Source of the DNA: Candidatus Omnitrophota bacterium
GTDB taxonomy: Bacteria > Omnitrophota > Gorgyraeia > Duberdicusellales > 4484-171
Assembly: GCA_041652815.1 (NCBI GenBank)
Contig: JBAZGN010000001.1
Coordinates: forward strand, 182,315 to 246,314
Direction: 5' to 3'
Length of the DNA stretch: 64,000 nucleotides
How positions within the stretch are numbered: position 1 is the first letter of the stretch; every line of letters begins with the position of its first letter. Made by a program: the position numbers and the translations under genes. Shown piece by piece: positions 1 to 64,000 of the stretch. The notes under the pieces are model-generated. The model did not search any database. It saw nothing but the letters and a program-made list of their open reading frames with translations, and was not told the origin of the DNA.

Positions 1-3000
1 TAACCTTTGAGGCTATGGTTAAAGAGCCGGTGGTATCAATATTGATATTTGCTGTACCGCTATAACCCCAGCTATCCACGCCTTCTAATCCGAAATTCTT
101 TACTGAATAACCCCACGTACCCGGGTCGATAAGAGTTAAATTGCCCTGATTTTTAATATTAATGTTGTAACTGTTAACTGAAGTGTCGCTCACTCTTGCG
201 GCAAGTTGGGAAACCTGGGTTTCCAAAGCATCTTCGCCCCATAAAGGATGCGAGCCAATTCCTAATGCTGAATCAAGAATTAATTTATTCGCCACTACAT
301 TCATTGCCGCGGCGTTATTATCAACGATTCTCCTATATTTACTGATAAGGGTGGCTGTGCCGGTTCCGGCATTAACATATCCAAGGCGTATATCGCCCCA
401 GGCAGTTAAATTAACGTCTCCGTTATTGGTTAAAATCTGCGCGCTACCGGATTGAACTATATTGCCATAAGCGTCTAAATCATTATAACCGCCTAATAAG
501 GTTATGGTTTTGCCGGCGAGAAGAGTTTGAATAGTTGTGCCGGTATTCTGAACGATGTCGTCTCCGGCGCTAAGAGTAATGTTTCCGTTGTTTGAGGTAA
601 TATTCGCATTGATGGTTAACCTATCCGCCAATGCAGGATAATCAGCAGTTTCTCCGGCGCTAAGGTTAATATCGCCGCTGGCAATCACATTAGCATTCAC
701 AGTTAATGGTGAAGCCGTTGAAATATTTACTGCGCCGTTTAAAGCATGAATCGCATAACCCCACGCAGCAGGATCAACAAGACTCAAATCGCCCGTATTA
801 TTAATTTCTATATTTCCGTTTGTGGTTTGTGCGGATAAGTTGGAAACTTCTGTTTCAAGGGGATTACCTGTACCGATGCCATCTTGAGCGGAAAGAATAA
901 GACTGGTAGCAGTGATATTAAGGTTGACAACGGGTGGTCCTGTTGTATCATTGCCGTCAAAAATTGCTCCTGTAGCCCTTAAATCCACCAAAGCGCTTGT
1001 TCCTGTCGCGCTGATATTACCAATATATAAATCTCCGCCTGTAACGTCTACAAAAATATCTCCGTTATTGTTTGAACCGTTAAAATTTAAAGACGAATTA
1101 CCGTTCTGGTTGAAATTAATATTTCCGTTTGTGGTGTTTGCGGTTGTATTTACCGGAAGGCCATTGCTTGTCGTGTTGTCTACATTAATATCTCCGCCGG
1201 CATTATTTAAAGTAATATCGTTTGCGATGGTTTCAATTGCATTGCCTGCGCCGATACCGCTAAGTGCGTTAAGAATAACATTAGCAGCGCTAATATTGTT
1301 TAAACCCCCGTTTAAATCGATAATTGCACCAGCACTAGTAATTAATTTAACTGTGCCGATAGAATCAACCAGGCCAACAGAAATATCTCCTGTAGCGTCT
1401 ACCTCTATATTGCCCGCAGAATTAGTGATTAAGCCCGGGCTGTAAACTGTATTGGCAACAATCTTAAGGTCGCCTGAAGAAGTAGTAATTGTACCGTAAT
1501 TGTTCAAGTTATTGAGTAGATCAAGTACGTTGCCGTTTAAATCCAGGGTCTTGCCTGTTATCACATCTACATTATAAAAAGTTGTGGTGCCATAAAGATT
1601 AGAAGTACCTGTGCCGCCAAAAACAATTGTGCTATGTTTGGGGTCAAACGTGCCGTTGTTGGTCCAGTTACCAGTCACGGTTATAATTTCCCCATCTAAC
1701 GTTGTCAGGGAACTGCCTGGAGTTATAACAATATTATTAAAAGTAAGGTCATCGCCGGAAGCGCCGCTTGCTATGCTGTTGCCGTTAAAAGTAACCGTAC
1801 CGCCGTTGGCATTGAAGGTGGTGCCGTAGCCGTTTAATTGGAAGATGCCGGCGATATTCATATTGCCGGCAGGGGCATTAAGAGCATGGCCAATGGCAAT
1901 GTATAAATTATTAAATGATGGCTCGATAGAACCACTAATAGTGCTAGTGGTGCCGTCACCGTAGAATCTAACGCTTGCATTATTATGGTTAAAAGTACCG
2001 TTTTGAATCCAGTTTCCGGATACCTTTATTTCATTGACAGGGGCAGTAAGGCTGGTGCCCGCACCGATAGTCAAGTCACCGGTGATATCTAAAGTAATTG
2101 TGCTGCCGCCTACACTTAAAGCGCTAGTGCCGGCAGTAATAAGATTATGGAAAGCTTGCGTATAAGGCGTGCCGTTAATCTGCTGACTGCCCGCACCGTT
2201 AAAAATAACCGTACCGCCGTTGGGATTAAAGGTGCCGCCGTTATTGGTCCAGTTACCTGAAATATTAGTATTTGCACCTGCGCTAAAGGTAGCTCCGCTC
2301 TCAATAATTAAACTCTTAGCAGTTACATCATCTCCCGGAGTAAAAGTTTTCCCTGCCCAAATCAACAGGTCGCCGTTTACATTCAAGGGACTGGAAACGC
2401 TATAAATTATATCCGGGTCGGTTAATCCGCCTTTAGCAGCGGCTAAGATTGCGTTGGTAATCGCTCCGGCAGCTTCATGCCTTAAAATTAAAGTTCCGCC
2501 ATAAATATTTAAACCAATTATATCCGCTGCTACGCCGGTAAGAGTTACGGTAGTTCCATGCACAACATTGCCGTCTATATAAACTAAAATAACAGAGCCA
2601 TCAGCATAATTTACATTGGCAAAGCTATAATTACCGTTTGTGGTAATAACAGGACTGCCGATAACGTTTCCGTTTATAACAAGAATTATATTTGCGCCAT
2701 CCGTAATCCGTGTTATGCCCTGGTCAAGATAAACAATACCGGAAATAGCGAAACCAGTTGGCACCGGAATCTGCCAAATAAAGCAAGGATAGCCATTATT
2801 TATGCTGGCATTAATCCCCCAAGTGTTAGTGAAATCCCATCCGGCGTTAGTAAACGTTGATTGGGTTTTCATGTCTGCGGTAGATTTTCCAGTCATGCCT
2901 GATGGATCGCTAGAACCATTACCAGCGCCTCTGGATATACCAGAAACGTCTTTATCCCAGAAATTTGCTGTATAATGAGCGCCGATATCGTTATATCCAA

Positions 3001-5833
3001 CTAAACCGCCAAAATATATTGCGGGGTGACTGGAACTGCCTGATGTACTGGCCGTAGCGCTTATATTACCAGCAAAATAAGATTTTTCGATAGTACCATA
3101 ATTTTGCCCTACTAAACCACCAATATACACGGTGGCATCGCTATCACTACCAGTTGTTGATGCTGTGCCAGACACATTTCCTCTAGCGTAACAGTTAGAA
3201 ATAGTACTGGAAGAGCTGACCTGGCCAACTAAACCACCAACGATAACGGTAACGGGATTATCATGCCCTGTCCTTGCCCACGTGCCAGTCACATTGGTAG
3301 TGGAATAGGATTTAGATATACTGCTTGAATGGCTGATATAACCAGCTAGACTTCCAACATAATTTCTACCTGTTATACTTCCGCCCTCTAAACCGACATT
3401 TTGGATTTGAGCACCATAGAGATAGCCAAAAAGACCAACATAGTCTGAAGAGCGGTTTATATAAAGACCTGTAATTTTGTGATAATCGCCGTCGAGACTG
3501 CCGGTAAAATTATTGGAACTGCTGCCTACCGACTCAAAGCCTTTGTTGCTATCCCAAGTAGAGGTTCCGGAAGCATCTATGTCTTTCGCGAGCTTAAAGT
3601 ATGACGAAAGGTGGCATTTCATTGCCTGTAGACCATAGATATCATATATAAGGTATGGGGTAGCTGAACTGCCAGTTCCGGTAAAGCGGTTAAAAGTGCC
3701 ACCCGGCAGAGTAAAACTGTTGGATACGCTAAAAACAATGGTTGGGTCAGACTGGAAAGTCCCGCTGTTTAAGATAAAATTAGCTACGCTAATCGCGTTA
3801 TTCTGTACAAATGTCGGATTTGAACCGGAATCAGACTCTCTTAAAGTAAGCGTTGCCACTCCGCTTATGGTGCGCAGCATGCAATTTTTTGGGCTCCCCG
3901 AAGAAAGCGCAGAGCTTCTTATGGTAAGATTATTGTTATTCCCAATAATAGAAGAACCAGGCCCCATGCTAAAAACACCCCAGCCGCCGGTATTATGATC
4001 TGCCCAGAAAGTAAGATCGCCGGTCATATTTATAACGGCATTGTCCGCGATATTAATGTCATCGTCATCATACCAGGGGCCGCTATAATTTCCGCTACCC
4101 CAGGTTATTGCATTGTCAAGATTATCTAGATATGCAGATTCGACTTCAGCTGTTCCGCTAACATAAAATGACGCGCCGTGCTCTAAAAGGGTCTTTGCCC
4201 TTAAAATGCCTGTGGCTTCAATGGGCCCCTGGGCTTCAAGAGTAACGGTTCCACTTGATAGAATTGTTCCGGTTATATTTATGCCTTGATTACTGGTTAA
4301 AGAAATGTTTTGAGCGGAAATTTCACCTGCGATTATGATGGTATAAGTGCTGGTAAGAGCAGGGTCGTACGGTAGGGTGGTCGCGAACACAACATTTGCA
4401 GCGTTGTAAGACGGTGGTGCGCGGCCGTTTAAGACGCCGTAAAAACCTAATTGATTAAAAGCATTTATTTCAAATGAACCAGCATCACCTTGTATACTAC
4501 CGGCTGATACATCAATTACCGCTCCGCTTAATACGTCTGTACCGCCGTTTGTTGACTTAACCAATATCTGGCCGCCGTTACCCACGGTAAACGGGCAAGC
4601 TGCACTGGTTACACTATTTGAACCTAAAACAGTTGAGCTCTGGGAAATAAGTTCGACTGACCCGGCTGTTCCACCTTCATATGCGTTTGCTGAAATTAAG
4701 CCATTCTGGAAGAGCATCGCGCTCAATAACGCAACTTGCCCTCCGTCAACTGCTGTGCTCGTTCCATCCGCGGTAATTGAACCGCTATTTATTAAAACTC
4801 CATTATCGGCAGTAACAGCGATAGTTGCCTCGCCTGAAACAGGGTTGCTTACACTAATAGTTCCTTCATTTATAATATTGCTTGTTGCATTAACAATCTT
4901 TATTTCTTTGCTTGCCTCTATAATGCCGGTTGCGGTATTTATAATCGGTGCGCCGCTGGCGGCAAGCTCGATAACTCCGTCGTGCTCGTTTAATGCTTTT
5001 GCCTGGATTACGCCTGAATTATTTATCGCGTAGTCAAAAACCTCATTTAAGACTTTAGCTGTTAGAATAATTTTTCCGCCGTTTGCAGAAATGGTGCCGC
5101 TATTTTTAATTGCGCTATCCATTCTCTGGCCGTCGGGTCCGATGATTTCTGACTGAACGGCTTCATCTATGACTACGGAAATTAAACTATTGTTGTCTAA
5201 GCCAACGGTAATTTTTTCACCGGCAGCCAAAGCAATCGTTCCTAAATTAGCTAAGGCATAAATTTCGCCCTGATTTTCTACTGCCTGGGAAAGAAGACAA
5301 ATGTATCCTCCGGCTTTGTTGGTTGAAAGCATTCCGTTGTTGATGACGTAAGCGTTCTTGCCGGCGACTTTAAAAAATTCATAGTTGCCTTTCATAAAAT
5401 TTTCGTTGGTGATATCAAGAGTTGAGGCAACTAACCCCGCGGCATTAACGTGGCTTCCTGAACCAAATAAAATTCCGTTTGGATTTACTAAAAAGATTTG
5501 CCCGTTTGGTGCGTTGATTGTCCCGAAGATACTGGAAGGGTCGGCTCCGGTTACGCGGTTTAAAGAAATAAAAGACGAATCGCGGTTATAGTTAACTGTC
5601 TTACCTGCGGCAACGTTATAACTGTTCCAATCAATAATGGATTTGTCGCTGCCAATATTTATGTCTACTGTGTTGGGGTTGGTATTGATTATGGCAGCAG
5701 AACCGTCTACGACTGTGCCGCCTTCGGGAAGACTTTGCGAAAAGCAATTCAAAGAGAGTGAAAAAAGAAAAATAGCCAGAAAGGCTATTTTGTAAATACT
5801 GATTTTTTTGCTAAATTTTTTAAACGACTCCAT
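1..5833 (-). CDS. Two-partner-secretion exoprotein TpsA (filamentous haemagglutinin / large adhesin family), 3' end beyond the window
   Basis: The minus-strand frame is open from ATG at 5833-5831 to the window edge; it is missing from the ORF track because its stop lies outside. My own translation of the first ~550 codons gives a signal peptide (MESFKKFSKKISIYKIAFLAIFLFSLSLNCFSQ) followed by a TPS secretion domain (NYNRDSSFISLNRVTGADPSSIFGTINAPNGQIFLVNPNGILFGSGSHVNAAGLVASTLDI), then long G/S/T/N-rich beta-helical repeats. Only one >=60 aa ORF is listed on the minus strand across 1-5833, consistent with a single uninterrupted frame. Confidence 0.75.
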   Translation of the reverse strand, partial: MESFKKFSKKISIYKIAFLAIFLFSLSLNCFSQSLPEGGTVVDGSAAIINTNPNTVDINIGSDKSIIDWNSYNVAAGKTVNYNRDSSFISLNRVTGADPSSIFGTINAPNGQIFLVNPNGILFGSGSHVNAAGLVASTLDITNENFMKGNYEFFKVAGKNAYVINNGMLSTNKAGGYICLLSQAVENQGEIYALANLGTIALAAGEKITVGLDNNSLISVVIDEAVQSEIIGPDGQRMDSAIKNSGTISANGGKIILTAKVLNEVFDYAINNSGVIQAKALNEHDGVIELAASGAPIINTATGIIEASKEIKIVNATSNIINEGTISVSNPVSGEATIAVTADNGVLINSGSITADGTSTAVDGGQVALLSAMLFQNGLISANAYEGGTAGSVELISQSSTVLGSNSVTSAACPFTVGNGGQILVKSTNGGTDVLSGAVIDVSAGSIQGDAGSFEINAFNQLGFYGVLNGRAPPSYNAANVVFATTLPYDPALTSTYTIIIAGEISAQNISLTSNQGINITGTILSSGTVTLEAQGPIEATGILRAKTLLEHGASFYVSGTAEVESAYLDNLDNAITWGSGNYSGPWYDDDDINIADNAVINMTGDLTFWADHNTGGWGVFSMGPGSSIIGNNNNLTIRSSALSSGSPKNCMLRTISGVATLTLRESDSGSNPTFVQNNAISVANFILNSGTFQSDPTIVFSVSNSFTLPGGTFNRFTGTGSSATPYLIYDIYGLQAMKCHLSSYFKLAKDIDASGTSTWDSNKGFESVGSSSNNFTGSLDGDYHKITGLYINRSSDYVGLFGYLYGAQIQNVGLEGGSITGRNYVGSLAGYISHSSSISKSYSTTNVTGTWARTGHDNPVTVIVGGLVGQVSSSSTISNCYARGNVSGTASTTGSDSDATVYIGGLVGQNYGTIEKSYFAGNISATASTSGSSSHPAIYFGGLVGYNDIGAHYTANFWDKDVSGISRGAGNGSSDPSGMTGKSTADMKTQSTFTNAGWDFTNTWGINASINNGYPCFIWQIPVPTGFAISGIVYLDQGITRITDGANIILVINGNVIGSPVITTNGNYSFANVNYADGSVILVYIDGNVVHGTTVTLTGVAADIIGLNIYGGTLILRHEAAGAITNAILAAAKGGLTDPDIIYSVSSPLNVNGDLLIWAGKTFTPGDDVTAKSLIIESGATFSAGANTNISGNWTNNGGTFNPNGGTVIFNGAGSQQINGTPYTQAFHNLITAGTSALSVGGSTITLDITGDLTIGAGTSLTAPVNEIKVSGNWIQNGTFNHNNASVRFYGDGTTSTISGSIEPSFNNLYIAIGHALNAPAGNMNIAGIFQLNGYGTTFNANGGTVTFNGNSIASGASGDDLTFNNIVITPGSSLTTLDGEIITVTGNWTNNGTFDPKHSTIVFGGTGTSNLYGTTTFYNVDVITGKTLDLNGNVLDLLNNLNNYGTITTSSGDLKIVANTVYSPGLITNSAGNIEVDATGDISVGLVDSIGTVKLITSAGAIIDLNGGLNNISAANVILNALSGIGAGNAIETIANDITLNNAGGDINVDNTTSNGLPVNTTANTTNGNINFNQNGNSSLNFNGSNNNGDIFVDVTGGDLYIGNISATGTSALVDLRATGAIFDGNDTTGPPVVNLNITATSLILSAQDGIGTGNPLETEVSNLSAQTTNGNIEINNTGDLSLVDPAAWGYAIHALNGAVNISTASPLTVNANVIASGDINLSAGETADYPALADRLTINANITSNNGNITLSAGDDIVQNTGTTIQTLLAGKTITLLGGYNDLDAYGNIVQSGSAQILTNNGDVNLTAWGDIRLGYVNAGTGTATLISKYRRIVDNNAAAMNVVANKLILDSALGIGSHPLWGEDALETQVSQLAARVSDTSVNSYNINIKNQGNLTLIDPGTWGYSVKNFGLEGVDSWGYSGTANINIDTTGSLTIASKV

Positions 5834-6025
5834 TCTACCCCGTGGATTTCGTGGATTTACTGATATTGTAACCGTTTTCAAATGTTCTTAAGATATAGCA
5901 TTTTAATCAAAGAATGTCAAGTCGAAAATTTAAGATTTTTGTAACTTACTAAGGTGCAGTAACTTATGAAGTAGGAATTTATGTGCGTTTAATTCAAAGG
6001 CTCTTTACCCCTTGCGCCCAGATAT

Positions 6026-6066
6026 CGTGTGAATTTTCTCGGCCTGCGGCCAGGAAAATTCACACG
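6026..6066 (-). promoter_or_regulatory. Perfect 13-bp stem / 15-nt loop hairpin in the tpsB-tpsA intergenic region
   Basis: cgtgtgaattttc-[tcggcctgcggccag]-gaaaattcacacg; the loop itself contains the palindrome ggcctgcggcc. No U-tract follows on either strand. Confidence 0.5.
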
Positions 6067-6085
6067 AAGCGCTGCGGGGTTAATT

Positions 6086-6128
6086 CACACTATTATTTTT
6101 TCGGTGTGCACGCCGAAAAAATAATGTG
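6086..6128 (-). promoter_or_regulatory. Second imperfect hairpin immediately 3' of the tpsB stop
   Basis: cacactattattttttcgg-tgtgcac-gccgaaaaaataatgtg. The arms are complementary apart from a 2-nt bulge; the element sits 5 nt downstream of the tpsB stop codon. Confidence 0.4.
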
Positions 6129-6132
6129 CTCA

Positions 6133-7842
6133 TTAAAACCGCCAGCTGAACTCAACCCAAGGATGCGCACGGTTGCCATCCGAAGGAAGCTTGCCGAGCG
6201 GATAACCCATTTCAAATTTCAAAGATAAATCTTTTACGTTAAATCTTACGCCGTATCCCCAACCGCGAAGAGTGTCGCTCTTTTCTTCTCCGGCCTGAGG
6301 GTTGTTAAGGCGGCTGTTCGCCCAGTCATAAAAACAGACCAGCCTTACGGCATCATAAAGCCGGCTTCCGGTTGTAGGCACCATTATGCCTTTAGGCAAA
6401 CCATACACGGGAAACGACCACTCCGCAGAAGAATATATTCCCTTATCTCCCGCAAATTCACCCGGGCCGTAACCACGCACGCTTTGCGCGCCGCCGATTT
6501 GAAACTGCTCTGCCGCGGCTAAATTATAATTGGAAAGCTGCGCGGAATTTTTTAATAAAAGGGATGAAGAAAAAGGCATTGGCTGCAACCTGTAGAAGTT
6601 AAAAACTCCTTTAACGAACTGGCCGCCGGCACCAACGCGCGATGCCTTGGAGTCTTTCGCGGTTAAGCCGCCCCACATACGCGGTATGCCTACGTCTATT
6701 TCAGGAGTAATAATCGTTCTGCCAAACTTATCCGTAATATCAATGTCCAGGCCATTTTTGATAACCCGCATTTCGTCACGGGAAGATTCTGCGCCGGAAA
6801 GATAGTTTTTAATATCTTTATAATCAAAGCCGAAATTATATCGTAAATCAAGTATCCTGTTTTCAAATACGGCCCGGTTTACGAATATACCGGCGATATT
6901 GGCCTTGCCTACGGCACTTAAAGCGCGAAATTCCTTTCCCAGCACCAAACGGCTATAAGAATAATAACCGCCGATTTCTGTTTTTTCGTTTACCGGATAG
7001 ATATATCTTACGTTTTTTAAGCTATAAAGGCTTTTTTGCGACATTTGATATTTAAGGTACAACTTGTCATCAAATCCCAATAAATTATTATTTTCATAAA
7101 CAAATGCCCATCGGTTTTTTTCCATATAGCGGGAACCGAAATTATCATAGTCAAAACCTATATGTATGGGGAGCCTATCCTTTACCTCTATTACTATGTC
7201 GGTTGTGCCGGGCTCAACACCGGGGACTAAAATGGCTTTCGCCATTCTGTCGGGGTTTTCATTTATATAGGTAAGAGAATTTTGGAGGATATCGTAATCG
7301 AAGTAATCTTTCGGTTTAAGTTTAATTTTTTTTTCCAACAAAGATGTGCGGAAGTAGCGGTTTCCTTTAATATCGATTTTACCCACTTTGCCTTCAATAA
7401 TTTTTATTGTCAGAATACCGTCTTTAATGGTCTGCGGCGGAAGATAGGCGCGGGAAGTGGTATAACCTTTCTTTCTATAGCTTTCGGTTATTTTATCGGC
7501 AATCTTCTGCATTTCAGAAAGAGCCAGGTCTTTGCCTTCATATCCGGAAACTATACCTTTTAACTCCTTCTCTGAAAGCAAGGTAGCGCCTTCAACGACT
7601 ATTTTCTTTATCTGGACTTTTTTGGTATCTGCAGGCAGAGGCGCTTCCTTAACGGGTTCTTCTTTAATTTCCGGCTTTTTCTTTTTCGTTTGAATTTGCT
7701 GCTCGATTGCCTTTTGCTCTTCAAGGGCTCTGTCACGCTGTTCAGTAGCTCCTATTGTCTGCGACGGCGGCACTGTTTGGGCAAATGCGCCAAAAGATAA
7801 GATAATTATAGCAGTAAAAATTGAAGCGATTTTTAAGTTCAT
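6133..7842 (-). CDS. TpsB outer-membrane transporter of two-partner secretion (ShlB/FhaC/HecB family: POTRA + beta-barrel)
   Basis: 569 aa with a signal peptide (MNLKIASIFTAIIILSFGAFAQ), a K/E-rich linker and POTRA-like region, and a C-terminal barrel ending in an aromatic (WRF). It lies immediately upstream of the TpsA gene on the same strand. Confidence 0.75.
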   Translation of the reverse strand: MNLKIASIFTAIIILSFGAFAQTVPPSQTIGATEQRDRALEEQKAIEQQIQTKKKKPEIKEEPVKEAPLPADTKKVQIKKIVVEGATLLSEKELKGIVSGYEGKDLALSEMQKIADKITESYRKKGYTTSRAYLPPQTIKDGILTIKIIEGKVGKIDIKGNRYFRTSLLEKKIKLKPKDYFDYDILQNSLTYINENPDRMAKAILVPGVEPGTTDIVIEVKDRLPIHIGFDYDNFGSRYMEKNRWAFVYENNNLLGFDDKLYLKYQMSQKSLYSLKNVRYIYPVNEKTEIGGYYSYSRLVLGKEFRALSAVGKANIAGIFVNRAVFENRILDLRYNFGFDYKDIKNYLSGAESSRDEMRVIKNGLDIDITDKFGRTIITPEIDVGIPRMWGGLTAKDSKASRVGAGGQFVKGVFNFYRLQPMPFSSSLLLKNSAQLSNYNLAAAEQFQIGGAQSVRGYGPGEFAGDKGIYSSAEWSFPVYGLPKGIMVPTTGSRLYDAVRLVCFYDWANSRLNNPQAGEEKSDTLRGWGYGVRFNVKDLSLKFEMGYPLGKLPSDGNRAHPWVEFSWRF

Positions 7843-8023
7843 TTTCCCTCTCCTTTCTTATGCTGAGCTTTATTTTATGATTGGGCTTATTCTATAGTCA
7901 GGCAAAGACAATGTCAATATAATTTTTCCCTGCTCCTGAAAACTATTCCGTACACCGCAAAAGCGCAAAATGGCCGCAAGAACGCAAAACGCATGCTAAA
8001 AATTACCTGCTACAAGAAAAATA

Positions 8024-9184
8024 TTGACTATTGCATCGCTCTGCTTTATTGTAAATACAATGGAAGAAAAATTTGCCATAGCGTCCAGCGAAAAGAGAGG
8101 CGAAGAAGCTGCCAAAGAGCTTTCTTTAAAAATAAAGTCCGTTTTTCCTAAGGCCGTCAAGGACATATTTTTATTTTTTACGCCTCAATATAACCCGCAC
8201 GAAGCCTTAAAAACTATAAATTTTACTTTAAAGCCCCGGAAGATAATTGGCCTGCAAAGCCCGTTTCTTAATTTTGAAGACCGGATACTGGAAGAAGGCA
8301 TGGTTGCTTTTGCCATAAATAAAGAGAATACAGAGTTTACGGAAGTTTTTATAAAAGAAGATTCGACGCAAAAAATAGAATCAGAGCTTCGGATGTTTTT
8401 GAAAAAATATTCCCATGAAAAAGAAGTTATTTTTTCTTTCTTATCGCATAATTTTAATTATCGTAATTACCTGCGCGGGCTGGAGCTTGCAATAGGAAAA
8501 TCTTTTAACGTCTTTGGGGGAGGCTACATTAGAAAATATGCCACGAAGAATTATCAGATAGTAAATAATACGGTAACCGAAGGCCTGGTTAACATAATCG
8601 GCGGCGGCATACAAGAAACATCGTTAAGCATCGCCGGGTTTATCCCTTTGGGCAAGCCTTTTACAATCACAAAAGTTATGGCGCAAGAAAGCATAATAAT
8701 GGAAATAAACGGCAGGCCGGCCATAAATATATACAGGGATTATCTGGAAGATAAATTCAATACTTTCATAAAAAATTATCTTTTCTCGCTATATCCGCTT
8801 GGCGTCTATTATAATGACGATATACATTTAATAAACGTTATCGAATGTTTAAAAGACGGCTCTCTCGCCTGCATTGGGAATCTTAAGGAAGGCGTAAAGG
8901 GGCATATAATGTTTTTCCATCCACAAGCCCTGCTTGATGAGCTTAAGAAAAAACTTGGATTCATAAAGAGCCATGGAGAAGGTTTGGTATTTATGGTAAA
9001 CTCTATGTTGAGAAAGCGGGTATTGCGGGAATACGCATACGAAGAGAGCCGCGTTATCAAGCAGCTGCTCGGGGATAAATTCAAAATAATAGGCATATAT
9101 GCTGATTACTCTTTTTTCTCTGAAGCAGAGAGAAGAGAAATAAACCTTGAAGCCGGAAACATATTAATGACGTTATGGAAATGA
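8024..9184 (+). CDS. Putative FIST-type sensory domain protein (FIST_N + FIST_C); true start probably ATG at 8060
   Basis: About 375 aa, cytoplasmic, with no catalytic motifs. Conserved-looking blocks (FFTPQYNPHEAL...IIGLQSP, NVFGGGYI, GIYADYSF) resemble FIST sensors. It overlaps the downstream histidine kinase gene by 10 nt, an arrangement common for FIST-HK pairs. The 8024 start is a TTG; the MEEKFAIASS methionine at 8060 is the more plausible start. Confidence 0.45.
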   Translation: MTIASLCFIVNTMEEKFAIASSEKRGEEAAKELSLKIKSVFPKAVKDIFLFFTPQYNPHEALKTINFTLKPRKIIGLQSPFLNFEDRILEEGMVAFAINKENTEFTEVFIKEDSTQKIESELRMFLKKYSHEKEVIFSFLSHNFNYRNYLRGLELAIGKSFNVFGGGYIRKYATKNYQIVNNTVTEGLVNIIGGGIQETSLSIAGFIPLGKPFTITKVMAQESIIMEINGRPAINIYRDYLEDKFNTFIKNYLFSLYPLGVYYNDDIHLINVIECLKDGSLACIGNLKEGVKGHIMFFHPQALLDELKKKLGFIKSHGEGLVFMVNSMLRKRVLREYAYEESRVIKQLLGDKFKIIGIYADYSFFSEAERREINLEAGNILMTLWK

Positions 9185-10653
9185 ACACAACATTATCCTC
9201 TATGGGGCCCATTATAGGTTCGGCGATTTTTCTATGTTTCGTGATAGTTTTTCTTGTTATTTATATTATAAATAAGCTGCAATTTATAAATATCCTCAAA
9301 AGAAATATCGAACACCTTAATAAAACAATCCGGGAGCTTGATTATCAGGCAAAACTAATAATCAAGGGCGATATGGAGCTGAAGCTCTACCAGGAAGAAG
9401 TGGAAGATAAACTCAACAAGCTTACTCTTCTTAAAAATCTCATAATATCTTCACTGCACATTCTGGATAAAGAAAACCTTTTTTCGCAAGTAGACGATAA
9501 AACGATAAATGACCTGGGTTTTAAAAAGGGCCTGATACTCACAATGGAAGGCGAGGTAAAATTAAGTGTCGGCTTTGAACCCAAGGAAATAGATGCACTA
9601 AAAGATTTCGTAAAATATAAAAAGAACTTCATCCAGGCCATACCATTAATTTCATCCGATACCGAAGCCGGTGCGGAATTGATAACTACCCTTCAAACAA
9701 AAGATTTTCTAATCGCTCCGATAAAAGCGCGGGAGAAAATATATGCCGTGTTTGTTTTGGCCAACCTGGTTATGCCAACGGATGTCAGGCGCGCGGAAAA
9801 AGAAATTTTTTCAATTATCTGTATGTATCTTGGCCAGTGCCTCGACAACATTCAGCTTTTTGAAGAAATCTATAATGCAAAAGATGAGCTTGAGAAGAAA
9901 GTAAAAGAAAGAACCAATGAATTAGTTAAGAGCTTACGCGAGATAGAAGCAATTAGCCGGGCAAAATCGGATTTTATCTCCGGCGTATCGCATGAATTGC
10001 GCACCCCTCTTACTTCAGTAAAAGGTTTCTCTTCGCTCTTGGTTGCTGAAAAATTCGGAAAGCTCCCTGAAGAAGCCAAGAAGCGCCTTGAGACAATAGA
10101 TGAAAATGTTGATAAGCTTGTAAATATGGTCAATACTCTTTTGGACATCGCGCGTATCGAATCGGGGAAAACAGAAGTAAAAATAGCTCCTGCCGATATC
10201 GCAAAATCAATCAGGGATGCGGGCGAATTCCTCTCCCCTCAAATGCAGGCAAAAGCAATAAAATTAGTTTTGGATACACCGGAGACACTTTTGGTCTACA
10301 TGGATAAAAACCTTATTGACCAGGTATTTATAAACCTGCTTGGAAATGCCATTAAATTCACGCCCAACGGCGGGCAGATAAAAATAAGTGTTAAGGCAAC
10401 CGGCAATCAAGCTGTTGTTGCCGTAGCAGATACAGGCTATGGAATAGAGAAAGAAAATTTGGAAAAGATTTTTCAGGAATTCTTTAGGGCAGATAATGCA
10501 GTAAATGCTATGGCAAAAGGAACGGGGCTTGGCCTATCTCTTGTAAAAAGAATTATCGAAATACACAAAGAAAAAATATGGGTCGAATCAGAAATTGGAA
10601 AAGGCAGCACCTTTTATTTCACGCTTAAATTGGCGAAGGAAAAGAACATTTAA
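9175..10653 (+). CDS. Sensor histidine kinase (N-terminal TM helix, coiled coil, GAF-like region, HisKA, HATPase_c)
   Basis: H-box SHELRTPLTSVKGF, N-box LLGNAIKFTP, G-boxes DTGYGI and GTGLGLSLVKRIIE, and an N-terminal hydrophobic helix. Confidence 0.85.
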   Translation: MEMNTTLSSMGPIIGSAIFLCFVIVFLVIYIINKLQFINILKRNIEHLNKTIRELDYQAKLIIKGDMELKLYQEEVEDKLNKLTLLKNLIISSLHILDKENLFSQVDDKTINDLGFKKGLILTMEGEVKLSVGFEPKEIDALKDFVKYKKNFIQAIPLISSDTEAGAELITTLQTKDFLIAPIKAREKIYAVFVLANLVMPTDVRRAEKEIFSIICMYLGQCLDNIQLFEEIYNAKDELEKKVKERTNELVKSLREIEAISRAKSDFISGVSHELRTPLTSVKGFSSLLVAEKFGKLPEEAKKRLETIDENVDKLVNMVNTLLDIARIESGKTEVKIAPADIAKSIRDAGEFLSPQMQAKAIKLVLDTPETLLVYMDKNLIDQVFINLLGNAIKFTPNGGQIKISVKATGNQAVVAVADTGYGIEKENLEKIFQEFFRADNAVNAMAKGTGLGLSLVKRIIEIHKEKIWVESEIGKGSTFYFTLKLAKEKNI

Positions 10654-10724
10654 AATGGAAAAGGTTAAGGTTGAGGTTAAGCTATAATATACTCTTGACC
10701 TCAACCTTAACCTGAGTTTATATT

Positions 10725-11663
10725 ATGGTTAAATTAAAAATAATGGTCGTTGACGACGACCCTGATATTTTGGAACTTCTCAAGGCAACCCTGGAAGAAG
10801 AATACGAAGTTATCAGTGCCGCCCTTGGCAACGAAGCTATAGAAAAATTAAAAAGCCAGGTGCCTGACCTATTGGTTTTAGATTATATGCTTCCTGACAT
10901 TCAGGGGCCGCAAATATGTAATATTTTAAGAAAAGACCCGCTGCTTGTGCATTTGCCCGTGCTGATGCTGACCGGCAAAGGAGAAATCGAAGATAAGGTA
11001 AAAGGGCTTGAGTCAGGTGTTGATGATTATATGGTAAAGCCTTTTTCACCGCAGGAGCTTACTGCGAGAGTGCGAATGCTTATACGGCGGTCGAATATCA
11101 ATTTAGACGCAAACCCTTTAACGCGGCTTCCCGGAAACGTTTCAATAAACCGCGAACTGGATGAAAAGATAAAAAGCAAAGAAAAGTTTGCCGCGCTTTA
11201 TATCGATTTGGATAACTTCAAAGCGGTAAATGACTACTACGGCTTTGAAAGAGGCGACGAGGTAATAAAAGAAACCGCCCGCATTTTAATCGATGCCATT
11301 TCAAAAGAAGGCACCACAAAAGATTTCATCGGCCATATCGGCGGAGATGATTTCTTTATCATAACCTCTCCGGAAAAGGGCGAAGAAATAGCAAAAAAAA
11401 TAATAAGTGATTTCGATAAAGTATCTCCCAAATTTTTTGATGAAAAAGACAGGATAAAAGGCTTTATCGAAACAAAGGGGCGTGACAACGAAATACATAA
11501 ATTCGGATTTATTACTATCTCTGTGGGAATAATAACCAACTTATACAGAGAGTTCACGCATACCGCACAAATAAGCTCGCTCGGAGCAGAAGTTAAGGGG
11601 TTTGCCAAAAAATTCGCTCAAAGTAAATATATTTTCGACAAAAGAACCGAGCAGAAATACTGA
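10725..11663 (+). CDS. Response regulator: REC domain fused to a GGDEF-family domain with non-canonical GGDDF signature
   Basis: REC motifs (MVVDDDPDILELL, phospho-acceptor in LVLDYMLPD, MLTGKG, KPF). GGDEF-domain motifs are NPLTRLPGN, DLDNFKAVNDYYG, RGDEVIK, then GGDDF where GG(D/E)EF is expected. Confidence 0.8.
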   Translation: MVKLKIMVVDDDPDILELLKATLEEEYEVISAALGNEAIEKLKSQVPDLLVLDYMLPDIQGPQICNILRKDPLLVHLPVLMLTGKGEIEDKVKGLESGVDDYMVKPFSPQELTARVRMLIRRSNINLDANPLTRLPGNVSINRELDEKIKSKEKFAALYIDLDNFKAVNDYYGFERGDEVIKETARILIDAISKEGTTKDFIGHIGGDDFFIITSPEKGEEIAKKIISDFDKVSPKFFDEKDRIKGFIETKGRDNEIHKFGFITISVGIITNLYREFTHTAQISSLGAEVKGFAKKFAQSKYIFDKRTEQKY

Positions 11664-11754
11664 ATACGAATTACCACGAATTTGAAACGAATTGCCACTA
11701 ATTAAAACCTATTTAAATAGTTCCAAAAAATAAATATAGTTGTCAGAGTAACGG

Positions 11755-12525
11755 TTGTATGATATATATAATCTTCCTAAAAATAAACATAGTATGCCAA
11801 AATTAGAAGTTAACGATAATTTTTTCAAAAATTGGTCACCAGATATGGCTTATGTTTTAGGTTTGATTACCGCTGATGGATGCCTCATAAAACATAAAAA
11901 TGGCCATAGGAGTTTGGATATTACTTTAAAAGATAAAAGATTACTGGAAGATATTAAAAAACTATTAAATTCCGAGCACAAAATAGGTAAAAAAACCAGA
12001 GGATACCGTCTACAAATTAAAAACAAAACTTTGTATAATGATCTTTATAGCTTAGGGCTAACTCCAAGAAAATCTAAAACTATTAGGTTCCCTGCCGTAC
12101 CTCCGAAATATCTTTCTGATTTTGTACGAGGTTATTTTGACGGTGATGGCAGCGTTTGCGTATGGAAAGAAAAACGCTGGAAAAATAGTTTACAAATCAG
12201 AACAACTTTTGTTTGCGGGAGCTTACCTTTTTTAAAATCATTAAAAACCAATCTCTCTGAATATGGCGAACTAGATAAAGGTAAAATATGGGGAGGAAAC
12301 AAAAACAACAGAGCGGCTTATGAGCTTCATTACGGGATAAATGATAGCTTAAGATTGTTTAATTTTATATATAAACCTCAAAGCTTTCCCTATTTAAACC
12401 GAAAAAAACAAAAGTTTGAGTTCTTTATAAAATCAAAAAATAATTTTCCATCTGCGAGAGTGGCGGTCAACAACCTTTGCCAAAGGCAAAGCTTCTTTAA
12501 TGTTGTTGCCCGCATAAGCTATTAA
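11755..12525 (+). CDS. LAGLIDADG-family homing endonuclease, free-standing (two-motif, single-chain type)
   Basis: Two LAGLIDADG motifs at the expected spacing (LGLITADGCL and VRGYFDGDGSV). The protein is basic with a K/R-rich C-terminal half. The true start may be the internal Met of MPKLEVNDN. Confidence 0.8.
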   Translation: MYDIYNLPKNKHSMPKLEVNDNFFKNWSPDMAYVLGLITADGCLIKHKNGHRSLDITLKDKRLLEDIKKLLNSEHKIGKKTRGYRLQIKNKTLYNDLYSLGLTPRKSKTIRFPAVPPKYLSDFVRGYFDGDGSVCVWKEKRWKNSLQIRTTFVCGSLPFLKSLKTNLSEYGELDKGKIWGGNKNNRAAYELHYGINDSLRLFNFIYKPQSFPYLNRKKQKFEFFIKSKNNFPSARVAVNNLCQRQSFFNVVARISY

Positions 12526-12581
12526 ACTAAATAAATTTCTTGTAGAAGCAAAAAGTTTTTGACCAAACTGAAAACTATGTA

Positions 12582-12665
12582 GCGAGAGTGGCGGAATTGG
12601 CAGACGCATTAGCTTGAGGGGCTAACGGTAGCAATACTGTAGGGGTTCAACTCCCCTCTCTCGCA
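12582..12665 (+). tRNA. tRNA-Leu (anticodon GAG), type II with long variable arm
   Basis: Folded by hand. Acceptor stem gcgagag/ctctcgc with discriminator A. Anticodon stem ttagc/gctaa with loop ttGAGgg (U33, G37). Variable-arm hairpin cggta-gcaa-tactg. T stem agggg/cccct with loop ttcaact. CCA is not encoded. Confidence 0.85.
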
Positions 12666-12668
12666 TGT

Positions 12669-12745
12669 TTTATTTATTAACGTTTAGCGGGTAACGTATA
12701 GTATTGAATTACTAAACGCTCTACGCTAAACGTTAATAAAATGGT
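12669..12745. terminator. Dyad-symmetric element between convergent tRNA-Leu and rex (putative bidirectional terminator)
   Basis: ttaacgtttagcg ... cgctaaacgttaa, a perfect 13-bp inverted repeat, flanked by tgttttattta on the tRNA side and taaaatgg on the rex side. Confidence 0.45.
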
Positions 12746-12764
12746 TAAATAGTTTTCCTCGGTA

Positions 12765-13406
12765 CTACTGCAAGTTTACTCTTTCCAAAAGCTTCAATCT
12801 ATAGGTAAGATAAGTTAGCTGGCAAGAAAAATCCACATCCTTAAGGATAATGTCTTGCGGCAAAGCAAGTTTTACCGGTGCAAAATTTAAAATGGCGCGT
12901 ATTCCGCATCGATATAAATTATCTGAAATTTCTTTTGCATTTTCTTTTGGTACCGTTATTATCGCAATTCGGATATTTTCTTTCTTTATTATATTCTGAA
13001 GCTTCTCAAGGCCGTAAATTTTTATTCCGTTATAAGTTTTGTTTTGTTTATTTTTATCAACATCAAAGGCAGCCTTTATGCATATACCCTGGTCGCGAAA
13101 ACCTTTATAAAAGGAAAGGGCTCTGCCTAAATTGCCGAAACCCACAACGCAAACATTCCACTGCTGATTTAAACCGAGTATCTCTTTTATCCGGTCAATA
13201 AGCTCAAGGCAGGAATATCCCACGCCCTTTTTGCCGAAATGCCCGAAATAGGAAAGGTCTTTTCTTAATTGATGATGGCTTATTTTAAGAAAATCGGCGA
13301 GCTGGCGGCTTGATACTACTTTTTTCTTTTCTTCAAGAAAATAAATAAGGGCGCGCAGGTAATAAGATAGGCGTATGATGGTTTCTTCGGGAATTTTTTT
13401 GTCCAT
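12765..13406 (-). CDS. rex: Redox-sensing transcriptional repressor Rex (winged helix + NAD(H)-binding Rossmann domain)
   Basis: N-terminal IPEETIIRLSYYLRAL...SSRQLADFLKISHHQLRKDLSYFG. GxGxxG Rossmann motif VVGFGNLGRAL. The most plausible start is MDKKIPEE at 13406; the ORF-track extension to 13457 translates the upstream repeat element. Confidence 0.8.
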   Translation of the reverse strand: MDKKIPEETIIRLSYYLRALIYFLEEKKKVVSSRQLADFLKISHHQLRKDLSYFGHFGKKGVGYSCLELIDRIKEILGLNQQWNVCVVGFGNLGRALSFYKGFRDQGICIKAAFDVDKNKQNKTYNGIKIYGLEKLQNIIKKENIRIAIITVPKENAKEISDNLYRCGIRAILNFAPVKLALPQDIILKDVDFSCQLTYLTYRLKLLERVNLQ

Positions 13407-13410
13407 TGAT

Positions 13411-13575
13411 TTATTAAATAACCAATAACCAAGATACAAGATACAAACAATATTCAAATTCCAATAACCAATGACCGAACGGAAACATTGATTTTTGTTT
13501 GATTATTGAGATTTGGTTATTGGTCATTGTTTGGTTATTGTATCTTGGAGCTTGGTTATTTCTCCAGCTATTTTA
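13411..13575. repeat. Copy A of a ~150-bp palindromic 'ggttattg/caataacc' intergenic repeat family
   Basis: aataaccaataaccaagatacaagatacaaacaat ... attgtttggttattgtatcttggagcttggttatttctccagctat. The last ~45 nt are identical to copy C (32.2 kb). It lies between the hypE stop and the rex start. Confidence 0.7.
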
Positions 13576-13590
13576 ATTATTTATGGGTTG

Positions 13591-14601
13591 TTAGCATATG
13601 CGGGGCAAGTTAAACGAGTGTGAGAAATCAAGGATTCGCTCTCCTCCGGAAACTGTTTCAAGCACGACACCTTTTACGTTATCATCTATCTCTCCTATTA
13701 TTGATGCGGATTTGGAGGTTTTCTTTAAAAAATTTAAAACTTTCCTTGAAATTTTATCCGGCACAATAAGAACCGCTCTTCCTTCGCAGGCAAGATAATA
13801 AGGGTCTATTCCTAATATTTCGCAGGCAGCTTTCACGTCGCGCCGAACCGGTATATTTTCTTCGAAAATTCTTATTCCTTTTTTGCTTCCTAAATAGATT
13901 TCATTTAAAACGCTCGCGATTCCTCCCCGCGTTGGGTCACGCATAAAATTAATTTGCGGGAATTTCATCCATAGTGAAGTAACCAGCTTTTTTAAACTCT
14001 GACAATCGCTTTTTATGTTAAATTCGAAAATCTTTTTACGGCTGAGCATAACGCTTATTCCGTGCTCGCCGATTGAACCTGTAACAATTATCTTATCTTT
14101 ATTTTTTATATTTTTAAAAGAGGGGTTGGCATTCTGTATTTTTTCCCCTATGCCTGATGTGCTTATAAAAATTTTGTCTGCTTTTCCACGTTCAACCACT
14201 TTAAAGTCTCCGCTTACTATATCAACCTTAGATATGCGGGAGGCCAGATTTATTGAATTTACTATTCTTATAAGGTCGGATTTTAAAAACCCCTCTTCGA
14301 CAATCATGGCTAAACTTAAATATTTAGGGATTCCTCCACTAACACAAATATCGTTTACTGTGCCGAAGACGGAAAGTTTACCTATGTCGGAACCGGGGAA
14401 AAATATAGGGTCTACAGTAAAAGAGTCACAGCTATAAACAAATTTTCCTATGGTTGCTGCATCTGTTAACTGCGCAAGGATAGGATTAGAAAGTTTCTTT
14501 AGGAAAACTTCTCTAATTAAATTGTAGCTCGCTTTCGTGCCTTCGCCGTGTTTTAGGGTTATAATTTCTTCGTTCATAATATTTATAAGTAGAAGGAGCA
14601 A
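13591..14601 (-). CDS. hypE: [NiFe]-hydrogenase maturation factor HypE
   Basis: PurM/AIR-synthase-like fold. The C-terminus ends in PRIC, the HypE carbamoyl/cyano-carrying cysteine motif. Confidence 0.85.
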   Translation of the reverse strand: MLLLLINIMNEEIITLKHGEGTKASYNLIREVFLKKLSNPILAQLTDAATIGKFVYSCDSFTVDPIFFPGSDIGKLSVFGTVNDICVSGGIPKYLSLAMIVEEGFLKSDLIRIVNSINLASRISKVDIVSGDFKVVERGKADKIFISTSGIGEKIQNANPSFKNIKNKDKIIVTGSIGEHGISVMLSRKKIFEFNIKSDCQSLKKLVTSLWMKFPQINFMRDPTRGGIASVLNEIYLGSKKGIRIFEENIPVRRDVKAACEILGIDPYYLACEGRAVLIVPDKISRKVLNFLKKTSKSASIIGEIDDNVKGVVLETVSGGERILDFSHSFNLPRIC

Positions 14602-14612
14602 CTAATTGATCC

Positions 14613-14683
14613 TAGATGCCAGATGCTGGATGCTCGTTGTCCTTGTTTTTTACGAGTATCAAGCATCTAGCATCAAGCATCTA
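14613..14683. repeat. Intergenic dyad element built from 'agatgc' words
   Basis: tagatgccagatgctggatgctcg - ttgtccttgttttttacgag - tatcaagcatctagcatcaagcatcta. Confidence 0.5.
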
Positions 14684-14686
14684 TAT

Positions 14687-15355
14687 TTAAACCTCTCTTC
14701 CTTTTACTCTTTTAAGGGCCTCCACAGAAACCCCTATATCCGCCACATATATTTTACCACAAAGCTTTGGCCCATCATTTAACAAAAATCCTTTTTTCGG
14801 GGCGATAAAAGTGATTGTATAGTCTGCTTTTACTGCCTCTCCTAATATAACTCCGCTATCCGGGGACAACCCCGAAGGAATATCGCAGGAAATTATTTTC
14901 TTTCCGCTTTTATTTATATCGCGGATTATTTTTTTAAGGAAAGTAGAAAGCTCGCCCTTTGTACCTATTCCCAATATACCGTCTAAAATAAAATCAGAGG
15001 CTTTGAGGTATTTTTTAAATTCTTCTACGTTAGCCGGGTCAATTACGTATACAGGGATTTTTATTTTATCTAAAAGTTCTTTCTGAAATTTTACCTCCGC
15101 ATTAAAATCTTTTTCTTTCAAAACTACAGCGTAAACTTCGTAATTTTTGGCGGCGAGCTTTCTTGCACAGGCAAGCGTATCCGCGCCATTATTTCCTCTA
15201 CCCGCAACCACACATACGCTTTTACCCAGCTTCAAATTATCTATTATAGCCGCTAGATTGCTGGAAGCATTTTCGATAAGAAGCCTTTCGTTAAGGCCAA
15301 TCTTTTTGGCAGCTTCTTCCAAATGCCTTATTTTTTTTACAGAAAGCCCTTCCAT
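14687..15355 (-). CDS. NAD(P)H-hydrate epimerase, YjeF N-terminal domain protein
   Basis: VCVVAGRGNNGADTLACARKL matches the YjeF_N GxGNNGGDG motif. No C-terminal kinase (dehydratase) domain is present. Confidence 0.65.
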   Translation of the reverse strand: MEGLSVKKIRHLEEAAKKIGLNERLLIENASSNLAAIIDNLKLGKSVCVVAGRGNNGADTLACARKLAAKNYEVYAVVLKEKDFNAEVKFQKELLDKIKIPVYVIDPANVEEFKKYLKASDFILDGILGIGTKGELSTFLKKIIRDINKSGKKIISCDIPSGLSPDSGVILGEAVKADYTITFIAPKKGFLLNDGPKLCGKIYVADIGVSVEALKRVKGREV

Positions 15356-15460
15356 TATTTATCGCGGGTTCTAAGTTAAAAATGGCGGTTAAATTTTCTC
15401 TATTTGTAATTTTGGTTATTGTAAATTGTTTGTGGTTTGGAATTTGTGATTTGTAATTTT

Positions 15461-16453
15461 TTAATGAGATTCTTCTTTTCTATCTTTCTTCTTGAAGAGG
15501 TCAAGGAACTTATCTTCATATTCTGTATAAACATTCCAATGGTCAAGCTCGTCTTTAAGCTTTGTGGCTTTGGTTATATCTTTTTGCGATTCCTTGAAAA
15601 GCCCCTCTATTTTTTCTCTGGCAGACTGCGGAAGCTTACTGTAAGCAGCTAAATCTTTTTTAAGTTTTTCTATATCCTCTTCGCTTAAAGGAGTTGAAGT
15701 CGGCTCAGGGACTTCTCCCTTAAGGTAACTTATCAGTTTATCTATTTCTGTTTCGATAAATTTTGCTCTGTCAGTTAAAGGCAAAAGGCTTAAGTTTAAA
15801 CCAAGATAGTCATTTATAATTTTTAAAATGCTTGCGCTGGCTTTTGGATTTTCTATCTGCACGGTATAAAAAGGAATTTCCCCCAAAAGACAAGCACCGC
15901 GAAGGCCGCGGCCTTTTGCAACGCCAAGGATAAGCCCGTTAAGCCCGCTGATTTGGCCTTCTTTCAGGGGCTTGACGCCAAATTTAGCAAATTCTTTTAA
16001 TATTTCGTCATGTGTTGCCACAATTCTTACCGAAGACGGCGTTTTGTGGTCTATAGCTTCAGGCTTTGCGGCGAAAGTAAGTATAAATTTAGCTTTATAT
16101 TTTTTGACAAAATCAATTATAGCGCAAGACAATTCTTCTGCGCGTTCAAGGGGCGGCTGCACTTCCCCCATGAAAAGAATTATGTCCGGTGATTTTTTAC
16201 CTTTTACGTAATAGAAAAATCCGGCAGGCATTGAAGGCAATTCCAGTATCCCCTTTTCAACAACCACCGCGGCGGGCTTAAAGAATTCTCCGGATTCAAG
16301 CTTAGCAAACATCTTAAAACCCATTACTTCACGAAGAAATAATACGCTTCTGTAGGCTACCTCTCCCATCCCAGGCCAGGCAGCAATAAAAATTGGGTTC
16401 TTTAATTTTGGAGTTGCTACTTCTTTAATCATTTTTGTTGCACAGATTAGCAC
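15461..16453 (-). CDS. PAC2-family (proteasome-assembly-chaperone-like) protein
   Basis: The N-terminal block IFIAAWPGMGEVAYRSVLFL and overall length and composition resemble PAC2/DUF75 proteins. The C-terminus is acidic and coiled-coil. Confidence 0.45.
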   Translation of the reverse strand: MLICATKMIKEVATPKLKNPIFIAAWPGMGEVAYRSVLFLREVMGFKMFAKLESGEFFKPAAVVVEKGILELPSMPAGFFYYVKGKKSPDIILFMGEVQPPLERAEELSCAIIDFVKKYKAKFILTFAAKPEAIDHKTPSSVRIVATHDEILKEFAKFGVKPLKEGQISGLNGLILGVAKGRGLRGACLLGEIPFYTVQIENPKASASILKIINDYLGLNLSLLPLTDRAKFIETEIDKLISYLKGEVPEPTSTPLSEEDIEKLKKDLAAYSKLPQSAREKIEGLFKESQKDITKATKLKDELDHWNVYTEYEDKFLDLFKKKDRKEESH

Positions 16454-16569
16454 AGATTTTGAAGCGGATGATCACAGATATTAATCTGTTATCTGTGTTG
16501 TATAATCTATCATAAACTACTCAAAAAACAAGGACGATTTACTTCAGGCTGATAGCTGACGACTGACAG

Positions 16570-17814
16570 CTATTTGTTCCTGCGTAAACTCTCCAGAAAT
16601 TCCTTTAATTTCTTTTCTTCGCCTACATCCTTAGGGAAATAATATTTAGCTTTTGCTCCATAATCTTGCTCAACGAAACCGCCAAAGGAATGAGGGTATT
16701 TGTAATCTTTGGAGTGTGTTTTGATGTGCTTCGGCACCTCTTTTGTTTCCTCAGAATCAATATCTTTTTTCGCACTATCTATCGCGAGATAAGCTGAATT
16801 TGATTTTGGGGAGCACGCGAGATAAATTGTCGCCTGGGCTAAAATTAAATCTGACTCAGGCTTACCTATAAATTCAACGGCTTTAAAAGCGCTGGTCGCT
16901 AAAACGAGCGCAAAGGGGTTTGCATTGCCGATATCTTCCGAAGCTAAAATTACAATCCGCCTGGCGATAAAACGCGGGTCTTCCCCGGATTTAATCATTT
17001 TCGCAAGCCAGTAAAGCGCGGAGTCAACATCGCTTCCTCTTACTGATTTTATAAATGCGGAAATAGTATCGTAATGGTACGAATCTTTTTTATCATAAAA
17101 TATATTTTTCTGGATACTTTCACGAGCGGTATTTAAATCGAAATTTATCTTTCCCGATGAATCTTCCTTTGTGCTGAGTATTCCTATTTCTAAAGAGCCA
17201 AGTGCCTTTCGTGCATCTCCTGCCGACAGTACGGCTATATGCTCAAGAGCTTCTTCGCTGCAGGTAATATTCATATTTCCTAAACCGTTTTCCTTATCGG
17301 AAATTGCGCGTTTAAGAATTATCATGATATCTTCTTTGGTTAGAGGCTTAAATTCAGCGACAATCGCCCGCGAGATAAGCGATGGTATAAGGTAATAATA
17401 AGGGTTATATATGGTTGCGCCGATAAGGTTAATATTCGCGCTTTCGGTATCCGGCACGAGAGATTCCTGCTGTAATTTATTAAACCGGTGGATTTCATCT
17501 ATAAAGAGAATGGTTTTTCTACCCTTATCTGCCAATGTTTTTTTCGCATTAAGGATGATTTTCCTGACCTCAACCGAAGAAGTAAAAGAGGCATTCAGAT
17601 ATATAAAATCAGCCTCTATACTTTGAGCAACAATAAGGCCAAGGGTAGTTTTTCCGCATCCGGCAGGCCCGTGAAAGATAAGCGAAGGAAGCCTTTTGGC
17701 GATAATTGAGCGTTTTAAGAGCTTTCCTTCTCCTAAAATGTGTTTTTGGCCGATAAATTCTTCAAGGGTTTTGGGACGTAATCGCAGAGCAAGAGGTGCA
17801 TCATTTTGAGACAT
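16570..17814 (-). CDS. rarA: Replication-associated recombination protein A (RarA/MgsA AAA+ ATPase)
   Basis: Walker A GPAGCGKTT, Walker B LFIDEIHRFNK, sensor motifs, and MgsA-like C-terminal domains. Confidence 0.85.
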   Translation of the reverse strand: MSQNDAPLALRLRPKTLEEFIGQKHILGEGKLLKRSIIAKRLPSLIFHGPAGCGKTTLGLIVAQSIEADFIYLNASFTSSVEVRKIILNAKKTLADKGRKTILFIDEIHRFNKLQQESLVPDTESANINLIGATIYNPYYYLIPSLISRAIVAEFKPLTKEDIMIILKRAISDKENGLGNMNITCSEEALEHIAVLSAGDARKALGSLEIGILSTKEDSSGKINFDLNTARESIQKNIFYDKKDSYHYDTISAFIKSVRGSDVDSALYWLAKMIKSGEDPRFIARRIVILASEDIGNANPFALVLATSAFKAVEFIGKPESDLILAQATIYLACSPKSNSAYLAIDSAKKDIDSEETKEVPKHIKTHSKDYKYPHSFGGFVEQDYGAKAKYYFPKDVGEEKKLKEFLESLRRNK

Positions 17815-17836
17815 ATATTCACCACGGATTGATTTG

Positions 17837-18289
17837 CTATTTGAATCGATCTTTTATTGCGGGAGAAATAAAATAAATAAACAAGAATAGACCAAATAAA
17901 AACGGTATCAACATTGGGCACATATTTTCCGGCCAGCTTCCAGTTTTGATTGTAAATTTAATTTTTTCAATATTATTAAATCCTAAAAGATAAAAATAGC
18001 GGATGGGTTGAAAAATGCAATAAAATGGTACTAATATAAATAAAGTTAGATTTCTAGCCCAGGATTTTAATTTTTTCAAACCTATTCCAACAATAAGCAA
18101 AAATAAACTATAAGGCAGTCCGGCAAGCAAACTAACTAGAATGTCCACACCCATTGGATACGGGCCTTTACGGCCTCCATAATGGATGGTAATCATACTT
18201 TCAAAATAACCAAGAACCGCGGATAAAATTCCCCAAATAATTAAAAGCCATCCGAATATTATTGCTCTTTTTAATTTTTTTTCAGCCAT
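17837..18289 (-). CDS. Small integral membrane protein (4 predicted TM helices), function unknown
   Basis: Hydrophobic segments only. Confidence 0.4.
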   Translation of the reverse strand: MAEKKLKRAIIFGWLLIIWGILSAVLGYFESMITIHYGGRKGPYPMGVDILVSLLAGLPYSLFLLIVGIGLKKLKSWARNLTLFILVPFYCIFQPIRYFYLLGFNNIEKIKFTIKTGSWPENMCPMLIPFLFGLFLFIYFISPAIKDRFK

Positions 18290-18329
18290 AAAATTTACAT
18301 TATTTTATTTAAATCCAATAACAAACCCT

Positions 18330-18680
18330 CTGTAATATATTATCACAGAGGGTTAAAAAGGCAAAGTGGGGTGTTGGAAATTGGTTGGTGAAGTTAATTA
18401 CCCCTCGCGCCTGAATATCGTATAAATTTTCCACGCTTGTTTCACAAGCAGGAAAATTTATACGAAGCGCTTCGGGGGTGTTTTTTTGCTGCCCGAAGGA
18501 CAGCAAAAAAACACCCTGCCATCAGTCCGTCTCAGGCTTGCTGCATACAGTCCGTTTCTCATACAAGTGGGTGCTTCATCCTATTCGCCTCAGCGAAAGG
18601 AAATTCAGCTCCCGTGTATTAGGTGTTGGCTGTAGCACTTTAACCTGTTGACGCAACAGGCAGGGTTAATTTTCCCTTTC
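18330..18680. ncRNA. GC-rich, highly structured non-coding island (candidate small RNA or leader; identity unknown)
   Basis: 490 bp without a credible ORF in an otherwise densely coding, AT-rich context. Nested perfect hairpins: aaccctctgtaatatattatcacagagggtt; cgtataaattttcc-[acgcttgtttcacaagcag]-ggaaaatttatacg; mutually exclusive cttcggg/cccgaag versus gggtgtttttttgctg/cagcaaaaaaacaccc. On the minus strand, the segment from ccctgcctg to caggg (~150 nt) closes on itself. Confidence 0.35.
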
Positions 18681-18779
18681 TTCCACCTTAGTATAACATT
18701 CGCTTAACCCTATTTCAAGGCAATCAGCCAATCTTTGTGAAAACGCTTACACAATTGCGAGCATTGCGCAATCAAAGAG

Positions 18780-19154
18780 CTACCAGATTCCTTCTTCAAC
18801 CATAAAACAGGCGTTTGAGGTAACTTCGATACCGTAATTTTTAGCTTTCTCTATGGCTATACTTGACTCTGAACCCGGCTGCATCCAAATTTCTTTAATG
18901 CCCAGCTCATTACATTCATCAACTATACGCTCAGTAACGCGCGCGGGCACAACTGTAATTACCAAATCTATCTTAGTGTTGATTTCTTTTAGGCTCCGGT
19001 AGATTTTTCTTCCGGAAATTTCTCCATCGGTTGGATTTATGCCTACGACATTAAAACCGTTTTGCACAAGGTCATTGAATATTCTAAATCCAAATTTATT
19101 TTCTTTGTGCGAAACTCCTACTACGGCCATTATTTTTTTCTTTATATCCTGCAT
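18780..19154 (-). CDS. CoA-binding domain protein (YccU/YneT-like)
   Basis: 124 aa with the Rossmann-like start IMAVVGVSHKENKFGFRIFNDLVQNGFNVVGINP, typical of the CoA_binding_2 family. Confidence 0.6.
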   Translation of the reverse strand: MQDIKKKIMAVVGVSHKENKFGFRIFNDLVQNGFNVVGINPTDGEISGRKIYRSLKEINTKIDLVITVVPARVTERIVDECNELGIKEIWMQPGSESSIAIEKAKNYGIEVTSNACFMVEEGIW

Positions 19155-19224
19155 TACTTTTCTATTTTCTTAAACACCGCTCCAGCAGAAATTTCTACTT
19201 ATAGCGATATGGTTATCCACATAA

Positions 19225-20256
19225 TTAACTTTTAACAAATTTTTCTATTGCTTTGACTGCAAGTTCAATCACCGCATTCAAATCATCTGTGCAAAAAACA
19301 CCCGTAGGGGAATGCGCATAGCGGCTGGGCACACTTAATACTCCGGCAGGAATACCTTCTCTGTTCATATTAATCATTGCTCCGTCGGTCATTCCTCCCT
19401 CAACTACATCAAGCTGGTATTTTATTTTATTTGTTTTGGCTGTCTCGATAAAAAGATTTTTTATTTTTTCGCTGACAATAATCCCTCTTCCCGCAGCTTC
19501 AATCATGGTAATGCAGGCACCATACCCAAGCTTAAGATTTGATTCATTTTCCTTTATCATCGGGGTATCCCCGGCGCTGGTTGTATCTATCGCGATTGCG
19601 AAATCCGGATTTATCTTAAAAGAAGAGGTGCGTGCCCCCTTTAAGCCAACTTCTTCCTGCACCGTGCTAACTGCATAAATTTGCGCATTGATTTTTAACC
19701 TTTCCAAAATTTTTATCAAAGCAAAGCAGCCTACCCTGTCATCTATGGCTTTTCCGTAAATGAGGTTTCCGGAAAGTAAGCCTGCGTTTGGTTCAAAAAT
19801 AACTGAGTCAGCTATGGAAACTCTTTTCTCTGCCTCCTCTTTTGTCCTTGCTCCGATATCGATAAACATATCAGTATATTTTATCGGATTTTTCCTTTCT
19901 TCTTCTTTGACGAGGTGCGGCGGTTTCATTCCGATAATCCCGAAAGCATCTCCTTTTTTTGATTTTACAACAACACGCTGGCCAACAAGCACTCTGTCAT
20001 CTATCCCGCCGATTTTAATAAAATTAAGGTACCCATCTTTGGTTATATATTTCACAAGAAGGCCTATTTCATCCATATGCGCGGCAACCATAATTTTTTT
20101 TACGCCTTTTCCTTTACGTGCTATCACATTCCCGAAACCGTCGATTTCTACTTCTTTTGTAATTTTCTTGAACTCATCATACATTATTTTTGTAATCTCG
20201 CTTTCATACCCTGAAACGCCTGCGGCATTGATTACTTTTTTAAGTAATGGGTCCAT
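19225..20256 (-). CDS. M42-family metallo-aminopeptidase (FrvX/YsdC-like)
   Basis: N-terminal VSGYE; His/Asp/Glu metal-ligand blocks (HMDEIG, DDRVG, EEVGLKGA) in the M42 order. Confidence 0.8.
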   Translation of the reverse strand: MDPLLKKVINAAGVSGYESEITKIMYDEFKKITKEVEIDGFGNVIARKGKGVKKIMVAAHMDEIGLLVKYITKDGYLNFIKIGGIDDRVLVGQRVVVKSKKGDAFGIIGMKPPHLVKEEERKNPIKYTDMFIDIGARTKEEAEKRVSIADSVIFEPNAGLLSGNLIYGKAIDDRVGCFALIKILERLKINAQIYAVSTVQEEVGLKGARTSSFKINPDFAIAIDTTSAGDTPMIKENESNLKLGYGACITMIEAAGRGIIVSEKIKNLFIETAKTNKIKYQLDVVEGGMTDGAMINMNREGIPAGVLSVPSRYAHSPTGVFCTDDLNAVIELAVKAIEKFVKS

Positions 20257-20280
20257 TTTGCCTCCTTATTGATTTGCGAT

Positions 20281-20550
20281 AACGTCTCTCGGTTACGGTT
20301 ACGATGCCCGTTTCGTCTTACGGTTACGTTTTACGTTTCAATTAAAATAACCAATAACCAAGGTACAAGATACAAACAATATCCAAATTCCAATTACCAA
20401 TAACCAAACAAAAACGTTTGGTTATTGAATTTTGGTTATTGCTCATTGTTTGGTTATTGTTTCTTGTATCTTGGTTATTTATTTCCATAGGCGTTACCGC
20501 TAAACGTAACCGAAACGGGCTTCGTTGCCGTTACCATAGCCGCTATCAAA
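20281..20550. repeat. Copy B of the 'ggttattg' palindromic element, nested inside an outer 'cggttacg' inverted repeat (total ~270 bp, near-perfect dyad)
   Basis: Outer arms are cggttacggttacgatgcccgtttcg and cgaaacgggcttcgttgccgttacc. The inner part is aataaccaataaccaaggtacaagatacaaacaat ... attgtttggttattgtttcttgtatcttggttatt. Confidence 0.7.
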
Positions 20551-20554
20551 ATTT

Positions 20555-20998
20555 TCATTTTTTAGCCATATTCAAATTAGCATGCGCAAGCCACTGCCAG
20601 CCTTTTTCTGTTTTAATCCATACGCTAAGCCTGGGTGTAGGCGTATCCGATAACTGCGTACCGCCAACGGTTTCTTTGGATATCTGCGCTAAATAAGTAA
20701 CTACTATGGTATCTGCCTGCCTGGTAACATCGAATTTACTTAACTTATAATCGCCCAAACCTAAATCTTTTATCAACTTAATTTCCTGGCCTCTGCCGCG
20801 CATCCCGTCTTCGTGAATTGATTGAAATGCATCGGCTATTTTTGGTTCATACATTTCGGTTTTACCTGTTTTCATGTCTTCCCACATCTGCCTTTCGAGC
20901 ATTTCCCCAACACTCATATCGCTCTCGGCATAAATACCGGCAGAGAAAATTATGGATATGGCAATAACAACTATTGTGACGATTATATTTTTTTTCAT
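20555..20998 (-). CDS. Secreted NTF2-like (DUF4440/SnoaL-like) protein
   Basis: Signal peptide, then about 120 aa with W/E-rich motifs typical of NTF2-fold proteins. Function unknown. Confidence 0.35.
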   Translation of the reverse strand: MKKNIIVTIVVIAISIIFSAGIYAESDMSVGEMLERQMWEDMKTGKTEMYEPKIADAFQSIHEDGMRGRGQEIKLIKDLGLGDYKLSKFDVTRQADTIVVTYLAQISKETVGGTQLSDTPTPRLSVWIKTEKGWQWLAHANLNMAKK

Positions 20999-21063
20999 AC
21001 CATCTCCTTTTCAATGAGCACAGCATTTTTTCGAGCCGCCCTGGCGAAGAAAAAATGTTGGCT

Positions 21064-21528
21064 TCATTTACGTTCTATCTCGTATATATTTATAAGTTGC
21101 TTCCTGGTAACCTCAAGCCTCTGGGTAAACACGCCGGCAAGGCGCTTAAGCAGTTCGTAGCCTAAATCGTGATTTTCTTCGCATTTATTTCTTAAACATT
21201 TTCCATCCAAAATAATTGCGCGAGTTTCTTCAATCGCGCGGCAGGTAAATCGGTAAAAATGAGGCGGTATGAGCCATGACCAGCCAAGTATATCGCCGCC
21301 TGCGACTGTTTGAACTGTAATTGGCTCGTGTTGTGGAATATTTATTTCCAAGGCAACTTTTCCTTCGCGCACAAGAAAGAATTTATCTGCTGCGTCTCCT
21401 TCCCGAAGAATTATTTCTCCTTCCTTAAAACGCACGTTCGAAGCGCAGCCTACTATAAAATTGAGATATTCTGCTTTTAGCCCTTTAAAAAACGGGTGTT
21501 CTTCCAAAACCGGTTTAAGGTCATGCAT
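21064..21528 (-). CDS. Cyclic-nucleotide-binding domain protein (stand-alone cNMP-binding, no HTH)
   Basis: FKGL...FKEGEIILREGDAADKFFLVREGKVALE and GGDILGWSWLI match the CAP-family cNMP-binding jelly-roll. The protein is only 154 aa and lacks a DNA-binding domain. Confidence 0.7.
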   Translation of the reverse strand: MHDLKPVLEEHPFFKGLKAEYLNFIVGCASNVRFKEGEIILREGDAADKFFLVREGKVALEINIPQHEPITVQTVAGGDILGWSWLIPPHFYRFTCRAIEETRAIILDGKCLRNKCEENHDLGYELLKRLAGVFTQRLEVTRKQLINIYEIERK

Positions 21529-21634
21529 TTTAAACCTCCTCTATTATAGAAACGGATATACACGGGAATCTGTTTCTATCTTACTGCTAGATAATAACTT
21601 TTTCAATAAGTTACGGTTTTGTAACCTTAACTTC

Positions 21635-23005
21635 TTATTCAACTAAACGTATATTCGTAATGCGCGAGATTAAAGACCCTTTCTTGGAACCTTCACCAAG
21701 AGATAAATCACTGACAATTACCCGGTTTACAACCCGGCTGATATTTTCTGAACCACTCATTTGGCCATAACCGTGTGTTTCATGAATTACATATGGAGTA
21801 TTTTTATGCATACCTATATATAAAACTATATGCCCTTTCATTTGTAAAATTGTCGCGCCGGGAATTGCTTCTTGTTTAATTATTTTTAATTTTTCCTCTG
21901 TTTCGCTTCCAGCCTTAACCAAAGGTATACCGATTTTAGCTTGAGCCGAAGAGTTGCGTGGTAAAGTTATTCCTACAGTCATAAATATTTCCTGTATATA
22001 GCTTGAACAATCTTGTTCGCCATCCATACCACCCCAACCATAAGGGCTGTTTAACAATTTAAATGCCTGCTCAATAATATTTCTTGCGGTATAAGGTAAA
22101 TATCCTATGTTTGCATCCTGTTTTTTAATATAAGCTTTTTGCGCAGAAAATTTTCCATCTTTCGCCCTTAAAGGAATTGTAATTTCAAAGGCTCGGGGGT
22201 TACCTGTTTCGTTGAACGTGAATTTAGCACCCATTCTTACGTAATCGTAATACTTAGTTAAGCTTTCATCCAAAAAAATATCTGCTTTGGCAGATGTAAT
22301 TACAACGAAATTTTCCTCCGACAATAAATCCTTAAGCTCAGAAGGCTCACAAAAGGCTACTCTTTCCTTTTTAAACCAACCGCTGCTTGAAGGAGCATCT
22401 GCATATATCCAAAGGCCGTCTTTGCTTTCATGTAAAATAACAAGTGGCGTTCCTACGTCTAAAGAGCTATTTTGCAATTCATCGAACTCCAAATCACCCG
22501 GCTCTTTAGTCAATAATTCATCCGTTGGGATAAGCCGCTGGTTGTCATAATGCGCTAAAAATCCATAACCGACATTAAACTTATCGGGCATTTGGGATAA
22601 ATTCATATTCTGTTTGATAGGCGCATAGAAAGTTTCATCGGCTAACTTTCCGTCTGCAGTGTAAAGTTTTTGTTTAGAAAAATTTTCTATTTCCTTTTGC
22701 AAATCGCTTTTTAATCTTTTTCCGTTGTAGCGCAAAGATTCCTTCAAGGGATTGATTATCAAATTTAATTCTTTTTCTATTTTCGTATTTAATTCATCAA
22801 TGCCTTTCGCATCGAGAATAACTTTGTCGGGATTTTCTATTTTGGCTATCCAGAAACCCGCGGTCTTCATTTCTCTTATGGTGTCAGGAATGCTTACGGG
22901 GGCTGGAAGGCTAGTTCTTTGTTGCACGTTGCAGCAGCCAGAGCTAAACAATAAACAAAAAATTAATATGTAATAAGAGTTTTTCATTATGCAAACAAAC
23001 GGCAT
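21635..23005 (-). CDS. NlpC/P60-family peptidoglycan endopeptidase lipoprotein with N-terminal SH3b-like domains (YkfC-like)
   Basis: Lipobox-like LLFSSGCC. C-terminal catalytic motifs PYGWGGMDGEQDCSSYIQEIF (Cys) and GHIVLYIG (His), with a terminal His. Confidence 0.7.
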   Translation of the reverse strand: MPFVCIMKNSYYILIFCLLFSSGCCNVQQRTSLPAPVSIPDTIREMKTAGFWIAKIENPDKVILDAKGIDELNTKIEKELNLIINPLKESLRYNGKRLKSDLQKEIENFSKQKLYTADGKLADETFYAPIKQNMNLSQMPDKFNVGYGFLAHYDNQRLIPTDELLTKEPGDLEFDELQNSSLDVGTPLVILHESKDGLWIYADAPSSSGWFKKERVAFCEPSELKDLLSEENFVVITSAKADIFLDESLTKYYDYVRMGAKFTFNETGNPRAFEITIPLRAKDGKFSAQKAYIKKQDANIGYLPYTARNIIEQAFKLLNSPYGWGGMDGEQDCSSYIQEIFMTVGITLPRNSSAQAKIGIPLVKAGSETEEKLKIIKQEAIPGATILQMKGHIVLYIGMHKNTPYVIHETHGYGQMSGSENISRVVNRVIVSDLSLGEGSKKGSLISRITNIRLVE

Positions 23006-24153
23006 AACTGTCCTGTTATGATTCCAAGATAAGTACCTACAATATTTCCCAGTATCGCAAGCAATAACCCGACTGAAGCAAGCCCCGGCTCATAAATTGC
23101 GGCAACGATCGGCGCTGAAGCAACTCCGCCGATATTTGCCTGGCTGGCAACTGCGACTAAAAACATAGGCGCCTTCATGAGGCGCGAGGCAAAAAGAAGC
23201 ACAATTGCATGCAGAATAACTATGAGAAAACCGGCGGCAATAAGAATAAGGGTAGCGTTGATATGCGAAATATTCGACCGCGCGCCTATTGAAGTTAAAA
23301 CGAAATATAATATGAAATAACCTATTTTTTCCGAGCCGAAATTTTCAAGTTTTTTAAGCGGCGTTAGCGAAAAAGAAATTCCTAAAAGAGAAATAATTAT
23401 AATTGCCCAGGTATAATTTGAGATAACATTTTTTATTGCCGGTAATTTATTGGCAATATAGATTGAAACAATGCCTGCTACAACAGCAATAATAAATATA
23501 AGGCATATTTTTTGTAAGCTAAAATGTTTTTCTTTGCTGCAATTGACGCCTGAAACATGGCAGCTTAATGTGTTAATAATTTCTCTATTTGAACGGTTCC
23601 ACTTGTCATATATTGGCTGTAAAGTTACGGCTGCAACCAGTATTCCCATCCAGGCATAAGGAACGATTGTATCAACGATAACCATGGGAGTAAAAACGGC
23701 GTCAGGCGTGCCTAAGGCTTCTTTTGCCGCAATCATATTGCTGCTTCCGCCTGTCCAGGAAGCTGACAAAGCCCCAAAACCTGACCACATTTGAACGCCA
23801 ACCCACTGTTTAACAAGATAAAACACAAAAGGTGTAGCTATCATAATGCCAAGGCTTCCTGCGAGCATCATTATAAGAGCTTGTTTCTCAAGCTTTAAAA
23901 TCGCTCTAATGTCTGAGCTGAGTAACAAAAGTACAAGCGCTGACGGAAGCAGATAAAAAGAGATGGTTTGGAAAATTGGGCTTTTTGAATCAATTAAACC
24001 AAAACTTGAGGAAAGCATCGGCAGGAAATATATCCAAAACACTGCCGGGATAAATTTAAAATATTTTTTAAATTTTGGGTGGCTTGATACAGAAAGCACC
24101 AAAGTTTCAATTGCCAGAAGAAAAACAATTATCGCAAAGCTGTTGGTTATCAT
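22987..24153 (-). CDS. Polytopic membrane protein (DUF819-like), possible transporter linked to the peptide-recycling genes
   Basis: About 11 predicted TM helices. It overlaps both neighbours by a few nucleotides, indicating translational coupling. Confidence 0.4.
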   Translation of the reverse strand: MITNSFAIIVFLLAIETLVLSVSSHPKFKKYFKFIPAVFWIYFLPMLSSSFGLIDSKSPIFQTISFYLLPSALVLLLLSSDIRAILKLEKQALIMMLAGSLGIMIATPFVFYLVKQWVGVQMWSGFGALSASWTGGSSNMIAAKEALGTPDAVFTPMVIVDTIVPYAWMGILVAAVTLQPIYDKWNRSNREIINTLSCHVSGVNCSKEKHFSLQKICLIFIIAVVAGIVSIYIANKLPAIKNVISNYTWAIIIISLLGISFSLTPLKKLENFGSEKIGYFILYFVLTSIGARSNISHINATLILIAAGFLIVILHAIVLLFASRLMKAPMFLVAVASQANIGGVASAPIVAAIYEPGLASVGLLLAILGNIVGTYLGIITGQLCRLFA

Positions 24154-25226
24154 TTAGGATTAATACCTATGCCTGCTTTTACCTTTGTTAAATCATAAAT
24201 GCCGCGTGAATTTAAATAAGGATTTTTTACGCCTTCTTTTAGAAAAAATGGCGTATCAAGGTCTACATACTTAAAACAGCCAAGCCCTGCTGCAAAGTGC
24301 GCTGAAGCTGTCATAGCCAAAGAACTTTCAAGCATTCCTCCAATCATTAAATTAAGCCCTGCTTGATGCGCAAGGCGTGCTATTTCCCTTGCCTGTATCA
24401 AGCCTGATTTCATAAGTTTTATGTTTACAGCGGAAACTGCTTTTTCTTTTATCGCCTTTATGCAATCATTAACGGTGCTTACGCTTTCATCAGCGCAAAC
24501 AGGCACCTTTGAATCTCTTGTAACTTTACCTAAACCTTGCCAATCATCTTTTTTGACCGGTTGTTCGATTAAATCAGGAATTATGTTTACTTTTTTGAGC
24601 AAGTTTAAAAAATAAAGTGTTTCTTTCGCGTTATAACCCTGATTTGCATCAAGATAAATCCTGGAATTTTTTGCAATCTTTTTAACGATACACACTCTTC
24701 TAAAATCAAGGCCCATATTTTTACCGATTTTAACCTTAAAAGCACGAAAGCCCTTTTGATAAAAATTTTTTATTGATTTTTCTGTTTCTGCCAAATCAGA
24801 AATCACAATCGTAATATCTGTTGAAAGTTTTTTTGCTGAATTTCCGAAAAAATTCCATAGAGGAATTTTCATTTTTTTGGTTAAGGCATCAAGCAGCGCC
24901 ATTTCAATAGCAGCTACAGCGCTTTTATTGCGGGGCAAGCTATTGTTGAGTTCTGCGGAGATAAAAAGATAGTCACAAATGCTTTTCCCTATTAGGCTAT
25001 TACCTGCAACCTTTAAATTTTTTGAAGTCTCCTCTATAGTTTCTCCTGTAATATGCGTGGCTATACCTGCTTCGCCGTAACCTTCTATCCCGTTTTCTAA
25101 TTTAAGCGTGAATAAAATATTTTCTAAGTTCTTATGCTCGCCCAAAGAGGTGCGGAAAGGACAAATCAGCCCTTTTTTCAAAATACTTACTGAAAAGCTT
25201 GAAATGCGCAGACTTTTATCGGACAT
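24150..25226 (-). CDS. Dipeptide epimerase (L-Ala-D/L-Glu epimerase-like), enolase superfamily
   Basis: MR/MLE motifs KVKIG, DANQGY, IEQP, ADES and the overall length match the pattern. The NlpC/P60 neighbour mirrors the ykfB/ykfC arrangement. Confidence 0.7.
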   Translation of the reverse strand: MSDKSLRISSFSVSILKKGLICPFRTSLGEHKNLENILFTLKLENGIEGYGEAGIATHITGETIEETSKNLKVAGNSLIGKSICDYLFISAELNNSLPRNKSAVAAIEMALLDALTKKMKIPLWNFFGNSAKKLSTDITIVISDLAETEKSIKNFYQKGFRAFKVKIGKNMGLDFRRVCIVKKIAKNSRIYLDANQGYNAKETLYFLNLLKKVNIIPDLIEQPVKKDDWQGLGKVTRDSKVPVCADESVSTVNDCIKAIKEKAVSAVNIKLMKSGLIQAREIARLAHQAGLNLMIGGMLESSLAMTASAHFAAGLGCFKYVDLDTPFFLKEGVKNPYLNSRGIYDLTKVKAGIGINPK

Positions 25227-25389
25227 AACAGAAATTATGTTACCGCTTCGGCTTTAGATTTGCAACGAGAAAGTATCACGTATCAGGTAACACGCAACAG
25301 GCCTTTAAAAACGTGATACGTCCACTCCAAGTGGACTCGCCTAAATGTTTTTATATGGTGGCGAGGTTACGTGCGACGTGATACCTAAT

Positions 25390-26541
25390 TTATAATCTGC
25401 GCAATAACACAAGCGTTTCAAGGTGAGGAGTGTGCGGAAAGAAATCAAATGGCTCAATGAATTCCGGCTTGTAGGCGACGGACAATTCTTTAAGGTTTGC
25501 AAAAAGCGTATCGGGGTTACAGGAAGAATAGAATATGGTTTTAGGATTCAGCCGTAAAACCGCTCTTATTATTTTGTTGGATAAACCGGGGCGCGGAGGG
25601 TTAATGATTAAAACATCTATATCCTTATAAAAAGTGCCTTGGGTGTTTAAAAAAGCTCTCGCGTCAGCGGTAAAGAAAGAAATATTTTCGATATTGTTTT
25701 CTTTGGCATTCTGCCAGGCGCAGTCAATTATCGCCTGTGAAACCTCTACTCCCCAGACGAACTTTGCCATACCGGCAAGAAAGATGCCTATCGAGCCGCC
25801 GCCGCAAAAAAGGTCCAAAACTTTTTCTTCTTTGCTAAGCTTAGCGTAATCTCTTATTTTTCCATAAAGATTTCTTATCGCCAGCGGATTGACCTGGAAG
25901 AATGAGTCAATTGCGATTTTGAATTTGAATTCATCCAGTTTTTCTTCGATGAAAGGTTCTCCAAAGAGTAACTCCTTCTTTTCGAATATAACTGCATCAG
26001 AAATAGAATCATTAACGATACGATAAACTGATTTTAGGGTTGAATTGAGGTTTAACCTTTTAAGCATACTAGTAAAACCATCTTTATCCAATTCTTCGCT
26101 GCTTGTCGTAACCAAGCCAAGCATCAGTTCATTTGTGAATTTGGTTTCCCGCATAACGAGGTTTCTTAAGAAACCTTTATGTGAAAACTTGTTATAAACG
26201 GAATTCCCTTTCATTGTAAAGAAATCTTTGACTGCTTTTAGCACGATTCCGGCATCCTTTGAAAAAATAAGGCATTCGGAAACATCAATCAATTCTCCAT
26301 GGCTTCCTTTTTTATATAAACCACAAGTAATCCCTTCGTTTCTCCCGAAGCTAAATTCCATTTTATTGCGGTAGAACCATTCTTTATACGAATTAATCGG
26401 TTTTAATTCACAGTTAATTCCATATGCCAACATTAACTCTCTTATGCTTTCCTCTTTACAAAGCATTTGCACAGAATAGGAAATATCCTGAAAACTGCAT
26501 CCACCGCATTGCCCAAAATGTTTGCATATGCCTGTTCTCAT
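25390..26541 (-). CDS. 23S rRNA (uracil-C5)-methyltransferase, RumA/RlmD family (no TRAM domain)
   Basis: N-terminal Fe-S cysteine cluster CKHFGQCGGC, SAM-binding DLFCGGGSIG, and the catalytic region PPRPG...SCNP. Confidence 0.75.
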   Translation of the reverse strand: MRTGICKHFGQCGGCSFQDISYSVQMLCKEESIRELMLAYGINCELKPINSYKEWFYRNKMEFSFGRNEGITCGLYKKGSHGELIDVSECLIFSKDAGIVLKAVKDFFTMKGNSVYNKFSHKGFLRNLVMRETKFTNELMLGLVTTSSEELDKDGFTSMLKRLNLNSTLKSVYRIVNDSISDAVIFEKKELLFGEPFIEEKLDEFKFKIAIDSFFQVNPLAIRNLYGKIRDYAKLSKEEKVLDLFCGGGSIGIFLAGMAKFVWGVEVSQAIIDCAWQNAKENNIENISFFTADARAFLNTQGTFYKDIDVLIINPPRPGLSNKIIRAVLRLNPKTIFYSSCNPDTLFANLKELSVAYKPEFIEPFDFFPHTPHLETLVLLRRL

Positions 26542-26579
26542 TGCTGAAATACCCCTTCAATTATGAATAACTACCTTTT

Positions 26580-26613
26580 ATATTCCTCTTATTCGTGCGA
26601 ATAAGAGGAATAT
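26580..26613. repeat. Perfect 15-bp hairpin between the rumA start and the nitroreductase stop
   Basis: atattcctcttattcg-tg-cgaataagaggaatat. Confidence 0.5.
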
Positions 26614-26620
26614 CTCTACA

Positions 26621-27112
26621 TTAAATTACTAAACTGTTTATATTTTTTCTTCTGCCTTTTATGGAATAGGTGATTGGTTTACCTATAGCTATCACTGATT
26701 CCAATTGTAAATTTTTGGGGAGATTAAAAAGTTTATGGATATCTTTGCGTTTATTTAAAATTTCACCGAGCCAGCAGGCACCGAGTTTAAGCGAGTGAAT
26801 ACATAAAAGCATATTTTGAATACAGGCGCCGAGCGCCATTAAATCTTTCTCTAAGTTATAAGAAGAATTTTTATCTAAAAAAACCAGGATAATCTTATCT
26901 GCGCCTTTTATTATATAGCTATAATGCGTAAATTTTGCTAGTGCGTCTTTGCTCTCTCCTTCCAAAACCATAAACCGCCAAGGCTGGTTGTTTAATCCTG
27001 ACGGTGCCCATCGGCCTGCTTCTAAAATTTTTTCTATGATTTTAGAAGGAATGTTGACTTTTTTAAATTTTCGAATTGAACGGCGGGATTTGATTAAATC
27101 TAATACGCTCAT
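26621..27112 (-). CDS. Nitroreductase-family flavoprotein
   Basis: RRSIRKF...WAPSGLNNQPWRF is the classic nitroreductase N-terminus. Confidence 0.75.
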   Translation of the reverse strand: MSVLDLIKSRRSIRKFKKVNIPSKIIEKILEAGRWAPSGLNNQPWRFMVLEGESKDALAKFTHYSYIIKGADKIILVFLDKNSSYNLEKDLMALGACIQNMLLCIHSLKLGACWLGEILNKRKDIHKLFNLPKNLQLESVIAIGKPITYSIKGRRKNINSLVI

Positions 27113-27130
27113 AAGACGGAATAATTTTTG

Positions 27131-28234
27131 CTATGTAAGCCAGTAACCGAGTTCTTGGAGTATCCTTGGTTTATCCTGCCAATCCCTTAAGACTGTTACC
27201 CAGATATCCAGAAAAACTTTTTTATTGAAAATTGCTTCTATTTCCTTGCGTGCTTCTCTGCCAATTTCTTTTAAAAGTTCTCCCTTGGCACCGATTACTA
27301 TCTTTTTCTGCGAGGGGCGGTTTACATAAATATTTACCCTTACATGAACGAACCCGGTTTTTGCAAGGCCTTGCGGAACGCTTAATGCAGAAAGCAAAGA
27401 ATCTTCGCTTTCTTCAATTCCTTCAGCTTCAATCTCTTCTTCCTCAGGCGCTTCCTGCAGGTCATCTTCTATTTCTTCTTCTATTCCCACCTCTCCGCCA
27501 GCTTCATATGTTTCTTCTGTCTCTTCAATCTTGCCGCCTTGAGGCATATCCTTAATTGCCCTAACTTCAACAGCTAACGAGTGTGGTAATTCTTTCGCTA
27601 ACACAAGAAATAATTTTTCCCTTACGATATCGGCTATACGGAATTTAAGCGGGAAATCAGTCAATGTTTTATTGTCGTAAAAAGGCACTTGCCCTGGAAG
27701 ATTCTCTACAATCACGTCGCGAAGAACATCGATATTTTTATTTAATTTTGCCGAAATAGGCAGGTAATAAACCAAGGGGTCGTCTTTTATGCCTTTGTTG
27801 CTTATTATTTTTCTCCAGCAGTCTATATATTCATTTAGAGCCTTCGTTCCCAAATCAAGCTTATTTAACACCATTATGGTTTTTATGTTCTGCTGGGTAA
27901 GAAAATTCACTATCTCGAGTTCCTCTTTTCCGAAAACGCGCGAGATATCAACTACGTACAAAATCAAATCGCAGCCTTCAATTGACTGCTTGGCAATTGT
28001 ATTTAGCTGGGTGGCAAGATTATCCTTAAATGAGTGTATACCGGGAGTATCGACAAAAACAACTTGCGCGGCTTTTAAATTCAAAATGCCTTTTATTTGG
28101 TGACGGGTAGTTTGGGGGATAGGCGAAACAATGCTTATTTTCGTTTTCAATAACGCATTAAGCATTGTGGATTTACCGACATTGGGCCGGCCCATAATTG
28201 CTACGAAACCTGACTTAAAGTTTTCGTTGATCAT
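27131..28234 (-). CDS. era: GTPase Era with a ~50-aa poly-acidic insertion before the KH domain
   Basis: G1 GRPNVGKST, G3 DTPG, G4 NKLD, and a C-terminal KH fold (VIGAKGELLKEIGREARKEIE). The insert reads ETEETYEAGGEVGIEEEIEDDLQEAPEEEEIEAEGIEESED. Confidence 0.85.
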   Translation of the reverse strand: MINENFKSGFVAIMGRPNVGKSTMLNALLKTKISIVSPIPQTTRHQIKGILNLKAAQVVFVDTPGIHSFKDNLATQLNTIAKQSIEGCDLILYVVDISRVFGKEELEIVNFLTQQNIKTIMVLNKLDLGTKALNEYIDCWRKIISNKGIKDDPLVYYLPISAKLNKNIDVLRDVIVENLPGQVPFYDNKTLTDFPLKFRIADIVREKLFLVLAKELPHSLAVEVRAIKDMPQGGKIEETEETYEAGGEVGIEEEIEDDLQEAPEEEEIEAEGIEESEDSLLSALSVPQGLAKTGFVHVRVNIYVNRPSQKKIVIGAKGELLKEIGREARKEIEAIFNKKVFLDIWVTVLRDWQDKPRILQELGYWLT

Positions 28235-28414
28235 AATTTTTTTGCACAGATAAAGGTTGCGTTAATCGGTTGCGGTTACGCTACTCGTTACGTCCATCGT
28301 CAATCGGTTGCGTTTGGAAGACGATAGACGATTAACGCAGCCGAAACTAGTGGCGCAACCGCAAGACGTATGACGATATGCTGAATCTATGATCATCTGC
28401 TATCTTACCTGCGA

Positions 28415-29548
28415 TCATCTGTTTCTAAAATATTCATCCAGCCCTCTAACATACTCTTCCAAAACTTTTATGCCTTTATCCAGATTAGCTATTTTAACTG
28501 ATTCATTTTTTGCGTGGGCGTTTCCTTTTGAGCCGAAACCGAAAGCAAAAGATTCAATCCCGATATCTTTTAAGAAGGTTATTACAGTTGCGCCAAAACT
28601 TGGGGCTATTTTTCCTTCTATATTATTTTTTTTAAGAACGCTGCGCAATATCTTAATCACCGGAATATTTTTATCTATCTCAAGCGGGCTTTGATGAGCC
28701 AATATTTTTATTTTATATTTTATTTTCTGCTTCTTTATTATTTTTTCTATATTCTTTATAATCTCTTTCTCCTTCATTTTCGGCAGGTATCTTATATCTA
28801 TATCGAAAAAAGCGTAGCCGGCAACTATATTTACTTTATCTCCTCCGACGAACCTTCCTATATTTAAAGTGGGTTTCTTTAATAAAGTATGCGTAGCAAA
28901 CGGAAACTTTCTTTTTAAAATCTCATTTAGTATAAATACTCCTTTCTCTACTGCATTTATTCCTCTCTCCGGATATGCTCCGTGCGCCTCGCGTCCAGTG
29001 AGTTCAACTCTCAGATGCAGGAGCCCTTTTTGTGCAACAACAATATCAAACTCGTCAGCATCTAACACAATTGCATAGTCCGCTCCTTTTAGATGTTTCA
29101 CAAGCGGAATTATACCGTTGTGGCTGCCGGTTTCTTCATCGCCGGTAAAGGCAAAAACCAAATCGATGTTTTTGAGAGTTGTTTTTTCTTCTTTTAGTTT
29201 TTTTATGAGATAAAGCGCAGCTGCCACATTAATTTTACAATCAGTTGCGCCTCTGCCATACATTCTTCCTTTATATATTTTTGCAGAAAGCGGAGGCACG
29301 TGCCATTTACCGTTTGCCGGCACTGTATCAACGTGAGGAGTAAACAGAATCTTTTTCTTTGGATTTTTTGAAGTTAATTTACAGACTAAATTGAGCCTGT
29401 CTTTTTTAAATTCATAAATTTTAGAAGCAATACCCAAGCTTTTAAGATAGTTACGGATGAAATAAATTATCTTTCTTTCGTTACCCGGGGGGTTTTGTGA
29501 ATCTATCTTAATTAGTTTTTGAAGCAAATTTATCGGGCTCTGTTTCAT
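28415..29548 (-). CDS. M20-family metallopeptidase (ArgE/DapE-like deacylase)
   Basis: HVDTVP, GRGATDCK, a dimerisation domain, and a C-terminal metal-ligand block. Confidence 0.75.
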   Translation of the reverse strand: MKQSPINLLQKLIKIDSQNPPGNERKIIYFIRNYLKSLGIASKIYEFKKDRLNLVCKLTSKNPKKKILFTPHVDTVPANGKWHVPPLSAKIYKGRMYGRGATDCKINVAAALYLIKKLKEEKTTLKNIDLVFAFTGDEETGSHNGIIPLVKHLKGADYAIVLDADEFDIVVAQKGLLHLRVELTGREAHGAYPERGINAVEKGVFILNEILKRKFPFATHTLLKKPTLNIGRFVGGDKVNIVAGYAFFDIDIRYLPKMKEKEIIKNIEKIIKKQKIKYKIKILAHQSPLEIDKNIPVIKILRSVLKKNNIEGKIAPSFGATVITFLKDIGIESFAFGFGSKGNAHAKNESVKIANLDKGIKVLEEYVRGLDEYFRNR

Positions 29549-31481
29549 ATGTTTCCTTTAAAGATAAGCTTAAGAATTCTCCTTTTAGAGGATTATACCC
29601 TAAATAAGCAATAAGAAAATAGGCTGAAGAAGAAAGGGAACCAGTTTTGTCTCCGCCTGGAGTGCGCCAGCCATGGCCGGTATCAACCTGCGCGCTCGAT
29701 GCGTAAGGCAGGCACGGGTCTTCCACCCCTATTTTTGAGGCAGAGGTAATAAGCATCTTCTGCAACTCGTTGGAATAGAAAACAGATTTATTTAAGTAAT
29801 CCCTAGATTTACCGGGATCCTTCAATTTATAGTAGTCTGCCATTATTTCGAAAGAAAGAATCATCTGCGCGGTCCACTCGCAAGATATAATTCCTCCGCG
29901 CGCGCAGTTCCTGAATTTAGCGAAGTCGAAACCCCTTACAAAAATTTCTCCTTCTTTGCGTTTAAAGTTTGCGGCTACCTCGCAATTTTCAACTGCAAAT
30001 TCAAGTATCCTTTCTGGGTTCATCTTTAAAGATATAAGTTCATCCACGCCAAAAGCCGTAACCGACCAAGCATAGGTGTCAGTTGCTATCGTGCTATCAC
30101 CCTTGCCTCTATTAACCGGCGGGCCGTAGCTGGTATATGCATATTTAGAAATCCATTTTTTTATTTTCCCGGCAGCATCACGGTATTTATTATTTTTGGT
30201 TATTTTGTAAAAAGAATCAAAAAAAGCAAAAGCATCGAGATTGTGTTCCGTAGAATACCACTCAACTTCCGGGCCGCCCCTTATGCCACCTTCACGATCC
30301 ATCATTTCCAAAAGAAAATCAGAAACTTTTTCAGCAATGGGAAGGTATTTTGCATTCTTGGTTTCTTTATAATAATTGAGGACAGCTATGCCTATCCAGG
30401 CATTCGGCCCGCTATGGACAACATATTCTGCGCAATCACCCTGGGTATAATACGCATTGAATATGTTTTCCCTTTTATTTATTTTGTTTAAATAAAAATC
30501 AAAAATCTTTTCTGCCCGGGGCTTGTCGTTTAAAATGACAAAGGTAATTGCGGCAAGTGCCTGGTCATAGGTAAAACTTATCTTTTTAAGGCTTTCGTCG
30601 CCTTCGTAGCTTAAGACAAGGCCGCTTACCAGGTCCTGGCGGTTTTTTATCCAGGAATATATGCCTTTAATTACTTTATCTTTTGCGTATATTTTTTCAC
30701 GCTCTAAATCTTTGAATTCTCTTTTTAGGCCAATAGCTGCTTCGTTATATTCTTTTTGTTTTACCTTTAAAAAATCGCTTTCTTTGCGTAAAATCTCGAT
30801 TTCTTTCTGCGTAGAATTTATTTTCTCGCTGAATAAACCTGAACCGTTATTTTCTTCTTTGGTATATTCTTTGAGCTGAGCTTCCAATAGAGTTATTTTT
30901 TCGTTTAAATCTTTCTGGCTTTCACCGAAAGAAGCGTTTTTAGTTTTTTCGTTGTCAATAAATTCCTTGAGGCCGCTGCTACGGTTTAAGATATTAACGT
31001 AATTTTTAACCAGGGACCTGTTTTCAACGGTAAGTATATGGGATTTCAAAAAGAAGGCTGACGCAAAAAGAAAAAGCGCAACCATTGCGCCGGTTGCGGC
31101 CAATGGGGTAAGTTTATGGAATAGTGCATAATAAAATAATTTTTTGGCGTCTTCGTCTTTTGCAAATAATTGAAGGCCTATTACATATCTATAGAAATCT
31201 TTTTGTCTCTCCTGGCAAGTCCAGGCTACTTTTGCGGATGATTCTATGGTTTGTTTTTTAAATGGTATGTTTATGTGCAGCAATAATTTGGCATCTCTGG
31301 TTTTAAGCTTATCCCAGAAACCCCACCAGAGGTCATTTATCAAAAGGCACAAGCCACCCCTGCCGATGTCATGGGTAAACCCCTGCAGCCAGGGAGTTAT
31401 TCGTTTATTCTCTTCGTCAATAATGCAAAATTCAATCGGTACAACAGTTGAAATCCTTATGTATTTTCTTCTATTATCCAT
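29508..31481 (-). CDS. PilZ-domain membrane protein fused to a C-terminal (alpha/alpha)6-barrel glycoside-hydrolase-like domain
   Basis: N-terminal PilZ motifs RRKYIR (RxxxR) and DIGRGGLCL (D/NxSxGG-like). One TM helix (ATGAMVALFLFASAFFL), a ~150-aa coiled coil, then a ~380-aa W/Y/G-rich domain (WIGIAVLNYY, DTYAWSV, GHGWRTPGGD) typical of six-hairpin glycosidases. Confidence 0.5.
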   Translation of the reverse strand: MDNRRKYIRISTVVPIEFCIIDEENKRITPWLQGFTHDIGRGGLCLLINDLWWGFWDKLKTRDAKLLLHINIPFKKQTIESSAKVAWTCQERQKDFYRYVIGLQLFAKDEDAKKLFYYALFHKLTPLAATGAMVALFLFASAFFLKSHILTVENRSLVKNYVNILNRSSGLKEFIDNEKTKNASFGESQKDLNEKITLLEAQLKEYTKEENNGSGLFSEKINSTQKEIEILRKESDFLKVKQKEYNEAAIGLKREFKDLEREKIYAKDKVIKGIYSWIKNRQDLVSGLVLSYEGDESLKKISFTYDQALAAITFVILNDKPRAEKIFDFYLNKINKRENIFNAYYTQGDCAEYVVHSGPNAWIGIAVLNYYKETKNAKYLPIAEKVSDFLLEMMDREGGIRGGPEVEWYSTEHNLDAFAFFDSFYKITKNNKYRDAAGKIKKWISKYAYTSYGPPVNRGKGDSTIATDTYAWSVTAFGVDELISLKMNPERILEFAVENCEVAANFKRKEGEIFVRGFDFAKFRNCARGGIISCEWTAQMILSFEIMADYYKLKDPGKSRDYLNKSVFYSNELQKMLITSASKIGVEDPCLPYASSAQVDTGHGWRTPGGDKTGSLSSSAYFLIAYLGYNPLKGEFLSLSLKETYETEPDKFASKTN

Positions 31482-31490
31482 ATTTTAAAC

Positions 31491-31567
31491 ACGAATCACC
31501 ACGAATTTGGAACGAATTGCCACGTCCCGCCCTTTAATATTTTTATTAGCGTGACGTGGCAATTCGT
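31491..31567 (-). promoter_or_regulatory. Phased ACGAAT x3 direct-repeat array merging into a 15-bp-stem hairpin, immediately 5' of the PilZ-fusion start codon
   Basis: ACGAATcaccACGAATttggaACGAATtgccacgtc-[26 nt]-gacgtggcaattcgt. The repeat spacing is 10 and 11 bp. The start codon is at 31481. Confidence 0.45.
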
Positions 31568-31569
31568 GT

Positions 31570-31749
31570 CCTAAGCTTTATATAACAGATTTTTTGCGAA
31601 TATGCAAACTTACCCGCGAATCAGTCCCGAGGTAACGTCGTGACGGTTCAGCCACCAAACCAGACCGAAGGTCGATTTAGGGCTGCCCTGAACCGAATTT
31701 ATTCTGGTTTAGGGCGGGGTTACGTCCATTACTACCAAGCAATAGAGCT
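31570..31749 (-). ncRNA. GC-rich structured 5' leader of the PilZ-fusion gene; candidate riboswitch (c-di-GMP-I/GEMM-like similarity noted, unverified)
   Basis: A 268-bp gap between co-directional genes with locally elevated GC. Read on the minus strand, GGACGUAACCCCGCCCUAAACC resembles the GGACGCAAAGCC...CCUAAACC core of GEMM-I aptamers (Vc2-type); this is recalled from memory, not searched. Confidence 0.3.
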
Positions 31750-32133
31750 TCATATCTGGCTGGATGACTTAAGTTTTTTAAGTTTACTTAGAAACGCGGT
31801 GAATTTCTGGTGCTTTCTTAAGTTTTCAAGGTCCGGGTCTTCAAGTATGTAAGAAAGGTCGTCATAGCCGAAAAGAATTGCCTTCTTGAGCTCTTTGAAT
31901 GCTTCCTCTATTTCTCCCATCAAAGAAAGGCTGCAGGCAAAATTATAGCGGGCAACAGGGTCTTCTGGCTTTAAGCTGACTAACTTTCTATCAACCTCAA
32001 GGCCTTCTTCGTAAAAGCCTTTTCTGGTATAGGCGTCGCCGAGGGTAGCAAGTGCGTGGAAAAAGTTAGGGTTTTTTGAAAGCAGGCCTTCGTAAAATCT
32101 GATTTCGAAATCTTTTCTTTTCCTTTTTGCCAT
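31750..32133 (-). CDS. TPR-repeat protein
   Basis: Three or more TPR-like helical repeats (ALATLGDAYTRKGFYEEGLE...). Confidence 0.55.
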   Translation of the reverse strand: MAKRKRKDFEIRFYEGLLSKNPNFFHALATLGDAYTRKGFYEEGLEVDRKLVSLKPEDPVARYNFACSLSLMGEIEEAFKELKKAILFGYDDLSYILEDPDLENLRKHQKFTAFLSKLKKLKSSSQI

Positions 32134-32174
32134 GTCGCCTCACTCCATTACACAGATTACACAGATGTTTTATA

Positions 32175-32320
32175 AAATAATCAATAACCAAGATACAAGA
32201 TACAAACAAATCTCAATATCCAATAACCAAACGAAGATGTTGGTCATTGTTTGGTTATTGAGATTTGATTATTGGTCATTGTTTGGTTATTGTATCTTGG
32301 AGCTTGGTTATTTCTCCAGC
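32175..32320. repeat. Copy C of the 'ggttattg' palindromic repeat family
   Basis: aatcaataaccaagatacaagatacaaacaa ... attgtttggttattgtatcttggagcttggttatttctccagctat. The 3' end is identical to copy A. Confidence 0.7.
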
Positions 32321-32325
32321 TATCG

Positions 32326-34692
32326 CTAATAACTATTTGTGATTATCTGTGTTTTTTCCAAAATCGCTTCTTCCTTTAAAAGATAAAATATTTCTTCCAT
32401 ATTCTTCTTAAATTCTTTATATTCAGCCGGCTCGATGAACCTTTTAATTACATCAAACTCCCTGTATATATCTATTGAATTTTCATTTTGACTGCATACG
32501 GATTTGAACTTAAACCATGGGGTATTGATTTCTTTGCTTGTAGGAAGAAATTTTACCTGTAAATTCTCCGGCAGGTTTATTTTTATTTTTGATGCTTTTT
32601 TAAATATACCTTCAAACTCTATCGGGAAATTCCTTTGTTCTTTACCGGCGTAGGAAGTATCTATGTCTATATCGTCAAAAAAAGGAAGTATTCTTAAGCC
32701 ATTCGCAGGGTTTAAAACTTTTTTGGCACTGAATGAATACTGTAAAGATGCGTCTTTATCAAAATCATCCACGTTACCCGCATTATATTTTATGAGTTTG
32801 GAAAACGGGCTTATCTGAACCATTCTTTTTTGTATGTCGTCTTTCAGGACGTCCGGATGCGTGTACTTTAAATAGTAACGCTGAATGCTCGCAAAAAAGC
32901 CCGTAGCTGTTATTTTTCTGTTAATTATGGCGTCTTCATTCCTGTCGATATCTATTTGCATCTCATAAAATACCTTGTTTTCTTCCAATACCGGCGTTGT
33001 CGTAATTTCATATTTGTTGTCTAAAATCACAAAGACATTTCTCTCCTGGTCCGAAAGCGGAATGTCCGAAAAACTAACAGTTGAAGCTGTCGCATCCATA
33101 AAAATCATTTTTCCTTCGTATAAAAGAACAGCTATTGCATGGTTAAAATTAACGCAGGGGAAATCTTTTTGCATTTGATAAATTTCTCTTGTCGAAATAA
33201 GAACCGGGTAAGCCTTAAGGCCAGATTCTTTCATCATCGCAACTAAAAGTATGGCTTTATCTTTACAATCGCCGTAACGGTTTACGAAAATATCATTTGC
33301 ATAATGCGGCTCGTAACCGCTTTCACCGTATTCAACGGCAACATAGCGCACATTACGGGAACAAAAATCATAGATTCTTTTTGCTTTTTCTAGGTCATCC
33401 TTTGCATCTTTTATGAGGTTTGCCGTAAATTTTTTTACTTCTTTATTCAAGACTATTTTGTCTTTATAAAGGCTGTGCCACCATTTATAAATTTCTTCCC
33501 AACTTGAAAAGTTAGATATGCCTATTGCCGGGTTAATAATGGAAATCGAAGGCATTGGCTCTTCCGGGATAATCGGCTCAAGCTCTTTGAATTTCCACGA
33601 ATAGATAATAGATTTTTCTGTTTCTTCTTTTACCGGCTTTAAATTTATTCCTTTAGCATACGCTTCGTTGAAGAACTTTAATTCTACCTTGTTTTTCCTG
33701 GGCACGGTAAGCTTAAAATTAGCTTTTGCCAAAGGATATGCTTCCCGCAGGCGGTATATAAAACTGAACTTGCCGTCAGTGATTAACTTTGACGAATAAA
33801 TTTTGAATTTATATTCTATTATAGAACCAATATCAACCGAAGGCATGGAAATTATAAGAGCCCTGGCATTGCTATAAAGAGGAAAATTAAGGTATTTGGT
33901 GACATCCCTTGTATTCTCATCTCCGGCATAAATTACTCGTCCGCTAGGGGTAATTGTCCGGGCATATTCAAGCTCAACTCTTTCGTAAGTTGAATCATAG
34001 CCGATTTCTACCTCTGCCAGGTCTTTCCCTTTTTCTTTTAAAACTTTCTGCGCCACATAAACGTTCGCTACAGAAGTATTATCATCTTTTATCTGGTGGT
34101 CTTCATCTACGAACAAAACCACTGCCTCTTCTTTGTCGATACTTGAAATAAATTTTTGCTCCTCCTGAAGAAGCGCCTTTAAAGATTGCGGCATTCCCTC
34201 TTCTACTTTAAGCCCTATTTTTGAAATACGCTTTTTTGCTTGCGGCTCAAATTCACCTTTAACCTTGCTGTAAATTGCAATCGCCTTTGGATAAAGATTC
34301 TTCGATTCAAGGGTTGCCGCGTACAAATACATATACTCGCTGTCAACGGTTTCTCCAACCTGGTCAAAGATATCTAAGGCGTTGGAATATTCTTTGAGGC
34401 TTGCGTATGCCTTGGCAAGCATGATTTTTGCTTTTACATCAGTTTCGTTTTTAAGCAACACAACCACCTTTTCAAAATCTTTGAAATCGTAATAAATTTG
34501 TGCTAATTTTATACGCAAGCTCAAATCCTTCGGGTTTTTGCTGATAAGTTCTTCATAATATCGAGTCTCTTTTTTATAAATTTCGTGCAGTGTCCCGGGC
34601 TCATATTTACAGCCGCAAAGAAAGATAAATAAAGATAGCCATAAAAATAGGCCTTGGGTTGGAACAGACGTTTTTTTTGTTATTACTTTCAT
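32326..34692 (-). CDS. Transglutaminase-like cysteine-protease superfamily lipoprotein with N-terminal TPR and DUF3857-like region
   Basis: Lipobox LFIFLCGCKY, TPR repeats, and the transglutaminase core YGDCKDKAILLVAMMKESGLKAYPV with the catalytic Cys. Confidence 0.7.
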   Translation of the reverse strand: MKVITKKTSVPTQGLFLWLSLFIFLCGCKYEPGTLHEIYKKETRYYEELISKNPKDLSLRIKLAQIYYDFKDFEKVVVLLKNETDVKAKIMLAKAYASLKEYSNALDIFDQVGETVDSEYMYLYAATLESKNLYPKAIAIYSKVKGEFEPQAKKRISKIGLKVEEGMPQSLKALLQEEQKFISSIDKEEAVVLFVDEDHQIKDDNTSVANVYVAQKVLKEKGKDLAEVEIGYDSTYERVELEYARTITPSGRVIYAGDENTRDVTKYLNFPLYSNARALIISMPSVDIGSIIEYKFKIYSSKLITDGKFSFIYRLREAYPLAKANFKLTVPRKNKVELKFFNEAYAKGINLKPVKEETEKSIIYSWKFKELEPIIPEEPMPSISIINPAIGISNFSSWEEIYKWWHSLYKDKIVLNKEVKKFTANLIKDAKDDLEKAKRIYDFCSRNVRYVAVEYGESGYEPHYANDIFVNRYGDCKDKAILLVAMMKESGLKAYPVLISTREIYQMQKDFPCVNFNHAIAVLLYEGKMIFMDATASTVSFSDIPLSDQERNVFVILDNKYEITTTPVLEENKVFYEMQIDIDRNEDAIINRKITATGFFASIQRYYLKYTHPDVLKDDIQKRMVQISPFSKLIKYNAGNVDDFDKDASLQYSFSAKKVLNPANGLRILPFFDDIDIDTSYAGKEQRNFPIEFEGIFKKASKIKINLPENLQVKFLPTSKEINTPWFKFKSVCSQNENSIDIYREFDVIKRFIEPAEYKEFKKNMEEIFYLLKEEAILEKTQIITNSY

Positions 34693-34734
34693 ATCTTTTT
34701 GTTTGAGGATTCTTCGAAAAATCGAAACTCTGAA

Positions 34735-35028
34735 TCAGGCGATTTTTCCTAGAACATCCTTTACTGGCTGGCCTTTTTTAATGCCTAATCTCGCTGCGGC
34801 AGAAGTACAGGAATGAACGCTTGCACATAGAGCGTCGTTTATGGTTCTAACCCCTACTATTTTTACGGCAACGTCATTAAATTTCTCGGCAACTTTTAAA
34901 TTAAGGTACCCGCACATTACATAACCGCGCCTGCCATGCAGAACAATTAAGTTTTTCGTCTTAAGCGGCATAAGTAGCGCGGTAATGTATTTTTTCCCAA
35001 CCCTAATCTTTTTGAAGAGAGCACGCAT
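34735..35028 (-). CDS. DUF1805 (YunC-like) small protein
   Basis: 97 aa carrying the GYVMCGYLN motif characteristic of DUF1805. Confidence 0.45.
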   Translation of the reverse strand: MRALFKKIRVGKKYITALLMPLKTKNLIVLHGRRGYVMCGYLNLKVAEKFNDVAVKIVGVRTINDALCASVHSCTSAAARLGIKKGQPVKDVLGKIA

Positions 35029-35031
35029 AAG

Positions 35032-36180
35032 TTATAATTTCTTCAGGAAACGTTCTATTCTTATTATTGCTTCTCTAAGATTATCCAGCGTATTGGCGTA
35101 AGAAATCCTGACATATGAGTCGTATTCTTTGCCAAAAGCTGTGCCCGGCACCAAAGCGACTTTCTCTTCAAAAAGCAAACGCTTTGCAAGCTCAAGTGAA
35201 CTTATCTTAAACTTTTTTACTGAAGGGAAACAATAGAATGCCCCCTCAGGCATAGGCATATTCATCCCTAACCTGTTTAATTCCTTAACGATAAAGTTTC
35301 TGCGCCGCTTATACTCATTGCGCATCTCTAAAACATCTTTCTGCGCTTTTAAAGCCTCAACCGCGGCAACTTGCGAAATAATCGGCGCACACATCATCGC
35401 GAAAGAATGAATCTTCGTCATCGCCTCAATGATTTGTTTGTTTGCGCAGGCATAACCCAACCTAAAACCCGTCATAGCATAAGCTTTTGAAAAGCCGTTT
35501 AAAAGTATTGTTCGCTCTCTGGCTCCTTCGTCAAGCGAGGGAAAAGATTTTGTTTTACCTTCATAGATAAGCTCATCGTAAACTTCATCGCTAATGACGA
35601 TTGTGTCCTTGCTTTTAATCTGTTCCCAAATTCTATAAAGTTCTTTCGCATCATAAGCAGCGCCTGTCGGGTTAGAAGGATTATTCAGAATAATCGCTTT
35701 AGGGTTCGTTTTAAGCGCTGCTTTTAATTTCTTAATGTCTATTTTAAAATTATTTTCCTGCGTGGTTGGGACATAAATCACGCTGCCCCCGGCAATTTCT
35801 ACCAGCGCCGGATAAGCGACAAAATGCGGGCTAATAACAATAACTTTGTCGCCTTTAGAAATAATAGAGCGGATAGCTAAATCAAGGCCCTCGCTCACCC
35901 CTACGGTAATTAAAACTTCTTCTTCCGGGTTATATTTTAAGGAGTGCCTTTTTTCCATAAAATTAGAAACCGCTTCCCTTAAAACAAAAAGGCCTTTGTT
36001 GGAGGTATAAGAAGTCATTCCCTCTTCAAGCGCGGTGATAGCTCTTTCTCTTATGCGCCAGGGCGTAACAAAGTCTGGCTCGCCCACGCCTAAAGATATA
36101 ACTTCGGGCATGCCGAGCACTAAATCAAAAAACTGCCTTATTCCTGAAGGCGCCAGGTTTTTAATGTGTTTTGAAATCAT
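35032..36180 (-). CDS. Class I/II PLP-dependent aminotransferase (aspartate/aromatic aminotransferase-like)
   Basis: NPSNPTG, SKAYAMTGFRLGY (the PLP lysine region) and overall fold-type I layout. Confidence 0.8.
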   Translation of the reverse strand: MISKHIKNLAPSGIRQFFDLVLGMPEVISLGVGEPDFVTPWRIRERAITALEEGMTSYTSNKGLFVLREAVSNFMEKRHSLKYNPEEEVLITVGVSEGLDLAIRSIISKGDKVIVISPHFVAYPALVEIAGGSVIYVPTTQENNFKIDIKKLKAALKTNPKAIILNNPSNPTGAAYDAKELYRIWEQIKSKDTIVISDEVYDELIYEGKTKSFPSLDEGARERTILLNGFSKAYAMTGFRLGYACANKQIIEAMTKIHSFAMMCAPIISQVAAVEALKAQKDVLEMRNEYKRRRNFIVKELNRLGMNMPMPEGAFYCFPSVKKFKISSLELAKRLLFEEKVALVPGTAFGKEYDSYVRISYANTLDNLREAIIRIERFLKKL

Positions 36181-36300
36181 GGTTTAGTTTTTAGTTCTAA
36201 GTTCTAGGTTCTAAGTTCTAGGTTTTAAGTTGTGGGTTATAAGTTTTTCCCAAATTTGTTAGCGTTGGGTTTACCTTAGAACTTACAACTTATCACTTAG
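36181..36300. repeat. Intergenic dyad element built from 'gttctag/gttctaa' words
   Basis: tagttctaagttctaggttctaagttctaggttttaagttgtgggttataag ... cttagaacttacaacttatcacttagaacta. Confidence 0.5.
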
Positions 36301-36302
36301 AA

Positions 36303-36788
36303 CTAATATGTTATTGCCAACCGTTCGTTTTTCTCTTTTTTTGTCAGGATTACTCCGTCTTCCTTATATTTCTTAAGCATAAAGTGGGTAACTGCTCCTT
36401 TTACCGAACTTAAGGGAGCAAGCTTCTCGGAAACAAAACTTGCTACTGTATGGATGTCTTTACCCTCAACTGTTAAAAGCAAATCATAGGTTCCTGAAAG
36501 AAGATAGCAGTTTTTTACTTCCGGAAACTTGAATATCCTTTCCGCTACCGCGTCAAAACCTACATCTTTTTGCGGCGTTATTCTTACCTCGATTAAAGCG
36601 ACTACACCGTTTGCACCTTTAAGTTTTTCTTTATTTATTACCGCTTTATATTTTACTATTATTCCTTTTTTCTCGTAATCCTTTATCGCCCTTTCAATTT
36701 CTTTTTTGCTTTTACCGGTAAGTTTTACTAAATCTTCCAAAGGAACACGTGCGTTAGTTTCCAATATTTCTAATATCTCATCCATATT
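36303..36788 (-). CDS. Lrp/AsnC-family transcriptional regulator
   Basis: HTH_AsnC N-terminus MDEILEILETNARVPLEDLVKLTGKSKKEIERAIKDYEKKGII and a RAM domain. The likely start is the internal Met at 36788. Confidence 0.8.
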   Translation of the reverse strand, partial: NMDEILEILETNARVPLEDLVKLTGKSKKEIERAIKDYEKKGIIVKYKAVINKEKLKGANGVVALIEVRITPQKDVGFDAVAERIFKFPEVKNCYLLSGTYDLLLTVEGKDIHTVASFVSEKLAPLSSVKGAVTHFMLKKYKEDGVILTKKEKNERLAITY

Positions 36789-36943
36789 AACCTCCGTTTT
36801 TGCACAGATAATCACAGGTACGAAACAGATGATCACAGATTGTTTAAAAAGTAGCACGTATTAAGTAACAGGTATCACGTTTTAAAAAACCTGTTACCTG
36901 TTACTTGCTACGTTTTACATAATCTGTGTATAATTGTATCAAA

Positions 36944-38056
36944 TTACGCGCCATATTCATAGTAAATTCTACAAGTGCCCTCAAAAGATACCATGCAAGG
37001 ACCAAGAGGGTTATCCACTGTGCAGCGTTTTTTAAATTGCGGGCACTCGGATGGGCTTATCTTTCCTTTTACTACATCCACACAGCGGCAATTGATATTT
37101 TTTATTTTTCCATGGGCTAACGGTTTATCTATTAGTTTTTCTGCGTCAAAATTCTTGTATCTTTCATTTATAAACAGGCCGCTTTTTTTTATCACGCCAA
37201 AACCGCGCCAAGCAGCATCTTTAATATCAAATACCTCGTTTATTAATTTCATAGCAGAAATATTGCCGCCTGGCTTAACTACTCTGTTATATTCATTTTC
37301 CAATTTATATTTTCCTTCGCTTATTTGAGAACAGATTTTATAGATGGATAAAACCATATCCAGCGGCTCAAAACCGCAAATTACGCAAGGGATGTTGTAT
37401 TTTTTTACAATTTCTCTATATGGCACTTCACCTATAATTACCGAAACATGCCCCGGGCAGAGAAAACCATCTACTTTTATTTCGCTGTCTTCACAAAGCA
37501 AGTTAAGAGCGGGGGGGATAACCCGGTGCGCAGAAAGTACAAAAAGATTATTAAGTTCATTTTTTTGGGCTTCTTTTAATATGGAAGCTGTAAGCGGGGC
37601 TGTTGTCTCAAAACCCACAGCCAAAAAAATTATTCTTTTTTGCGGATTTATTTTCGCAAGCTCTAAAACCTCGCTTGGGGAGTATATTACCGATATATTT
37701 GCGCCATATGCATGGGCTTCTTCTAAGCTCGATACCGTACCTTTTACTTTTATAAGATCGCCGAAAGTAGCTATGATATTTTGCTTATCTTTACACAGAA
37801 AAAGCGCCTTATCTATAAAGCTATCTTCGGTTATACAAACCGGGCATCCTGGCCCAGAAATTAAATTTATATTATCGGGAAGCAGTTTCTTTAGCCCGAA
37901 TCTGAAAAAAGTATAAGTATGCGTTCCGCATACTTCCATTATGTTTATCTTTTTTTTCAATCCCAGGCTTTGGATTGCGCGGATAATTCTTCGTATTACT
38001 TTTTTATTTCTTAGAAGATTTTCGGTAAGCACTTTTATACTCCTTAAAACCATCAA
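36944..38056 (-). CDS. hypD: [NiFe]-hydrogenase maturation factor HypD
   Basis: MEVCGTHT (CGxH), GPGCPVC, GFETTAP and CPGHVSVIIG, the canonical HypD motifs. Confidence 0.85.
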   Translation of the reverse strand: MMVLRSIKVLTENLLRNKKVIRRIIRAIQSLGLKKKINIMEVCGTHTYTFFRFGLKKLLPDNINLISGPGCPVCITEDSFIDKALFLCKDKQNIIATFGDLIKVKGTVSSLEEAHAYGANISVIYSPSEVLELAKINPQKRIIFLAVGFETTAPLTASILKEAQKNELNNLFVLSAHRVIPPALNLLCEDSEIKVDGFLCPGHVSVIIGEVPYREIVKKYNIPCVICGFEPLDMVLSIYKICSQISEGKYKLENEYNRVVKPGGNISAMKLINEVFDIKDAAWRGFGVIKKSGLFINERYKNFDAEKLIDKPLAHGKIKNINCRCVDVVKGKISPSECPQFKKRCTVDNPLGPCMVSFEGTCRIYYEYGA

Positions 38057-38240
38057 GTATATCTTTAACCTTGCTTGAGTCGAATTTCTCTATGGCAAAA
38101 CCTGCATGAACCATTACAAAATCTCCCTTTTGGGCATTTTTAAGAAATTCGATATTAACATCCCTTTTAATTCCTTCGGCTTCAACGGACGCGTGAGTGC
38201 CTTTTATTTCAATTATTTTCATCGGATACGCTAAGCACAT
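38004..38240 (-). CDS. hypC: [NiFe]-hydrogenase maturation factor HypC
   Basis: Starts MCLAYP, the conserved HypC N-terminus with Cys2. About 78 aa, overlapping the hypD start. Confidence 0.8.
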   Translation of the reverse strand: MCLAYPMKIIEIKGTHASVEAEGIKRDVNIEFLKNAQKGDFVMVHAGFAIEKFDSSKVKDILDGFKEYKSAYRKSSKK

Positions 38241-38424
38241 ATTTACTCCTAATGAGCACATCATTTTTCCAAGCTGCCTGTCCAGACAGGCGCGCAGAAA
38301 AAATGATAGTGCGAATTATCCCGAAGTGCTCTCAAAAAATATCGAACGAGTACTTGCGTAGAGAGATTTTTTGAGTATACAGGCACTTCGGGATTTTTCA
38401 TATCCCCAACAAAAATTCTTAACC

Positions 38425-40728
38425 TTAACCTGTTTTTTCATTCGCAACAACGGCTTGCCCCACAGATACTCCCGAATCGTTGGTTGGGATTCGTTTATGA
38501 TAATGGACACAGAACCCTTTTTCTTTAAGTAACTTAACCGTTAAGTCTAAAAGCAGTATGTTCTGAAATACTCCACCGGAAAATGCTACATCATTTATGC
38601 CGTAGTCGCTTCTTAAACGAATGGACATTCCCCTTATAATCTTTGCGCAGGTAAAATGAAATTTATACGCGATAGATTCTTTATTTTTTCTTGCTTTTAA
38701 ATCCCTGATAATTCCCGAAAAAATATCCTGCCAGTTTATTATATAAACACCCTGTTCCTTATTGATTGAAAAATCAAAACAACTATCACTTGGCTTTGAT
38801 TTACCTGCTGCCATTTCCAAAGAAACAGCTGCTTCTGCCTCATAACTAATTGAGTGTTTTATATCTAAAATGCTTGCAACGGCATCAAACAGCCGGCCTG
38901 CTGATGAGGTCATAATAGTTTCTTTGTTTTTTATGAGCCTGCAAAAAATATTTTTCTCTATTTTTTTAAAATAATTTACGCAAGCAAGGTTTAGTTTAAA
39001 TAAATTTTCACCGTATATATCATAGAGCGTATAAAATGCTACTCTTGCCGGGGTAACAGCCGCCTTATCTACTCCGAGCAAACCAAAGTATTTAAAATGC
39101 CCGGCGCGCTTAAAACTACATTTATCTGTCACAAAAAATTCTCCTCCCCAAATAGCATTATCAAGCCCCAAGCCTGCTCCATCGAAGCAAACCCCGATTG
39201 CCTTTTTCTCCACATTATTTTCCAAAAGGCAGCCTGCCAAATGCGCATGATGATGCTGCACAGCTATTTTTTGAACCCGCTTCAACGAAAGCGCATACTG
39301 GGTTGAAAGATAATCCGGGTGCAGGTCGTGGGCAACAACTTCGGGTTTAAAATTCAATATTTTCTCGTAATGCGAAAGTGTTTTAAGGTACGCTGCGTAA
39401 TTTGCGTAATTTTTCAAATCGCCAAGATAAGGCGAACTTACGATACGACCGCGCGCTGCCAATGAAAATGTATTTTTCAGCTCTGCTCCGCAGGCAAGAA
39501 TTTCTTTTTTATGCGTGAAATTTATAAAATCAGGGGTGTAACCCCTTGCTTTTCTTATGATAATTTCTTTATTTTGAAACACTCTTGCTATAGAATCGTC
39601 ACATTTTATTTGTATGATTCTATTATGCACAAGAAAATAATCTGCATATTTTTCAATTTGGCAAAGTTCCTTTTCAGAAGCGACCAAAGGAAAATCACCC
39701 TTATTAGCAGATGTCATAACCAGCGCAGGAAACCTTTGAAACTTTTTAAGGTAATGAAAAAGAAGATAATGCAAGGGCGCATAACAAAGCATTACTCCTA
39801 GAAAATTTTGCGAAGGCGCAGCTTCGGCAATCCAGGAAGTATTTTTCTTTATCTCTAAGAGAGTTATTGGCCTGGCGAGGCTTTCGATAAGCTTTTTTTC
39901 GCTGCTTGCGATAGCGCAAATTTCGGATACTGCCCTTAAATCTTCAACCATTATTGCGAAAGGCTTTGCAGGCCGGCTTTTAAGGCGCCGTAGGCGCCTT
40001 ACAGCGCTAATGTTTTTTGCATCGCAGGCTAAATGGTAGCCGCCAATCCCCTTTACAGCAATGATTTTTCCGCCTGCTATCAGCCTTGCTGTTTTTCCCA
40101 ATATTTCCTGCACGTTTGAAGAAAAAACTTTTTCTTTTTTTATTTCTTTCAGGCTTTTAAAAAGTTTTATCTGCGGGCCGCAGGAAAAACACGCATTCGG
40201 TTCAGCATGAAACCTGCGATCTGCCGGATTAGTGTATTCCTTAGAACACAATTGGCACATTTTAAAATGTTTCATCGTTGAATTTTTCCTGTCATACGGA
40301 ATATCTTCGATTATGCTAAATCGCGGCCCGCAATTAGTGCAGTTTATAAAAGGGTAAAGGTAGCGGCGGCAATTTTCGTCAAAGAGTTCGCGGAGACAGT
40401 CTTTACATATTGCGATATCTGCGGGGAAAGAAGCAATTCTATTTTCTTTACAACGGCTTTCTATTATGTTGAATTTTTCTTCTCCGGCTAAAGGAATCTG
40501 TTCCTTCCTTATTTTATTTATGCTGCTAATTGCCGGCGCGGTTATTCTAAGCTCATCTATAAAATCTTTTATTCGGCTACTTTCTCCCTCAAGCTCAACA
40601 GTCACACCCCTTGAATCATTAAATACACACCCGCCGAGCTTAAATTTCCTGGAAAGCCTAAACACGTGCGGCCGGAAACCCACCCCCTGGACAATCCCTC
40701 TTATGTGAAGTTTTATTCGTTGCTTCAT
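38425..40728 (-). CDS. hypF: Carbamoyltransferase HypF
   Basis: Acylphosphatase domain (VQGVGFRPHVF), two Zn-finger pairs (CKDCLRE...CTNCGPRFSI; CQLCSKEY...CFSCGP), and YrdC and Kae1-like domains. Confidence 0.9.
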   Translation of the reverse strand: MKQRIKLHIRGIVQGVGFRPHVFRLSRKFKLGGCVFNDSRGVTVELEGESSRIKDFIDELRITAPAISSINKIRKEQIPLAGEEKFNIIESRCKENRIASFPADIAICKDCLRELFDENCRRYLYPFINCTNCGPRFSIIEDIPYDRKNSTMKHFKMCQLCSKEYTNPADRRFHAEPNACFSCGPQIKLFKSLKEIKKEKVFSSNVQEILGKTARLIAGGKIIAVKGIGGYHLACDAKNISAVRRLRRLKSRPAKPFAIMVEDLRAVSEICAIASSEKKLIESLARPITLLEIKKNTSWIAEAAPSQNFLGVMLCYAPLHYLLFHYLKKFQRFPALVMTSANKGDFPLVASEKELCQIEKYADYFLVHNRIIQIKCDDSIARVFQNKEIIIRKARGYTPDFINFTHKKEILACGAELKNTFSLAARGRIVSSPYLGDLKNYANYAAYLKTLSHYEKILNFKPEVVAHDLHPDYLSTQYALSLKRVQKIAVQHHHAHLAGCLLENNVEKKAIGVCFDGAGLGLDNAIWGGEFFVTDKCSFKRAGHFKYFGLLGVDKAAVTPARVAFYTLYDIYGENLFKLNLACVNYFKKIEKNIFCRLIKNKETIMTSSAGRLFDAVASILDIKHSISYEAEAAVSLEMAAGKSKPSDSCFDFSINKEQGVYIINWQDIFSGIIRDLKARKNKESIAYKFHFTCAKIIRGMSIRLRSDYGINDVAFSGGVFQNILLLDLTVKLLKEKGFCVHYHKRIPTNDSGVSVGQAVVANEKTG

Positions 40729-40877
40729 TTTGCTTTTTTATTACGCAGATGATCGCAGATGCAAAACAGATGATCGCAGATAAGAAGATAGAAATACAAT
40801 TGTATATCTACTGTATTTCCACCGTATTTCTATCGTATATCAATTACAGTGAAATTTATCTGTGAACATCTGTGTTA
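40729..40877. repeat. Intergenic dyad element built from 'cagatgatcgcagat' words
   Basis: acgcagatgatcgcagatgcaaaacagatgatcgcagataag ... atctgtgaacatctgtgttatc. Confidence 0.5.
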
Positions 40878-41696
40878 TCAAACGATTTCCACATCAAGAA
40901 TGCGGTTTAAGCTAATGCGGATATTTTTACCCTGTTTACTTTCATACCACAGAAAAAAACTTTTGTTTTCCTGGGAAAGATTAAGCGGCTTTATCACATC
41001 GCTTTCCATCATATTTTGATGAGAAAGATACCTTGCTTTTAGAGACAATTTCCCTTCAATCGCTTTTTTAACCAGATGGAGTTTTGGCTCTTCTTTAATT
41101 CTAAAGATTTCGTTGTTCAAGCCATAAAGCGATATAAAATCTTCCAAATTGTCCAGGCTACTTTCTTTTAATATGTCTCTTAGCTTAAAAAATGCTTTTG
41201 AGGCGACATAAGCATCGTCCATAGCGCGATGCAATTTACCTGGACATTCTATATTAAAGTATGAAACAATTTCGCTTAAGTTGTATCTAGGTAAACGCAA
41301 AGTCTTTCTTGCCATGCAAAGTATGTCTATGGCAGGAAGCTCCAGCGGCTGCTTGTTCATCTGCTTTAATCTGTAATTTATAAATCCCAGGTCAAAATCA
41401 ATATTGTATGCCAGGATTATTGAATCTTTCAAAAAATCAACGAATTTGTCCGCGATATCTTCGAAATAAGGTGCGCCCTTTAAGTCTTCATCGCAAATCT
41501 GATGTATTCTGAAAGCTGTCTCAGGCATGCTTTTTTTGGGATTTACAAGGCTGTGAAATTTATCTATAGCCTCGCGGCCTTTTATTTTAAGAGCACCTAT
41601 CTCGCAAATAGAGTCTCCGGCAAGCACATCAAGCCCGGTTGTTTCTAAATCGAAAAATACAAGATTAAAATCTTCTATGTTCTTCTTTAAATCCAT
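40878..41696 (-). CDS. DEDDh 3'-5' exonuclease domain protein (DnaQ-like) with a C-terminal extension
   Basis: Exo I FFDLETTGLD, Exo II and Exo III HRAMDDAY. Confidence 0.65.
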   Translation of the reverse strand: MDLKKNIEDFNLVFFDLETTGLDVLAGDSICEIGALKIKGREAIDKFHSLVNPKKSMPETAFRIHQICDEDLKGAPYFEDIADKFVDFLKDSIILAYNIDFDLGFINYRLKQMNKQPLELPAIDILCMARKTLRLPRYNLSEIVSYFNIECPGKLHRAMDDAYVASKAFFKLRDILKESSLDNLEDFISLYGLNNEIFRIKEEPKLHLVKKAIEGKLSLKARYLSHQNMMESDVIKPLNLSQENKSFFLWYESKQGKNIRISLNRILDVEIV

Positions 41697-41708
41697 ATTC
41701 TTTGCTGG

Positions 41709-42125
41709 CTAATTTATAATCTTTACCACTATTTCTCGTTCGCGTGGACGCGTATCAAAATCTATTAAAACAACCTGCTGCCAGGTGCCTAAATCAAGCT
41801 TTCCATCGGTTACCGAAATAAAAAAGTTTGTTTTAACCAATGAGCTGCGCAGGTGCGAATGGCCGTTGGCATCATTCCAGGTAAGGTTATGCGCATAATT
41901 TTTATTAAAGGGTATGGTTTTTTCAAAAATTTCTTTTAGATCCCTTACCAACCCAGGCTCATATTCCATAGTAGTTATTGCCGCGGTTGAACCAATAACC
42001 GAAAGAAACATTACTGCGTCTTCTAAGCCTTCTTCCTCACGAATTTTTTCCAGCTGTTGCGTGATATCAATTATGTCGGTGTTTCCCTTGGTGCTTATCC
42101 TTATATATTTAGTCAGCATAGGCAT
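41709..42125 (-). CDS. YjbQ-family (UPF0047) secondary thiamine-phosphate synthase-like protein
   Basis: 138 aa with a YjbQ-like pattern (ITTMEYEPGLVRDL ... NGHSHLRSSLV). Confidence 0.65.
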   Translation of the reverse strand: MPMLTKYIRISTKGNTDIIDITQQLEKIREEEGLEDAVMFLSVIGSTAAITTMEYEPGLVRDLKEIFEKTIPFNKNYAHNLTWNDANGHSHLRSSLVKTNFFISVTDGKLDLGTWQQVVLIDFDTRPREREIVVKIIN

Positions 42126-42445
42126 TATTTTATGAAACTGCCCGGAGAAACCTCCCTGTCTGCCGTAAGGATTACTATTTTATCCTCTGAGTGTGCAGCA
42201 AGAAGCATTCCGTTTGATTCAACTCCTCTTAGTACCTTCGGCTCTAAATTTACAACAATTATGACTAATTTGCCGATTAGCTCTTCCTTGGTGTAGTAAT
42301 TTTTTATTCCGGCAACAAGCTGAACTTGCGTTGCGCCTAAATCCACCTTTAAAACATAAAGCCTGTCAGCATTGGGATGGTCGTTTGCCTCTAAAACCTT
42401 GCCAACTTTTAACTCCAACTTCGAAAAATCCTCATAAGTTATCAT
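42125..42445 (-). CDS. tRNA-binding protein CsaA/Trbp111 family (OB-fold, MetRS C-terminal-like)
   Basis: FSKLELKVGKVLEANDHPNADRLYVLKVDLG...SNGMLLAA is typical of the tRNA_bind domain. Confidence 0.75.
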   Translation of the reverse strand: MITYEDFSKLELKVGKVLEANDHPNADRLYVLKVDLGATQVQLVAGIKNYYTKEELIGKLVIIVVNLEPKVLRGVESNGMLLAAHSEDKIVILTADREVSPGSFIK

Positions 42446-42807
42446 TTTTACCTCCTCTTGTTAGTCCACAGTCCATAGAGAGCGAAGCCTCCCCGCAGGG
42501 GACCATAGTCCATAGTTTTAAATCTGTGGGCTATCGACTGTCGACTATGGACTATTTTTAGAATAGGCAATATTTTAACAACAGTGGGGTTTAAAGTAAA
42601 TAGAATTATTTTGTGGCTTTGGAATCAACTGTCCCTGTTTTTAATATGACTTGCTATGGCTTAAAATGTTATAAAAATTAGTAAAGATGAGTTTTTAGGT
42701 CTCGCGGGTTTTTTATTTGCCCCTCGCAGGGCAACAGCCCTTTCCATCATTTGCCTGCAGGCATAGCCTCATCCGCCGGAAGCGGGCAGGGAATTCTGAC
42801 AAAGAAG

Positions 42808-43728
42808 TTAAAACTCTTTTATAAAGTCTATTTTTTCAATATTCTGCAATGGTTGTATTCTTATTCTAAGTTCATCAAGGTAAATATCTGTATTTCTTGG
42901 GTCTATTTTAAATTCATAAACATCCAATTCCCCTGTAGACTGTAATTTTTGAAAGCGGGCGAAAAGAACTTCGTTTTTGTACAATAGGACTTGTCTGTTT
43001 TCTGATTTTTGCAGGTAAACTCTTAAAGTTAAAGGAAAGCTGCTATGGCCGAAACCATACTTTTTAAAATCGAATACTGGCCCTTCCCCCTCTGTCTGAA
43101 AAAGCAATCCAGTTCCCCATAAAGAAAAATTAATATGATTTTTGATGTCTTCCTTTAACCTAACCATGACATTCCACCCTCCTAAATTTTTTCCGTAATA
43201 AAGAGCTAAAAGCATATTAACAAAAGCTTTTTTATCATCATTGTTCATCAAATAATATTTAGAAAGATATATGTAATTACGGTAATAAACAGGGAAAAGA
43301 CTGATTGCTTTTTCAATTTCATCTTCAGCTCTTTTATCCTTCGTCTGCGCATAAAACCAGCCAAGTTTTAAATGATATTCAAAATCTATTGGGTTTAGTT
43401 TTATTGCTTTTATGTATAACTTTTCAATATCCTCTTTATCGCCGAATAATGTTTCTTTAAAGTTTTCATTGAATGCACATGAAAGCAAATCTGCTTTTAA
43501 AACTAAATATTCGGCATTAGCTTTATTTAAATTTATTGCTTTTGAAATTAAATTTAAAGAGTCCATATAATAGTTAATTTCCCCTACTTTTGTTGATGGA
43601 AATTTAGTTTTTAATATTTTTTCGTAAAGTATATCTGCTATTAAATTAAAGGACAGAAATATTATAACCATAAATATGCTTATTGTTGCAAAAAGCAAAA
43701 ATTTGCTACTGATATTTTTTTCTTGCAT
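42808..43728 (-). CDS. Membrane-anchored TPR-like protein, function unknown; first gene of the polysaccharide locus block
   Basis: N-terminal TM helix, then helical repeats. Confidence 0.35.
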   Translation of the reverse strand: MQEKNISSKFLLFATISIFMVIIFLSFNLIADILYEKILKTKFPSTKVGEINYYMDSLNLISKAINLNKANAEYLVLKADLLSCAFNENFKETLFGDKEDIEKLYIKAIKLNPIDFEYHLKLGWFYAQTKDKRAEDEIEKAISLFPVYYRNYIYLSKYYLMNNDDKKAFVNMLLALYYGKNLGGWNVMVRLKEDIKNHINFSLWGTGLLFQTEGEGPVFDFKKYGFGHSSFPLTLRVYLQKSENRQVLLYKNEVLFARFQKLQSTGELDVYEFKIDPRNTDIYLDELRIRIQPLQNIEKIDFIKEF

Positions 43729-43740
43729 GTGGATAATTAA

Positions 43741-45033
43741 CTATTTCTCATCTGCGGGATTTCCGGAATGAAAATGTGTATATGCACATTTATATATTAA
43801 ACCTAAAAGCAACCAAAACAAAAAAGTTACTGCTGGGATATGGAAATTGAAATCAATAAAGCTATGTATTACCGTGCCGGCTATGCCGCAAAAACCGCCG
43901 ATAACTATATTTTTAACAAAAGGATCGTGCCGGTTGCTTGTTTCGTTTAAAATAGCTTTAAATAAACTAAAGAAAAAAACCAATAACAAAACTGCGCTAA
44001 TTAAACCGGCCTCAAAAAGAAACTGGAGATAGTCATTATGTAAATAATCGTAATAAGCTACGAACTTACTTCTTTGATATAGAGTAAATATATCACTAAA
44101 GTTACCTAACCCGACACCAAAAATGGGAAAGTTTTTAAAAATTGTAAATGCATCAGCAACAATTGTCCATCTATCCATTAAGCTATTCCACACGAAACTC
44201 ATTCTGTTACTAAGGGGGCCAAAGCCTGATATGGAGACAAGTACCAAAGCAAAGATAATCACCCCCATAATTATCCAATGTTGGTTTGTTTGCACTTTTT
44301 CTTTGGCTAACAAACAAGACATCATAATTAGTGCTATTATCAAACTGATCGATCCTCCTCTGGACAGCGAAAGAAAAACGCTTGCGCAGATTATAGCTGC
44401 TATAAAGCTAAAAATAATTTTCTTATATTTGTTCTTACAGTATAGGGCATAGGCGACGGAAACGTTTGAAATCATTATCATATATGCGGCAAAATGGTTT
44501 TTATTCCCAAAGGTGCTGAAGGAATAGGAACTTTGCCTTTGGAGAACGAAATATTTCTTTACAACTCCGTAAAGTGCCAGAGATAATCCAATAAAGATAA
44601 GAATCAATAGCATCCGCTCAAATTGTTTTTTTGTTGTAAAAATATTCAATACACAGATAAAAATAAGGAAAAAAGATACAAATTTTACTAGCTCCTCCAG
44701 CGTCACAATAGAATAGAACGATAATTGGCTAAAATTAGTAAAATAACCTCCGTATTGCTGTTTTAAAAGATAAGTGTTTGGGGAAATTATTTTTAAGAAA
44801 AAGACAGGAAAATATATTATTTGCAGGAACGTAATAGATAGAAAGATTATAAAAAGATTTATCTTGGCAGGATAAATTAATTTTTGATTATATTTTTTTG
44901 TTAGAAAAAGCAGGAACAAAAATATAAATAATGCAACCACCTCAATTACAAAAAGAGGTATTTTTTCAACTGACCCGTAAAAAAATGGACTGAGGATTGT
45001 AAGGAAAATTAAAAATAACTCTAAGGCTTTCAC
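43741..45033 (-). CDS. O-antigen ligase / Wzy_C-family polytopic membrane protein
   Basis: Ten or more TM helices and the Wzy_C signature YDYLHNDYLQFLFEAGLISAV in a periplasmic loop. Confidence 0.65.
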   Translation of the reverse strand: MKALELFLIFLTILSPFFYGSVEKIPLFVIEVVALFIFLFLLFLTKKYNQKLIYPAKINLFIIFLSITFLQIIYFPVFFLKIISPNTYLLKQQYGGYFTNFSQLSFYSIVTLEELVKFVSFFLIFICVLNIFTTKKQFERMLLILIFIGLSLALYGVVKKYFVLQRQSSYSFSTFGNKNHFAAYMIMISNVSVAYALYCKNKYKKIIFSFIAAIICASVFLSLSRGGSISLIIALIMMSCLLAKEKVQTNQHWIIMGVIIFALVLVSISGFGPLSNRMSFVWNSLMDRWTIVADAFTIFKNFPIFGVGLGNFSDIFTLYQRSKFVAYYDYLHNDYLQFLFEAGLISAVLLLVFFFSLFKAILNETSNRHDPFVKNIVIGGFCGIAGTVIHSFIDFNFHIPAVTFLFWLLLGLIYKCAYTHFHSGNPADEK

Positions 45034-45034
45034 G

Positions 45035-46867
45035 CTATTTCTCTGTTGGATAATAATGGTAGTAATAGTAGCGGTCTTGCCCTATCTTCGCGTCATTTAA
45101 AACTGTGCCTATTATCTTTACACGTGTATCAATGACCTTTTTAGCCTCCAGGATATACCCTATTTGTGTATGCCCTGATCTTATAACAAATATTATGCCA
45201 TCACATTTATCTCCCAAAATTAAAGCTTCTGATACATTCAATATTGGCGTTGAGTCTATGATTATTCTCTGAAATTTTTTTTCTAATTCTCGCAAAATCG
45301 TAGGTAATTTTTCAGAACTGAGCAATTCAGTGGGGTTAGGAGTATATGGGCCGGCTGGCAGCATAGATAGGTTAGGTATAGAAGTAGGGGTTATAGCTTC
45401 ATCGATGGAACACATTCCGGCCAGTAAATTGCTTAACCCATTCTTTGGTTTTATTCCGAAACTTTGGTGTAGATTTCCTTTACGCATATCAGCATCAATT
45501 AACAAAGTTGGCTCTTTTGTTTGAGCAAATATTATGGAAAGGTTTGAAGAAACAAAACTTTTGCCTTCTTGAGGCACAGAACTAGTAACAACAACTGTCC
45601 GCAAAGGTTTATCCTGCGGAAAAGAAAAAAGCAACGAAACTTTAAGGTTTCTAAAAACTTCAGCCAGTCTTGAACGAGGTTCGTTGAAAGAAAATAGAAA
45701 ATTGTTGTCGTTCTTTTTCTTCGATTCTCTTCTTAGGGAAGGTATGTAACCTAAAAATGGTAATTTTACAAAAAATTCAACCTCATCGGAAGTCTTTAAA
45801 GTTGAGTCTAATCTCTCTATCAGAAAAGCTACAGACACACTTAACAAAAAACCTAAGATAATGGCAATTGGGATATCTTTCTGTGGACTAGGTCTTATGG
45901 GGCTTTTTGGTTCTTCTGCCGGATCAAGCAACCTTATGTTTGAAAGTGTTAATTCCTTAGAAACATCCAATTCTTTTGCTCTTTTTAAAAAATCATCATA
46001 GAGAGAATTATAGGTGGTAACTTTTCTTTTAAGAATACCATATTCGGCCATTTTTTCCTGTAGAGCAAGCCTTTTATTTATTTCCTCGCTTAATTTTTCA
46101 TCAACCGTTCTTAGCTTGGTAACAAGAGAAATCATCTCAGGATGTTTCTCTTTATATCTCTGCGATGCCTCAGCAACTTCCTTTTCTAATTGTGCCTTTT
46201 GTTCTTTTAAACTTTCTATCAATGCTTCTGATTTTGTTTCAATATCTGGGATAGCAACTATCCGATTATCTTTTATGAAAACATTTAACGCTTTTTCTGC
46301 TTCACTTAAGCTTTTAAGTGTGTCGTTTAACTGGCTTTCTAAAAAAGTTATGCCATACTTGGCAGTTCCTACTTTTCGTTCAATATCCTGATATATAAAT
46401 TCCCGCACCCATGCATTTGCAATTGCCGTAATCTTTATAGGATCTTTTCCCGTAACCGAAATTGTTGCAGTAGAGCCCTGACGTGCAGGTTCAATTTTTA
46501 CCATAGAAAGAAGCTGGCCTGATGGGTCCTTTGAGTTGATGAATTCTGGATCTTTATCTAAACCTAAATTTTTAATAATCCGCTCTGCCAGAGAACGCGA
46601 CATAGCAATATTGATTTGGGTTTGATAATACTCTTTTTCTGTGGTTTTTTGTTCATAAACATCTTCGATTTTACCTGCAATTTTTGTCTTTTCTACCTCT
46701 AAAACAATTGAAGCCTGAGCACGGTATATTTTTGGAGAAGAAAAATCATAAAATATAACAGTTCCTGTTATAACTATTAAAACTGTAGATATAAATAAAG
46801 TATGTTTTTTCAACAAGTCAAAATAATCTTTTATTGTTAATTCTTTTACTTCCGCTGGAGGTATCAT
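45035..46867 (-). CDS. Polysaccharide co-polymerase / tyrosine autokinase (Wzc-like: Wzz domain + CpsD-type ATPase + C-terminal Tyr cluster)
   Basis: Two TM helices flanking a coiled-coil periplasmic domain; Walker A SSVPQEGKSFVSSNL; C-terminal RYYYYHYYPTEK. Confidence 0.8.
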   Translation of the reverse strand: MIPPAEVKELTIKDYFDLLKKHTLFISTVLIVITGTVIFYDFSSPKIYRAQASIVLEVEKTKIAGKIEDVYEQKTTEKEYYQTQINIAMSRSLAERIIKNLGLDKDPEFINSKDPSGQLLSMVKIEPARQGSTATISVTGKDPIKITAIANAWVREFIYQDIERKVGTAKYGITFLESQLNDTLKSLSEAEKALNVFIKDNRIVAIPDIETKSEALIESLKEQKAQLEKEVAEASQRYKEKHPEMISLVTKLRTVDEKLSEEINKRLALQEKMAEYGILKRKVTTYNSLYDDFLKRAKELDVSKELTLSNIRLLDPAEEPKSPIRPSPQKDIPIAIILGFLLSVSVAFLIERLDSTLKTSDEVEFFVKLPFLGYIPSLRRESKKKNDNNFLFSFNEPRSRLAEVFRNLKVSLLFSFPQDKPLRTVVVTSSVPQEGKSFVSSNLSIIFAQTKEPTLLIDADMRKGNLHQSFGIKPKNGLSNLLAGMCSIDEAITPTSIPNLSMLPAGPYTPNPTELLSSEKLPTILRELEKKFQRIIIDSTPILNVSEALILGDKCDGIIFVIRSGHTQIGYILEAKKVIDTRVKIIGTVLNDAKIGQDRYYYYHYYPTEK

Positions 46868-46924
46868 ATTTTTTAATTATCTAAAATTATAGCAAGCAAT
46901 CTCAAGCTTTGGTTGTTAAAACCC

Positions 46925-47773
46925 TTAAAAGAAAGACTCTGGAACAGAGATTATATCATTTTCTTTTAATTCCACATCCCTTGATTTATCACCGCTTTTA
47001 AGAATATGCGCAATAGGCACATTAAATGTTTCTTTTTTGTCTTGGCCAGGTGCTCTTCTTATCACTTTAACTGCATTCTGATCTGCAATGTCAGTGAACC
47101 CCCCAGCTAAAGCTATGGCTTCAATGGCCGTCAAACCTTTACTATACTTGTAACTCCCAGGCTTTCGTACCTGGCCTAAGACTGCTATGTCACCATATCC
47201 TTTCACAATTATTCTATCCAAGGGTTGTAATAAAAAATCTCTACCATGTTTGTTAAAATCTACTATATATTCTTTCTCTTCATTGCCAACTTTACGTATA
47301 ATCTTTATGTTTGTCAAATTGGCATTTTGCTTTGCGCCATCGGCAAGCGCTAAGGCTTCCAAAAGAGATAAGTTGCCTATTAATTCATAGCTGCCTTCGC
47401 TGTTTATTGCTCCGATAATAAAAAATTTAGCATATTCTTTTATAAAAATATTTACTTGCGGATTAACAAAATAATCTTTCTTGAGAAGATTTTCTATTTT
47501 AGCAGTTGCCTCTTTTGTGGTTAAATTTCCAATAATAATCTCTCCTATAAATGGATAAATTATCTTTCCTTCCTCGGACACCTTAACCGTTTTAGTCAAA
47601 TTGGGCTCTCCGTATACTGAAATTTCGATGGTATCCCCAGGCTTTATACGATAAACATAATTACCATCTTCCGAGGCAACAGCCTGCTTATCAACTTCTT
47701 TATTTGCCTGAGGATAAGCCATAAAAATGATAATAGAAAAAGTTATTAATAGAAATATTTTTTTTATCATCAA
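46925..47773 (-). CDS. Polysaccharide export protein (Wza-like, Poly_export + SLBB domains)
   Basis: Signal peptide; YRIKPGDTIEISVYGEPNL is the Poly_export motif; tandem SLBB-like repeats. Confidence 0.7.
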   Translation of the reverse strand: MMIKKIFLLITFSIIIFMAYPQANKEVDKQAVASEDGNYVYRIKPGDTIEISVYGEPNLTKTVKVSEEGKIIYPFIGEIIIGNLTTKEATAKIENLLKKDYFVNPQVNIFIKEYAKFFIIGAINSEGSYELIGNLSLLEALALADGAKQNANLTNIKIIRKVGNEEKEYIVDFNKHGRDFLLQPLDRIIVKGYGDIAVLGQVRKPGSYKYSKGLTAIEAIALAGGFTDIADQNAVKVIRRAPGQDKKETFNVPIAHILKSGDKSRDVELKENDIISVPESFF

Positions 47774-49398
47774 AACTCCGAATTTACGCTTAAGCTAATT
47801 GTGTTACCTTTAAATTCCTGCAGTTTTGTTTTCGATGTTCTGTCTTCAAAAGTATATTTTAAACCAAATAGTAACCATTTTCTGAATCTATATTCTGGAT
47901 TAAATGATACTAAAAGATAATTATCGCGCGTTTGGTAGTCTGAACCTCTTTGATAATAGGAAACATCTCCATTTAATCTTATTTTTTTAAGAAAAGGCGG
48001 GAGATAACTGCACCCCAAAGAAATTCCTTGATATTTTGTTATATTCTCAGCAAGCAAGTTAATATCCCCCAACCCCTGTACTACGTTCAAACGATAATTC
48101 AAACGCGGGGAAGCCTTATATGTTAAATTTGCTGCGATAGTTTTCCCATTTAAGTCTTTGACGCTCTTCCTTTTGTTAGAACTATAACCTCCTTTAATTG
48201 TGCCTTCGAGCTTTTTAAAAATTTTTCCTTTTAAACCCACAATATATTTATCATAAGCAAAGTTTTGAGCTATATTTTTGTCATAATCTAACCACCCATG
48301 AGCGTATTCTACAAAAATCTTTGTTTTTGGTAGAATTTTTAAAGAGTTCCTTAAAGCAATTACATTACGGATATGGTTTGATGGCTTATATTCATCGCTC
48401 ACATAACTATACAGGCCTCTGTTATATTGTATATCAGTTTCAAGCTTGTTGAAATTAATTTTGAAGTCTTGTCCCATTTCATAAATCCAAGAATCAACAA
48501 ACCTCTGTACTTCTTGATTACCCACGTCGCTAGCAGTACCCCTCGTCCGCATTACAGATGCAGACGTAATAAAACCAAACTTACCCAGTCCATATTTAAC
48601 GAACCCTTTTCCGTATGGATTTGTGTGATCATTCTGGTCTTCAGTTGCATAGCGTAAAATCTGTAATCCTGCATTTAAATATAAATCAAATTTTTTTTGT
48701 GATGTTGACCGCTTGAATTCAAAGCCAGGATATAACTTTGTTACATAACTATTAACCGGGTCGGTTTTTGTCTGATACAAATTATTCGTAAATTCCCCTA
48801 TTCCGATTATATAAGGATGTATGTTTTTCAGCGTAGCCTTAAGGCGATTACTTTTTATGTCTCGTTTTTCTACCAACGTTTTATTTTTTGTTTCGTTTTT
48901 TAACCTATTTATTTTAGATAAAGAAATGTTTTCTCCCTGGGTCTTTTGCGGAATTTTTGAAAAAGACAACTTTGTTCCATAAGACGGTTTGCTTTCTTTA
49001 GCTGTTATCGCTTTAACTGAAAATATTTGATTGTTTATCGCTTCTTTTTCTTTAACTGTTTTTTTTGTAAGTTTTTGTATGTGGGGTAAGTCGTTTGAAT
49101 TTTCTTGTTTTTTCCCAGTATGTTTTATTCCTCCAAGACCTTGCTTTGAAGAAACTTTAGGTGTTGATAAAATTTTTTTTTGCTGCGTTATTTTTTTCAT
49201 TGAAGATGCTATTACTTTGGCTCTGCTAGTTTTTTCTTGTTTTTGTATACTTATTGTTGTATCTTCTTCCCGGGCCGATTTATCGTTCCGTTCTGTGTAA
49301 AAATCAAGAGTATAGGAAACAAGCTCTTTCCGTGACAATTCTGCATAAACCGAGTTGAACATTAGCAAATTTACGCAAAAAAATAAAACTATCTTCAC
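47770..49398 (-). CDS. Outer-membrane beta-barrel protein of the export module
   Basis: Signal peptide, a K/S/T-rich linker, alternating-polarity strands, and a C-terminal aromatic (SVNSEF). Confidence 0.5.
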   Translation of the reverse strand: MKIVLFFCVNLLMFNSVYAELSRKELVSYTLDFYTERNDKSAREEDTTISIQKQEKTSRAKVIASSMKKITQQKKILSTPKVSSKQGLGGIKHTGKKQENSNDLPHIQKLTKKTVKEKEAINNQIFSVKAITAKESKPSYGTKLSFSKIPQKTQGENISLSKINRLKNETKNKTLVEKRDIKSNRLKATLKNIHPYIIGIGEFTNNLYQTKTDPVNSYVTKLYPGFEFKRSTSQKKFDLYLNAGLQILRYATEDQNDHTNPYGKGFVKYGLGKFGFITSASVMRTRGTASDVGNQEVQRFVDSWIYEMGQDFKINFNKLETDIQYNRGLYSYVSDEYKPSNHIRNVIALRNSLKILPKTKIFVEYAHGWLDYDKNIAQNFAYDKYIVGLKGKIFKKLEGTIKGGYSSNKRKSVKDLNGKTIAANLTYKASPRLNYRLNVVQGLGDINLLAENITKYQGISLGCSYLPPFLKKIRLNGDVSYYQRGSDYQTRDNYLLVSFNPEYRFRKWLLFGLKYTFEDRTSKTKLQEFKGNTISLSVNSEF

Positions 49399-49414
49399 GT
49401 TTGCATTATATTGA

Positions 49415-49966
49415 TTAGTTATTTGTCCTTATTGTAATTAAACTTATGGCCATGGAGAAGAGTAGTAAGGTGTTAACGATATTCAACCATACTATTGCGC
49501 TAAAAAATATAGCAGGAATCAAGTTGAACTTTATCGATACTGCAATAATCCCGGCAATCACTCCTAAAAAAATAAAAATAGACGCAACAAACTTCATAAC
49601 ACCCTCCCTTGTTTTATCAAAGGTATTCGCTATCCTCTTATTTATAGTATTTTTGTAATCGTCTTTTAAATCCAAAAATTCAACAGCCACATCAAAACCG
49701 CCTATTTTCATGCTTTTTGAGCGCAAAACTCGCGCATTAACTTTAATGGCGTCAGGGGAAGAGGGAAAATTTATATTTAACTCTAATACACTTTTAGGTT
49801 TTATATATTCGGCTGAATGGAAAAGAACACCGCCGGCGCTGATATTACGCACAAAAGAAAGAACTCCTTCTTTATTCTTTTCATCGCCACATACCTTATA
49901 TTTAAGAAGGTGATAAGCCGTAAGCCTTAAAAACCGTCTTTTGTTTTTTGAAAATAAAATTGTCAT
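49415..49966 (-). CDS. Stand-alone PilZ-domain protein with C-terminal membrane anchor
   Basis: RRFLRL (RxxxR) and NISAGGVLF (D/NxSxGG), with two C-terminal TM helices. Confidence 0.6.
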   Translation of the reverse strand: MTILFSKNKRRFLRLTAYHLLKYKVCGDEKNKEGVLSFVRNISAGGVLFHSAEYIKPKSVLELNINFPSSPDAIKVNARVLRSKSMKIGGFDVAVEFLDLKDDYKNTINKRIANTFDKTREGVMKFVASIFIFLGVIAGIIAVSIKFNLIPAIFFSAIVWLNIVNTLLLFSMAISLITIRTNN

Positions 49967-51702
49967 TGCGCTTTATATCCTAATTTTAAGTCTATTTCTT
50001 TAAGATACCAAGAGGTTCGCCTAAATTTGGGTTGTAATGATTCTACTTTCATAAACTCTTTTCTTGCTTCTTCATAGTTTCCGAGGACAAAATAAATTAT
50101 TCCCAGGTTATAATAGGCTTCTGTGTAATTTGAGTTTAACGCTGTCGCTTTTTTTAAGCTATCCTTGGCCCCATTATAGTTACCTTGCGCCCATAACACA
50201 TATCCTAAATTATTATAAGCATAATTATATCTAGGATTAATATTCAGTGCTTTCCTGAAATAAATTCTCGCAAGATTATAATTTTTATTAAAAATATAAA
50301 GTGTCGCTAAATTATAATTAAAGATGTAGGAAGCAGGATAGATATTGATTGTTTTTCTATATTGCTCAATAGCCTCATCCACTTTATTAAGATTAAAATA
50401 TATGAAACCTAAATTGGCAGTTGCCTCGTAATCGCGGGGATTAATGTTTACGGCCTTTATACCTTCTGCTATTGCATCATCCGGTCTTTTTAAAAAATAA
50501 AAACATAAAGCTTTACCTATGTATGATGTGCTGTGTTTTGGATAAACACCAAGAGCTAAATCAAATTTTCCTAACGCATCTACATATTTTTGGTCCAAAG
50601 ACATTTTAAATCCTGTTTCAAGTAGCTGAAATCCTTCTTTACAATACTGCCAAGCCATATCAGGATTAATTTTATGTTCAATATAGGGGCTAAGATCTGA
50701 GAATGGTTCATTCTTTTTTATCTTAAGAAAAGCTTCTTGCGCTCTTGCGGGTTCTTTTAAATCATATAAATAAGCATATGCTGCGCGAAATTGTGAAAGC
50801 TGTGGTATTTCTAAAGATGGTTCAAGTTTAAAAAGCTCTTCAAACAAAGCTATCGCCTTATCTATCTGTCCAGATCTATACAAACAATCAGCTTCCTGGT
50901 AATAAGCAAACGATCGCCATTGCCCAGACAATTTATCTTTAATCTTGTTAAAAATTTCCGCTGATTTCTCAAACTCTTTTTTCGCCTTATAAAGAACGCC
51001 TAAAAAGAATTCTGCTTTTATCGTTTTATCGTTTTCTCGATTGAGCTCTATTGCCTTATTAAAATATTGTTCCGATAAATCCCAATCTTTTAGCAATAAA
51101 TATTGTTTAGCTATCTCTATATATTTATCCTGTAACTTTTCATCTTTGTATTTATGCAAATTTTTCTCAAGCTTCGCAATTCGAGATTTTAATAGGCCGA
51201 CATTGGCTGCCCTTTGACCCGGAAATAATTTTATAGCTATATCCTCGAGAAAAGAAAAAATAATGGGGCGGTTTTTTATTTCTTTATTAATAGCTTCTTT
51301 AATGAAATGTTTTATATCGCTAATTTGGGTGTCTGTTGAGATTTTTTCAGCAATCACAGCTGCAAAATCTATATTAGTAGCAGATGTTAGTTCGAACGTG
51401 TATCCTTTAGCTTGGATATTTTCTTTTAACCCCTGATCAATGATTAGCTGGGAAATTCCTACTTTTGCAGAAAAAGCAAGGTCAAAATCTCCCTTGACTA
51501 ATTCATCAAGGAAAGAATCGTCTAAAATAGACGTTAGTTTTTTTACGTCATTTAAAGTAGTTGCTTTATCTAAATCATTGAGGCATATTTTAAGATTAGC
51601 CAAAGATGCATCCAACAGATAATGGTTATAGCCTAGAAAAAAAATAAATGCAGCAAAAAAAGTAATAAATAATGGGACGAAATGACGAAATATTTTTTTC
51701 AT
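49963..51702 (-). CDS. Multi-TPR repeat protein with N-terminal TM helix
   Basis: Ten or more TPR units in the C-terminal half (AYYNLGIIYFVLGNYEEA...). Confidence 0.7.
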   Translation of the reverse strand: MKKIFRHFVPLFITFFAAFIFFLGYNHYLLDASLANLKICLNDLDKATTLNDVKKLTSILDDSFLDELVKGDFDLAFSAKVGISQLIIDQGLKENIQAKGYTFELTSATNIDFAAVIAEKISTDTQISDIKHFIKEAINKEIKNRPIIFSFLEDIAIKLFPGQRAANVGLLKSRIAKLEKNLHKYKDEKLQDKYIEIAKQYLLLKDWDLSEQYFNKAIELNRENDKTIKAEFFLGVLYKAKKEFEKSAEIFNKIKDKLSGQWRSFAYYQEADCLYRSGQIDKAIALFEELFKLEPSLEIPQLSQFRAAYAYLYDLKEPARAQEAFLKIKKNEPFSDLSPYIEHKINPDMAWQYCKEGFQLLETGFKMSLDQKYVDALGKFDLALGVYPKHSTSYIGKALCFYFLKRPDDAIAEGIKAVNINPRDYEATANLGFIYFNLNKVDEAIEQYRKTINIYPASYIFNYNLATLYIFNKNYNLARIYFRKALNINPRYNYAYNNLGYVLWAQGNYNGAKDSLKKATALNSNYTEAYYNLGIIYFVLGNYEEARKEFMKVESLQPKFRRTSWYLKEIDLKLGYKAQ

Positions 51703-51902
51703 TAATATTACTATATCATTGTTTTGTCTAGTGTCAATATAAAGAGTCTCGTTAAGCGAAATATTTATAATACTACTTACGGTAATTGGTTTTTTGTGCT
51801 TCTATGTTTAAAAATGAGTTTTATCTAAGGTAATCAAACAAAGATAAAATACAGTAACGATAACTATTCTTAAGTGCTTGTGTTCCAATATGTTATAATT
51901 CA

Positions 51903-51931
51903 TTGACAATAACGGCTTTTTATGGTATCTT
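51903..51931 (+). promoter_or_regulatory. Sigma70-like promoter TTGACA-N17-TATCTT for the small secreted protein gene
   Basis: TTGACA at 51903-51908 and TATCTT at 51926-51931. A strong SD (AAGGGAGGGAG) sits 5 nt before ATG 51950. Confidence 0.4.
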
Positions 51932-51949
51932 TAAAAGGGAGGGAGTAAC

Positions 51950-52174
51950 ATGAGTAATAAAATATTACTTGTAAGTTGTTTATTAGTGATGCCTTTCTGT
52001 GGATTTGCTCAGCCTGTTGCAGACACAAGCGCTAAAGATGATACAGCTTCTCCTACTGTCCAAACAGACGAAAGAGAAATATCGGAAGGCGAGGGAAAAG
52101 TTTTGAAAGATTTTGTTATTACTGCACCACAATTGCCATCCATCAAAACTACTGAAGAAAAAGAAAAGAAATAA
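51950..52174 (+). CDS. Small secreted acidic protein (74 aa, signal peptide), function unknown
   Basis: Signal peptide MSNKILLVSCLLVMPFCGFA/QP; strong RBS and candidate promoter. It is the only plus-strand gene in 30 kb. Confidence 0.45.
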   Translation: MSNKILLVSCLLVMPFCGFAQPVADTSAKDDTASPTVQTDEREISEGEGKVLKDFVITAPQLPSIKTTEEKEKK

Positions 52175-52181
52175 ATAATTA

Positions 52182-53498
52182 TCATATCGATTCAGCATCT
52201 TTTCTTTGATCTAAAACAAAACAACTACGTGCAAGTTTTTTTGCTTTCTTCTTAATTTCTGCAGCAATATTTGTAACTTCTGCATAGCTTGTTATAAGAC
52301 GATGTTCGTTGGTAACACCGGCCAAAGAGATAGTCATTATCGGAAATTCGTGTATTGCCCCATCGCGGCTTTGCGCTACGATAAATCCCCTTTCTAAATC
52401 TTCTGCATCATACAAAGAAAGGACTCGTTTGTCAAATTCTAAAGTGATATAATCTGCAATCAATTGGGCTTTATCGGGAGTTGTCAAGAGTATAAAATCG
52501 TCTCCGCCTTCATGACCGATAAAATCATTGTTATTACCTTTATTTTTTATAGCATCCTTAAACAATTGCCCTGTAAGTTTTATTGCATCATCTCCTTTTG
52601 CAATACCATACTTATCATTAAAAGCTTTAAAATTGTCTAAATCACAGTAAATTACCATGAATTTTTTATCTTCATTTATCCTTTTTTCGATTTCCTCACG
52701 TATGACTATATTACCGGGTAGTTTTGTTAATGGGTTTGCGTCTTCTGCCTTTGCTTTCATTTTCGCTAACTCTTCAGTCATAAAATTAAAAGTTCTGGCA
52801 AGCTGCTCCAGCTCATCATTCGTTGAAATATTAACCCTTAAATCCAAACGACCAGATGCAATAATTTTTGCGGCTGCATTAAAAACCTTTATCGGCACGA
52901 TGATTAATCGTGAAAAAAATATACCTAAAATAATATTTAAAAAAATAAATATTGCACCTATAGTAAATGCTGGTTGATAAACCTGCATATATGCACTGTG
53001 CATATCGCTTAGAGAAAAGGATAATTTAACTACATAATTATCGTTGTTGCTTCCTTTTAAGAAAACATATTTGAAAAAAAACTTAGCATTTTTATCGATA
53101 AATATTTCTTTCTCCGAAGTCACCCCTTTGTTTATTTTATCTACAACATAAATATCATCAAAATTGCCTTTCTGTCCTTGTAAAAAATTATTTGTTGAAA
53201 AAATAATTTTTGCTTCTTTATCTAATATGTAAGCCTGTGTTATTTCTTCCGATTCTTTTAGTTCTGTTAATTTTTTTTCTAAATAACTAAGCTGGTTTTC
53301 GGGAAGTAGATTAAAACCTATAATTTTTTCCCAAGTGTTTGTTAAAATTAACGAAACGATAGTTGCGCGGAAAGTATTAAACTTATTTATTATTTTTAAT
53401 TCATGGAAAAGTTGGACGCCAACGAATAATGTTATAGTTAATATAGTAAATGTTACAAGAAGGATAATGATTCTGTTTTTTAATGTCATGGTCCGCAT
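52182..53498 (-). CDS. Membrane sensor: periplasmic domain + HAMP + GGDEF-family domain with GGDDF signature
   Basis: Two TM helices flanking a ~150-aa extracytoplasmic domain, a HAMP linker (AAAKIIASGRLDLRV...LARTFNFMTEELAKMKA), then NPLTKLPGN, DLDNFKAFNDKYG and GGDDF. Confidence 0.75.
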   Translation of the reverse strand: MRTMTLKNRIIILLVTFTILTITLFVGVQLFHELKIINKFNTFRATIVSLILTNTWEKIIGFNLLPENQLSYLEKKLTELKESEEITQAYILDKEAKIIFSTNNFLQGQKGNFDDIYVVDKINKGVTSEKEIFIDKNAKFFFKYVFLKGSNNDNYVVKLSFSLSDMHSAYMQVYQPAFTIGAIFIFLNIILGIFFSRLIIVPIKVFNAAAKIIASGRLDLRVNISTNDELEQLARTFNFMTEELAKMKAKAEDANPLTKLPGNIVIREEIEKRINEDKKFMVIYCDLDNFKAFNDKYGIAKGDDAIKLTGQLFKDAIKNKGNNNDFIGHEGGDDFILLTTPDKAQLIADYITLEFDKRVLSLYDAEDLERGFIVAQSRDGAIHEFPIMTISLAGVTNEHRLITSYAEVTNIAAEIKKKAKKLARSCFVLDQRKDAESI

Positions 53499-53504
53499 AT
53501 GATG

Positions 53505-54641
53505 CTATTTAACATCTATTTTAATCGGATCAAAACTATTTTTTATTATTTTGAAAATTATGCCCAGCATATCTTTTGAAATATCGGGGGATTTTAAAAA
53601 TTCCCACAAGAGAGTCGTGTGGTTTTCAAAATCTCCCATTTTTTCTATTATATCAGTTTTTTTCTTGATAAAATTAAATATCTTTTCAATATCATTATCT
53701 GCTAACTTGGCAAAAATATTCCGCGCCTTTAAAGCTATGCCTATTTCTTTTCCGAACTTCTTCGTCCAAAGCGAATCGTAGTCGTTAAATCTCTCATTCA
53801 TGATACATTCGCAAAGTATTTCTGCAGCACGCATACCCATATATATTCCGCCGTATGTCAGCGGTTTTACCTGCGAAGCACTGTCGCCGACTAAAAATAA
53901 CCGTTCCTTAGATAATGAGTTAAAATGCGTTAAAGGAACAAGGCCGGCAAATTTTTCCAATATCTTACCCTTTAAGTTGATCTCCTTAACAAAATCAAGA
54001 AGATCCTGATAGGGATTTTTTGAAAGTACCCCCACACGAATAATTTCGGCTGATTCGGGTATAATCCAGTAAAAATATGGCCTTTTCACGTAAACTTCGA
54101 CCATATCGCTATAGCGGGGCCTAAGCTGCATACGAAACTGCACGCCTTTTAAATATTCCATATGATTGGGGCTGATAAAATCTCTAAGCGTAGATTTTGC
54201 TCCTTCGGCGGCAACTACAATATCAGCCTCTAAACATCCTTTGTCGGTTTCAATAAGATAGCTTTTATCTTTTTTTTCCAATCCCAGGAACCGATTGTCA
54301 AACATAATATCCAAGTTCTCTCCTAACTTTTTGTCAAATCTTTCTCTGTCGATAACATAGGCAACTTCTTTTCTTCTAAGAGGAATTTTATTCTTACCTA
54401 TATAAATAACTGCACCGTTAATGGTGTTAAGAATGCAATCTTGGGAAATAGGAATTTTTGTTTCTTCAAAAACTTTTTTACCAACCAATCCTGCGCAATG
54501 GACGGGTTTACCTATTTCCTTATGTTCTTCGATAAGCAAAGGCCGAATACCTTCTCTTTGTAAAAGTTGGCCAAGATAACAACCAATAGGGCCTGCGCCG
54601 ATAATAACCGTATTTTTCTGTTTTCTCATAATATAGAACAA
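53505..54641 (-). CDS. Geranylgeranyl-reductase-family FAD-dependent oxidoreductase
   Basis: N-terminal FAD fold VIIGAGPIGCYLGQLLQREG...CAGLV. Length and internal blocks resemble GGR/ChlP-type reductases. Confidence 0.6.
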   Translation of the reverse strand: MFYIMRKQKNTVIIGAGPIGCYLGQLLQREGIRPLLIEEHKEIGKPVHCAGLVGKKVFEETKIPISQDCILNTINGAVIYIGKNKIPLRRKEVAYVIDRERFDKKLGENLDIMFDNRFLGLEKKDKSYLIETDKGCLEADIVVAAEGAKSTLRDFISPNHMEYLKGVQFRMQLRPRYSDMVEVYVKRPYFYWIIPESAEIIRVGVLSKNPYQDLLDFVKEINLKGKILEKFAGLVPLTHFNSLSKERLFLVGDSASQVKPLTYGGIYMGMRAAEILCECIMNERFNDYDSLWTKKFGKEIGIALKARNIFAKLADNDIEKIFNFIKKKTDIIEKMGDFENHTTLLWEFLKSPDISKDMLGIIFKIIKNSFDPIKIDVK

Positions 54642-54658
54642 TGATTACGGAAATTTTT

Positions 54659-55306
54659 CTACAGTTCGCTTTCTACTTTCTTTTTAAAATTTATTAATAA
54701 ATAAGTAAATTTATTTCCCCTACGTTCCCACATACCCCTGAAAGTGACCAGAAAAGATATAAAAATGATATAGAGGTCCAACAAAAAACTCTGATGCTTA
54801 ATATACCATATGTCGTATTTAAACTTCTCGGTACGGTTGATGTCGCGCGCAGCTAATATTTGTGCTACGCCGGTTAATCCCGGCATAACCGATAGGCGTT
54901 GTTCAGCACCTTTGAATTCCCAGATGCTTCTCGGTGTTTTATCGCCTGCATCAATCTCAACCATCCTTAAAGCTTTGGGCCCGACAAAACTCATTTCACC
55001 TTTTAGTATATTGACTAATTGAGGCAATTCGTCTAAAGCGGTAGCTCTTAATATTCTGCCAAAACGCGTTATCCTTGTATCATTTTCTTTTGCTTGAAGC
55101 GGGCCAACTTCTTTGTCGGCATTAGTTACCATGGAACGAAATTTTATGATTTTAAAAATCTTACCATTTTTACCTACCCTTTCCTGAGAGTAAAAAATAT
55201 GATTTTCATCTTCTATCCAAATCAAGATACCGAAAAGGAACCAAATAGGCAAGCTGATTAATAAACCTGATAGCGCCAGAAAAAAGTCAAATAATCTCTT
55301 TGTCAT
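54659..55306 (-). CDS. Initiating phosphoglycosyl transferase (PglC/WbaP C-terminal-domain type, Bac_transf)
   Basis: One N-terminal re-entrant helix; KIIKFRSM; DELPQLVNILKGEMSFVGP. Confidence 0.8.
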   Translation of the reverse strand: MTKRLFDFFLALSGLLISLPIWFLFGILIWIEDENHIFYSQERVGKNGKIFKIIKFRSMVTNADKEVGPLQAKENDTRITRFGRILRATALDELPQLVNILKGEMSFVGPKALRMVEIDAGDKTPRSIWEFKGAEQRLSVMPGLTGVAQILAARDINRTEKFKYDIWYIKHQSFLLDLYIIFISFLVTFRGMWERRGNKFTYLLINFKKKVESEL

Positions 55307-55485
55307 AAACCAAATTTCAAAAATTTATGCCTTAATATCTGTAACAAAAAATTTGCCAACATGTTTGTTCATCTGTTGATTTATCAGATTCAACATCCAA
55401 CAATGTTTCGGGAAATTTTTGATTAAACACAATTAGGAAATTGCGCTTTTTAACAAAAAACAATGGCTCCTTTATAAATTAATTT

Positions 55486-56643
55486 CTAAATAGTTTTTCC
55501 TAAATATCTACGAATATAATATGGCGCTATCCGTAAAATGTGTTTAATATTTTTTACTGGCTTATATAATAACGAAGTTCTGTAATTAGCGCCAAAATCG
55601 CAGAAACAATTTCTGCATTCTCTAAAATATATATCACTCTTAAAAATCTTTTTATATTCTTCTGCTGCTTTTTTCCAGATGTTGGCGATATCGCCTTTTT
55701 CTATATTTTCTATCGGCCCGATATGGGTACATGCTAATATATCTCCATTATAATTAATATGAAGATAATTATACGGCGTGGAGCACATAAATCCTTTCAT
55801 AATTTTTTTAAAAAACAATTTATCGGTTTTTGCATATTTAAAATAATCCGTTATCCATAATCGCAAGAAAGGCAATGTTGTAGACATTCTGGCTTCCTTT
55901 GCTGTTCGTAGAGCGTCTGAAATATATGTAGTAAGTTCATCCAAATATGGCGTATCTATATAAAAGGAATCCTTTTCCATTTTTTCTGTCTTATAATCAA
56001 CAAAGATTGGATCAATGCATACTGGCTGAAAATTTATATGGCGTATTTTTTTAAGAGACACTGCCCATTTTATTAAAGCCGATAAATCCTTATAATTCTG
56101 TTTACTAATTACTGTTGACAAGCAATAATTTGTCTTTATGGCTTCCGATTTTTTGGAAGCCATAAATAATTCTATATCATGGAAAAGCCCTGCTTTGCCA
56201 CGGAAATTATCCTGCCTATTCGCGTCAGGATAATCTACAGAAATAATAATACGCCTTATGTTAGCCCGATTCAAAATAATTATTTGTTCATTGGATAATG
56301 TATTTAATGTGCTGCCATTTGTAGTTATGGCGCTAATGACTAATGAATTCCTATAACATAAGTCCAAAAGATACCATAAATTATGTGCCATGAAAGGTTC
56401 ACCGCCGGTAATATAAACATCCTTCACCTTCATCGTAATCATCGCTTCTACGATTTTATCTAATTGAGAAATAGATAATTCTTTATGGGGGTGAGTTTCG
56501 TTTTTAATATTTGAGATTCCGATATCACAAAATTTACATTTGAGATTACAATTATTTGTCAAATACAATATAACTTCAATCGGCGAAAAGGGTCTATAGA
56601 AATGGTTGACAAATGATTTAATTATCTTATTTACCTGCAACAC
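55486..56643 (-). CDS. Radical SAM enzyme with C-terminal SPASM/twitch-like cysteine cluster
   Basis: CNLKCKFC (CxxxCxxC) near the N-terminus, and C-terminal CTHIG...CRNCFCDFG cysteines. Confidence 0.75.
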   Translation of the reverse strand: MLQVNKIIKSFVNHFYRPFSPIEVILYLTNNCNLKCKFCDIGISNIKNETHPHKELSISQLDKIVEAMITMKVKDVYITGGEPFMAHNLWYLLDLCYRNSLVISAITTNGSTLNTLSNEQIIILNRANIRRIIISVDYPDANRQDNFRGKAGLFHDIELFMASKKSEAIKTNYCLSTVISKQNYKDLSALIKWAVSLKKIRHINFQPVCIDPIFVDYKTEKMEKDSFYIDTPYLDELTTYISDALRTAKEARMSTTLPFLRLWITDYFKYAKTDKLFFKKIMKGFMCSTPYNYLHINYNGDILACTHIGPIENIEKGDIANIWKKAAEEYKKIFKSDIYFRECRNCFCDFGANYRTSLLYKPVKNIKHILRIAPYYIRRYLGKTI

Positions 56644-56729
56644 TTTCTTCTTTATTTTTAATCAAATGTTTTAAGGAAACAACTAAAGTTTTTGGGTTCC
56701 CCAGCGCAAATTTAGCTAAATTGATTATG

Positions 56730-58121
56730 TTATAAATTTACAATATTTGTTCTTTGCGTTATTTTCCAATTTTGTATGGCTAAATTAAATGTTGCCATAA
56801 TAAAACTAATATGGAACCAAAACATATTTACTAAAAATTGGTCGTCTACTGTATTAATAAAAATAGAGACTACAAAGGCAGAAAACATACCGACTACGTG
56901 AGCATTAAGGCTCAGTGCAGTATTTCCAGAGAACCGTATTGCTCTAAAACCTAACGAAAAAATTCTTACTAACAGTAATATTATGGAAATTAAGCCTAAA
57001 ATTCCTATATCAGCTAATGAGCGTATAAAAATATTAGTTACCCAAAATTCTCCTTCAGCGGTACTTGGGCTACTCCCTATCAAGGGGTGTTCCCTCCACG
57101 CTCGAAAACCATAATCCCAAGTAGTCATACGCGCCTGCATAGTTTCTGTTTGAAAATTTATATCTTTAGAATAACGCTGAGTTAACATTTCCTTTATACC
57201 ACTATATTGATCTATGTCTTTGGTTATCAATGCATTGAATAGTGCAACAAAAATAAAACCGCCGATTACTAATCCCATGGATCTCCGCACAAAAACCACA
57301 GTTTTATTCTGAATAGATAAAATAAACCAGCTGAAACATAACGAAATAACTATACCCAGAAAAGCTGACCTTTTGAAAGATAATAACATTGCCACAATAA
57401 ATATAAGAAGAAATAAATATTTCTTTTTTACTGAAAGAAAGGTGGAACGAATATACAAATGATTAAGTATAATAATCGTAAAAAACATCATCTGTAAACC
57501 GAAATAGTCACCCGCTTCATGTTGCATACCGACTATCCGCCCACCCAAATCTGTACTGATTCCACCTATATTAATATTGAGCATAATGAATAAAATATAA
57601 GCAATCACCCCATATATTGCCGAAATTATCCCTAACCAAATATAATATTTTAAGATACGTTCATAAATTTCCCTGCTATTTAATAGGCCCATCACGGCGA
57701 AAATAGGGCAAAAAATCACAACAGAAATAAGAGTTGTCTGCAAACTACGGGAAACATTGGTTGAATTAAATATAGTAGAAATTAAACTAATGATGATAAA
57801 AAGTGATAACGGTAAAAATAAACGATTACTAAAAATTATGTGCTTATATTTTATGCTAAATAACCATTTAAAAAATAAAAGCAAGCCCATAATTTGGCTT
57901 GGTCTAATGCGAAAATTTGAAAATTCCCAAACAAAAGTATCCAAGAATAGAGAAAATATAAAAAGATATAAAAAAAATTCCGCCGGTAGGCTAATAAATA
58001 AACTTATGCTCAGTAAACTAACGATTACCCATAAAACTGCCGAAGTCTCCTTATCGTTGATAAAATAGATAATTAAAGACCCAATAACTAAAAAAACTAA
58101 AATGTATATTAAAATTTTCAT
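56730..58121 (-). CDS. Polytopic membrane protein, probable polysaccharide polymerase (Wzy/EpsG-like)
   Basis: Twelve or more TM helices with one large loop. No Wzy_C HN motif was found, so the assignment rests on topology and context. Confidence 0.4.
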   Translation of the reverse strand: MKILIYILVFLVIGSLIIYFINDKETSAVLWVIVSLLSISLFISLPAEFFLYLFIFSLFLDTFVWEFSNFRIRPSQIMGLLLFFKWLFSIKYKHIIFSNRLFLPLSLFIIISLISTIFNSTNVSRSLQTTLISVVIFCPIFAVMGLLNSREIYERILKYYIWLGIISAIYGVIAYILFIMLNINIGGISTDLGGRIVGMQHEAGDYFGLQMMFFTIIILNHLYIRSTFLSVKKKYLFLLIFIVAMLLSFKRSAFLGIVISLCFSWFILSIQNKTVVFVRRSMGLVIGGFIFVALFNALITKDIDQYSGIKEMLTQRYSKDINFQTETMQARMTTWDYGFRAWREHPLIGSSPSTAEGEFWVTNIFIRSLADIGILGLISIILLLVRIFSLGFRAIRFSGNTALSLNAHVVGMFSAFVVSIFINTVDDQFLVNMFWFHISFIMATFNLAIQNWKITQRTNIVNL

Positions 58122-58197
58122 TTTCTTATTTTGAAATGAATCTCCACGGGCTAAAGTCCGGGGATAATCGGTCTGAAATTACATTTAATAAAGAATC

Positions 58198-59019
58198 TCA
58201 AACCCATAACTGAATCAAAACAGGCCTTCTGGAATACTGTGTAATTCCTCTAAGTTGATACCTATATTCTGGAACAATCTGCCTTATGAAACTTATCATC
58301 TCTTTATATTCATTGTCTCGATGATATGCAGCAATTACCATTTTAGGTTTATATTTTGAAATGATACCCTTAGCACCAATTAACATTTTCATTTCCCAGC
58401 CCTCTAAATCAGCTTTTATGTAAGTTATTCTACCTTTATCTTTCAATAAATTATCGAGAGTAGTTACTTTCACGTCCCCTTTTATTGATTCGACAACACT
58501 ATTATTAATTCTGTTTCCGGTTGTTTCTGCAAAGGCATCTTTATCTCCTATCGCAGTATTAAATAATTCTATTTTCCTCGGAATAAAGGTCTTAAAAGTT
58601 TTTTCTAAAGCACGGAGAAAAAATTTGTTAGACTCAATAATAAAAATATTTTTACACCTATTGACTATTGAAAGAGAAAACAATCCTTCGGCGGAACCAG
58701 CATCAACCACAATATCGTCTTTACTAATCTGGGTAGGTCCATATTCGTAATTATGCCAGTCACTTATATCAAAAGTTTCAGCACAGACTTGATATAAATC
58801 ATTTAAATTATATTCGCAAGGCAAATATAATTTATCTTGTATCGACTTAAAAGATATTTCTATAAAATCTTCTAAATAAGTAATATTCTTTATAAAATTG
58901 CGACCTGTGGTTTTAACCTGTGGTTTTTTAAGAAAATTAAATAACTCTCTTATTGTGATATTATAGCGGTCTTCAAACAGCCAAGAATACAATATCTTAA
59001 TCCTTCTATTAAGAATCAT
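58198..59019 (-). CDS. FkbM-family SAM-dependent methyltransferase
   Basis: VVDAGSAEGLFSL (SAM motif I) and IKADLEGWE, the FkbM hallmark. Confidence 0.7.
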   Translation of the reverse strand: MILNRRIKILYSWLFEDRYNITIRELFNFLKKPQVKTTGRNFIKNITYLEDFIEISFKSIQDKLYLPCEYNLNDLYQVCAETFDISDWHNYEYGPTQISKDDIVVDAGSAEGLFSLSIVNRCKNIFIIESNKFFLRALEKTFKTFIPRKIELFNTAIGDKDAFAETTGNRINNSVVESIKGDVKVTTLDNLLKDKGRITYIKADLEGWEMKMLIGAKGIISKYKPKMVIAAYHRDNEYKEMISFIRQIVPEYRYQLRGITQYSRRPVLIQLWV

Positions 59020-59081
59020 TTTTGGCCTTTCCCTCTTTCAACGGATAGATTCATAATGCCCCCATCAACAAAGAGAATATT

Positions 59082-60293
59082 CTATGCTCTTTCTATCTTC
59101 GTTAACAAAAAATCTATAGCATTTGTTACTTCTTCGATGCTAATTATATCCATGCAAGCGCTTATACCATTTTTTGTATGTTTGCAATGAGACAAAGAGC
59201 AAGGGCGTTTACAAAAATAATCTTTTTTTACAATATAGACATTTTTTTGACAAGGGCCTGTAATATCGGGATCGGCAGGCCCGAAGATTGCAACGGTAGG
59301 CACAGAAGAAATACAAGCAAGATGCATTATGCTTGTATCTGGACAAACAAGTAAACTGGCTTTTCCTAGCAATATAGAAAGCTCGCTAATATTTAACCTA
59401 CCGCAAAGATTTATAACTTTATTGTTTTGCATTAGTTTAACAATTTTCTCTGTTAAGGGGGCTTCTTCTTTGCTCCCAGTCAATATAATATACCATGCAT
59501 ATTTGTTTTTTATAAAATCGGCCACCTTGGCATATCGGTTTAGTGACCATAATCTCTTATTTTGACTTGCGCCAGGGTGAATGATAGCGAAAAAATCGTT
59601 CTTTCTTAGGCCATAAGATTCGAAAACCTCTTCAGCTTTCTTAATGTCTTCACGACAATAATATATTTGAATTTTCTTATCAATTTTCTCAATACCGATT
59701 TGTTTGAGTAAATTAATTTTTCTTTGTATAATATGCAAAGATGCATCAAAAAACACCGGTTTGCTTAATAAATATGCTCCTCCTGTTCTATCGTAACTTA
59801 AAGTATATTTTACCTTTGGTAAAAAAAGAAAGAATATAATATTACGGATGTCCCCTCTCAAATCAATTCCCAGATCAAAATTTTTTGATTTTAATAGCTT
59901 AGATATCTCTTGGTAATGTTTCAAATATCGAAAACAATTAATTGCTTGCGAGAAATTTATCTGTTTAGAATATACCCAAGGACAACTCTCAACTATAATT
60001 TCGTCAATATAAGGATTGTTCTTTAAAATTTCACTGCCAATCGAGCTTACCAAAACCGACATACGAGCGGAAGGAAATTTATATTTTAATGCAGCGAAGA
60101 TTGGTATTGATATAATTACATCGCCTAACGGTTCTTCTTCTATAACAAGAATCTTTTGTGGATTGATTTTGGTTAACTCATTTTTTTTTATATCCCACAA
60201 ACCTAAAAATCTTCCAGAATAAAATATAATTTTACCGATGCAATCAAGGACTAATGCTATTTTTTTATTAACTGGGTTATCTATTTCAATCAT
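59082..60293 (-). CDS. Glycosyltransferase family 9 (heptosyltransferase-like) with a Cys-rich C-terminal tail
   Basis: ILVIEEEPLGDVIISIPIF is the GT9 N-terminus; C-terminal CKRPCSLSHCKHTKNGISAC. Confidence 0.65.
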   Translation of the reverse strand: MIEIDNPVNKKIALVLDCIGKIIFYSGRFLGLWDIKKNELTKINPQKILVIEEEPLGDVIISIPIFAALKYKFPSARMSVLVSSIGSEILKNNPYIDEIIVESCPWVYSKQINFSQAINCFRYLKHYQEISKLLKSKNFDLGIDLRGDIRNIIFFLFLPKVKYTLSYDRTGGAYLLSKPVFFDASLHIIQRKINLLKQIGIEKIDKKIQIYYCREDIKKAEEVFESYGLRKNDFFAIIHPGASQNKRLWSLNRYAKVADFIKNKYAWYIILTGSKEEAPLTEKIVKLMQNNKVINLCGRLNISELSILLGKASLLVCPDTSIMHLACISSVPTVAIFGPADPDITGPCQKNVYIVKKDYFCKRPCSLSHCKHTKNGISACMDIISIEEVTNAIDFLLTKIERA

Positions 60294-60385
60294 ATTAATA
60301 AATATCCAACAAAAAATTATTCTAATTTTACATACTCCAAAAATTTTTTGATGGGCATGTATCTATTTAATATATTGATCACTGT

Positions 60386-61534
60386 TTACTCTGGATTTAA
60401 GTAAATTCTTTTCTTCTTTTCCTTTTGGATCTCTTTATATACTTTAATTGTTTCTTTAGTAATCTTATCCCAATTATGCAAGTTGCGCACTGCTCTCGCA
60501 GCATTAAGCCCCACTTTTTTTACTATATCCTGCCGTTCTACGAGATATTTTAGCCGCTGGCTTAAATCATTTACATCATCAACTTTGAACGTAAAACCAA
60601 TAGTATAATCTTCTCCTATTTTACAATTCTGTAATATTTCAACATTAGCTGGGATATTGCTAGCTATAACACATCGACCAAACCACATAGCTTCTAATAA
60701 CGCTATACTCTGACCCTCTACGCGCGATGGATGAACATATAGAGCAGCATTAGCGTATAGAGTGGCTAATTCTTGACCAAAAACATATCCTGCAAAAACG
60801 GCTCTGTCTTTCCCAATCTCTTTAAGCTGTTGGATATAACTAAGGTGCTGTTTTGAATCCCCCACAACAGCTACTTTCAGTTTCTCCGGCAAACATTTTA
60901 CTGCTTTTAGAAGTATCTCTATCGCGCGATCTGGTATAATTCTACCTACAGTTAATATATAAAAACCGGCTTGTAAACCGTATCGTTCACATATATCTTG
61001 CCCACCTGGGTCAGGTAAACCCACGCCATTTGGGATAATGTAGGGTTGACGACCTGTAACGCGTTTAACTTCTAGGGCGAGGGGCGTAGATACAGCAATA
61101 AATCCGTCTGCTAAAGCAGCAGAGACTTTTAAACATAATCGGAGATAAATTCTCCCAAGGCTTCCCCATTGTGTTTCTTCCCAAGATGGAGCGTGAAGTG
61201 TACAAATCACTATAGGTTTAATCAAGGGGGACATTATTGCAAGCCATTGTATCCCCAAATTGTGTAAATGTATTATATCAAAATTGTCAAATTGAGCCAT
61301 CACAAATGAAATAAGAGAATGACTTATTGTTTCTAGATATCTAAAGGGGAACCTTGGAAGGCGAATTAATTTTACTCTTCCTAATCTTTCTTTTGATAAT
61401 GTATAATCATTTCGACAGAAGACCGTTACTTCATGCCCCTGTTCTGCTAATCTCCTGCTTAGATTCTCTACATGATGCTCAATGCCACCGTATTTTGCTG
61501 GTATACCTTTTAATCCCACAAAGGCTATTTTCAT
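60386..61534 (-). CDS. Glycosyltransferase family 4 (GT-B)
   Basis: EGQSIALLEAMWFGRCVIASN is the EX7E motif region. Confidence 0.8.
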   Translation of the reverse strand: MKIAFVGLKGIPAKYGGIEHHVENLSRRLAEQGHEVTVFCRNDYTLSKERLGRVKLIRLPRFPFRYLETISHSLISFVMAQFDNFDIIHLHNLGIQWLAIMSPLIKPIVICTLHAPSWEETQWGSLGRIYLRLCLKVSAALADGFIAVSTPLALEVKRVTGRQPYIIPNGVGLPDPGGQDICERYGLQAGFYILTVGRIIPDRAIEILLKAVKCLPEKLKVAVVGDSKQHLSYIQQLKEIGKDRAVFAGYVFGQELATLYANAALYVHPSRVEGQSIALLEAMWFGRCVIASNIPANVEILQNCKIGEDYTIGFTFKVDDVNDLSQRLKYLVERQDIVKKVGLNAARAVRNLHNWDKITKETIKVYKEIQKEKKKRIYLNPE

Positions 61535-62991
61535 GATTTACTCATTAACATCTTCAGAAATTTCAAGAACGTTGTCGCCTTATGCAAGCAATCTCCCGCT
61601 GAACGTATTTTCAATATCTGTCGAATAATCTTTTGGGGGCGACAATATTGATAAAAATAAGCCTTTTTCAAAAATTTCTTCATTTCCTCTCCACTAACAT
61701 TTGGCAGGGAAATTATTGCCTCCCTTGAATTATCAACAGGCATGAAATCGTTGGTGGGCGTAGTGAACCATCTGTTAGCTTTCACAATATCATAATATTC
61801 TGTATTTGGAAAAGGTAATATGATACCAAAATGGGTGAATCGAGTGTTTAGCTTGTTTGCTTCCCTAAGCGAATATGCTATATCCTCTTTAGTTTCCAAA
61901 GGCGATGCCCCCATAATTACCGATATCTCTGGCTCTATACCGCATTCTCTCAATGCATTGACAGCAATCTTAATATCTTCCGCTTTCATTTCCTTACGAA
62001 TATCATCGAGAATCGCCTGTCTAAAAGATTCGGTCCCCATATACACCAATTGACAACCTGCTTCTCGCATTGCTTTAAGTATTTCCTTATCATGCATTGC
62101 CGCTGCCCTCGCAAGACAAATCCATTGCAATCCTAAACCTTTTATCCCTTGGCAAATTTCCAATGTTCTTTCTTTGCCCCAAATAAATTGATTATCACAT
62201 ATCTCGACCCCTTTATAGCCCAATTTAGCGATATCTTTAAATTCCTCAATCACATGTTCTACTGAACGTAGACGAAGCGGCGGCCTGTTTGTGTATTTAA
62301 CTTGTCCTTTCTTATATTCTATTTCGATTGCCTGATCAATTGCGTTCGGTGCACAAAATTTACATCGAAAAGCACATCCGCGCGACACGCACATATTTGT
62401 TATCGGAAAAACATTTAGTCGATTGATTCTATATAATCCTTTATATAACCTTCGATCGGGTAGTGGCAAAGTATCTAAATTAACGAAACCTCTCGCTTTA
62501 TTATGATGCACCTCTCCATTTTTCAAGTATGAAATTCCACAAATATTCTGAAAATCTGGATTTTTAGTAGAAAAAAGTTCTTGGATAGTTCCCTCTGGCT
62601 CACCGCGAATGACTACATATCTTAAATCATATAAAAACATCTCTGGTTTCCATGTGGGTGAAGTTCCAGCAAAGACAAATTTTGTTTCGGGATAAAACTC
62701 CCCTATCATTTTAGCTGCCTTTAGATCATCTTCATTGGACAAATAGACTGTAAAAAAATAAACCCAGTCAAAAGCGTTTGTTCTAATGAAGTTTAAGAAT
62801 GCGTCTGTATTTATATTCTCAGCCCTACAATCCATAAGCCTGACTTCATGGCCTAATTGCTGTGCTACAGTTGCCTGACTTAACAAATGTACTGGGGGGG
62901 TATAGCCAAAACCATAATTGCAACCATAGGTCCGATCTGGAATGCCTTTCGGGTTAAAATCAACTGGCGGGACCAGAAATAATAGTCTCAT
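61531..62991 (-). CDS. B12-binding-domain radical SAM enzyme
   Basis: N-terminal Rossmann-like B12-binding-type domain (RLLFLVPP..., ...FVFAGTSP) and CVSRGCAFRCKFC (CxxxCxxC). Confidence 0.75.
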   Translation of the reverse strand: MRLLFLVPPVDFNPKGIPDRTYGCNYGFGYTPPVHLLSQATVAQQLGHEVRLMDCRAENINTDAFLNFIRTNAFDWVYFFTVYLSNEDDLKAAKMIGEFYPETKFVFAGTSPTWKPEMFLYDLRYVVIRGEPEGTIQELFSTKNPDFQNICGISYLKNGEVHHNKARGFVNLDTLPLPDRRLYKGLYRINRLNVFPITNMCVSRGCAFRCKFCAPNAIDQAIEIEYKKGQVKYTNRPPLRLRSVEHVIEEFKDIAKLGYKGVEICDNQFIWGKERTLEICQGIKGLGLQWICLARAAAMHDKEILKAMREAGCQLVYMGTESFRQAILDDIRKEMKAEDIKIAVNALRECGIEPEISVIMGASPLETKEDIAYSLREANKLNTRFTHFGIILPFPNTEYYDIVKANRWFTTPTNDFMPVDNSREAIISLPNVSGEEMKKFLKKAYFYQYCRPQKIIRQILKIRSAGDCLHKATTFLKFLKMLMSKS

Positions 62992-64000
62992 GCCTCTCCT
63001 TTCATTTTTGTCTTCATGTAGACTTCCTTAAAAACTCCTAATGTTTCTTTTGCTGCTTTTCTCCATAAAAACATCTCTGCGCGATTAAGTCCTTTTTGCT
63101 TAAGTTCTAATCTCAGATTATCATTTGATAAAACTTCATACATACCTCTGGCTATCTCCTCGACAGAAAAGGGGTTAACTAGTAAAGCTGCGTTCCCCGT
63201 TATCTCTGGTAGGGAAGAAATATTTGATGTTACTACAGGACAAGCGCAAGCCATAGCTTCTACCACAGGCAAACCAAAACCTTCGTAAATAGATGGGTAT
63301 ACAAAAATATCAGCCGCATTGTAAAAAAGGGGCAGTTCTTTCTCCGAAACATAACCAATAAATACTACTTCTTGCAGCAAATTTAAATCCTTAACTTTTT
63401 GAAGAACTTCATCATAACACCATCCTTTCGGACCGCATAAAACTAATTTGTGTTCAATAAGTTTCTCTTTTTTAAGTATATTAAAAGCGGAAATCAGCCT
63501 AATAAGATTCTTTCTTGGCTCTATAGTCCCCACATTTAAAATAAATTTAGGGAGTATATTGTATTTAATTTTAATCCAATTGATTTTATCAATATCGTTA
63601 ATTACTCTAAATATTCCCCTATTACAGCCATTGTAAACAGCTTTGATTTTTTTCGGGCTTATTTTTAATAATCTTGAAATTTCTTCTTTAGAAAAATTAG
63701 AAACGGTTAAAATCACCGTTGCCAATCTTTTTATTATGGGTATAGTGAGTTTTAAATAAATTAAAAAAAAAATCTGGACTGTTTCTGGATACCTAACGAA
63801 AGTTGCATCATGAATAGTAAAAATAACCGGGCATGGAGAAAATATTGGGCATAAGTATCCGGGGCAGAATAAAATATTTATTTTATCTTTTTTCAATAAA
63901 ATCGGTAAAGATATTTGTACCCAAAAAATAGTCCTTATCCAATTTAACAATATGATAAATATGTTTTTGCTATCTCCCAAAATAATTCTTTTCTTCTTTG
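62988..64000 (-). CDS. Glycosyltransferase family 4, 5' end beyond the window
   Basis: EGFGLPVVEAMACACPVVTSN. The frame stays open to the window edge; the ORF-track start is a TTG. Confidence 0.7.
   Translation of the reverse strand, partial: KKKRIILGDSKNIFIILLNWIRTIFWVQISLPILLKKDKINILFCPGYLCPIFSPCPVIFTIHDATFVRYPETVQIFFLIYLKLTIPIIKRLATVILTVSNFSKEEISRLLKISPKKIKAVYNGCNRGIFRVINDIDKINWIKIKYNILPKFILNVGTIEPRKNLIRLISAFNILKKEKLIEHKLVLCGPKGWCYDEVLQKVKDLNLLQEVVFIGYVSEKELPLFYNAADIFVYPSIYEGFGLPVVEAMACACPVVTSNISSLPEITGNAALLVNPFSVEEIARGMYEVLSNDNLRLELKQKGLNRAEMFLWRKAAKETLGVFKEVYMKTKMKGEA

What the first reader, a model, noticed from the sequence alone, without database searches (positions are those of the whole stretch)
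11755..12665. Free-standing LAGLIDADG homing endonuclease immediately upstream of an intact tRNA-Leu(GAG)
Double-motif LAGLIDADG enzymes in bacteria are normally found inside group I introns or inteins. Here the ORF is intergenic, co-oriented with the tRNA gene 57 bp downstream, and the tRNA appears uninterrupted. Three readings are possible: a degenerated group I intron remnant whose ribozyme core is gone, a domesticated endonuclease, or a still-mobile free-standing element targeting tRNA-Leu loci. The ACGAAT array lies just upstream.
Basis: partly seen in the sequence, partly recalled or inferred. Interest (0 to 1): 0.6.

Follow-up and report, generated by a model that had tools for sequence, protein, structure and literature searches.

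The report
Homing endonuclease gene inside a pre-tRNA leader
A selfish DNA-cutting enzyme gene sits between the promoter and the body of a leucine tRNA gene in an Omnitrophota bacterium, is missing from close relatives, and belongs to a large, apparently undescribed group of such genes that always live wedged against tRNA genes.

Summary
The ORF (probable start ATG 11794, stop 12525) encodes a two-domain LAGLIDADG endonuclease with both catalytic Asp intact. tRNA-Leu(GAG) at 12582-12665 is uninterrupted.

The ORF is not simply intergenic. A 683-bp cassette (11771-12453) lies between the conserved tRNA-Leu promoter (11740-11768) and the tRNA leader. It has no stop codon of its own. Its last 24 codons read into a 128-nt leader unit that begins with an exact 13-nt copy of the tRNA 5' end.

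Seven of eleven related alleles, identified by the same neighbouring response-regulator gene, lack the cassette. Both allele types occur in one metagenome. The gene is under purifying selection (dN/dS 0.03-0.10). No group I ribozyme is present.

Among 80 relatives from Omnitrophota and Patescibacteria, 67 abut same-strand tRNA genes, and in 35 the stop codon lies inside the downstream tRNA.

Best reading: an active or recently active free-standing homing endonuclease gene that lives in pre-tRNA leaders and spacers. This resembles phage T4 SegB in lifestyle but uses LAGLIDADG chemistry on bacterial chromosomes. The cleavage site and actual homing are untested. The ACGAAT array and the 13-nt repeat belong to the tRNA locus, not to the element.

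The parts
11666..11703 (+). Four phased repeats (ACGAATT x3, ACTAATT x1; spacing 10-11 nt) ending 37 nt upstream of the -35 box. Part of the response-regulator/tRNA intergenic region, not of the endonuclease cassette.
   Evidence: Read directly. A similar array sits at the same place in the ORF-less allele L084. Other lineages carry different short arrays (L087, L091, L093) or a hairpin (L090) there.
11740..11768 (+). Promoter of the tRNA-Leu transcription unit: TTGTCA, 14 nt, TGn, TATATA (extended -10).
   Evidence: The same TTG-type -35 hexamer, about 14 nt, then TGn and a TATA-type -10 box is found in alleles with the ORF (window, L002, L090, L001) and without it (L084, L086, L093, L096, L089). 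In L089 and L096 it lies 13-36 nt before tRNA nucleotide 1. The generic scan did not list it because its rule requires T at the sixth position of the -10 hexamer.
11771..12453 (+). Endonuclease cassette (683 bp): a 23-nt 5' untranslated stretch plus codons 1-220, with no stop codon. This is the DNA that is present or absent between alleles.
   Evidence: Against ORF-less L084, homology runs to window 11770 and resumes at 12454; L084 has an unrelated 108-nt hairpin in between. GC is 31.2% against 37.0% for the window.
11794..12525 (+). LAGLIDADG endonuclease ORF, 243 aa. Motif 1 is MAYVLGLITADGC (D28 at 11875-11877). Motif 2 is FVRGYFDGDGS (D118 at 12145-12147). Codons 221-243 (12454-12522) are read-through into the leader unit.
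   Evidence: dN/dS is 0.10 against L090 and 0.027 against L002.
12454..12581 (+). 128-nt leader unit: a copy of tRNA nucleotides 1-13 (12454-12466), then a long hairpin (CAACAAC...GTTGTTG enclosing CTTTGCC-AAA-GGCAAAG, about 12467-12513), then CCGC, which pairs with G10-G13 of the copy, then an A/T-rich stretch.
   Evidence: The unit occurs 0, 1 or 2 times in relatives whether or not they carry the endonuclease gene. It is therefore a feature of the tRNA locus, not a footprint of the cassette.
12582..12665 (+). tRNA-Leu(GAG), uninterrupted, CCA not encoded.
   Evidence: ARAGORN; Rfam RF00005 52 bits, full length.
12673..12740 (.). 31-nt-arm inverted repeat between the tRNA and the convergent Rex gene. 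It may act as a two-way terminator (inference).
   Evidence: I1, 84% complementary. No run of T follows it, so the terminator scan did not list it.

Best explanation
This is a free-standing, two-domain LAGLIDADG homing endonuclease gene that has colonised the 5' leader of the tRNA-Leu(GAG) transcription unit of an Omnitrophota bacterium.

Shown:
- The cassette (11771-12453) begins a few bases after the -10 box of the tRNA's own promoter.
- It ends exactly where tRNA sequence begins, or a copy of the first 13 tRNA nucleotides.
- It has no promoter or stop codon of its own.
- It is present or absent among close relatives.
- It is under purifying selection, with catalytic residues intact.
- Its whole protein clade is linked to tRNA-Leu(GAG), and the wider family to other tRNA genes.

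Inferred:
- The gene is transcribed as the leader of the pre-tRNA and separated from the tRNA by RNase P.
- The protein cuts alleles lacking the cassette at or near the 5' end of the tRNA-Leu gene (the 13-mer is the only sequence that always adjoins the cassette).
- The break is repaired from a cassette-bearing allele, using the conserved promoter and the tRNA as the homologous flanks.
- The leader is discarded during tRNA maturation, so the tRNA stays intact and neither an intron nor an intein is needed.
- The window's arrangement (cassette joined to the leader copy of the 13-mer rather than to the tRNA itself) is what insertion at, or recombination through, the 13-mer would produce in an allele that already carried a leader unit.
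For: Identity of the protein.

Presence/absence at one locus:
- With the ORF: window, L002, L090, L001.
- Without it: L084/L085, L086, L087/L088, L089, L093/L094, L095, L096.
- All share the same upstream response-regulator gene.
- L085 (without) and L090 come from the same metagenome, Ga0265297.

Boundaries and promoter.

The right junction is always at the 13-mer. It joins the true tRNA in L090 and L001, and the leader copy in the window and L002.

Purifying selection: dN/dS 0.10 and 0.027, like the neighbouring Rex gene at 0.08.

Family linkage:
- 67 of 80 loci have a same-strand tRNA adjacent.
- 35 ORFs end on a stop codon inside the downstream tRNA.
- In 19 of those the stop is TAG at tRNA positions 8-10.
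- The protein tree splits into tRNA-Leu-, tRNA-Cys- and tRNA-Met/Asp-linked clades.
- Partial tRNA-Leu copies follow the ORF in L003, L005 and L007. In L007 the last nucleotides of the copy do not match the resident tRNA.

L002 is 100% identical to the window up to the tRNA 3' end and about 78% beyond it.

Precedent for the lifestyle: T4 SegB (PMC2330249).
Against: - No cleavage site has been identified and no activity tested.
- Divergence of the ORF tracks that of the flanking genes (dS 0.47 against 0.51 for Rex). Over the sampled timescale, vertical descent with losses explains the distribution as well as transfer does.
- Cassette-bearing alleles keep a tRNA 5' end identical to that of ORF-less L087. 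If the target lies wholly inside the tRNA, the carriers are not obviously immune.
- Purifying selection is also what a host-beneficial gene would show.
- The L002 mosaic could be a chimeric assembly of co-existing strains.
- Presence/absence in the other Omnitrophota clade and in Patescibacteria was not tested.
- Low GC of the cassette is weak evidence: 9% of same-sized windows are lower.
Confidence: 0.6

Rival explanations
1. A stranded but intact endonuclease gene. It was inserted once in an ancestor of this clade, has been inherited vertically since, and has been lost repeatedly. It no longer homes, for example because no cleavable alleles remain.
For: ORF divergence parallels the flanks: 89.9% against 87.7-89.3% nucleotide identity for window-L090, and 82.4% against 80.2% for L001. 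dS is 0.47 against 0.51. ORF-less alleles carry unrelated fillers (a 108-nt hairpin in L084, a 95-nt leader in L086) that could be deletion or replacement scars.
Against: A non-homing selfish gene is expected to decay. Here dN/dS is 0.03-0.10 and both catalytic Asp are kept. The cassette occurs in two different right-hand contexts, joined to the tRNA or to the leader unit, which needs at least one recombination or insertion event. Both allele types co-exist in one sample.
Confidence: 0.2
2. A domesticated LAGLIDADG protein kept for a host function at tRNA loci, such as DNA binding or regulation, or recombination and repair of highly transcribed tRNA genes.
For: Strong purifying selection. Fixed positions next to particular tRNAs across many Patescibacteria lineages at only 39-46% identity, which suggests long residence.
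Against: It is absent from 7 of 11 related alleles, so it is dispensable here. Catalytic Asp residues are invariant, unlike WhiA-type domesticated proteins, and there is no added DNA-binding domain. The WhiA profile scores only 13.8 bits against a 23.2-bit cut-off.
Confidence: 0.15
3. A remnant of a group I intron, or other intron, that once interrupted tRNA-Leu and has lost its ribozyme.
For: Group I introns do occur in bacterial tRNA anticodon loops, including in Patescibacteria (PMC13011429). In L003 the partial tRNA copy after the ORF starts at the anticodon loop.
Against: There is no Intron_gpI hit even at E<=10. None was found in the 10 tRNA-Leu-linked loci scanned. The tRNA is complete and the cassette lies outside it. 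ORF-less alleles have no intron. The single intron hit (L041) overlaps the last ~75 nt of the ORF and extends ~200 nt beyond it, where other loci carry tRNA-Asp; I read it as an intron in that downstream tRNA, but no tRNA exons were located.
Confidence: 0.03

Closest known systems
Phage T4 SegB (free-standing GIY-YIG homing endonuclease in the T4 tRNA gene cluster; PMC2330249, PMC13096335)
   Same: A free-standing endonuclease gene embedded among tRNA genes. SegB recognises tRNA gene sequence (the T-psi-C motif) and spreads itself together with neighbouring tRNA DNA. Per its abstract, PMC13096335 reports that SegB promotes segmental amplification of anti-defence loci in phage T6. Partial tandem duplications are also seen here around tRNA-Leu.
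   Different: The catalytic family differs (GIY-YIG against LAGLIDADG). SegB is a phage gene; this one is on bacterial chromosomes. SegB has its own gene boundaries, whereas this ORF fills the pre-tRNA leader or spacer and usually ends on a stop codon inside the tRNA. Target recognition here is untested.
Archaeal rRNA-intron-encoded monomeric LAGLIDADG enzymes I-Tsp061I and I-DmoI
   Same: Closest solved structures and sequences: 2dch at Foldseek E 1.8e-11 and profile E 7e-9. Same two-domain single-chain architecture and acidic residues.
   Different: Those enzymes are encoded inside introns of rRNA genes. This one is outside any intron. Identity is only about 26%.
LAGLIDADG genes in rRNA insertion sequences of Patescibacteria (Tsurumaki et al. 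2024, PMC11270868)
   Same: Same superfamily and, for part of the family, the same host phylum. Insertion into highly conserved RNA genes.
   Different: Those genes sit inside rRNA genes, often within group I introns, and are mostly single-domain LAGLIDADG_1. That paper does not mention tRNA at all.
Group I introns in bacterial tRNA anticodon loops (Nakagawa et al. 2026, PMC13011429; cyanobacterial tRNA-Leu(UAA))
   Same: Mobile DNA associated with tRNA genes. A few encode homing endonucleases.
   Different: There is no ribozyme here and the tRNA is uninterrupted. The paper reports LAGLIDADG genes only in cyanobacterial tRNA-Arg(CCU) introns (PF03161), and no free-standing ones.
WhiA (domesticated LAGLIDADG-fold transcription factor)
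   Same: Two-domain LAGLIDADG fold on bacterial chromosomes.
   Different: By established knowledge of that family, WhiA has lost the catalytic residues and carries a C-terminal helix-turn-helix. Here the Asp residues are invariant, there is no extra domain, and the WhiA profile scores below its cut-off.

Membership tests
LAGLIDADG homing endonuclease, single-chain two-domain type (Pfam PF14528) | Profile match above the curated threshold, in two repeats | tested here: met
   45.5 bits against a 22.5-bit cut-off, two stretches.
LAGLIDADG homing endonuclease, single-chain two-domain type (Pfam PF14528) | Two LAGLIDADG helices, each ending in a conserved acidic residue | tested here: met
   D28 and D118 are invariant in 26 sequences. 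Helices 16-28 and 104-118 each lead into a beta-sheet.
LAGLIDADG homing endonuclease, single-chain two-domain type (Pfam PF14528) | Alpha-beta-beta-alpha-beta-beta-alpha fold, twice | tested here: met
   Model pLDDT 88.9, pTM 0.84. The 50 best PDB matches listed are all LAGLIDADG proteins; 132 matches in all reach E<=0.001.
LAGLIDADG homing endonuclease, single-chain two-domain type (Pfam PF14528) | Site-specific double-strand cleavage of a long (about 20 bp) target | not testable with these tools
   Needs purified protein and ORF-less alleles as substrates.
Homing endonuclease gene as a mobile element | Present or absent at the same site among related genomes | tested here: met
   4 alleles with and 7 without, at the response-regulator/tRNA-Leu locus.
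Homing endonuclease gene as a mobile element | Biased transmission into empty alleles, or a tree incongruent with the host | tested here: inconclusive
   ORF divergence tracks the flanks. The L002 mosaic and the two right-hand contexts hint at exchange. There are too few alleles for a congruence test.
Group I intron-encoded endonuclease | ORF embedded in or flanked by a group I ribozyme that interrupts a host gene | tested here: not met
   No Intron_gpI match at E<=10. The tRNA is intact. There are no introns at the 10 tRNA-Leu loci scanned.
Intein-associated endonuclease | In-frame insertion in a host protein, with Hint splicing domains | tested here: not met
   The ORF stands alone. Only LAGLIDADG profiles match.
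SegB-like free-standing endonuclease of tRNA gene clusters | Free-standing ORF lying against tRNA genes on the same strand | tested here: met
   Window and 67 of 80 relatives.
SegB-like free-standing endonuclease of tRNA gene clusters | GIY-YIG catalytic domain | tested here: not met
   The domain is LAGLIDADG. The resemblance is in lifestyle, not family membership.
SegB-like free-standing endonuclease of tRNA gene clusters | Recognition of tRNA gene sequence | not testable with these tools
   Indirect only: the cassette always adjoins the tRNA 5' 13-mer, and protein clades follow the tRNA partner.
WhiA-type domesticated LAGLIDADG protein | Loss of catalytic acidic residues and a C-terminal helix-turn-helix domain | tested here: not met
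   The Asp residues are retained. LAGLIDADG_WhiA scores 13.8 bits against a 23.2-bit cut-off and no further domain is present.

The most novel reading that the evidence does not exclude
A whole clade of LAGLIDADG endonuclease genes in Omnitrophota and Patescibacteria has specialised in living inside pre-tRNA leaders and inter-tRNA spacers. These genes have no promoter and often no stop codon of their own. They would be expressed from tRNA promoters and cut out of the transcript by tRNA-processing enzymes, a bacterial counterpart of mitochondrial 'tRNA punctuation'. Each subclade would target the ends of one tRNA gene. Their cuts would be the cause of the partial tandem duplications of tRNA 5' and 3' ends seen around these genes, including the tRNA 5' copy in the window's leader.
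Probability: 0.3. Interest if true: 0.75.

Novelty: new variant of a known kind. Interest (0 to 1): 0.55.

Why it matters
Free-standing homing endonucleases face a problem: inserting into a conserved target normally destroys the gene. Introns and inteins are the textbook escapes. This locus suggests a third route for cellular genomes, which is to sit in the part of a tRNA transcript that is thrown away during maturation, flanked by conserved promoter and tRNA DNA.

If the family-wide pattern holds, three things follow:
- It explains a common class of "LAGLIDADG family homing endonuclease" and hypothetical-protein annotations in two large uncultured phyla.
- It gives gene callers a reason for the over-long ORFs that run through tRNAs.
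- It supplies a set of natural meganucleases whose probable targets (tRNA gene ends) can be guessed from context and tested directly.

It also raises a testable link between endonuclease activity and the partial duplications that surround these tRNA genes.

Tried and rejected
1. Group I intron search. Rfam at E<=10 on the window and at gathering threshold on 20 loci found nothing next to the tRNA-Leu-linked ORFs. The only hit, in L041, overlaps the ORF's 3' end and runs into the position where tRNA-Asp normally lies.

2. I first took the 13-nt repeat for a footprint or target-site duplication left by the cassette. I rejected this because the repeat and its 115-nt spacer are also present in ORF-less alleles (L084, L087, L093), in 1-2 copies.

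3. I assumed that tRNA-Leu-linked relatives in other Omnitrophota lie in different neighbourhoods. This was wrong. The same response-regulator gene is their neighbour too, but convergent with the tRNA.

4. The generic promoter scan did not list the conserved promoter, and its hits were at chance level. The promoter was found by comparing alleles.

5. The terminator-like call inside the leader unit (12475-12491) is at chance level. Its T-rich tail lies inside a longer helix, so I did not treat it as a terminator.

6. RNAalifold on the leader units gave only a partial structure. The D-like stem was read by hand from the sequences.

7. The metagenome scan with the tRNA 3' half returned a single locus, L090, which was useful but gave no population sample.

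8. Phage relatives are below 38% identity and lie in intron or intein-type contexts, so there is no sign of phage origin.

9. Low GC of the cassette is too weak to argue foreign origin.

10. Literature searches found no description of tRNA-flanked free-standing LAGLIDADG genes in bacteria. The library is incomplete, so this is absence of evidence only.
Full report
**Observation**

The window holds an ORF at 11755-12525 on the + strand and a single tRNA gene, tRNA-Leu(GAG), at 12582-12665. Rfam scores the tRNA at 52 bits over the full model with no interruption.

The ORF matches Pfam LAGLIDADG_3 at 45.5 bits against a cut-off of 22.5, in two stretches. In an alignment with 25 relatives, both motifs are conserved: MAYVLGLITADGC and FVRGYFDGDGS. 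The acidic residues D28 and D118, numbered from ATG 11794, are invariant.

An AlphaFold model built on that alignment has pLDDT 88.9 and pTM 0.84, with two alpha-beta-beta-alpha-beta-beta-alpha domains. Its best PDB matches are all LAGLIDADG proteins, led by the archaeal intron-encoded I-Tsp061I at E 1.8e-11. A profile search of PDB sequences also ranks I-Tsp061I first, at E 7e-9.

**Anatomy of the locus**

Three details change the picture.

- **Start codon.** The start is almost certainly ATG 11794. TTG 11755 lies upstream of the -10 box of a conserved promoter (TTGTCA, 14 nt, TGn, TATATA; 11740-11768). This promoter is found in every related allele. In alleles without the ORF it sits 13-36 nt before tRNA nucleotide 1. 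It is therefore the tRNA-Leu promoter.
- **No stop codon of its own.** Compared with an ORF-less relative (L084), window-specific DNA is only 11771-12453, which is 683 bp. Codons 221-243 read into DNA that belongs to the tRNA leader. This tail is not conserved in homologues and is disordered in the model.
- **A copy of the tRNA 5' end.** The DNA the ORF reads into begins with GCGAGAGTGGCGG (12454-12466). This is an exact copy of tRNA nucleotides 1-13 (12582-12594). None is expected by chance.

Neighbouring genes also lack Shine-Dalgarno sequences, so the bare 5' region of the ORF is normal for this genome.

**Related alleles**

The upstream response-regulator (GGDEF) gene has many close homologues in Candidatus Omnitrophota, which allowed the same locus to be read in relatives.

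| Allele(s) | ORF | Arrangement |
|---|---|---|
| window | yes | promoter - cassette - one leader unit - tRNA |
| L002 (protein 99% identical) | yes | as window |
| L090 (about 90% DNA identity) | yes | cassette joined directly to tRNA nucleotide 1; ORF stops at TGA in the anticodon loop |
| L001 (protein about 78% identical, low coverage) | yes | cassette joined directly to the tRNA |
| L084/L085 (regulator 94% identical) | no | 108-nt hairpin in place of the cassette, one leader unit |
| L086 | no | 95-nt leader, no unit |
| L087/L088 | no | two diverged leader units |
| L089 | no | promoter, 13 nt, tRNA |
| L093/L094 | no | two identical leader units |
| L095, L096 | no | no leader unit |

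L085 (without the ORF) and L090 (with it) come from the same metagenome.

The 13-mer and its 115-nt spacer occur in 0, 1 or 2 copies whether or not the ORF is present. They are a feature of the tRNA locus and not a scar of the cassette.

The cassette's right end is always joined to the 13-mer. In L090 and L001 that 13-mer is the start of the tRNA. In the window and L002 it is the leader copy. The window's arrangement cannot arise from the L090 arrangement by simple duplication. It needs insertion at, or recombination through, the 13-mer in an allele that already had a leader unit.

**Selection and exchange**

- dN/dS for the ORF core is 0.10 (window against L090) and 0.027 (window against L002). 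The neighbouring Rex gene gives 0.08. The protein is being maintained.
- ORF divergence parallels that of the flanks. Over this timescale, vertical descent with losses is as good an account as transfer.
- L002 is a mosaic. It is identical to the window from the regulator gene through most of the ORF, the leader and the tRNA, apart from an 88%-identical patch at 12249-12414. From the tRNA 3' end onward it is only about 78% identical. This is either a recombination breakpoint at the tRNA or an assembly chimera.
- Cassette GC is 31.2% against 37.0% for the window, which is only 1.4 standard deviations low.

**The wider family**

A scan of one genome per species returned 80 loci with relatives at 39-57% identity.

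- **tRNA adjacency.** 67 of the 80 have a same-strand tRNA directly adjacent.
- **Other Omnitrophota.** The ORF lies 9-80 nt downstream of tRNA-Leu(GAG) in L004-L010 and L048.
- **Patescibacteria.** The ORF is wedged between tRNA-Met(CAT) and tRNA-Asp(GTC). The ATG is often 0-5 nt after tRNA-Met.
- **Stop codons.** In 35 loci the stop codon lies inside the downstream tRNA. In 19 of these it is TAG formed by tRNA positions 8-10.
- **Other partners.** A few loci use tRNA-Cys, tRNA-Val or tRNA-Glu.
- **Protein tree.** A neighbour-joining tree separates tRNA-Leu-, tRNA-Cys- and tRNA-Met/Asp-linked clades. The window and L090 are sister to the other tRNA-Leu-linked genes.
- **Partial tRNA copies.** In L003, L005 and L007 a partial 3' copy of tRNA-Leu follows the ORF. 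In L007 the end of that copy does not match the resident tRNA's acceptor stem. This points to DNA carried between lineages.
- **Shared neighbour.** In those other Omnitrophota the same regulator gene is also the neighbour, but convergent with the tRNA (tRNA, then ORF, then the regulator gene on the opposite strand). The ORF follows the tRNA's orientation, not the regulator's.
- **Family size.** At 50% clustering there are 89 clusters at E<=1e-30 and 6618 at E<=1e-10.
- **Phage relatives.** These are below 38% identical.

**Rejected reading**

A degenerate group I intron is not supported.

- There is no Intron_gpI match at E<=10 in 10500-13800.
- None was found next to the ORF in the eight tRNA-Leu-linked loci with the ORF or in the two ORF-less alleles scanned.
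- The only hit among 20 loci (L041, 3588-3870) overlaps the ORF's last ~75 nt and extends past its stop, where other Patescibacteria loci carry tRNA-Asp. It is probably an intron of that downstream tRNA gene. That would fit the published tRNA-Asp introns of Patescibacteria (PMC13011429).

**Proposed mechanism**

Shown: the position, boundaries, polymorphism and conservation of the cassette, and its linkage to tRNA genes.

Inferred:
- The ORF is transcribed from the tRNA promoter as the pre-tRNA leader and released by RNase P.
- The enzyme cuts empty alleles at or near the tRNA 5' end.
- Repair copies the cassette in, using the conserved promoter and tRNA as flanks.
- No splicing is needed, because the leader is discarded anyway.

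Where the stop codon lies inside the tRNA (L090, and most Patescibacteria loci), RNase P processing would leave a message without a stop codon. This could keep enzyme levels low, but that is speculation.

**Comparison with known systems**

In lifestyle this resembles phage T4 SegB, a free-standing endonuclease in a tRNA gene cluster that recognises a tRNA motif (PMC2330249). By its abstract, SegB also promotes segmental amplification of anti-defence loci in phage T6 (PMC13096335). It is not a member of that family, because the domain here is LAGLIDADG and not GIY-YIG.

As a protein it is a clear member of the single-chain LAGLIDADG endonucleases. The papers on Patescibacteria rRNA insertions (PMC11270868) and on tRNA introns (PMC13011429) do not describe tRNA-flanked free-standing LAGLIDADG genes. 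Three further literature searches found none either.

I rate it a new variant of a known kind. Confidence in the homing-element reading is 0.6.

**Unexplained**

- **The leader unit mirrors the tRNA.** The unit at 12454-12581 mirrors the real tRNA in each genome. Its 13-mer matches the tRNA 5' end. A four-base stem (GCGG/CCGC in the window and L087; GTG/CAC in L084; GTGG/CCAC in L093) changes in step with the tRNA's D-stem, even though the two strands are separated by a hairpin of about 45 nt.
- **Tandem duplications at the tRNA 3' end.** ORF-less alleles L093 and L096 carry tandem duplications of the tRNA 3' end from the T-loop plus trailer. L084 and L087 carry a second copy of the last ~20 tRNA nucleotides about 100-180 nt downstream.
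- **Partial tRNA-Asp copies.** Several Patescibacteria loci have partial tRNA-Asp copies.

Whether endonuclease cuts cause these duplications is open.

Noticed in passing
window 12454-12581; L084 4657-4784; L087 4547-4797; L093 3546-3787: A roughly 126-nt leader unit upstream of tRNA-Leu(GAG). It starts with a copy of tRNA nucleotides 1-13, followed by a long hairpin and a CCGC/CAC strand that pairs with nucleotides 10-13. The copy and its pairing partner change together with the real tRNA's acceptor and D-stem in each genome. Copy number is 0-2, independent of the endonuclease gene. Its function is unknown.
   Followed up: partly
L093 3850-4112; L096 2555-2870; L084 4849-4993; L087 4866-5087: In L093 and L096 the last ~20 nt of tRNA-Leu (from the T-loop) plus the trailer is tandemly duplicated. 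L084 and L087 carry a second copy of the last ~20 tRNA nucleotides about 100-180 nt downstream. All four alleles lack the endonuclease gene. Patescibacteria loci L024, L026, L044, L052 and L064 have similar 3' fragments of tRNA-Asp.
   Followed up: partly
L002 against window 11359-13578: Mosaic identity: 100% up to 12143, an 88% patch at 12249-12414 inside the ORF, 100% through the leader and tRNA, then about 78% from the tRNA 3' end (12651) into Rex. This is either a recombination breakpoint at the tRNA or a chimeric assembly.
   Followed up: partly
window 11666-11703 and the same position in L084, L087, L090, L091, L093: Just after the response-regulator stop codon, each lineage has its own short phased repeat array: ACGAATT in the window and L084, ACGC[A/T]AAT in L087, GAAATACA in L091, ACAAGC in L093. 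L090 has a hairpin instead. The arrays lie upstream of the tRNA promoter. They could be upstream promoter elements or slippage products.
   Followed up: no
L005-L008, L010 (for example L006 3637-4560, minus strand): A 52-54% identical homologue of the window's GGDEF response regulator is also the neighbour of tRNA-Leu(GAG) plus the endonuclease gene in distant Omnitrophota, but convergent with them. The regulator/tRNA-Leu linkage is old, and the tRNA has been inverted in one lineage.
   Followed up: no
L041 3588-3870: A group I intron (Rfam 51 bits) that overlaps the last ~75 nt of the endonuclease ORF (2983-3663) and extends ~200 nt beyond it, where other loci have an intact tRNA-Asp. This may be the intron-bearing tRNA-Asp described for Patescibacteria. 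A free-standing endonuclease gene next to an intron-interrupted target gene recalls 'collaborative homing'.
   Followed up: no
many family members (for example proteins of 290-340 aa): Database proteins of this family often carry 70-100 extra N-terminal residues. The ORFs in L020, L038, L053 and L060 extend upstream across the neighbouring tRNA. This looks like gene-calling through a tRNA gene that contains no in-frame stop codon.
   Followed up: no
L087 5166-5666: A 166-aa ORF with no Pfam match lies just after the duplicated tRNA 3' fragment in an allele that lacks the endonuclease gene. It was not examined.
   Followed up: no

What the first reader, a model, noticed from the sequence alone, without database searches (positions are those of the whole stretch)
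13411..13575. A ~150-bp palindromic 'ggttattg / caataacc' repeat element in three copies, always immediately upstream of a minus-strand gene start
The copies lie at 13411-13575 (before rex), 20345-20488 (before the M42 peptidase, nested in a further 60-bp inverted repeat, giving ~270 bp of dyad symmetry) and 32175-32320 (before a TPR gene). Copies A and C share an identical 45-nt terminus (attgtttggttattgtatcttggagcttggttatttctccagctat). Each replaces the whole intergenic spacer and has the same orientation relative to flanking genes, so it likely supplies both a terminator for the upstream gene and a promoter or operator for the downstream one. This resembles a MITE or REP/BIME-like family but with unusual internal word structure.
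Basis: seen in the sequence. Interest (0 to 1): 0.55.

Follow-up and report, generated by a model that had tools for sequence, protein, structure and literature searches.

The report
Heptad-word hairpin repeat, IVS-like
Three copies of a ~140-base hairpin-forming repeat built from 7-base 'words' fill gene spacers in an Omnitrophota genome; they belong to a large dispersed family whose longer relatives carry the unexplained '23S rRNA intervening-sequence protein' gene in the hairpin loop.

Summary
Three ~140-nt imperfect palindromes (A 13416-13561, B 20345-20481, C 32175-32313) share 79-86% identity and fold far better than shuffles. All three lie in the same orientation between minus-strand genes.

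They are one family among about 11 spacers with heptamer-phased 'word' sequence in this Candidatus Omnitrophota window. The family has a fixed order of nine 7-nt words per arm and a median length of 136 nt.

- It fills spacers just behind stop codons.
- It avoids divergent promoter spacers.
- It is co-oriented with transcription in 49 of 61 independent spacers.
- It has no target-site duplication.
- It is absent or replaced at the orthologous spacers of close relatives.

The main new finding is that every PF05635 gene (23S-rRNA intervening-sequence protein, S23p, Avd-like) in the fetched loci sits in the loop of such a hairpin. In addition, 14 of 14 PF05635 genes on plasmids of cultured bacteria from five phyla are bracketed by period-7 arrays, mostly inverted.

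I read the element as an ORF-less member of an IVS-like cassette family living in mRNA spacers. Promoter and terminator roles are not supported. RNase III processing is predicted but untested.

The parts
13416..13561 (-). Copy A, a 146-nt imperfect palindrome. Read on the minus strand it is a CA-rich arm of 7-nt words, a loop, then a TG-rich arm. It lies between the hypE-like stop (13591) and the rex ATG (13406).
   Evidence: 128 bits on the minus strand. An orthologous copy 97.3% identical lies upstream of rex in relative L181.
13562..13571 (-). 10-nt extension (sense ATAGCTGGAG, running into the palindrome as ATAGCTGGAGAAATAACC) shared exactly with copy C and with L181. It marks the 5' edge of the repeated unit in this lineage.
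   Evidence: 55-nt exact A/C identity, 13517-13571 = 32269-32323. (contig L181 starts exactly here).
20345..20481 (-). Copy B, a 137-nt palindrome of the same family.
   Evidence: 122 bits on the minus strand. 100% identical in two independent assemblies.
20277..20339 (.). Outer arm of a different word hairpin (CGGTTAC/GTAACG words) that encloses copy B. This arm lies on the M42 peptidase side.
   Evidence: the whole 298-nt spacer folds at -107.4 kcal/mol, z = -10; flank duplex -37.3 kcal/mol.
20490..20545 (.). Partner outer arm of the CGGTTAC-word hairpin, on the DUF4440 side.
32175..32313 (-). Copy C, a 139-nt palindrome. It lies between the DUF3857 gene stop (32326) and the TPR gene ATG (32133).
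   Evidence: 116 bits on the minus strand. The orthologous spacer in four relatives lacks it.
32314..32323 (-). The same 10-nt 5' extension as in copy A.
32150..32167 (.). ACACAGAT words. They are complementary to ATCTGTG-type words at 32334-32351 and form a weak outer hairpin around copy C. The outer words are shared with relatives L247 and L246, so they are older than C.
   Evidence: flank duplex -15.1 kcal/mol.
32334..32351 (.). Partner of the CACAGAT-word outer hairpin. It overlaps the 3' end of the DUF3857 gene.
15401..15460 (-). Solo, degenerate arm of CAA/TTG heptad words (CA-rich on the minus strand) in the PAC2 to YjeF_N spacer. It has no partner arm.
   Evidence: D12, I21; best period 7. 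A similar solo arm sits in the same spacer of relative L126.

Best explanation
The three copies are ORF-less members of a dispersed family of about 136-nt hairpin elements.

**Architecture.** Each arm is a fixed series of nine 7-nt words. The 5' arm is AAATAACC AAGnTCC AAGATAC AATAACC AAACAAT GACCAAT AACCAAA TTnCAAT AACCAAAC. After a short loop, the 3' arm is a near-complement built from TTG-phased words.

**What kind of element it is.** The family is the short form of an intervening-sequence (IVS)-like cassette. In the long form the same two arms enclose a roughly 115-aa PF05635 gene (23S rRNA IVS protein, S23p, Avd-like four-helix bundle) with its own ribosome-binding site.

**How I think it works.**
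1. Copies arrive in intergenic spacers, mostly just behind a stop codon, in the direction of the host genes.
2. They leave no target-site duplication. The agent is unidentified and is not encoded next to them.
3. [quoted passage not shown]
4. By analogy with rRNA IVSs, that stem should be a substrate for RNase III. It would cut the polycistronic RNA between the two genes and leave hairpin-capped ends, rather than act as a promoter or a classical terminator.

**Shown:** family membership, dispersal, insertion polymorphism, position and orientation bias, and the PF05635 link.
**Inferred:** co-transcription, RNase III processing and the means of spread.
For: **1. The repeat is real and structured**.

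**2. It belongs to a large family with one master sequence**
- 37 full copies align over 153 columns at 79% mean identity with the same word order.
- Median length is 136 nt.

**3. It disperses and turns over**
- The L152 and L166 elements are 99.3% identical, loop included, yet lie between unrelated genes.
- A and C share 55 identical nt.
- Relatives with 92% and 90% RarA identity have 33-nt and 14-nt hypE-rex spacers without A.
- The spacer that holds C is 54, 96, 164 and 1 nt in four relatives, with other content or none.
- In L199 the family occupies a spacer where the window carries a different hairpin.
- 115 kb of syntenic DNA from eight relatives holds no strong copy.

**4. It has a preferred position and direction**
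- The element starts a median 16 nt after the upstream stop and ends a median 31 nt before the downstream ATG.
- Spacers with the element are 64 co-directional, 10 convergent and 3 divergent. The background is 260, 20 and 34 (convergent versus divergent, p = 0.013).
- The element is sense-oriented in 49 of 61 independent spacers (p = 2e-6).

**5. It is linked to PF05635**
- All 4 PF05635 genes in 1.85 Mb of held DNA lie between a CA arm and a TG arm of this family.
- 3 of 3 further homologues, chosen without regard to flanks, abut TTG-heptad arrays.
- 14 of 14 PF05635 genes on plasmids of Cyanobacteriota, Bacteroidota, Chloroflexota, Bacillota and Spirochaetota have best period 7 in both flanks. 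Most are inverted arrays touching the start and stop codons.
- In an unselected 50 kb of Nostoc punctiforme pNPUN02, the only two perfect period-7 arrays flank the single PF05635 gene.
- These cassettes are co-oriented with both neighbours in 13 of 14 plasmid loci. This matches the bias of the ORF-less form.

**6. A published precedent exists.** The Coxiella 23S rRNA IVS is a selfish hairpin with terminal inverted repeats and an S23p ORF in its loop. It carries 2-4 tandem GACAGAT heptamers and is excised by RNase III (PMC4990558). PF05635 is homologous to Avd (PMC10053308).
Against: - No PF05635 gene lies in the window or in the syntenic DNA of relatives. A trans-acting role for it is unproven, and PF05635 is not a known recombinase.
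- For this exact family the ORF link rests on 3-4 loci. Those loci were retrieved with a probe taken from the element itself. The unbiased samples show the class-level association, not the family-level one.
- No target-site duplication, target motif or transposase was found.
- No compensatory base-pair changes were detected. Variable columns lie in internal loops and the paired CCAA/TTGG cores never vary.
- The three window copies are no more alike (79-86%) than copies from unrelated samples (mean 79.3%). There has been no recent burst in this genome.
- The orthologous copy of A in L181 is 97.3% identical while the adjacent rex gene is 78.3% identical. This looks like sequence constraint, meaning a host function, or recombination, rather than neutral selfish DNA. 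That contig starts inside the repeat and could be chimeric.
- Transcription and RNase III cleavage were not tested.
Confidence: 0.55

Rival explanations
1. It is a host cis-acting RNA element (intercistronic stabiliser, partial terminator or attenuator) kept by selection at each site and inherited vertically. It is not mobile.
For: - Strong folds.
- It sits just behind stop codons and is depleted between divergent genes.
- Strand bias is 49 of 61.
- The orthologous A copy is 97% conserved against 78% for rex.
- Occupancy of the same spacer persists in pairs whose flanks are only 67% identical.
Against: - It is absent from the same spacers in the closest relatives, which manage with spacers of 1-54 nt.
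- The flanking genes are functionally unrelated.
- Near-identical copies lie between unrelated genes.
- There is no U-tract terminator signature.
- There is no covariation.
- Sense and antisense RNA are equally stable, -48.7 versus -49.7 kcal/mol.
Confidence: 0.12
2. It is a classical MITE, an internally deleted DDE-type insertion sequence moved in trans by a transposase that recognises the terminal inverted repeats.
For: - Perfect 11-nt termini AAATAACCAAG / CTTGGTTATTT.
- Small size, AT-rich, multi-copy and intergenic.
- Insertion polymorphism.
Against: - No target-site duplication: 46 of 52 copies have none, equal to control.
- No transposase recurs in 768 kb of flanking DNA.
- The whole element, not just its ends, is conserved and word-phased.
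- The only cargo ever seen between the arms is PF05635.
Confidence: 0.1
3. It is a REP/REPIN-type element mobilised by a RAYT (IS200/IS605-like Y1 transposase) through single-stranded hairpins.
For: - Hairpin form, no target-site duplication and an extragenic position mostly 3' of genes.
- Rare between divergent genes.
- Strand bias, which could reflect insertion on one replication strand. REPINs are described in PMC3116915.
Against: - No GTAG/CGTC tag, which defines the two REP superfamilies (PMC3733652).
- The arms are not themselves palindromes.
- No Y1 transposase appears in the window or in flanks.
- Local GC skew cannot separate replication from transcription.
Confidence: 0.1
4. There is no copying at all. 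Heptamer arrays arise in place by polymerase slippage and become palindromes locally, and similar words recur by convergence.
For: - Period 7 is general.
- L129 has (ATACAAG) repeated about 17 times beside a half element.
- Many different word families occur in one window.
- The same vocabulary appears in contigs of 53-65% GC from other phyla.
- Heptameric simple repeats are over-represented in bacteria and have been ascribed to slippage (PMC4692102).
Against: - Nine different words occur in the same order in both arms across more than 100 copies.
- There is a 55-nt exact identity that includes a non-repeat extension.
- There is 99.3% identity, loop included, at unrelated loci.
Confidence: 0.06
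5. It is an array of binding sites for a protein that reads one 7-nt unit per subunit. Candidates are a cold-shock-domain RNA chaperone on the U/G-rich arm or a ribbon-helix-helix repressor on DNA, giving a switchable hairpin.
For: - Heptad phase, with invariant CCAAT/ATTGG cores and no covariation.
- Bs-CspB has a heptanucleotide binding site (PMC1904285, PMC1636342).
Against: - ATTGG and CCAAT bind CspB only weakly (PMC1904285).
- More than ten other word vocabularies occur in the same window.
- No partner protein was identified.
Confidence: 0.05

Closest known systems
23S/16S rRNA intervening sequences (IVS) of Coxiella, Leptospira, Salmonella and others
   Same: - It is a selfish hairpin element with terminal inverted repeats.
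- It has an optional S23p/PF05635 ORF in the loop.
- Coxiella has tandem heptamers beside the ORF (GACAGAT); compare the CACAGAT words in this window.
- Distribution is sporadic.
- ORF-containing and ORF-less forms both exist.
- It is transcribed within a host RNA and excised by RNase III (PMC4990558).
   Different: - It lies in spacers between protein-coding genes, not in rRNA helices.
- It is present in many copies per genome.
- Its arms are long series of different 7-nt words in a fixed order.
- RNase III processing was not shown here.
- The three window copies carry no ORF.
REP / BIME / REPIN elements with RAYT transposases (Enterobacteria, Pseudomonas)
   Same: - Extragenic and multi-copy.
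- Forms hairpins about 100 nt long.
- Has no target-site duplication.
- Lies mostly 3' of genes and rarely between divergent genes.
- Is co-transcribed with the flanking genes (PMC3116915, PMC3733652).
   Different: - No GTAG/CGTC tag.
- Each arm is not a palindrome.
- No RAYT was found.
- It has heptad word phasing.
- Its associated cargo gene is PF05635.
MITE-like palindromic repeats such as ERIC (about 127 bp) and Neisseria Correia elements (about 100-155 bp). These properties are recalled from my own knowledge and were not checked here.
   Same: - Similar size.
- An imperfect palindrome inserted in spacers.
- Transcribed into hairpin RNA.
- Orientation-dependent effects and RNase processing have been reported.
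   Different: - Those elements have TA target duplications and no 7-nt phasing.
- No PF05635 cargo is known for them.
STRR, the short tandemly repeated heptanucleotides of filamentous cyanobacteria, and heptameric simple repeats in general
   Same: - A 7-nt unit in an intergenic position.
- Words such as TTGGTCA and TTGGTTA.
- (TTGGTTA)n arrays were found in Microcoleus, Calothrix, Nostoc and Cytophagia loci by the word scan.
- The function is unknown (PMC4692102).
   Different: - STRRs are described as monotonous tandem arrays.
- Here the words differ, follow a fixed order and are mirrored in a second arm.
- In the cyanobacterial plasmids sampled, such arrays bracket PF05635 genes. I found no description of this link in the library.

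Membership tests
IVS-like cassette (rRNA intervening-sequence type) | Terminal inverted repeats that form a long stem enclosing the rest of the element | tested here: met
   - Folds of -47 to -53 kcal/mol with z = -4.9 to -6.7.
- Mean fold of -48.7 kcal/mol over 37 copies.
IVS-like cassette (rRNA intervening-sequence type) | S23p/PF05635 ORF in the loop of at least some family members | tested here: met
   - L129, L148 and L227 carry the R-arm core of this family, then a ribosome-binding site, a PF05635 ORF and a TG arm. L242 shows the same layout with divergent words.
- Pfam E-values are 3e-18 and 9e-17.
- None of the three window copies has an ORF.
IVS-like cassette (rRNA intervening-sequence type) | Tandem heptamers next to the ORF, as reported for Coxiella | tested here: met
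   - 28 of 28 flanks of 14 plasmid PF05635 genes have best period 7.
- 7 of 7 metagenome PF05635 genes abut TTG-heptad arrays.
IVS-like cassette (rRNA intervening-sequence type) | Location inside an rRNA gene helix | tested here: not met
   All copies lie between protein-coding genes. I therefore call it 'IVS-like' and a new variant, not a member in the strict sense.
IVS-like cassette (rRNA intervening-sequence type) | Excision from the host transcript by RNase III | not testable with these tools
   This needs RNA end mapping or an in vitro RNase III assay, as done in PMC4990558.
MITE | Terminal inverted repeats; small, non-coding and multi-copy | tested here: met
   Termini are AAATAACCAAG / CTTGGTTATTT, median length is 136 nt and there are more than 116 loci.
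MITE | Target-site duplication flanking each copy | tested here: not met
   46 of 52 copies have no abutting direct repeat. The distribution equals that of shuffled partners.
MITE | A parent insertion sequence with the same ends and a transposase | tested here: inconclusive
   No recurrent transposase appears in 768 kb of flanks. Whole genomes were not available.
REP / REPIN | A 20-40-nt unit that is itself an imperfect palindrome and carries a GTAG or CGTC tag at one end | tested here: not met
   The arms are CA-only or TG-only and cannot self-pair. The ends are (G/T)AAATAACC and carry no GTAG/CGTC tag. The criterion comes from PMC3733652.
REP / REPIN | A cognate RAYT gene in the genome | not testable with these tools
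   Only 64 kb of the 810,962-bp source contig is held. No RAYT gene lies in the window.
STRR / heptameric simple sequence repeat | Head-to-tail copies of one 7-nt unit | tested here: not met
   Lag-7 autocorrelation is high (0.45-0.51 against about 0.31 at other lags). However, the nine words differ and keep a fixed order. A true expansion was seen only in L129.
Intrinsic (Rho-independent) terminator | A GC-rich stem directly followed by a U-tract on the transcribed strand | tested here: not met
   The base of the stem is A/U-rich and the tail is UUAUUU. There is no sense-strand hit in the scan.
Any Rfam family | A score at or above the family gathering threshold | tested here: not met
   In the window only a tRNA and 6S RNA pass. 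On copy A the best hits are generic long hairpins at 27 bits against thresholds of 60 bits or more.

The most novel reading that the evidence does not exclude
PF05635 'four-helix-bundle / S23p' genes may everywhere be the cargo of one unrecognised class of mobile cassette bounded by inverted heptamer arrays.

Under this reading, three things are faces of the same system:
- rRNA intervening sequences;
- the STRR heptamer repeats of cyanobacteria;
- the ORF-less word hairpins that fill spacers in Omnitrophota.

The Avd-like protein would recognise its own heptad arrays, on RNA or single-stranded DNA. It would then direct either their spread or their excision from host transcripts.
Probability: 0.3. 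Interest if true: 0.85.

Novelty: new variant of a known kind. Interest (0 to 1): 0.66.

Why it matters
- **Two old puzzles.** rRNA intervening sequences and their S23p ORF have lacked an explanation for more than 30 years; PMC4990558 says their 'functionality and origin... remain unclear'. The excess of heptameric repeats in bacteria also has no accepted cause (PMC4692102).
- **What this adds.** The element shows that the same architecture (inverted heptad arrays with or without a PF05635 gene) lives in ordinary operon spacers in many copies. It appears across at least six phyla in the samples taken.
- **Why that makes the questions testable.** There are now hundreds of natural variants for studying protein-word co-variation, insertion polymorphism and RNase III processing.
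- **Practical consequences.** These hairpins break metagenome assemblies, and many PF05635 contigs are shorter than 2 kb. They inflate 'intergenic' length, and their translations produce spurious protein clusters.

Tried and rejected
1. **RNAalifold and mutual information on 37 aligned copies.** The repeated words let the consensus fold slip into a wrong register. No compensatory pairs were found, so this is uninformative rather than negative.
2. **A 'recurrent neighbour protein' present in 34 loci.** It came from translating the repeat inside stop-to-stop ORFs, so it is an artefact.
3. **The idea that the family targets the loops of older hairpins, suggested by B and C.** Only 5 of 56 copies have complementary flanks beyond the 5% control level, so it is not general.
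4. **Target-site duplication or target motif.** None was found. The palindrome merely extends to (G/T)A|AATAACC...GGTTATT|T(C).
5. **G-U asymmetry as the cause of the strand bias.** Sense and antisense folds are equal.
6. **Separating replication from transcription by GC skew.** Skew follows the coding strand in both orientation classes.
7. **Promoter and terminator consensus scan.** Matches are at chance level.
8. **Known-family and plasmid searches.** The Rfam gathering and E-value scans and a plasmid blastn of copy A found nothing.
9. **Scan of viral contigs with the PF05635 alignment.** No confirmed relative was found.
10. **Cold-shock protein / Y-box idea.** The literature shows that ATTGG binds CspB weakly.
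11. **tblastn of window proteins against the word-scan loci, to find the source genome.** It gave no close relative. Taxonomy came instead from RarA homologue names.

Full report
**1. Observation**

- The repeat finder groups them as direct-repeat families D1-D3. It also finds each one to be an inverted repeat with 65-70-nt arms about 70% complementary.
- GGTTATTG occurs 17 times in the window against 2.7 expected.
- The quoted 46-mer is at 13526 and 32278. The exact A/C identity is 55 nt and runs 10 nt past the palindrome.
- Whole-spacer RNA folds are -47.6, -107.4 and -53.0 kcal/mol, with z-scores of -6.7, -10 and -4.9.
- Independent ENA and JGI assemblies are 100% identical over 17-30 kb.
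- RarA homologue names place the window in a Candidatus Omnitrophota MAG, on an 810,962-bp contig.
- Pfam confirms the flanking genes: Rex, HypE-like, DUF4440, a TPR protein and a DUF3857 transglutaminase-like protein. The M42 peptidase assignment comes from the contig look-up.

**2. Anatomy**

- Read on the coding (minus) strand, each copy is a CA-rich arm, a short loop and a TG-rich arm.
- Both arms are phased in 7-nt words. Lag-7 autocorrelation is 0.45-0.51, against about 0.31 at other lags.
- The two arms are not simple reverse complements. The CCAA/TTGG cores pair, while 2-3 nt per word stay mismatched.
- This asymmetry lets a profile tell the strands apart: 116-128 bits on the minus strand against 65-70 bits on the plus strand.

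**3. Surroundings in the window**

- The element is one family among many. 15 of 31 spacers of at least 60 nt fold with z < -3.
- 11 spacers have 7 or 14 as their best period. All of these lie between 12.5 and 42.8 kb.
- Each uses its own words: AGATGC, TAAGTTC, CGGTTAC, CACAGAT, ACGAAT, GTATCAC and GTCCATA.
- The low-GC exopolysaccharide cluster at 43-64 kb has none.

**4. The family elsewhere**

- *Genome scan.* A scan of GTDB species genomes for two TTGGTTATTG words found more than 119 stretches in many phyla.
  - Pure (TTGGTTA)n arrays occur in filamentous cyanobacteria and Cytophagia.
  - Full hairpins occur in Omnitrophota MAGs.
  - Hairpins also occur in contigs of 53-65% GC labelled Planctomycetales, Acidobacteriota and Syntrophorhabdus, which cannot be mis-binned Omnitrophota.
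- *Alignment.* 37 full copies align with the same nine words per arm at 79% mean column identity.
- *Pairwise identity.* Random pairs average 79.3% (5-95% range 72.8-86.4%). The three window copies (79-86%) are no closer to one another than that.

**5. Behaviour**

- *Position.* The element starts a median 16 nt after the upstream stop and ends a median 31 nt before the next ATG.
- *Spacer type.* It is over-represented in convergent spacers and under-represented in divergent ones: 10 and 3, against a background of 20 and 34 (p = 0.013).
- *Direction.* It is sense-oriented in 49 of 61 independent co-directional spacers (p = 2e-6).
- *Junctions.* There is no target-site duplication or target motif.
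- *Neighbours.* No recurrent neighbouring gene exists. An apparent 34-locus cluster was the repeat's own translation.
- *Nesting.* Nesting in an older hairpin, as in B and weakly in C, is not the rule.
- *Internal insertions.* Some copies carry small GC-rich hairpins inserted in an arm or in the loop.

**6. Gain, loss and copying**

- *Spacer of copy A.* The hypE-rex spacer is 33 nt in the relative with 92% RarA identity (L122) and 14 nt in the 90% relative (L124). In the 86% relative (L128) it holds unrelated GC-rich hairpins.
- *Closeness of L122.* L122 is close enough that the RarA-PAC2 spacer still aligns almost base for base. Even so, its DUF4440-M42 spacer shares nothing with the window's.
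- *Spacer of copy C.* It is 54, 96, 164 and 1 nt in four relatives, with other hairpin families or nothing.
- *L199.* This locus is syntenic with the window at about 72% identity. It carries the family in a spacer where the window has a different hairpin.
- *Relatives overall.* 115 kb of syntenic DNA from eight relatives holds no strong copy.
- *Direct evidence of copying.* The L152 and L166 elements are 99.3% identical, loop included, yet sit between unrelated ABC-transporter genes.
- *Evidence for constraint.* The A copy in L181 is 97.3% identical while rex is 78.3% identical. Some spacers also stay occupied at 67% flank identity. These point to sequence constraint, with the caveat that L181 begins inside the repeat.

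**7. The PF05635 link**

- *In the held loci.* All four PF05635 genes in the 1.85 Mb of held loci sit between a CA arm and a TG arm. In three of them the 5' arm carries this family's exact core.
- *Further homologues.* Three more, chosen only by homology and contig number, abut TTG-heptad arrays.
- *Plasmids of cultured bacteria.* tblastn against PLSDB found 29 records. They are mainly Nostocales and other cyanobacteria, plus Cytophagia, Chloroflexota, Bacillota and Treponema.
- *Flanks of 14 fetched genes.* In all 14, both flanks have 7 as their best period. Best-window autocorrelation is 0.54-1.00, against a median of 0.39 in neighbouring sequence.
- *Typical arrangement.* The arrays are usually inverted and touch the start and stop codons. 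Examples are (AATTCGC)4-ORF-(GCGAATT)4 and (TTCAAAA)4-ORF-(TTTTGAA)4.
- *Unselected control.* In 50 kb of pNPUN02, the only two perfect period-7 arrays flank the single PF05635 gene.
- *Orientation and context.* The cassettes lie inside operons and are co-oriented with both neighbours in 13 of 14 loci. This gives a simple origin for the strand bias of the ORF-less form.

**8. Comparison with what is known**

- The Coxiella 23S rRNA IVS is a 428-nt selfish hairpin with a terminal 28-bp stem and an S23p ORF in its loop. It has a variable number of GACAGAT heptamers and is excised by RNase III (PMC4990558).
- PF05635 is homologous to the DGR protein Avd (PMC10053308).
- Heptameric repeats are known to be over-represented and remain unexplained (PMC4692102).
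- I found no paper in the library that links four-helix-bundle genes with heptamer arrays beyond the Coxiella note.
- The element fails the defining tests for a MITE (no target-site duplication), for REP/REPIN (no tag, arms not palindromic), for an intrinsic terminator and for every Rfam family.

**9. Verdict**

The MITE/REP-like reading is right in spirit and wrong in family. The promoter/terminator reading is unsupported.
- The best-supported account is an ORF-less, IVS-like heptad-word cassette. It disperses among spacers in the direction of transcription and should be processed as an RNA hairpin.
- The means of spread, the role of PF05635 and RNase III cleavage remain inferences.

Noticed in passing
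window 11663-11698, 12680-12745, 14601-14687, 16450-16510, 25270-25390, 28240-28420, 31488-31575, 36180-36310, 36850-36920, 40735-40880, 42460-42560: These spacers hold hairpins, arms or word arrays built from tandem words of about 7 nt (some 9-11 nt), with a different vocabulary in each spacer: ACGAAT, AACGTTTAGCG, AGATGC, CACAGAT, GTATCAC, GGTTGCG/GACGAT, TAAGTTC, GTTAC, CGCAGAT plus GTATTTC, and GTCCATA. Several families recur within the window (D17, D18, I7). The GAAATAC hairpin at about 40.8 kb also fills the spacer of copy C in relative L246.
   Followed up: partly
window 5990-6075 and 18400-18480; also L128 4740-4810: This is a second kind of repeated palindrome, GC-capped (CCCCTYGCGCC...GAAAATT...GGCGCTNCGGGG) with an inner AT-rich stem. 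There are two copies in the window, and a similar one sits in the hypE-rex spacer of a relative. It was not characterised.
   Followed up: no
window 18509-18669 (-): 6S RNA (Rfam RF00013, 47.4 bits, just above the gathering score) lies in the 490-nt spacer after the CoA-binding protein gene.
   Followed up: no
window 12582-12665 (+); L124 17270-17600; L128 5470-5930; L122 14440-14790: A tRNA-Leu(GAG) gene lies on the strand opposite to rex. In relatives it is followed by 2-4 repeated units of about 110 nt. Each ends in a copy of the tRNA 3' end (GGTGGCAACAG...CTGTTGACACCACTCGCG), like serial integration scars or tRNA-derived repeats.
   Followed up: no
window 43000-64000: This is a low-GC (31-35%) exopolysaccharide-type cluster with two Wzy_C genes, Wzz/GNVR-AAA_31, a BBP2 porin, and TPR and GGDEF proteins. 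It contains no word hairpins at all, unlike the 12-43 kb part.
   Followed up: partly
window 1-7842: An ShlB/FhaC-type two-partner-secretion transporter gene lies at 6133-7842 (-). Highly repetitive, adhesin-like sequence runs from 1 to about 5000 (repeat families D6, D7, D15, D16).
   Followed up: no
L122 13354-14090: In the closest relative (92% RarA identity) hypE has an internal deletion and rex carries in-frame stops. The pair looks pseudogenised there, or the contig is of poor quality.
   Followed up: no
L129 (reverse strand) about 2045-2170: The single family word ATACAAG is expanded to about 17 tandem copies next to a half element and a PF05635 gene. Slippage therefore does act on these words.
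   Followed up: partly
L272 (Anabaena cylindrica pANACY.01), L275 (Pseudanabaena), L278 (Monoglobus), L274, L280, L276: PF05635 cassettes sit inside defence and transport operons. In L272 the gene lies between cas2 and cas1, and in L275 it lies directly upstream of cas1. Other placements are between HsdS and HsdR, between a helicase and a methylase, and between the RND adaptor and permease genes. I do not know whether this placement is a tolerated insertion or a functional link.
   Followed up: no
one search hit list: Most close PF05635 homologues from Omnitrophota lie on contigs of 0.5-2 kb. This is what is expected if their flanking arrays break short-read assemblies.
   Followed up: no

What the first reader, a model, noticed from the sequence alone, without database searches (positions are those of the whole stretch)
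18290..18779. 490-bp GC-rich, ORF-free island with nested perfect hairpins and mutually exclusive stems - candidate structured RNA
In a genome where most spacers are under 150 bp and AT-rich, this gap has markedly higher GC and contains several perfect stems:
- aaccctctgtaatatattatcacagagggtt
- cgtataaattttcc ... ggaaaatttatacg, with a self-folding loop
- two overlapping alternative helices, cttcggg/cccgaag versus gggtgtttttttgctg/cagcaaaaaaacaccc
Read on the minus strand, a ~150-nt segment closes on itself (ccctgcc ... ggcaggg), reminiscent of the closed rod of 6S-type RNAs. I could not recognise the RNase P, tmRNA or SRP consensus cores by eye.
Basis: seen in the sequence. Interest (0 to 1): 0.55.

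Follow-up and report, generated by a model that had tools for sequence, protein, structure and literature searches.

The report
6S RNA gene plus palindromic repeat
The gap holds an ordinary 6S RNA gene (a small RNA that ties up RNA polymerase) of an uncultured Omnitrophota bacterium. It is followed by one copy of a small, repeated, movable hairpin element; the gene is a routine annotation and the element is a minor curiosity.

Summary

The ~150-nt closed rod on the minus strand is a genuine 6S/SsrS RNA gene. The evidence:
- An Rfam RF00013 hit at 18509-18669(-), 47.4 bits against a gathering score of 46.4.
- An extended -10 promoter 12-14 nt upstream, and a U7 run at the 3' end.
- Strong covariation in homologues.
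- The conserved position upstream of rarA, seen in about 30 related loci and already known from Firmicutes.

Hairpins B (18476-18516) and A (18401-18477) form one copy of a lineage-specific tandem-hairpin repeat. Other copies lie at 6003-6135(-), 38250-38400(+) and 21012-21060(+), and in relatives. They occur in both orientations, always against a stop codon or ribosome-binding site. One orthologous site is filled in one relative and empty in another.

B, A, a CA-rich spacer, hairpin T (18324-18354) and the 150-aa ORF form a block. This block sits between 6S and rarA only in this genome; in a relative it travels with the ORF to another site.

Verdict: a new member of a known RNA family plus an ERIC/Correia-like element. 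Low to moderate interest.

The parts
18509..18669 (-). 6S/SsrS RNA, core matched by Rfam RF00013 (full model 1-187)
   Evidence: 47.4 bits against a gathering score of 46.4; alignment to the consensus, E 2.3e-8 locally, and no plus-strand hit.
18505..18683 (-). Predicted full 6S transcript (~179 nt). The A-rich 5' leader pairs with the 3' U-run and extends the closing stem.
   Evidence: Inverted repeat I2. Fold -68.5 kcal/mol, z -4.97. The extension helix is 81% paired across homologues (helix 1). Both ends are inferred, not mapped.
18690..18718 (-). Sigma-70-type promoter: -35 TTGAAA (18718..18713), 17-nt spacer, extended -10 TGtTATACT (18698..18690)
   Evidence: 10 of 12 matches plus TG. The same layout is conserved in L081, L165, L166, L170 and L168.
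18614..18627 (-). 5' strand of the central bubble (AACACCUAAUACAC), with the conserved CCAACA. The product RNA is predicted to start around 18625.
   Evidence: Rfam structure line. CCAACA is conserved. The pairs that MFE folding draws here are not conserved. The pRNA start is inferred by analogy only.
18554..18568 (-). 3' strand of the central bubble (ACUUGUAUGAGAAAC)
18569..18613 (-). Short terminal stem-loop of 6S (GGGAGC...GCACCC)
   Evidence: Compensatory changes against L081 at three pairs. Helices 6-7.
18505..18511 (-). U7 run directly after the closing stem; likely the 6S 3' end or an attenuation point
   Evidence: A U-run after GGCGGGG/GGCAGGG is present in most homologues.
18476..18516 (-). 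Hairpin B of the repeat element. The 5' arm is the 6S 3' end plus the U-run; the 3' arm is its complement.
   Evidence: I1; -30.1 kcal/mol. It has the same U-run / GC stem / A-run design as B in the other copies.
18401..18477 (-). Hairpin A of the repeat element: CCCC-GAA-GCGC-UU-[14 bp AU-rich stem]-AUAUUCAG-GCGC-GA-GGGG, followed by UAAUUAA (18394-18400)
   Evidence: Model R2 gives 110.5 bits here and 100.1 bits for the 6-kb copy. The two copies differ by two compensatory pairs.
18355..18393 (-). C/A-rich, G-poor unstructured spacer
   Evidence: Partly homologous to the sequence before hairpin T in L001 and L172.
18324..18354 (-). Hairpin T, terminator-like, 34 nt before the ORF150 start codon
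   Evidence: the only terminator-like site in 17700-19300.. Homologues exist in L001 before rarA and in L172 before the ORF150 homologue.
17837..18289 (-). 150-aa predicted membrane ORF with no Pfam match. It is inserted together with B, A and T between 6S and rarA.
   Evidence: Only 3 homologues were found. It is absent from the 6S-rarA spacer of relatives. It occurs with the same upstream block after the PAC2 gene in L172.
16570..17814 (-). rarA/mgsA, the conserved downstream partner of 6S
6003..6135 (-). Second full copy of the element (TAATGA-B-A). It starts with the stop codon of a 569-aa ORF.
38250..38400 (+). Third full copy, inverted relative to the flanking hypF and hypC genes
   Evidence: 25.4 bits, E 1e-5.
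21012..21060 (+). B-only copy, inverted, between the stop of the cNMP-binding gene and the ribosome-binding site of the DUF4440 gene

Best explanation
The gap contains the ssrS (6S RNA) gene of a Candidatus Omnitrophica/Omnitrophota bacterium, transcribed on the minus strand.

**Transcript (inferred).** An extended -10 sigma-70-type promoter (TTGAAA-17-TGtTATACT) should start transcription near 18683. The RNA should end at or near the U7 run at 18511-18505, giving about 180 nt.

**Fold (shown).** It forms the canonical 6S rod:
- a long closing stem, extended by pairing of the A-rich leader with the U-run;
- an open central bubble (AACACCUAAUACAC against ACUUGUAUGAGAAAC);
- a short terminal stem-loop.

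**Function (inferred by homology).** It mimics an open promoter and binds the housekeeping-sigma RNA polymerase holoenzyme, damping sigma-70-dependent transcription when nutrients are scarce. It is released when the polymerase uses it as template for a short product RNA, predicted to begin about 5'-GUUGGCUGUAGCAC (GG at positions 4-5).

**History of the locus.** In the ancestral arrangement, still present in close relatives, 6S sits immediately upstream of rarA and probably serves as its 5' leader. In this genome a block of about 670 nt has been inserted between the 6S U-run and the rarA ribosome-binding site. The block consists of:
- one copy of a tandem-hairpin palindromic repeat (B then A);
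- a C/A-rich spacer;
- terminator-like hairpin T;
- a 150-aa membrane ORF.

**The hairpin element.** It is a lineage-specific, movable, ERIC/Correia-like intergenic repeat. It most likely acts at the RNA level on the minus strand, as a 3'-end or intercistronic stabilising, processing or termination structure. That last step is inference.
For: **6S identity**
- Rfam hit above the gathering score, covering the full-length model, on the minus strand only.
- Promoter match with extended -10, conserved in position and sequence in L081, L165, L166, L170 and L168.
- Fold z-score -4.97.
- Model-fitted alignment of 20 rows: 91.9% of cells paired against 69.1% shuffled and 36-51% slid; 42 of 48 pairs show double changes.
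- Sequence-only alignment of six close relatives: 94% paired against 39-45% slid; 6 pairs with double changes.
- The window and L081 differ by compensatory changes at five pairs, while the pairs that MFE folding draws inside the bubble are broken.
- 6S hits lie directly upstream of rarA on the same strand in L003, L005, L007, L009, L081-L083, L085, L087-L091, L094, L096, L098, L099, L038, L040, L056, L103 and L164-L171.
- 6S-rarA linkage is already documented in Lactobacillales and for B. subtilis 6S-1 (PMC8414754).

**Organism**
- The window's RarA is 100% identical to a protein named Candidatus Omnitrophica bacterium.

**Insertion**
- L166 has only about 45 nt between the 6S closing stem and the rarA start codon, and its 'aatccgtggagaat' matches window 17815-17836.
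- ORF150 and T are absent from that spacer in relatives. The block [TAATGA-B-A-spacer-T-ORF150] recurs after the PAC2 gene in L172.

**Repeat element**
- Further copies in the window and in L001, L165, L170 and L172, in both orientations.
- An orthologous site is filled in L170 and empty in L166.
- G-U pairs in B and T exist only on the minus strand.
Against: - The Rfam score exceeds the threshold by only 1 bit. The closest sequenced homologue outside the genus (L081) falls below it at 38.9 bits, so sequence similarity to the family model is modest.
- There are no expression data, so both transcript ends are predictions.
- The alignment behind one search was fitted to the structure and contains two reverse-strand rows and one junk row.
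- The closest genome-collection relative, L001 (RarA 86%), has no 6S within the 1.1 kb upstream of rarA, so the synteny is not universal.
- For the element, no terminal inverted repeats, target duplications or transposase were identified.
- Copy number is known only from 64 kb plus fragments.
- Neither B nor A is followed by a U-tract on the minus strand, so a classical terminator role is not supported.
Confidence: 0.88

Rival explanations
1. B, A and T form a cis-regulatory leader, an attenuator or riboswitch-like switch. It would use the competing helices (extended 6S closing stem against B; CUUCGGG/CCCGAAG against B and against the outer helix of A) to control read-through from the 6S promoter into ORF150 and rarA.
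For: - The alternative helices are real.
- Only 34 nt separate T from the ORF150 start, and no promoter-like site was found there. ORF150 and rarA may therefore depend on read-through.
- In relatives rarA has no room for its own promoter.
Against: - The same B/A element occurs next to unrelated genes (tpsB/tpsA-like, hypF/hypC, hypE/rex, the cNMP-binding gene) and in both orientations.
- It is present or absent at orthologous sites.
- No Rfam cis-regulatory family matches, even at E up to 10.
- There is no conserved ligand-pocket-like unpaired core beyond a 6-nt internal loop.
Confidence: 0.12
2. The hairpins are the functional 3'-end signals of this genome. They would be non-canonical, U-tract-less terminators or RNase III-type intercistronic processing sites. 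Their sequence similarity would reflect duplication of a working signal, not a mobile element.
For: - Canonical hairpin-plus-U terminators are not enriched in the window: 17, 25 and 18 found against 22.5, 20.2 and 12.5 expected.
- Long perfect hairpins are about 75-fold over-represented.
- Direct copies start at the upstream stop codon.
- 47 of 51 genes are co-oriented, so intercistronic processing is plausible.
- G-U pairs point to minus-strand RNA.
Against: - Three copies are inverted relative to the flanking genes.
- The filled/empty polymorphism and co-translocation with ORF150 point to gain and loss.
- This reading is compatible with the best explanation; it differs mainly in origin.
Confidence: 0.3
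3. The whole island is a single longer non-coding RNA of about 360-490 nt, in which the 6S-like rod is only one domain.
For: The 401-nt minus-strand fold is very stable, at -158.8 kcal/mol with z -9.6. No canonical terminator separates 6S from B and A.
Against: - In L166, L170, L168 and L081 the conserved sequence stops at the U-run, and rarA follows within 6-70 nt.
- B and A occur elsewhere without 6S.
- The high stability is explained by three independent perfect hairpins.
Confidence: 0.05
4. The Rfam hit is a false positive and the region is only a palindrome-rich spacer.
For: The score is 1 bit above threshold. The genome is rich in palindromic spacers.
Against: Conserved promoter, synteny with rarA in about 30 loci with hits up to 114.5 bits, and covariation.
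Confidence: 0.02

Closest known systems
6S RNA / SsrS (Rfam RF00013; E. coli SsrS, B. subtilis 6S-1/BsrA)
   Same: - Rod architecture with closing stem, open central bubble and terminal stem.
- Conserved GGGAGC...GCACCCAC and CC(A/G)A motifs around the bubble.
- Its own strong sigma-70-type promoter.
- Size of 160-185 nt.
- Score above the family threshold.
   Different: - The terminal stem is short (45 nt), so the core is 161 nt against a 187-position model.
- The score is borderline.
- The A-rich 5' leader pairs with a 3' U-run.
- Biochemical behaviour (holoenzyme binding, pRNA) is untested.
6S-rarA neighbourhood of Firmicutes (Lactobacillales; B. subtilis 6S-1), PMC8414754
   Same: 6S RNA and the replication-associated recombination gene rarA are neighbours. 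The same pair is seen here in Omnitrophota, Planctomycetota-, Lentisphaerota-, Nitrospirota- and Bacillota-labelled MAGs.
   Different: - In Lactobacillales rarA lies upstream of 6S, and the two are judged to be monocistronic.
- Here 6S lies upstream of rarA on the same strand.
- In several relatives the rarA start codon follows the 6S U-run within 6-45 nt.
E. coli ssrS-ygfA (fau) dicistronic unit (from established knowledge, not tested here)
   Same: 6S is made from the 5' part of a transcript that continues into a protein-coding gene. This is the likely ancestral state of this locus (L081, L166).
   Different: - The downstream gene is rarA, not 5-formyltetrahydrofolate cyclo-ligase.
- In this window an inserted block separates the two.
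- Processing enzymes are unknown.
Small palindromic intergenic repeats: ERIC/IRU of enterobacteria, Correia elements of Neisseria, BOX/RUP of pneumococci, REP/BIME (from established knowledge)
   Same: - Imperfect palindromes of about 100-150 nt.
- Several dispersed copies within operons and between genes.
- Either orientation.
- Presence or absence at orthologous sites.
- Co-transcribed hairpins.
   Different: - No sequence similarity to those families.
- Built from two successive hairpins with a 'TAATGA' end that abuts stop codons or ribosome-binding sites.
- No inverted terminal repeats or target duplications recognised.
- Genome-wide copy number unknown.
Ms1 RNA of Actinobacteria (PMC9130861)
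   Same: A 6S-like rod RNA that interacts with RNA polymerase and is found through synteny searches (abstract).
   Different: Ms1 binds the core enzyme and belongs to another family. The window sequence matches RF00013 and no other family.

Membership tests
6S RNA / SsrS (RF00013) | Covariance-model score at or above the curated gathering score, over the full model | tested here: met
   47.4 bits against 46.4, model positions 1-187 of 187, minus strand only. The margin is small.
6S RNA / SsrS (RF00013) | Rod-like fold: closing stem, large central bubble, terminal stem | tested here: met
   Structure line of the Rfam alignment. MFE rod with z -4.97. The bubble pairs drawn by MFE are not conserved against L081.
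6S RNA / SsrS (RF00013) | Helices supported by compensatory changes in homologues | tested here: met
   91.9% paired, 42 of 48 pairs with double changes, 0 of 500 shuffles reach this, slid controls 36-51%. (sequence-only alignment of 6 relatives): 94% paired against 39-45% slid.
6S RNA / SsrS (RF00013) | Conserved sequence blocks flanking the bubble (..GCCAACA.., GGGAGC, GCACCCAC, ACGG..) | tested here: met
   Alignment of 19 homologues and of 6 close relatives.
6S RNA / SsrS (RF00013) | Independent housekeeping-sigma promoter and a discrete size of about 150-200 nt | tested here: inconclusive
   A consensus promoter with extended -10 is conserved in relatives, and the predicted length is about 179 nt. 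No transcript data are available.
6S RNA / SsrS (RF00013) | Conserved gene neighbourhood typical for the family in the lineage | tested here: met
   Directly upstream of rarA in about 30 loci. The linkage is known from Firmicutes.
6S RNA / SsrS (RF00013) | Binds sigma-70-type RNA polymerase holoenzyme and templates product RNA | not testable with these tools
   Needs biochemistry. The pRNA start near 18625 is inferred by analogy only.
Intrinsic (Rho-independent) terminator | G+C-rich hairpin immediately followed by a U-tract on the transcribed strand | tested here: not met
   For B and A, no U-tract follows on the minus strand and the scan does not call them. T is called, but with a weak tail (TGTTATTGGA). 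'Closing stem + U7' is terminator-like, but its 'loop' is a 140-nt domain, so it is not scored.
ERIC/Correia/REP-like small palindromic repeats (MITE-like) | Several dispersed intergenic copies with conserved sequence and hairpin structure, in either orientation | tested here: met
   Window copies at 18.4 kb, 6.0 kb, 38.3 kb and 21.0 kb. Relatives: L001, L165, L170, L172/173. Three of the copies are inverted.
ERIC/Correia/REP-like small palindromic repeats (MITE-like) | Filled and empty orthologous sites | tested here: met
   In L170 about 150 nt are inserted just before the ribosome-binding site of the cNMP-binding gene, relative to L166. The 6S-rarA spacer is empty in L166, holds the module only in L165, and holds the module plus ORF150 in the window.
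ERIC/Correia/REP-like small palindromic repeats (MITE-like) | Terminal inverted repeats with target-site duplication, or an associated transposase (RAYT for REP) | tested here: inconclusive
   No duplication is recognisable at the L170/L166 junctions. No transposase was looked for. Only one filled/empty pair was available.
ERIC/Correia/REP-like small palindromic repeats (MITE-like) | High copy number genome-wide | not testable with these tools
   Only 64 kb of the genome and short fragments of relatives could be read.
Riboswitch / gene-specific cis-regulatory leader | Consistent association with one class of downstream gene, and a match to a described family | tested here: not met
   Copies precede or follow unrelated genes. 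No Rfam cis-regulatory match at E up to 10.

The most novel reading that the evidence does not exclude
Two linked ideas are not excluded by the evidence.

(1) In Omnitrophota and neighbouring lineages, 6S RNA forms the entire 5' leader of the rarA mRNA. The purine-rich 3' strand of the closing helix (GGCGGGG/GGCAGGG) lies at Shine-Dalgarno distance from the rarA start codon. Translation of a replication-fork rescue factor would then be coupled to the folding or release state of 6S.

(2) The B/A tandem hairpin is an undescribed family of mobile intercistronic elements that target stop-codon/ribosome-binding-site junctions. In this genome, together with a small membrane gene, it has broken that ancestral 6S-rarA coupling.
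Probability: 0.25. Interest if true: 0.5.

Novelty: new member of a known kind. Interest (0 to 1): 0.27.

Why it matters
Finding 6S RNA here mainly improves the annotation of an uncultured phylum for which I found no 6S report. It shows that the 6S-rarA linkage known from Firmicutes extends, in a different gene order, across several other phyla.

The locus also gives a clean natural series: 6S fused to rarA, then 6S plus hairpin element, then 6S plus element plus inserted gene. That series could be used to ask two questions:
- whether 6S and rarA expression are mechanistically coupled;
- what long U-tract-less hairpins do in genomes that lack enriched canonical terminators.

None of this overturns current understanding.

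Tried and rejected
- **Other RNA families.** A permissive Rfam scan of 18200-18850 (E up to 10) gave only chance-level microRNA or CRISPR-repeat hits on the hairpins.
- **MAFFT plus RNAalifold on 19 distant 6S sequences** recovered only the closing stem and the GGG/CCC helix, because the variable helices were misaligned. I replaced it with a covariance model (R1).
- **MFE pairs inside the central bubble** were rejected: 4 of 7 are broken in L081.
- **Exact-pattern searches for the module** in the first 160 loci found nothing. Model R2 found L001 but missed the diverged copies in L165 and L172, which I recognised by eye and by the B-arm pattern.
- **MAFFT alignment of five A hairpins** failed, so no third model was built.
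- **Looking for strain variation** through the CoA-binding protein returned only 100% identical contigs.
- **Small ORFs in the gap** (65 aa on minus, 61 aa on plus) were set aside. They lie across the 6S gene and the hairpin element, the gene callers behind the identical contigs L161/L162 call nothing in the gap, and sequence downstream of the 6S U-run is not conserved in relatives.
- **Hairpins as a classical bidirectional terminator** was rejected. The runs are arranged U-run/stem/A-run on both strands, the reverse of what a terminator needs.
- **Protein structure prediction and fold search** were not used, as they are irrelevant to an RNA locus.
Full report
**1. Checking the observation**

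The interval 18290-18779 lies between the start codon of a 150-aa minus-strand ORF (17837..18289) and the stop of a CoA-binding-domain gene (18780..19154). With a rough gene model it is the longest of 41 intergenic gaps in the window, whose median is 91 nt.

Its G+C is 0.42, against 0.361 for all gaps and 0.37 overall. The excess is concentrated in 18499-18683 (0.481), and the left 200 nt are ordinary at 0.373.

Folded as minus-strand RNA they are very stable:

| Hairpin | Energy (kcal/mol) | z-score |
|---|---|---|
| B | -30.1 | -9.3 |
| Extended A | -42.9 | -8.4 |
| T | -19.4 | -7.2 |

Perfect hairpins with arms of 12 nt or more occur 10 times in the window, against 0.13 times in dinucleotide shuffles. 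B and T each contain one pair that is G-U on the minus strand but a mismatch on the plus strand. That points to a minus-strand RNA.

**2. The rod is a 6S RNA gene**

A scan of the whole window against Rfam at curated thresholds gave two hits: a tRNA, and RF00013 (6S/SsrS) at 18509-18669 on the minus strand. The 6S hit covers the full model and scores 47.4 bits against a gathering score of 46.4. The permissive scan of the island added nothing credible and gave no plus-strand 6S hit.

The alignment to the family consensus shows:
- the closing stem, AACCCUGCCUGUU-G-CGU with ACG-GACU-GGCAGGGU;
- a second helix, UGCUACAGCC with GGACUGUAUGCA;
- a bubble of 14 nt against 15 nt;
- a short terminal stem, GGGAGC...GCACCC.

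A sigma-70-type promoter with an extended -10 (TTGAAA, 17 nt, TGtTATACT) ends at 18690. It is one of very few TG-extended sites in the window. It predicts a start near 18683.

The A-rich leader (GAAGAAAGGGAAAAUU) can pair with the U7 run that follows GGCAGGG (I2). That gives a ~179-185-nt rod of -68.5 kcal/mol with z -4.97.

**3. Comparative support**

*Organism.* The downstream RarA/MgsA protein is 100% identical to a database protein named Candidatus Omnitrophica bacterium.

*Synteny.* I fetched loci around RarA relatives from genomes and metagenomes and scanned them.
- Rfam finds 6S directly upstream of rarA, on the same strand, in L003, L005 and L009 and in 12 of 19 metagenome loci, with scores of 52-105 bits. 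A 13th hit, L092 at 114.5 bits, lies about 2.6 kb upstream.
- The permissive mode adds L007 and a sub-threshold L081.
- A covariance model built from the window and L081 (R1) adds loci labelled Bacillota, Victivallales and Nitrospira.
- R1 also finds all eight loci of the closest relatives, with RarA identity of 87-92%, at 148-201 bits.

*Conservation in close relatives.* The promoter, the whole 6S sequence and the terminal GGCAGGG plus U-run are conserved. Similarity then stops abruptly.

*Covariation.*
- On the model-fitted alignment of 20 rows, 91.9% of cells form pairs. Shuffles give 69.1% and slid partners 36-51%. Of 48 pairs, 42 show changes on both sides.
- On a sequence-only alignment of six close relatives, 94% of cells pair against 39-45% slid, with six doubly changed pairs.
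- The window and L081 differ by compensatory changes at five pairs. Four of the seven pairs that energy minimisation draws inside the bubble are broken, as expected for an open bubble.

*Literature.* The 6S-rarA neighbourhood is documented for Lactobacillales and B. subtilis 6S-1 (PMC8414754). I found no paper mentioning 6S RNA with Omnitrophica or Omnitrophota.

**4. How it most likely works**

What is shown: the sequence, the fold and the context are those of 6S RNA.

What is inferred from established knowledge of the family:
- The RNA imitates an open promoter and occupies the housekeeping-sigma holoenzyme.
- It is expelled when the enzyme transcribes a short product RNA from the 5' strand of the bubble.
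- By analogy with E. coli and B. subtilis, the conserved ..GCCAACA.. segment predicts a product RNA starting about GUUGGCUGUAGCAC.
- Its GG at positions 4-5 is a feature that PMC8414754 reports as conserved.

None of this can be tested with the tools at hand.

**5. The perfect hairpins are something else**

B (18476-18516) and A (18401-18477) recur together at 6003-6135 on the minus strand, starting with the stop codon of a 569-aa ORF. Sequence blocks are shared, and the A stem carries two compensatory differences.

A model of A (R2) scores 110.5 and 100.1 bits on these two copies. It also finds a third copy at 38316-38400(+) (25.4 bits, E about 1e-5) and one in the relative L001, after a hypE-like gene (33.2 bits).

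Patterns from the B arms reveal:
- a B-only copy at 21012-21060(+);
- a complete inverted copy in L170;
- a copy in L172/L173.

L165 carries a diverged B/A pair right after its 6S.

Common design of the element:
- a 'TAATGA' end;
- hairpin B, built as clamp / U-run / GC stem-loop / A-run / clamp;
- a short (G)AATTAA linker;
- hairpin A, with a GC-rich outer helix, a 6-nt internal loop on the 3' side (AUAUUC, AUAUCU or UAUACA) and a long AU-rich stem.

The 'TAATGA' end always touches a gene boundary. In direct copies it touches the upstream stop codon or the 6S end. In inverted copies its complement abuts the ribosome-binding site of the next gene.

One orthologous spacer is filled in L170 and empty in L166. 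The ~150-nt difference ends exactly at the ribosome-binding site.

The element is absent at model level from 255 kb of more distant loci. It is therefore a young, lineage-specific, gain-and-loss palindromic repeat, closest in kind to ERIC, Correia, BOX or REP elements. I could not show terminal repeats, target duplications or a transposase.

**6. The locus as an insertion**

- In L081 the rarA start codon follows the 6S U-run directly.
- L085, L087 and L090 show MDLF-type rarA starts within about 10-12 nt.
- L166 has about 45 nt, ending in 'aatccgtggagaat-ATG'. This matches window 17815-17836, just before rarA.

So the window has acquired about 670 nt between the U-run and the rarA ribosome-binding site: the element, a C/A-rich spacer, hairpin T and the 150-aa ORF.

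That ORF has only three homologues. In L172 the same upstream block (TAATGA-B-short A-spacer-T-'gatttaaataaaataa') precedes it, but after the PAC2 gene. So the block moves as a unit. L001 keeps T in front of rarA but has neither 6S nor the ORF there.

In the window copy, the 5' arm of B is the 6S 3' end itself, GGGUGUUUUUUUGCUG. Hairpin B shares only the three G residues 18514-18516 with the core 6S closing helix, and overlaps more of its optional A/U extension.

**7. What the hairpins do**

This remains inference. On the minus strand neither B nor A is followed by a U-tract, and only T is called terminator-like. Canonical terminators are not enriched anywhere in the window, while long hairpins are. 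In addition, 47 of 51 genes share one strand.

The most economical reading is that these elements are co-transcribed and act as 3'-end or intercistronic stabilising, processing or termination structures. A dedicated attenuator for ORF150 and rarA is less likely, because the same element sits next to unrelated genes in both orientations.

**8. Verdict**

The evidence offered for it, the perfect hairpins, belongs to a different feature.

The 6S gene is a straightforward new member of a known family that standard Rfam-based annotation would pick up, although the score is borderline. Two side observations are modestly interesting and unreported as far as I could find:
- 6S acting as the probable 5' leader of rarA across several phyla;
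- a movable tandem-hairpin element that has split that unit here.

Overall interest is low to moderate.

Noticed in passing
L081 2982-2997; L087, L085, L090; L166 9972-10003: In several relatives the rarA start codon follows the 6S closing stem and U-run within 6-45 nt. That leaves no room for a separate promoter. It also places the GGCGGGG/GGCAGGG strand of the closing helix at Shine-Dalgarno distance, so 6S appears to be the whole 5' leader of rarA.
   Followed up: partly
window 6003-6135(-), 38250-38400(+), 21012-21060(+); L001 4660-4800; L170 5610-5705; L172 1282-1372: Further copies of the tandem-hairpin (B/A) element. Its 'TAATGA' end always abuts a stop codon (direct copies) or, as its complement, the ribosome-binding site of the next gene (inverted copies).
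   Followed up: partly
L170 5545-5705 compared with L166 6935-6945: A filled and an empty orthologous site for the element. About 150 nt, including an extra upstream hairpin, are inserted exactly before the GAAGGAGG ribosome-binding site of the cNMP-binding gene.
   Followed up: yes
window 13458-13590, 20345-20480, 32221-32260: A different kind of long palindromic spacer, built from repeated 'ATAACCAA'-type words and their complements. The arms reach 65 nt at 20345-20480. At the hypE/rex junction the window has this spacer, whereas L001 has the B/A element.
   Followed up: no
L174 620-890: An A-type hairpin (R2 16.8 bits) upstream of an ORF150 homologue lies between a tRNA gene that I read by eye as Asn (with a canonical terminator) and a 15-nt direct repeat of that tRNA's 3' end, CCCTACCCGGGGAGC. 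This looks like the scar of an integrated element.
   Followed up: no
window 1-60000: Hairpin-plus-U-tract terminator-like sites are not enriched over shuffles: 17, 25 and 18 found against 22.5, 20.2 and 12.5 expected. The genome may not rely on canonical intrinsic terminators.
   Followed up: partly
L001 1-1094: The closest genome-collection relative (RarA 86%) has no 6S within the 1.1 kb upstream of rarA. It keeps a homologue of hairpin T (1021-1051) preceded by what looks like a decayed TPR-type coding sequence. Its 6S gene must lie elsewhere or be lost.
   Followed up: partly
window 18754-18772: Two ATTGCG repeats and a 10-nt palindrome, ATTGCGCAAT, lie 35-55 nt upstream of the 6S -35 element. 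They could be an operator or the 3' structure of the CoA-binding gene.
   Followed up: no
window 51703-52181, 42446-42807, 31482-31749, 28235-28414: Other long ORF-free gaps of 180-479 nt, some with G+C of 0.42-0.46. None has an Rfam hit at gathering threshold. They were not examined.
   Followed up: no
window ~1-5833(-) and 6133-7842(-): A very long minus-strand ORF starts near 5833 and runs off the window. By eye its N-terminus looks like a two-partner-secretion (haemagglutinin-type) domain. It is preceded by a 569-aa ORF ending in ...WRF, which looks like a TpsB-type transporter. I ran no family search on either.
   Followed up: no
L172 1962-2026: Downstream of the ORF150 homologue lies a run of 'ATCTGTGAT' word repeats, another word-type spacer.
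   Followed up: no
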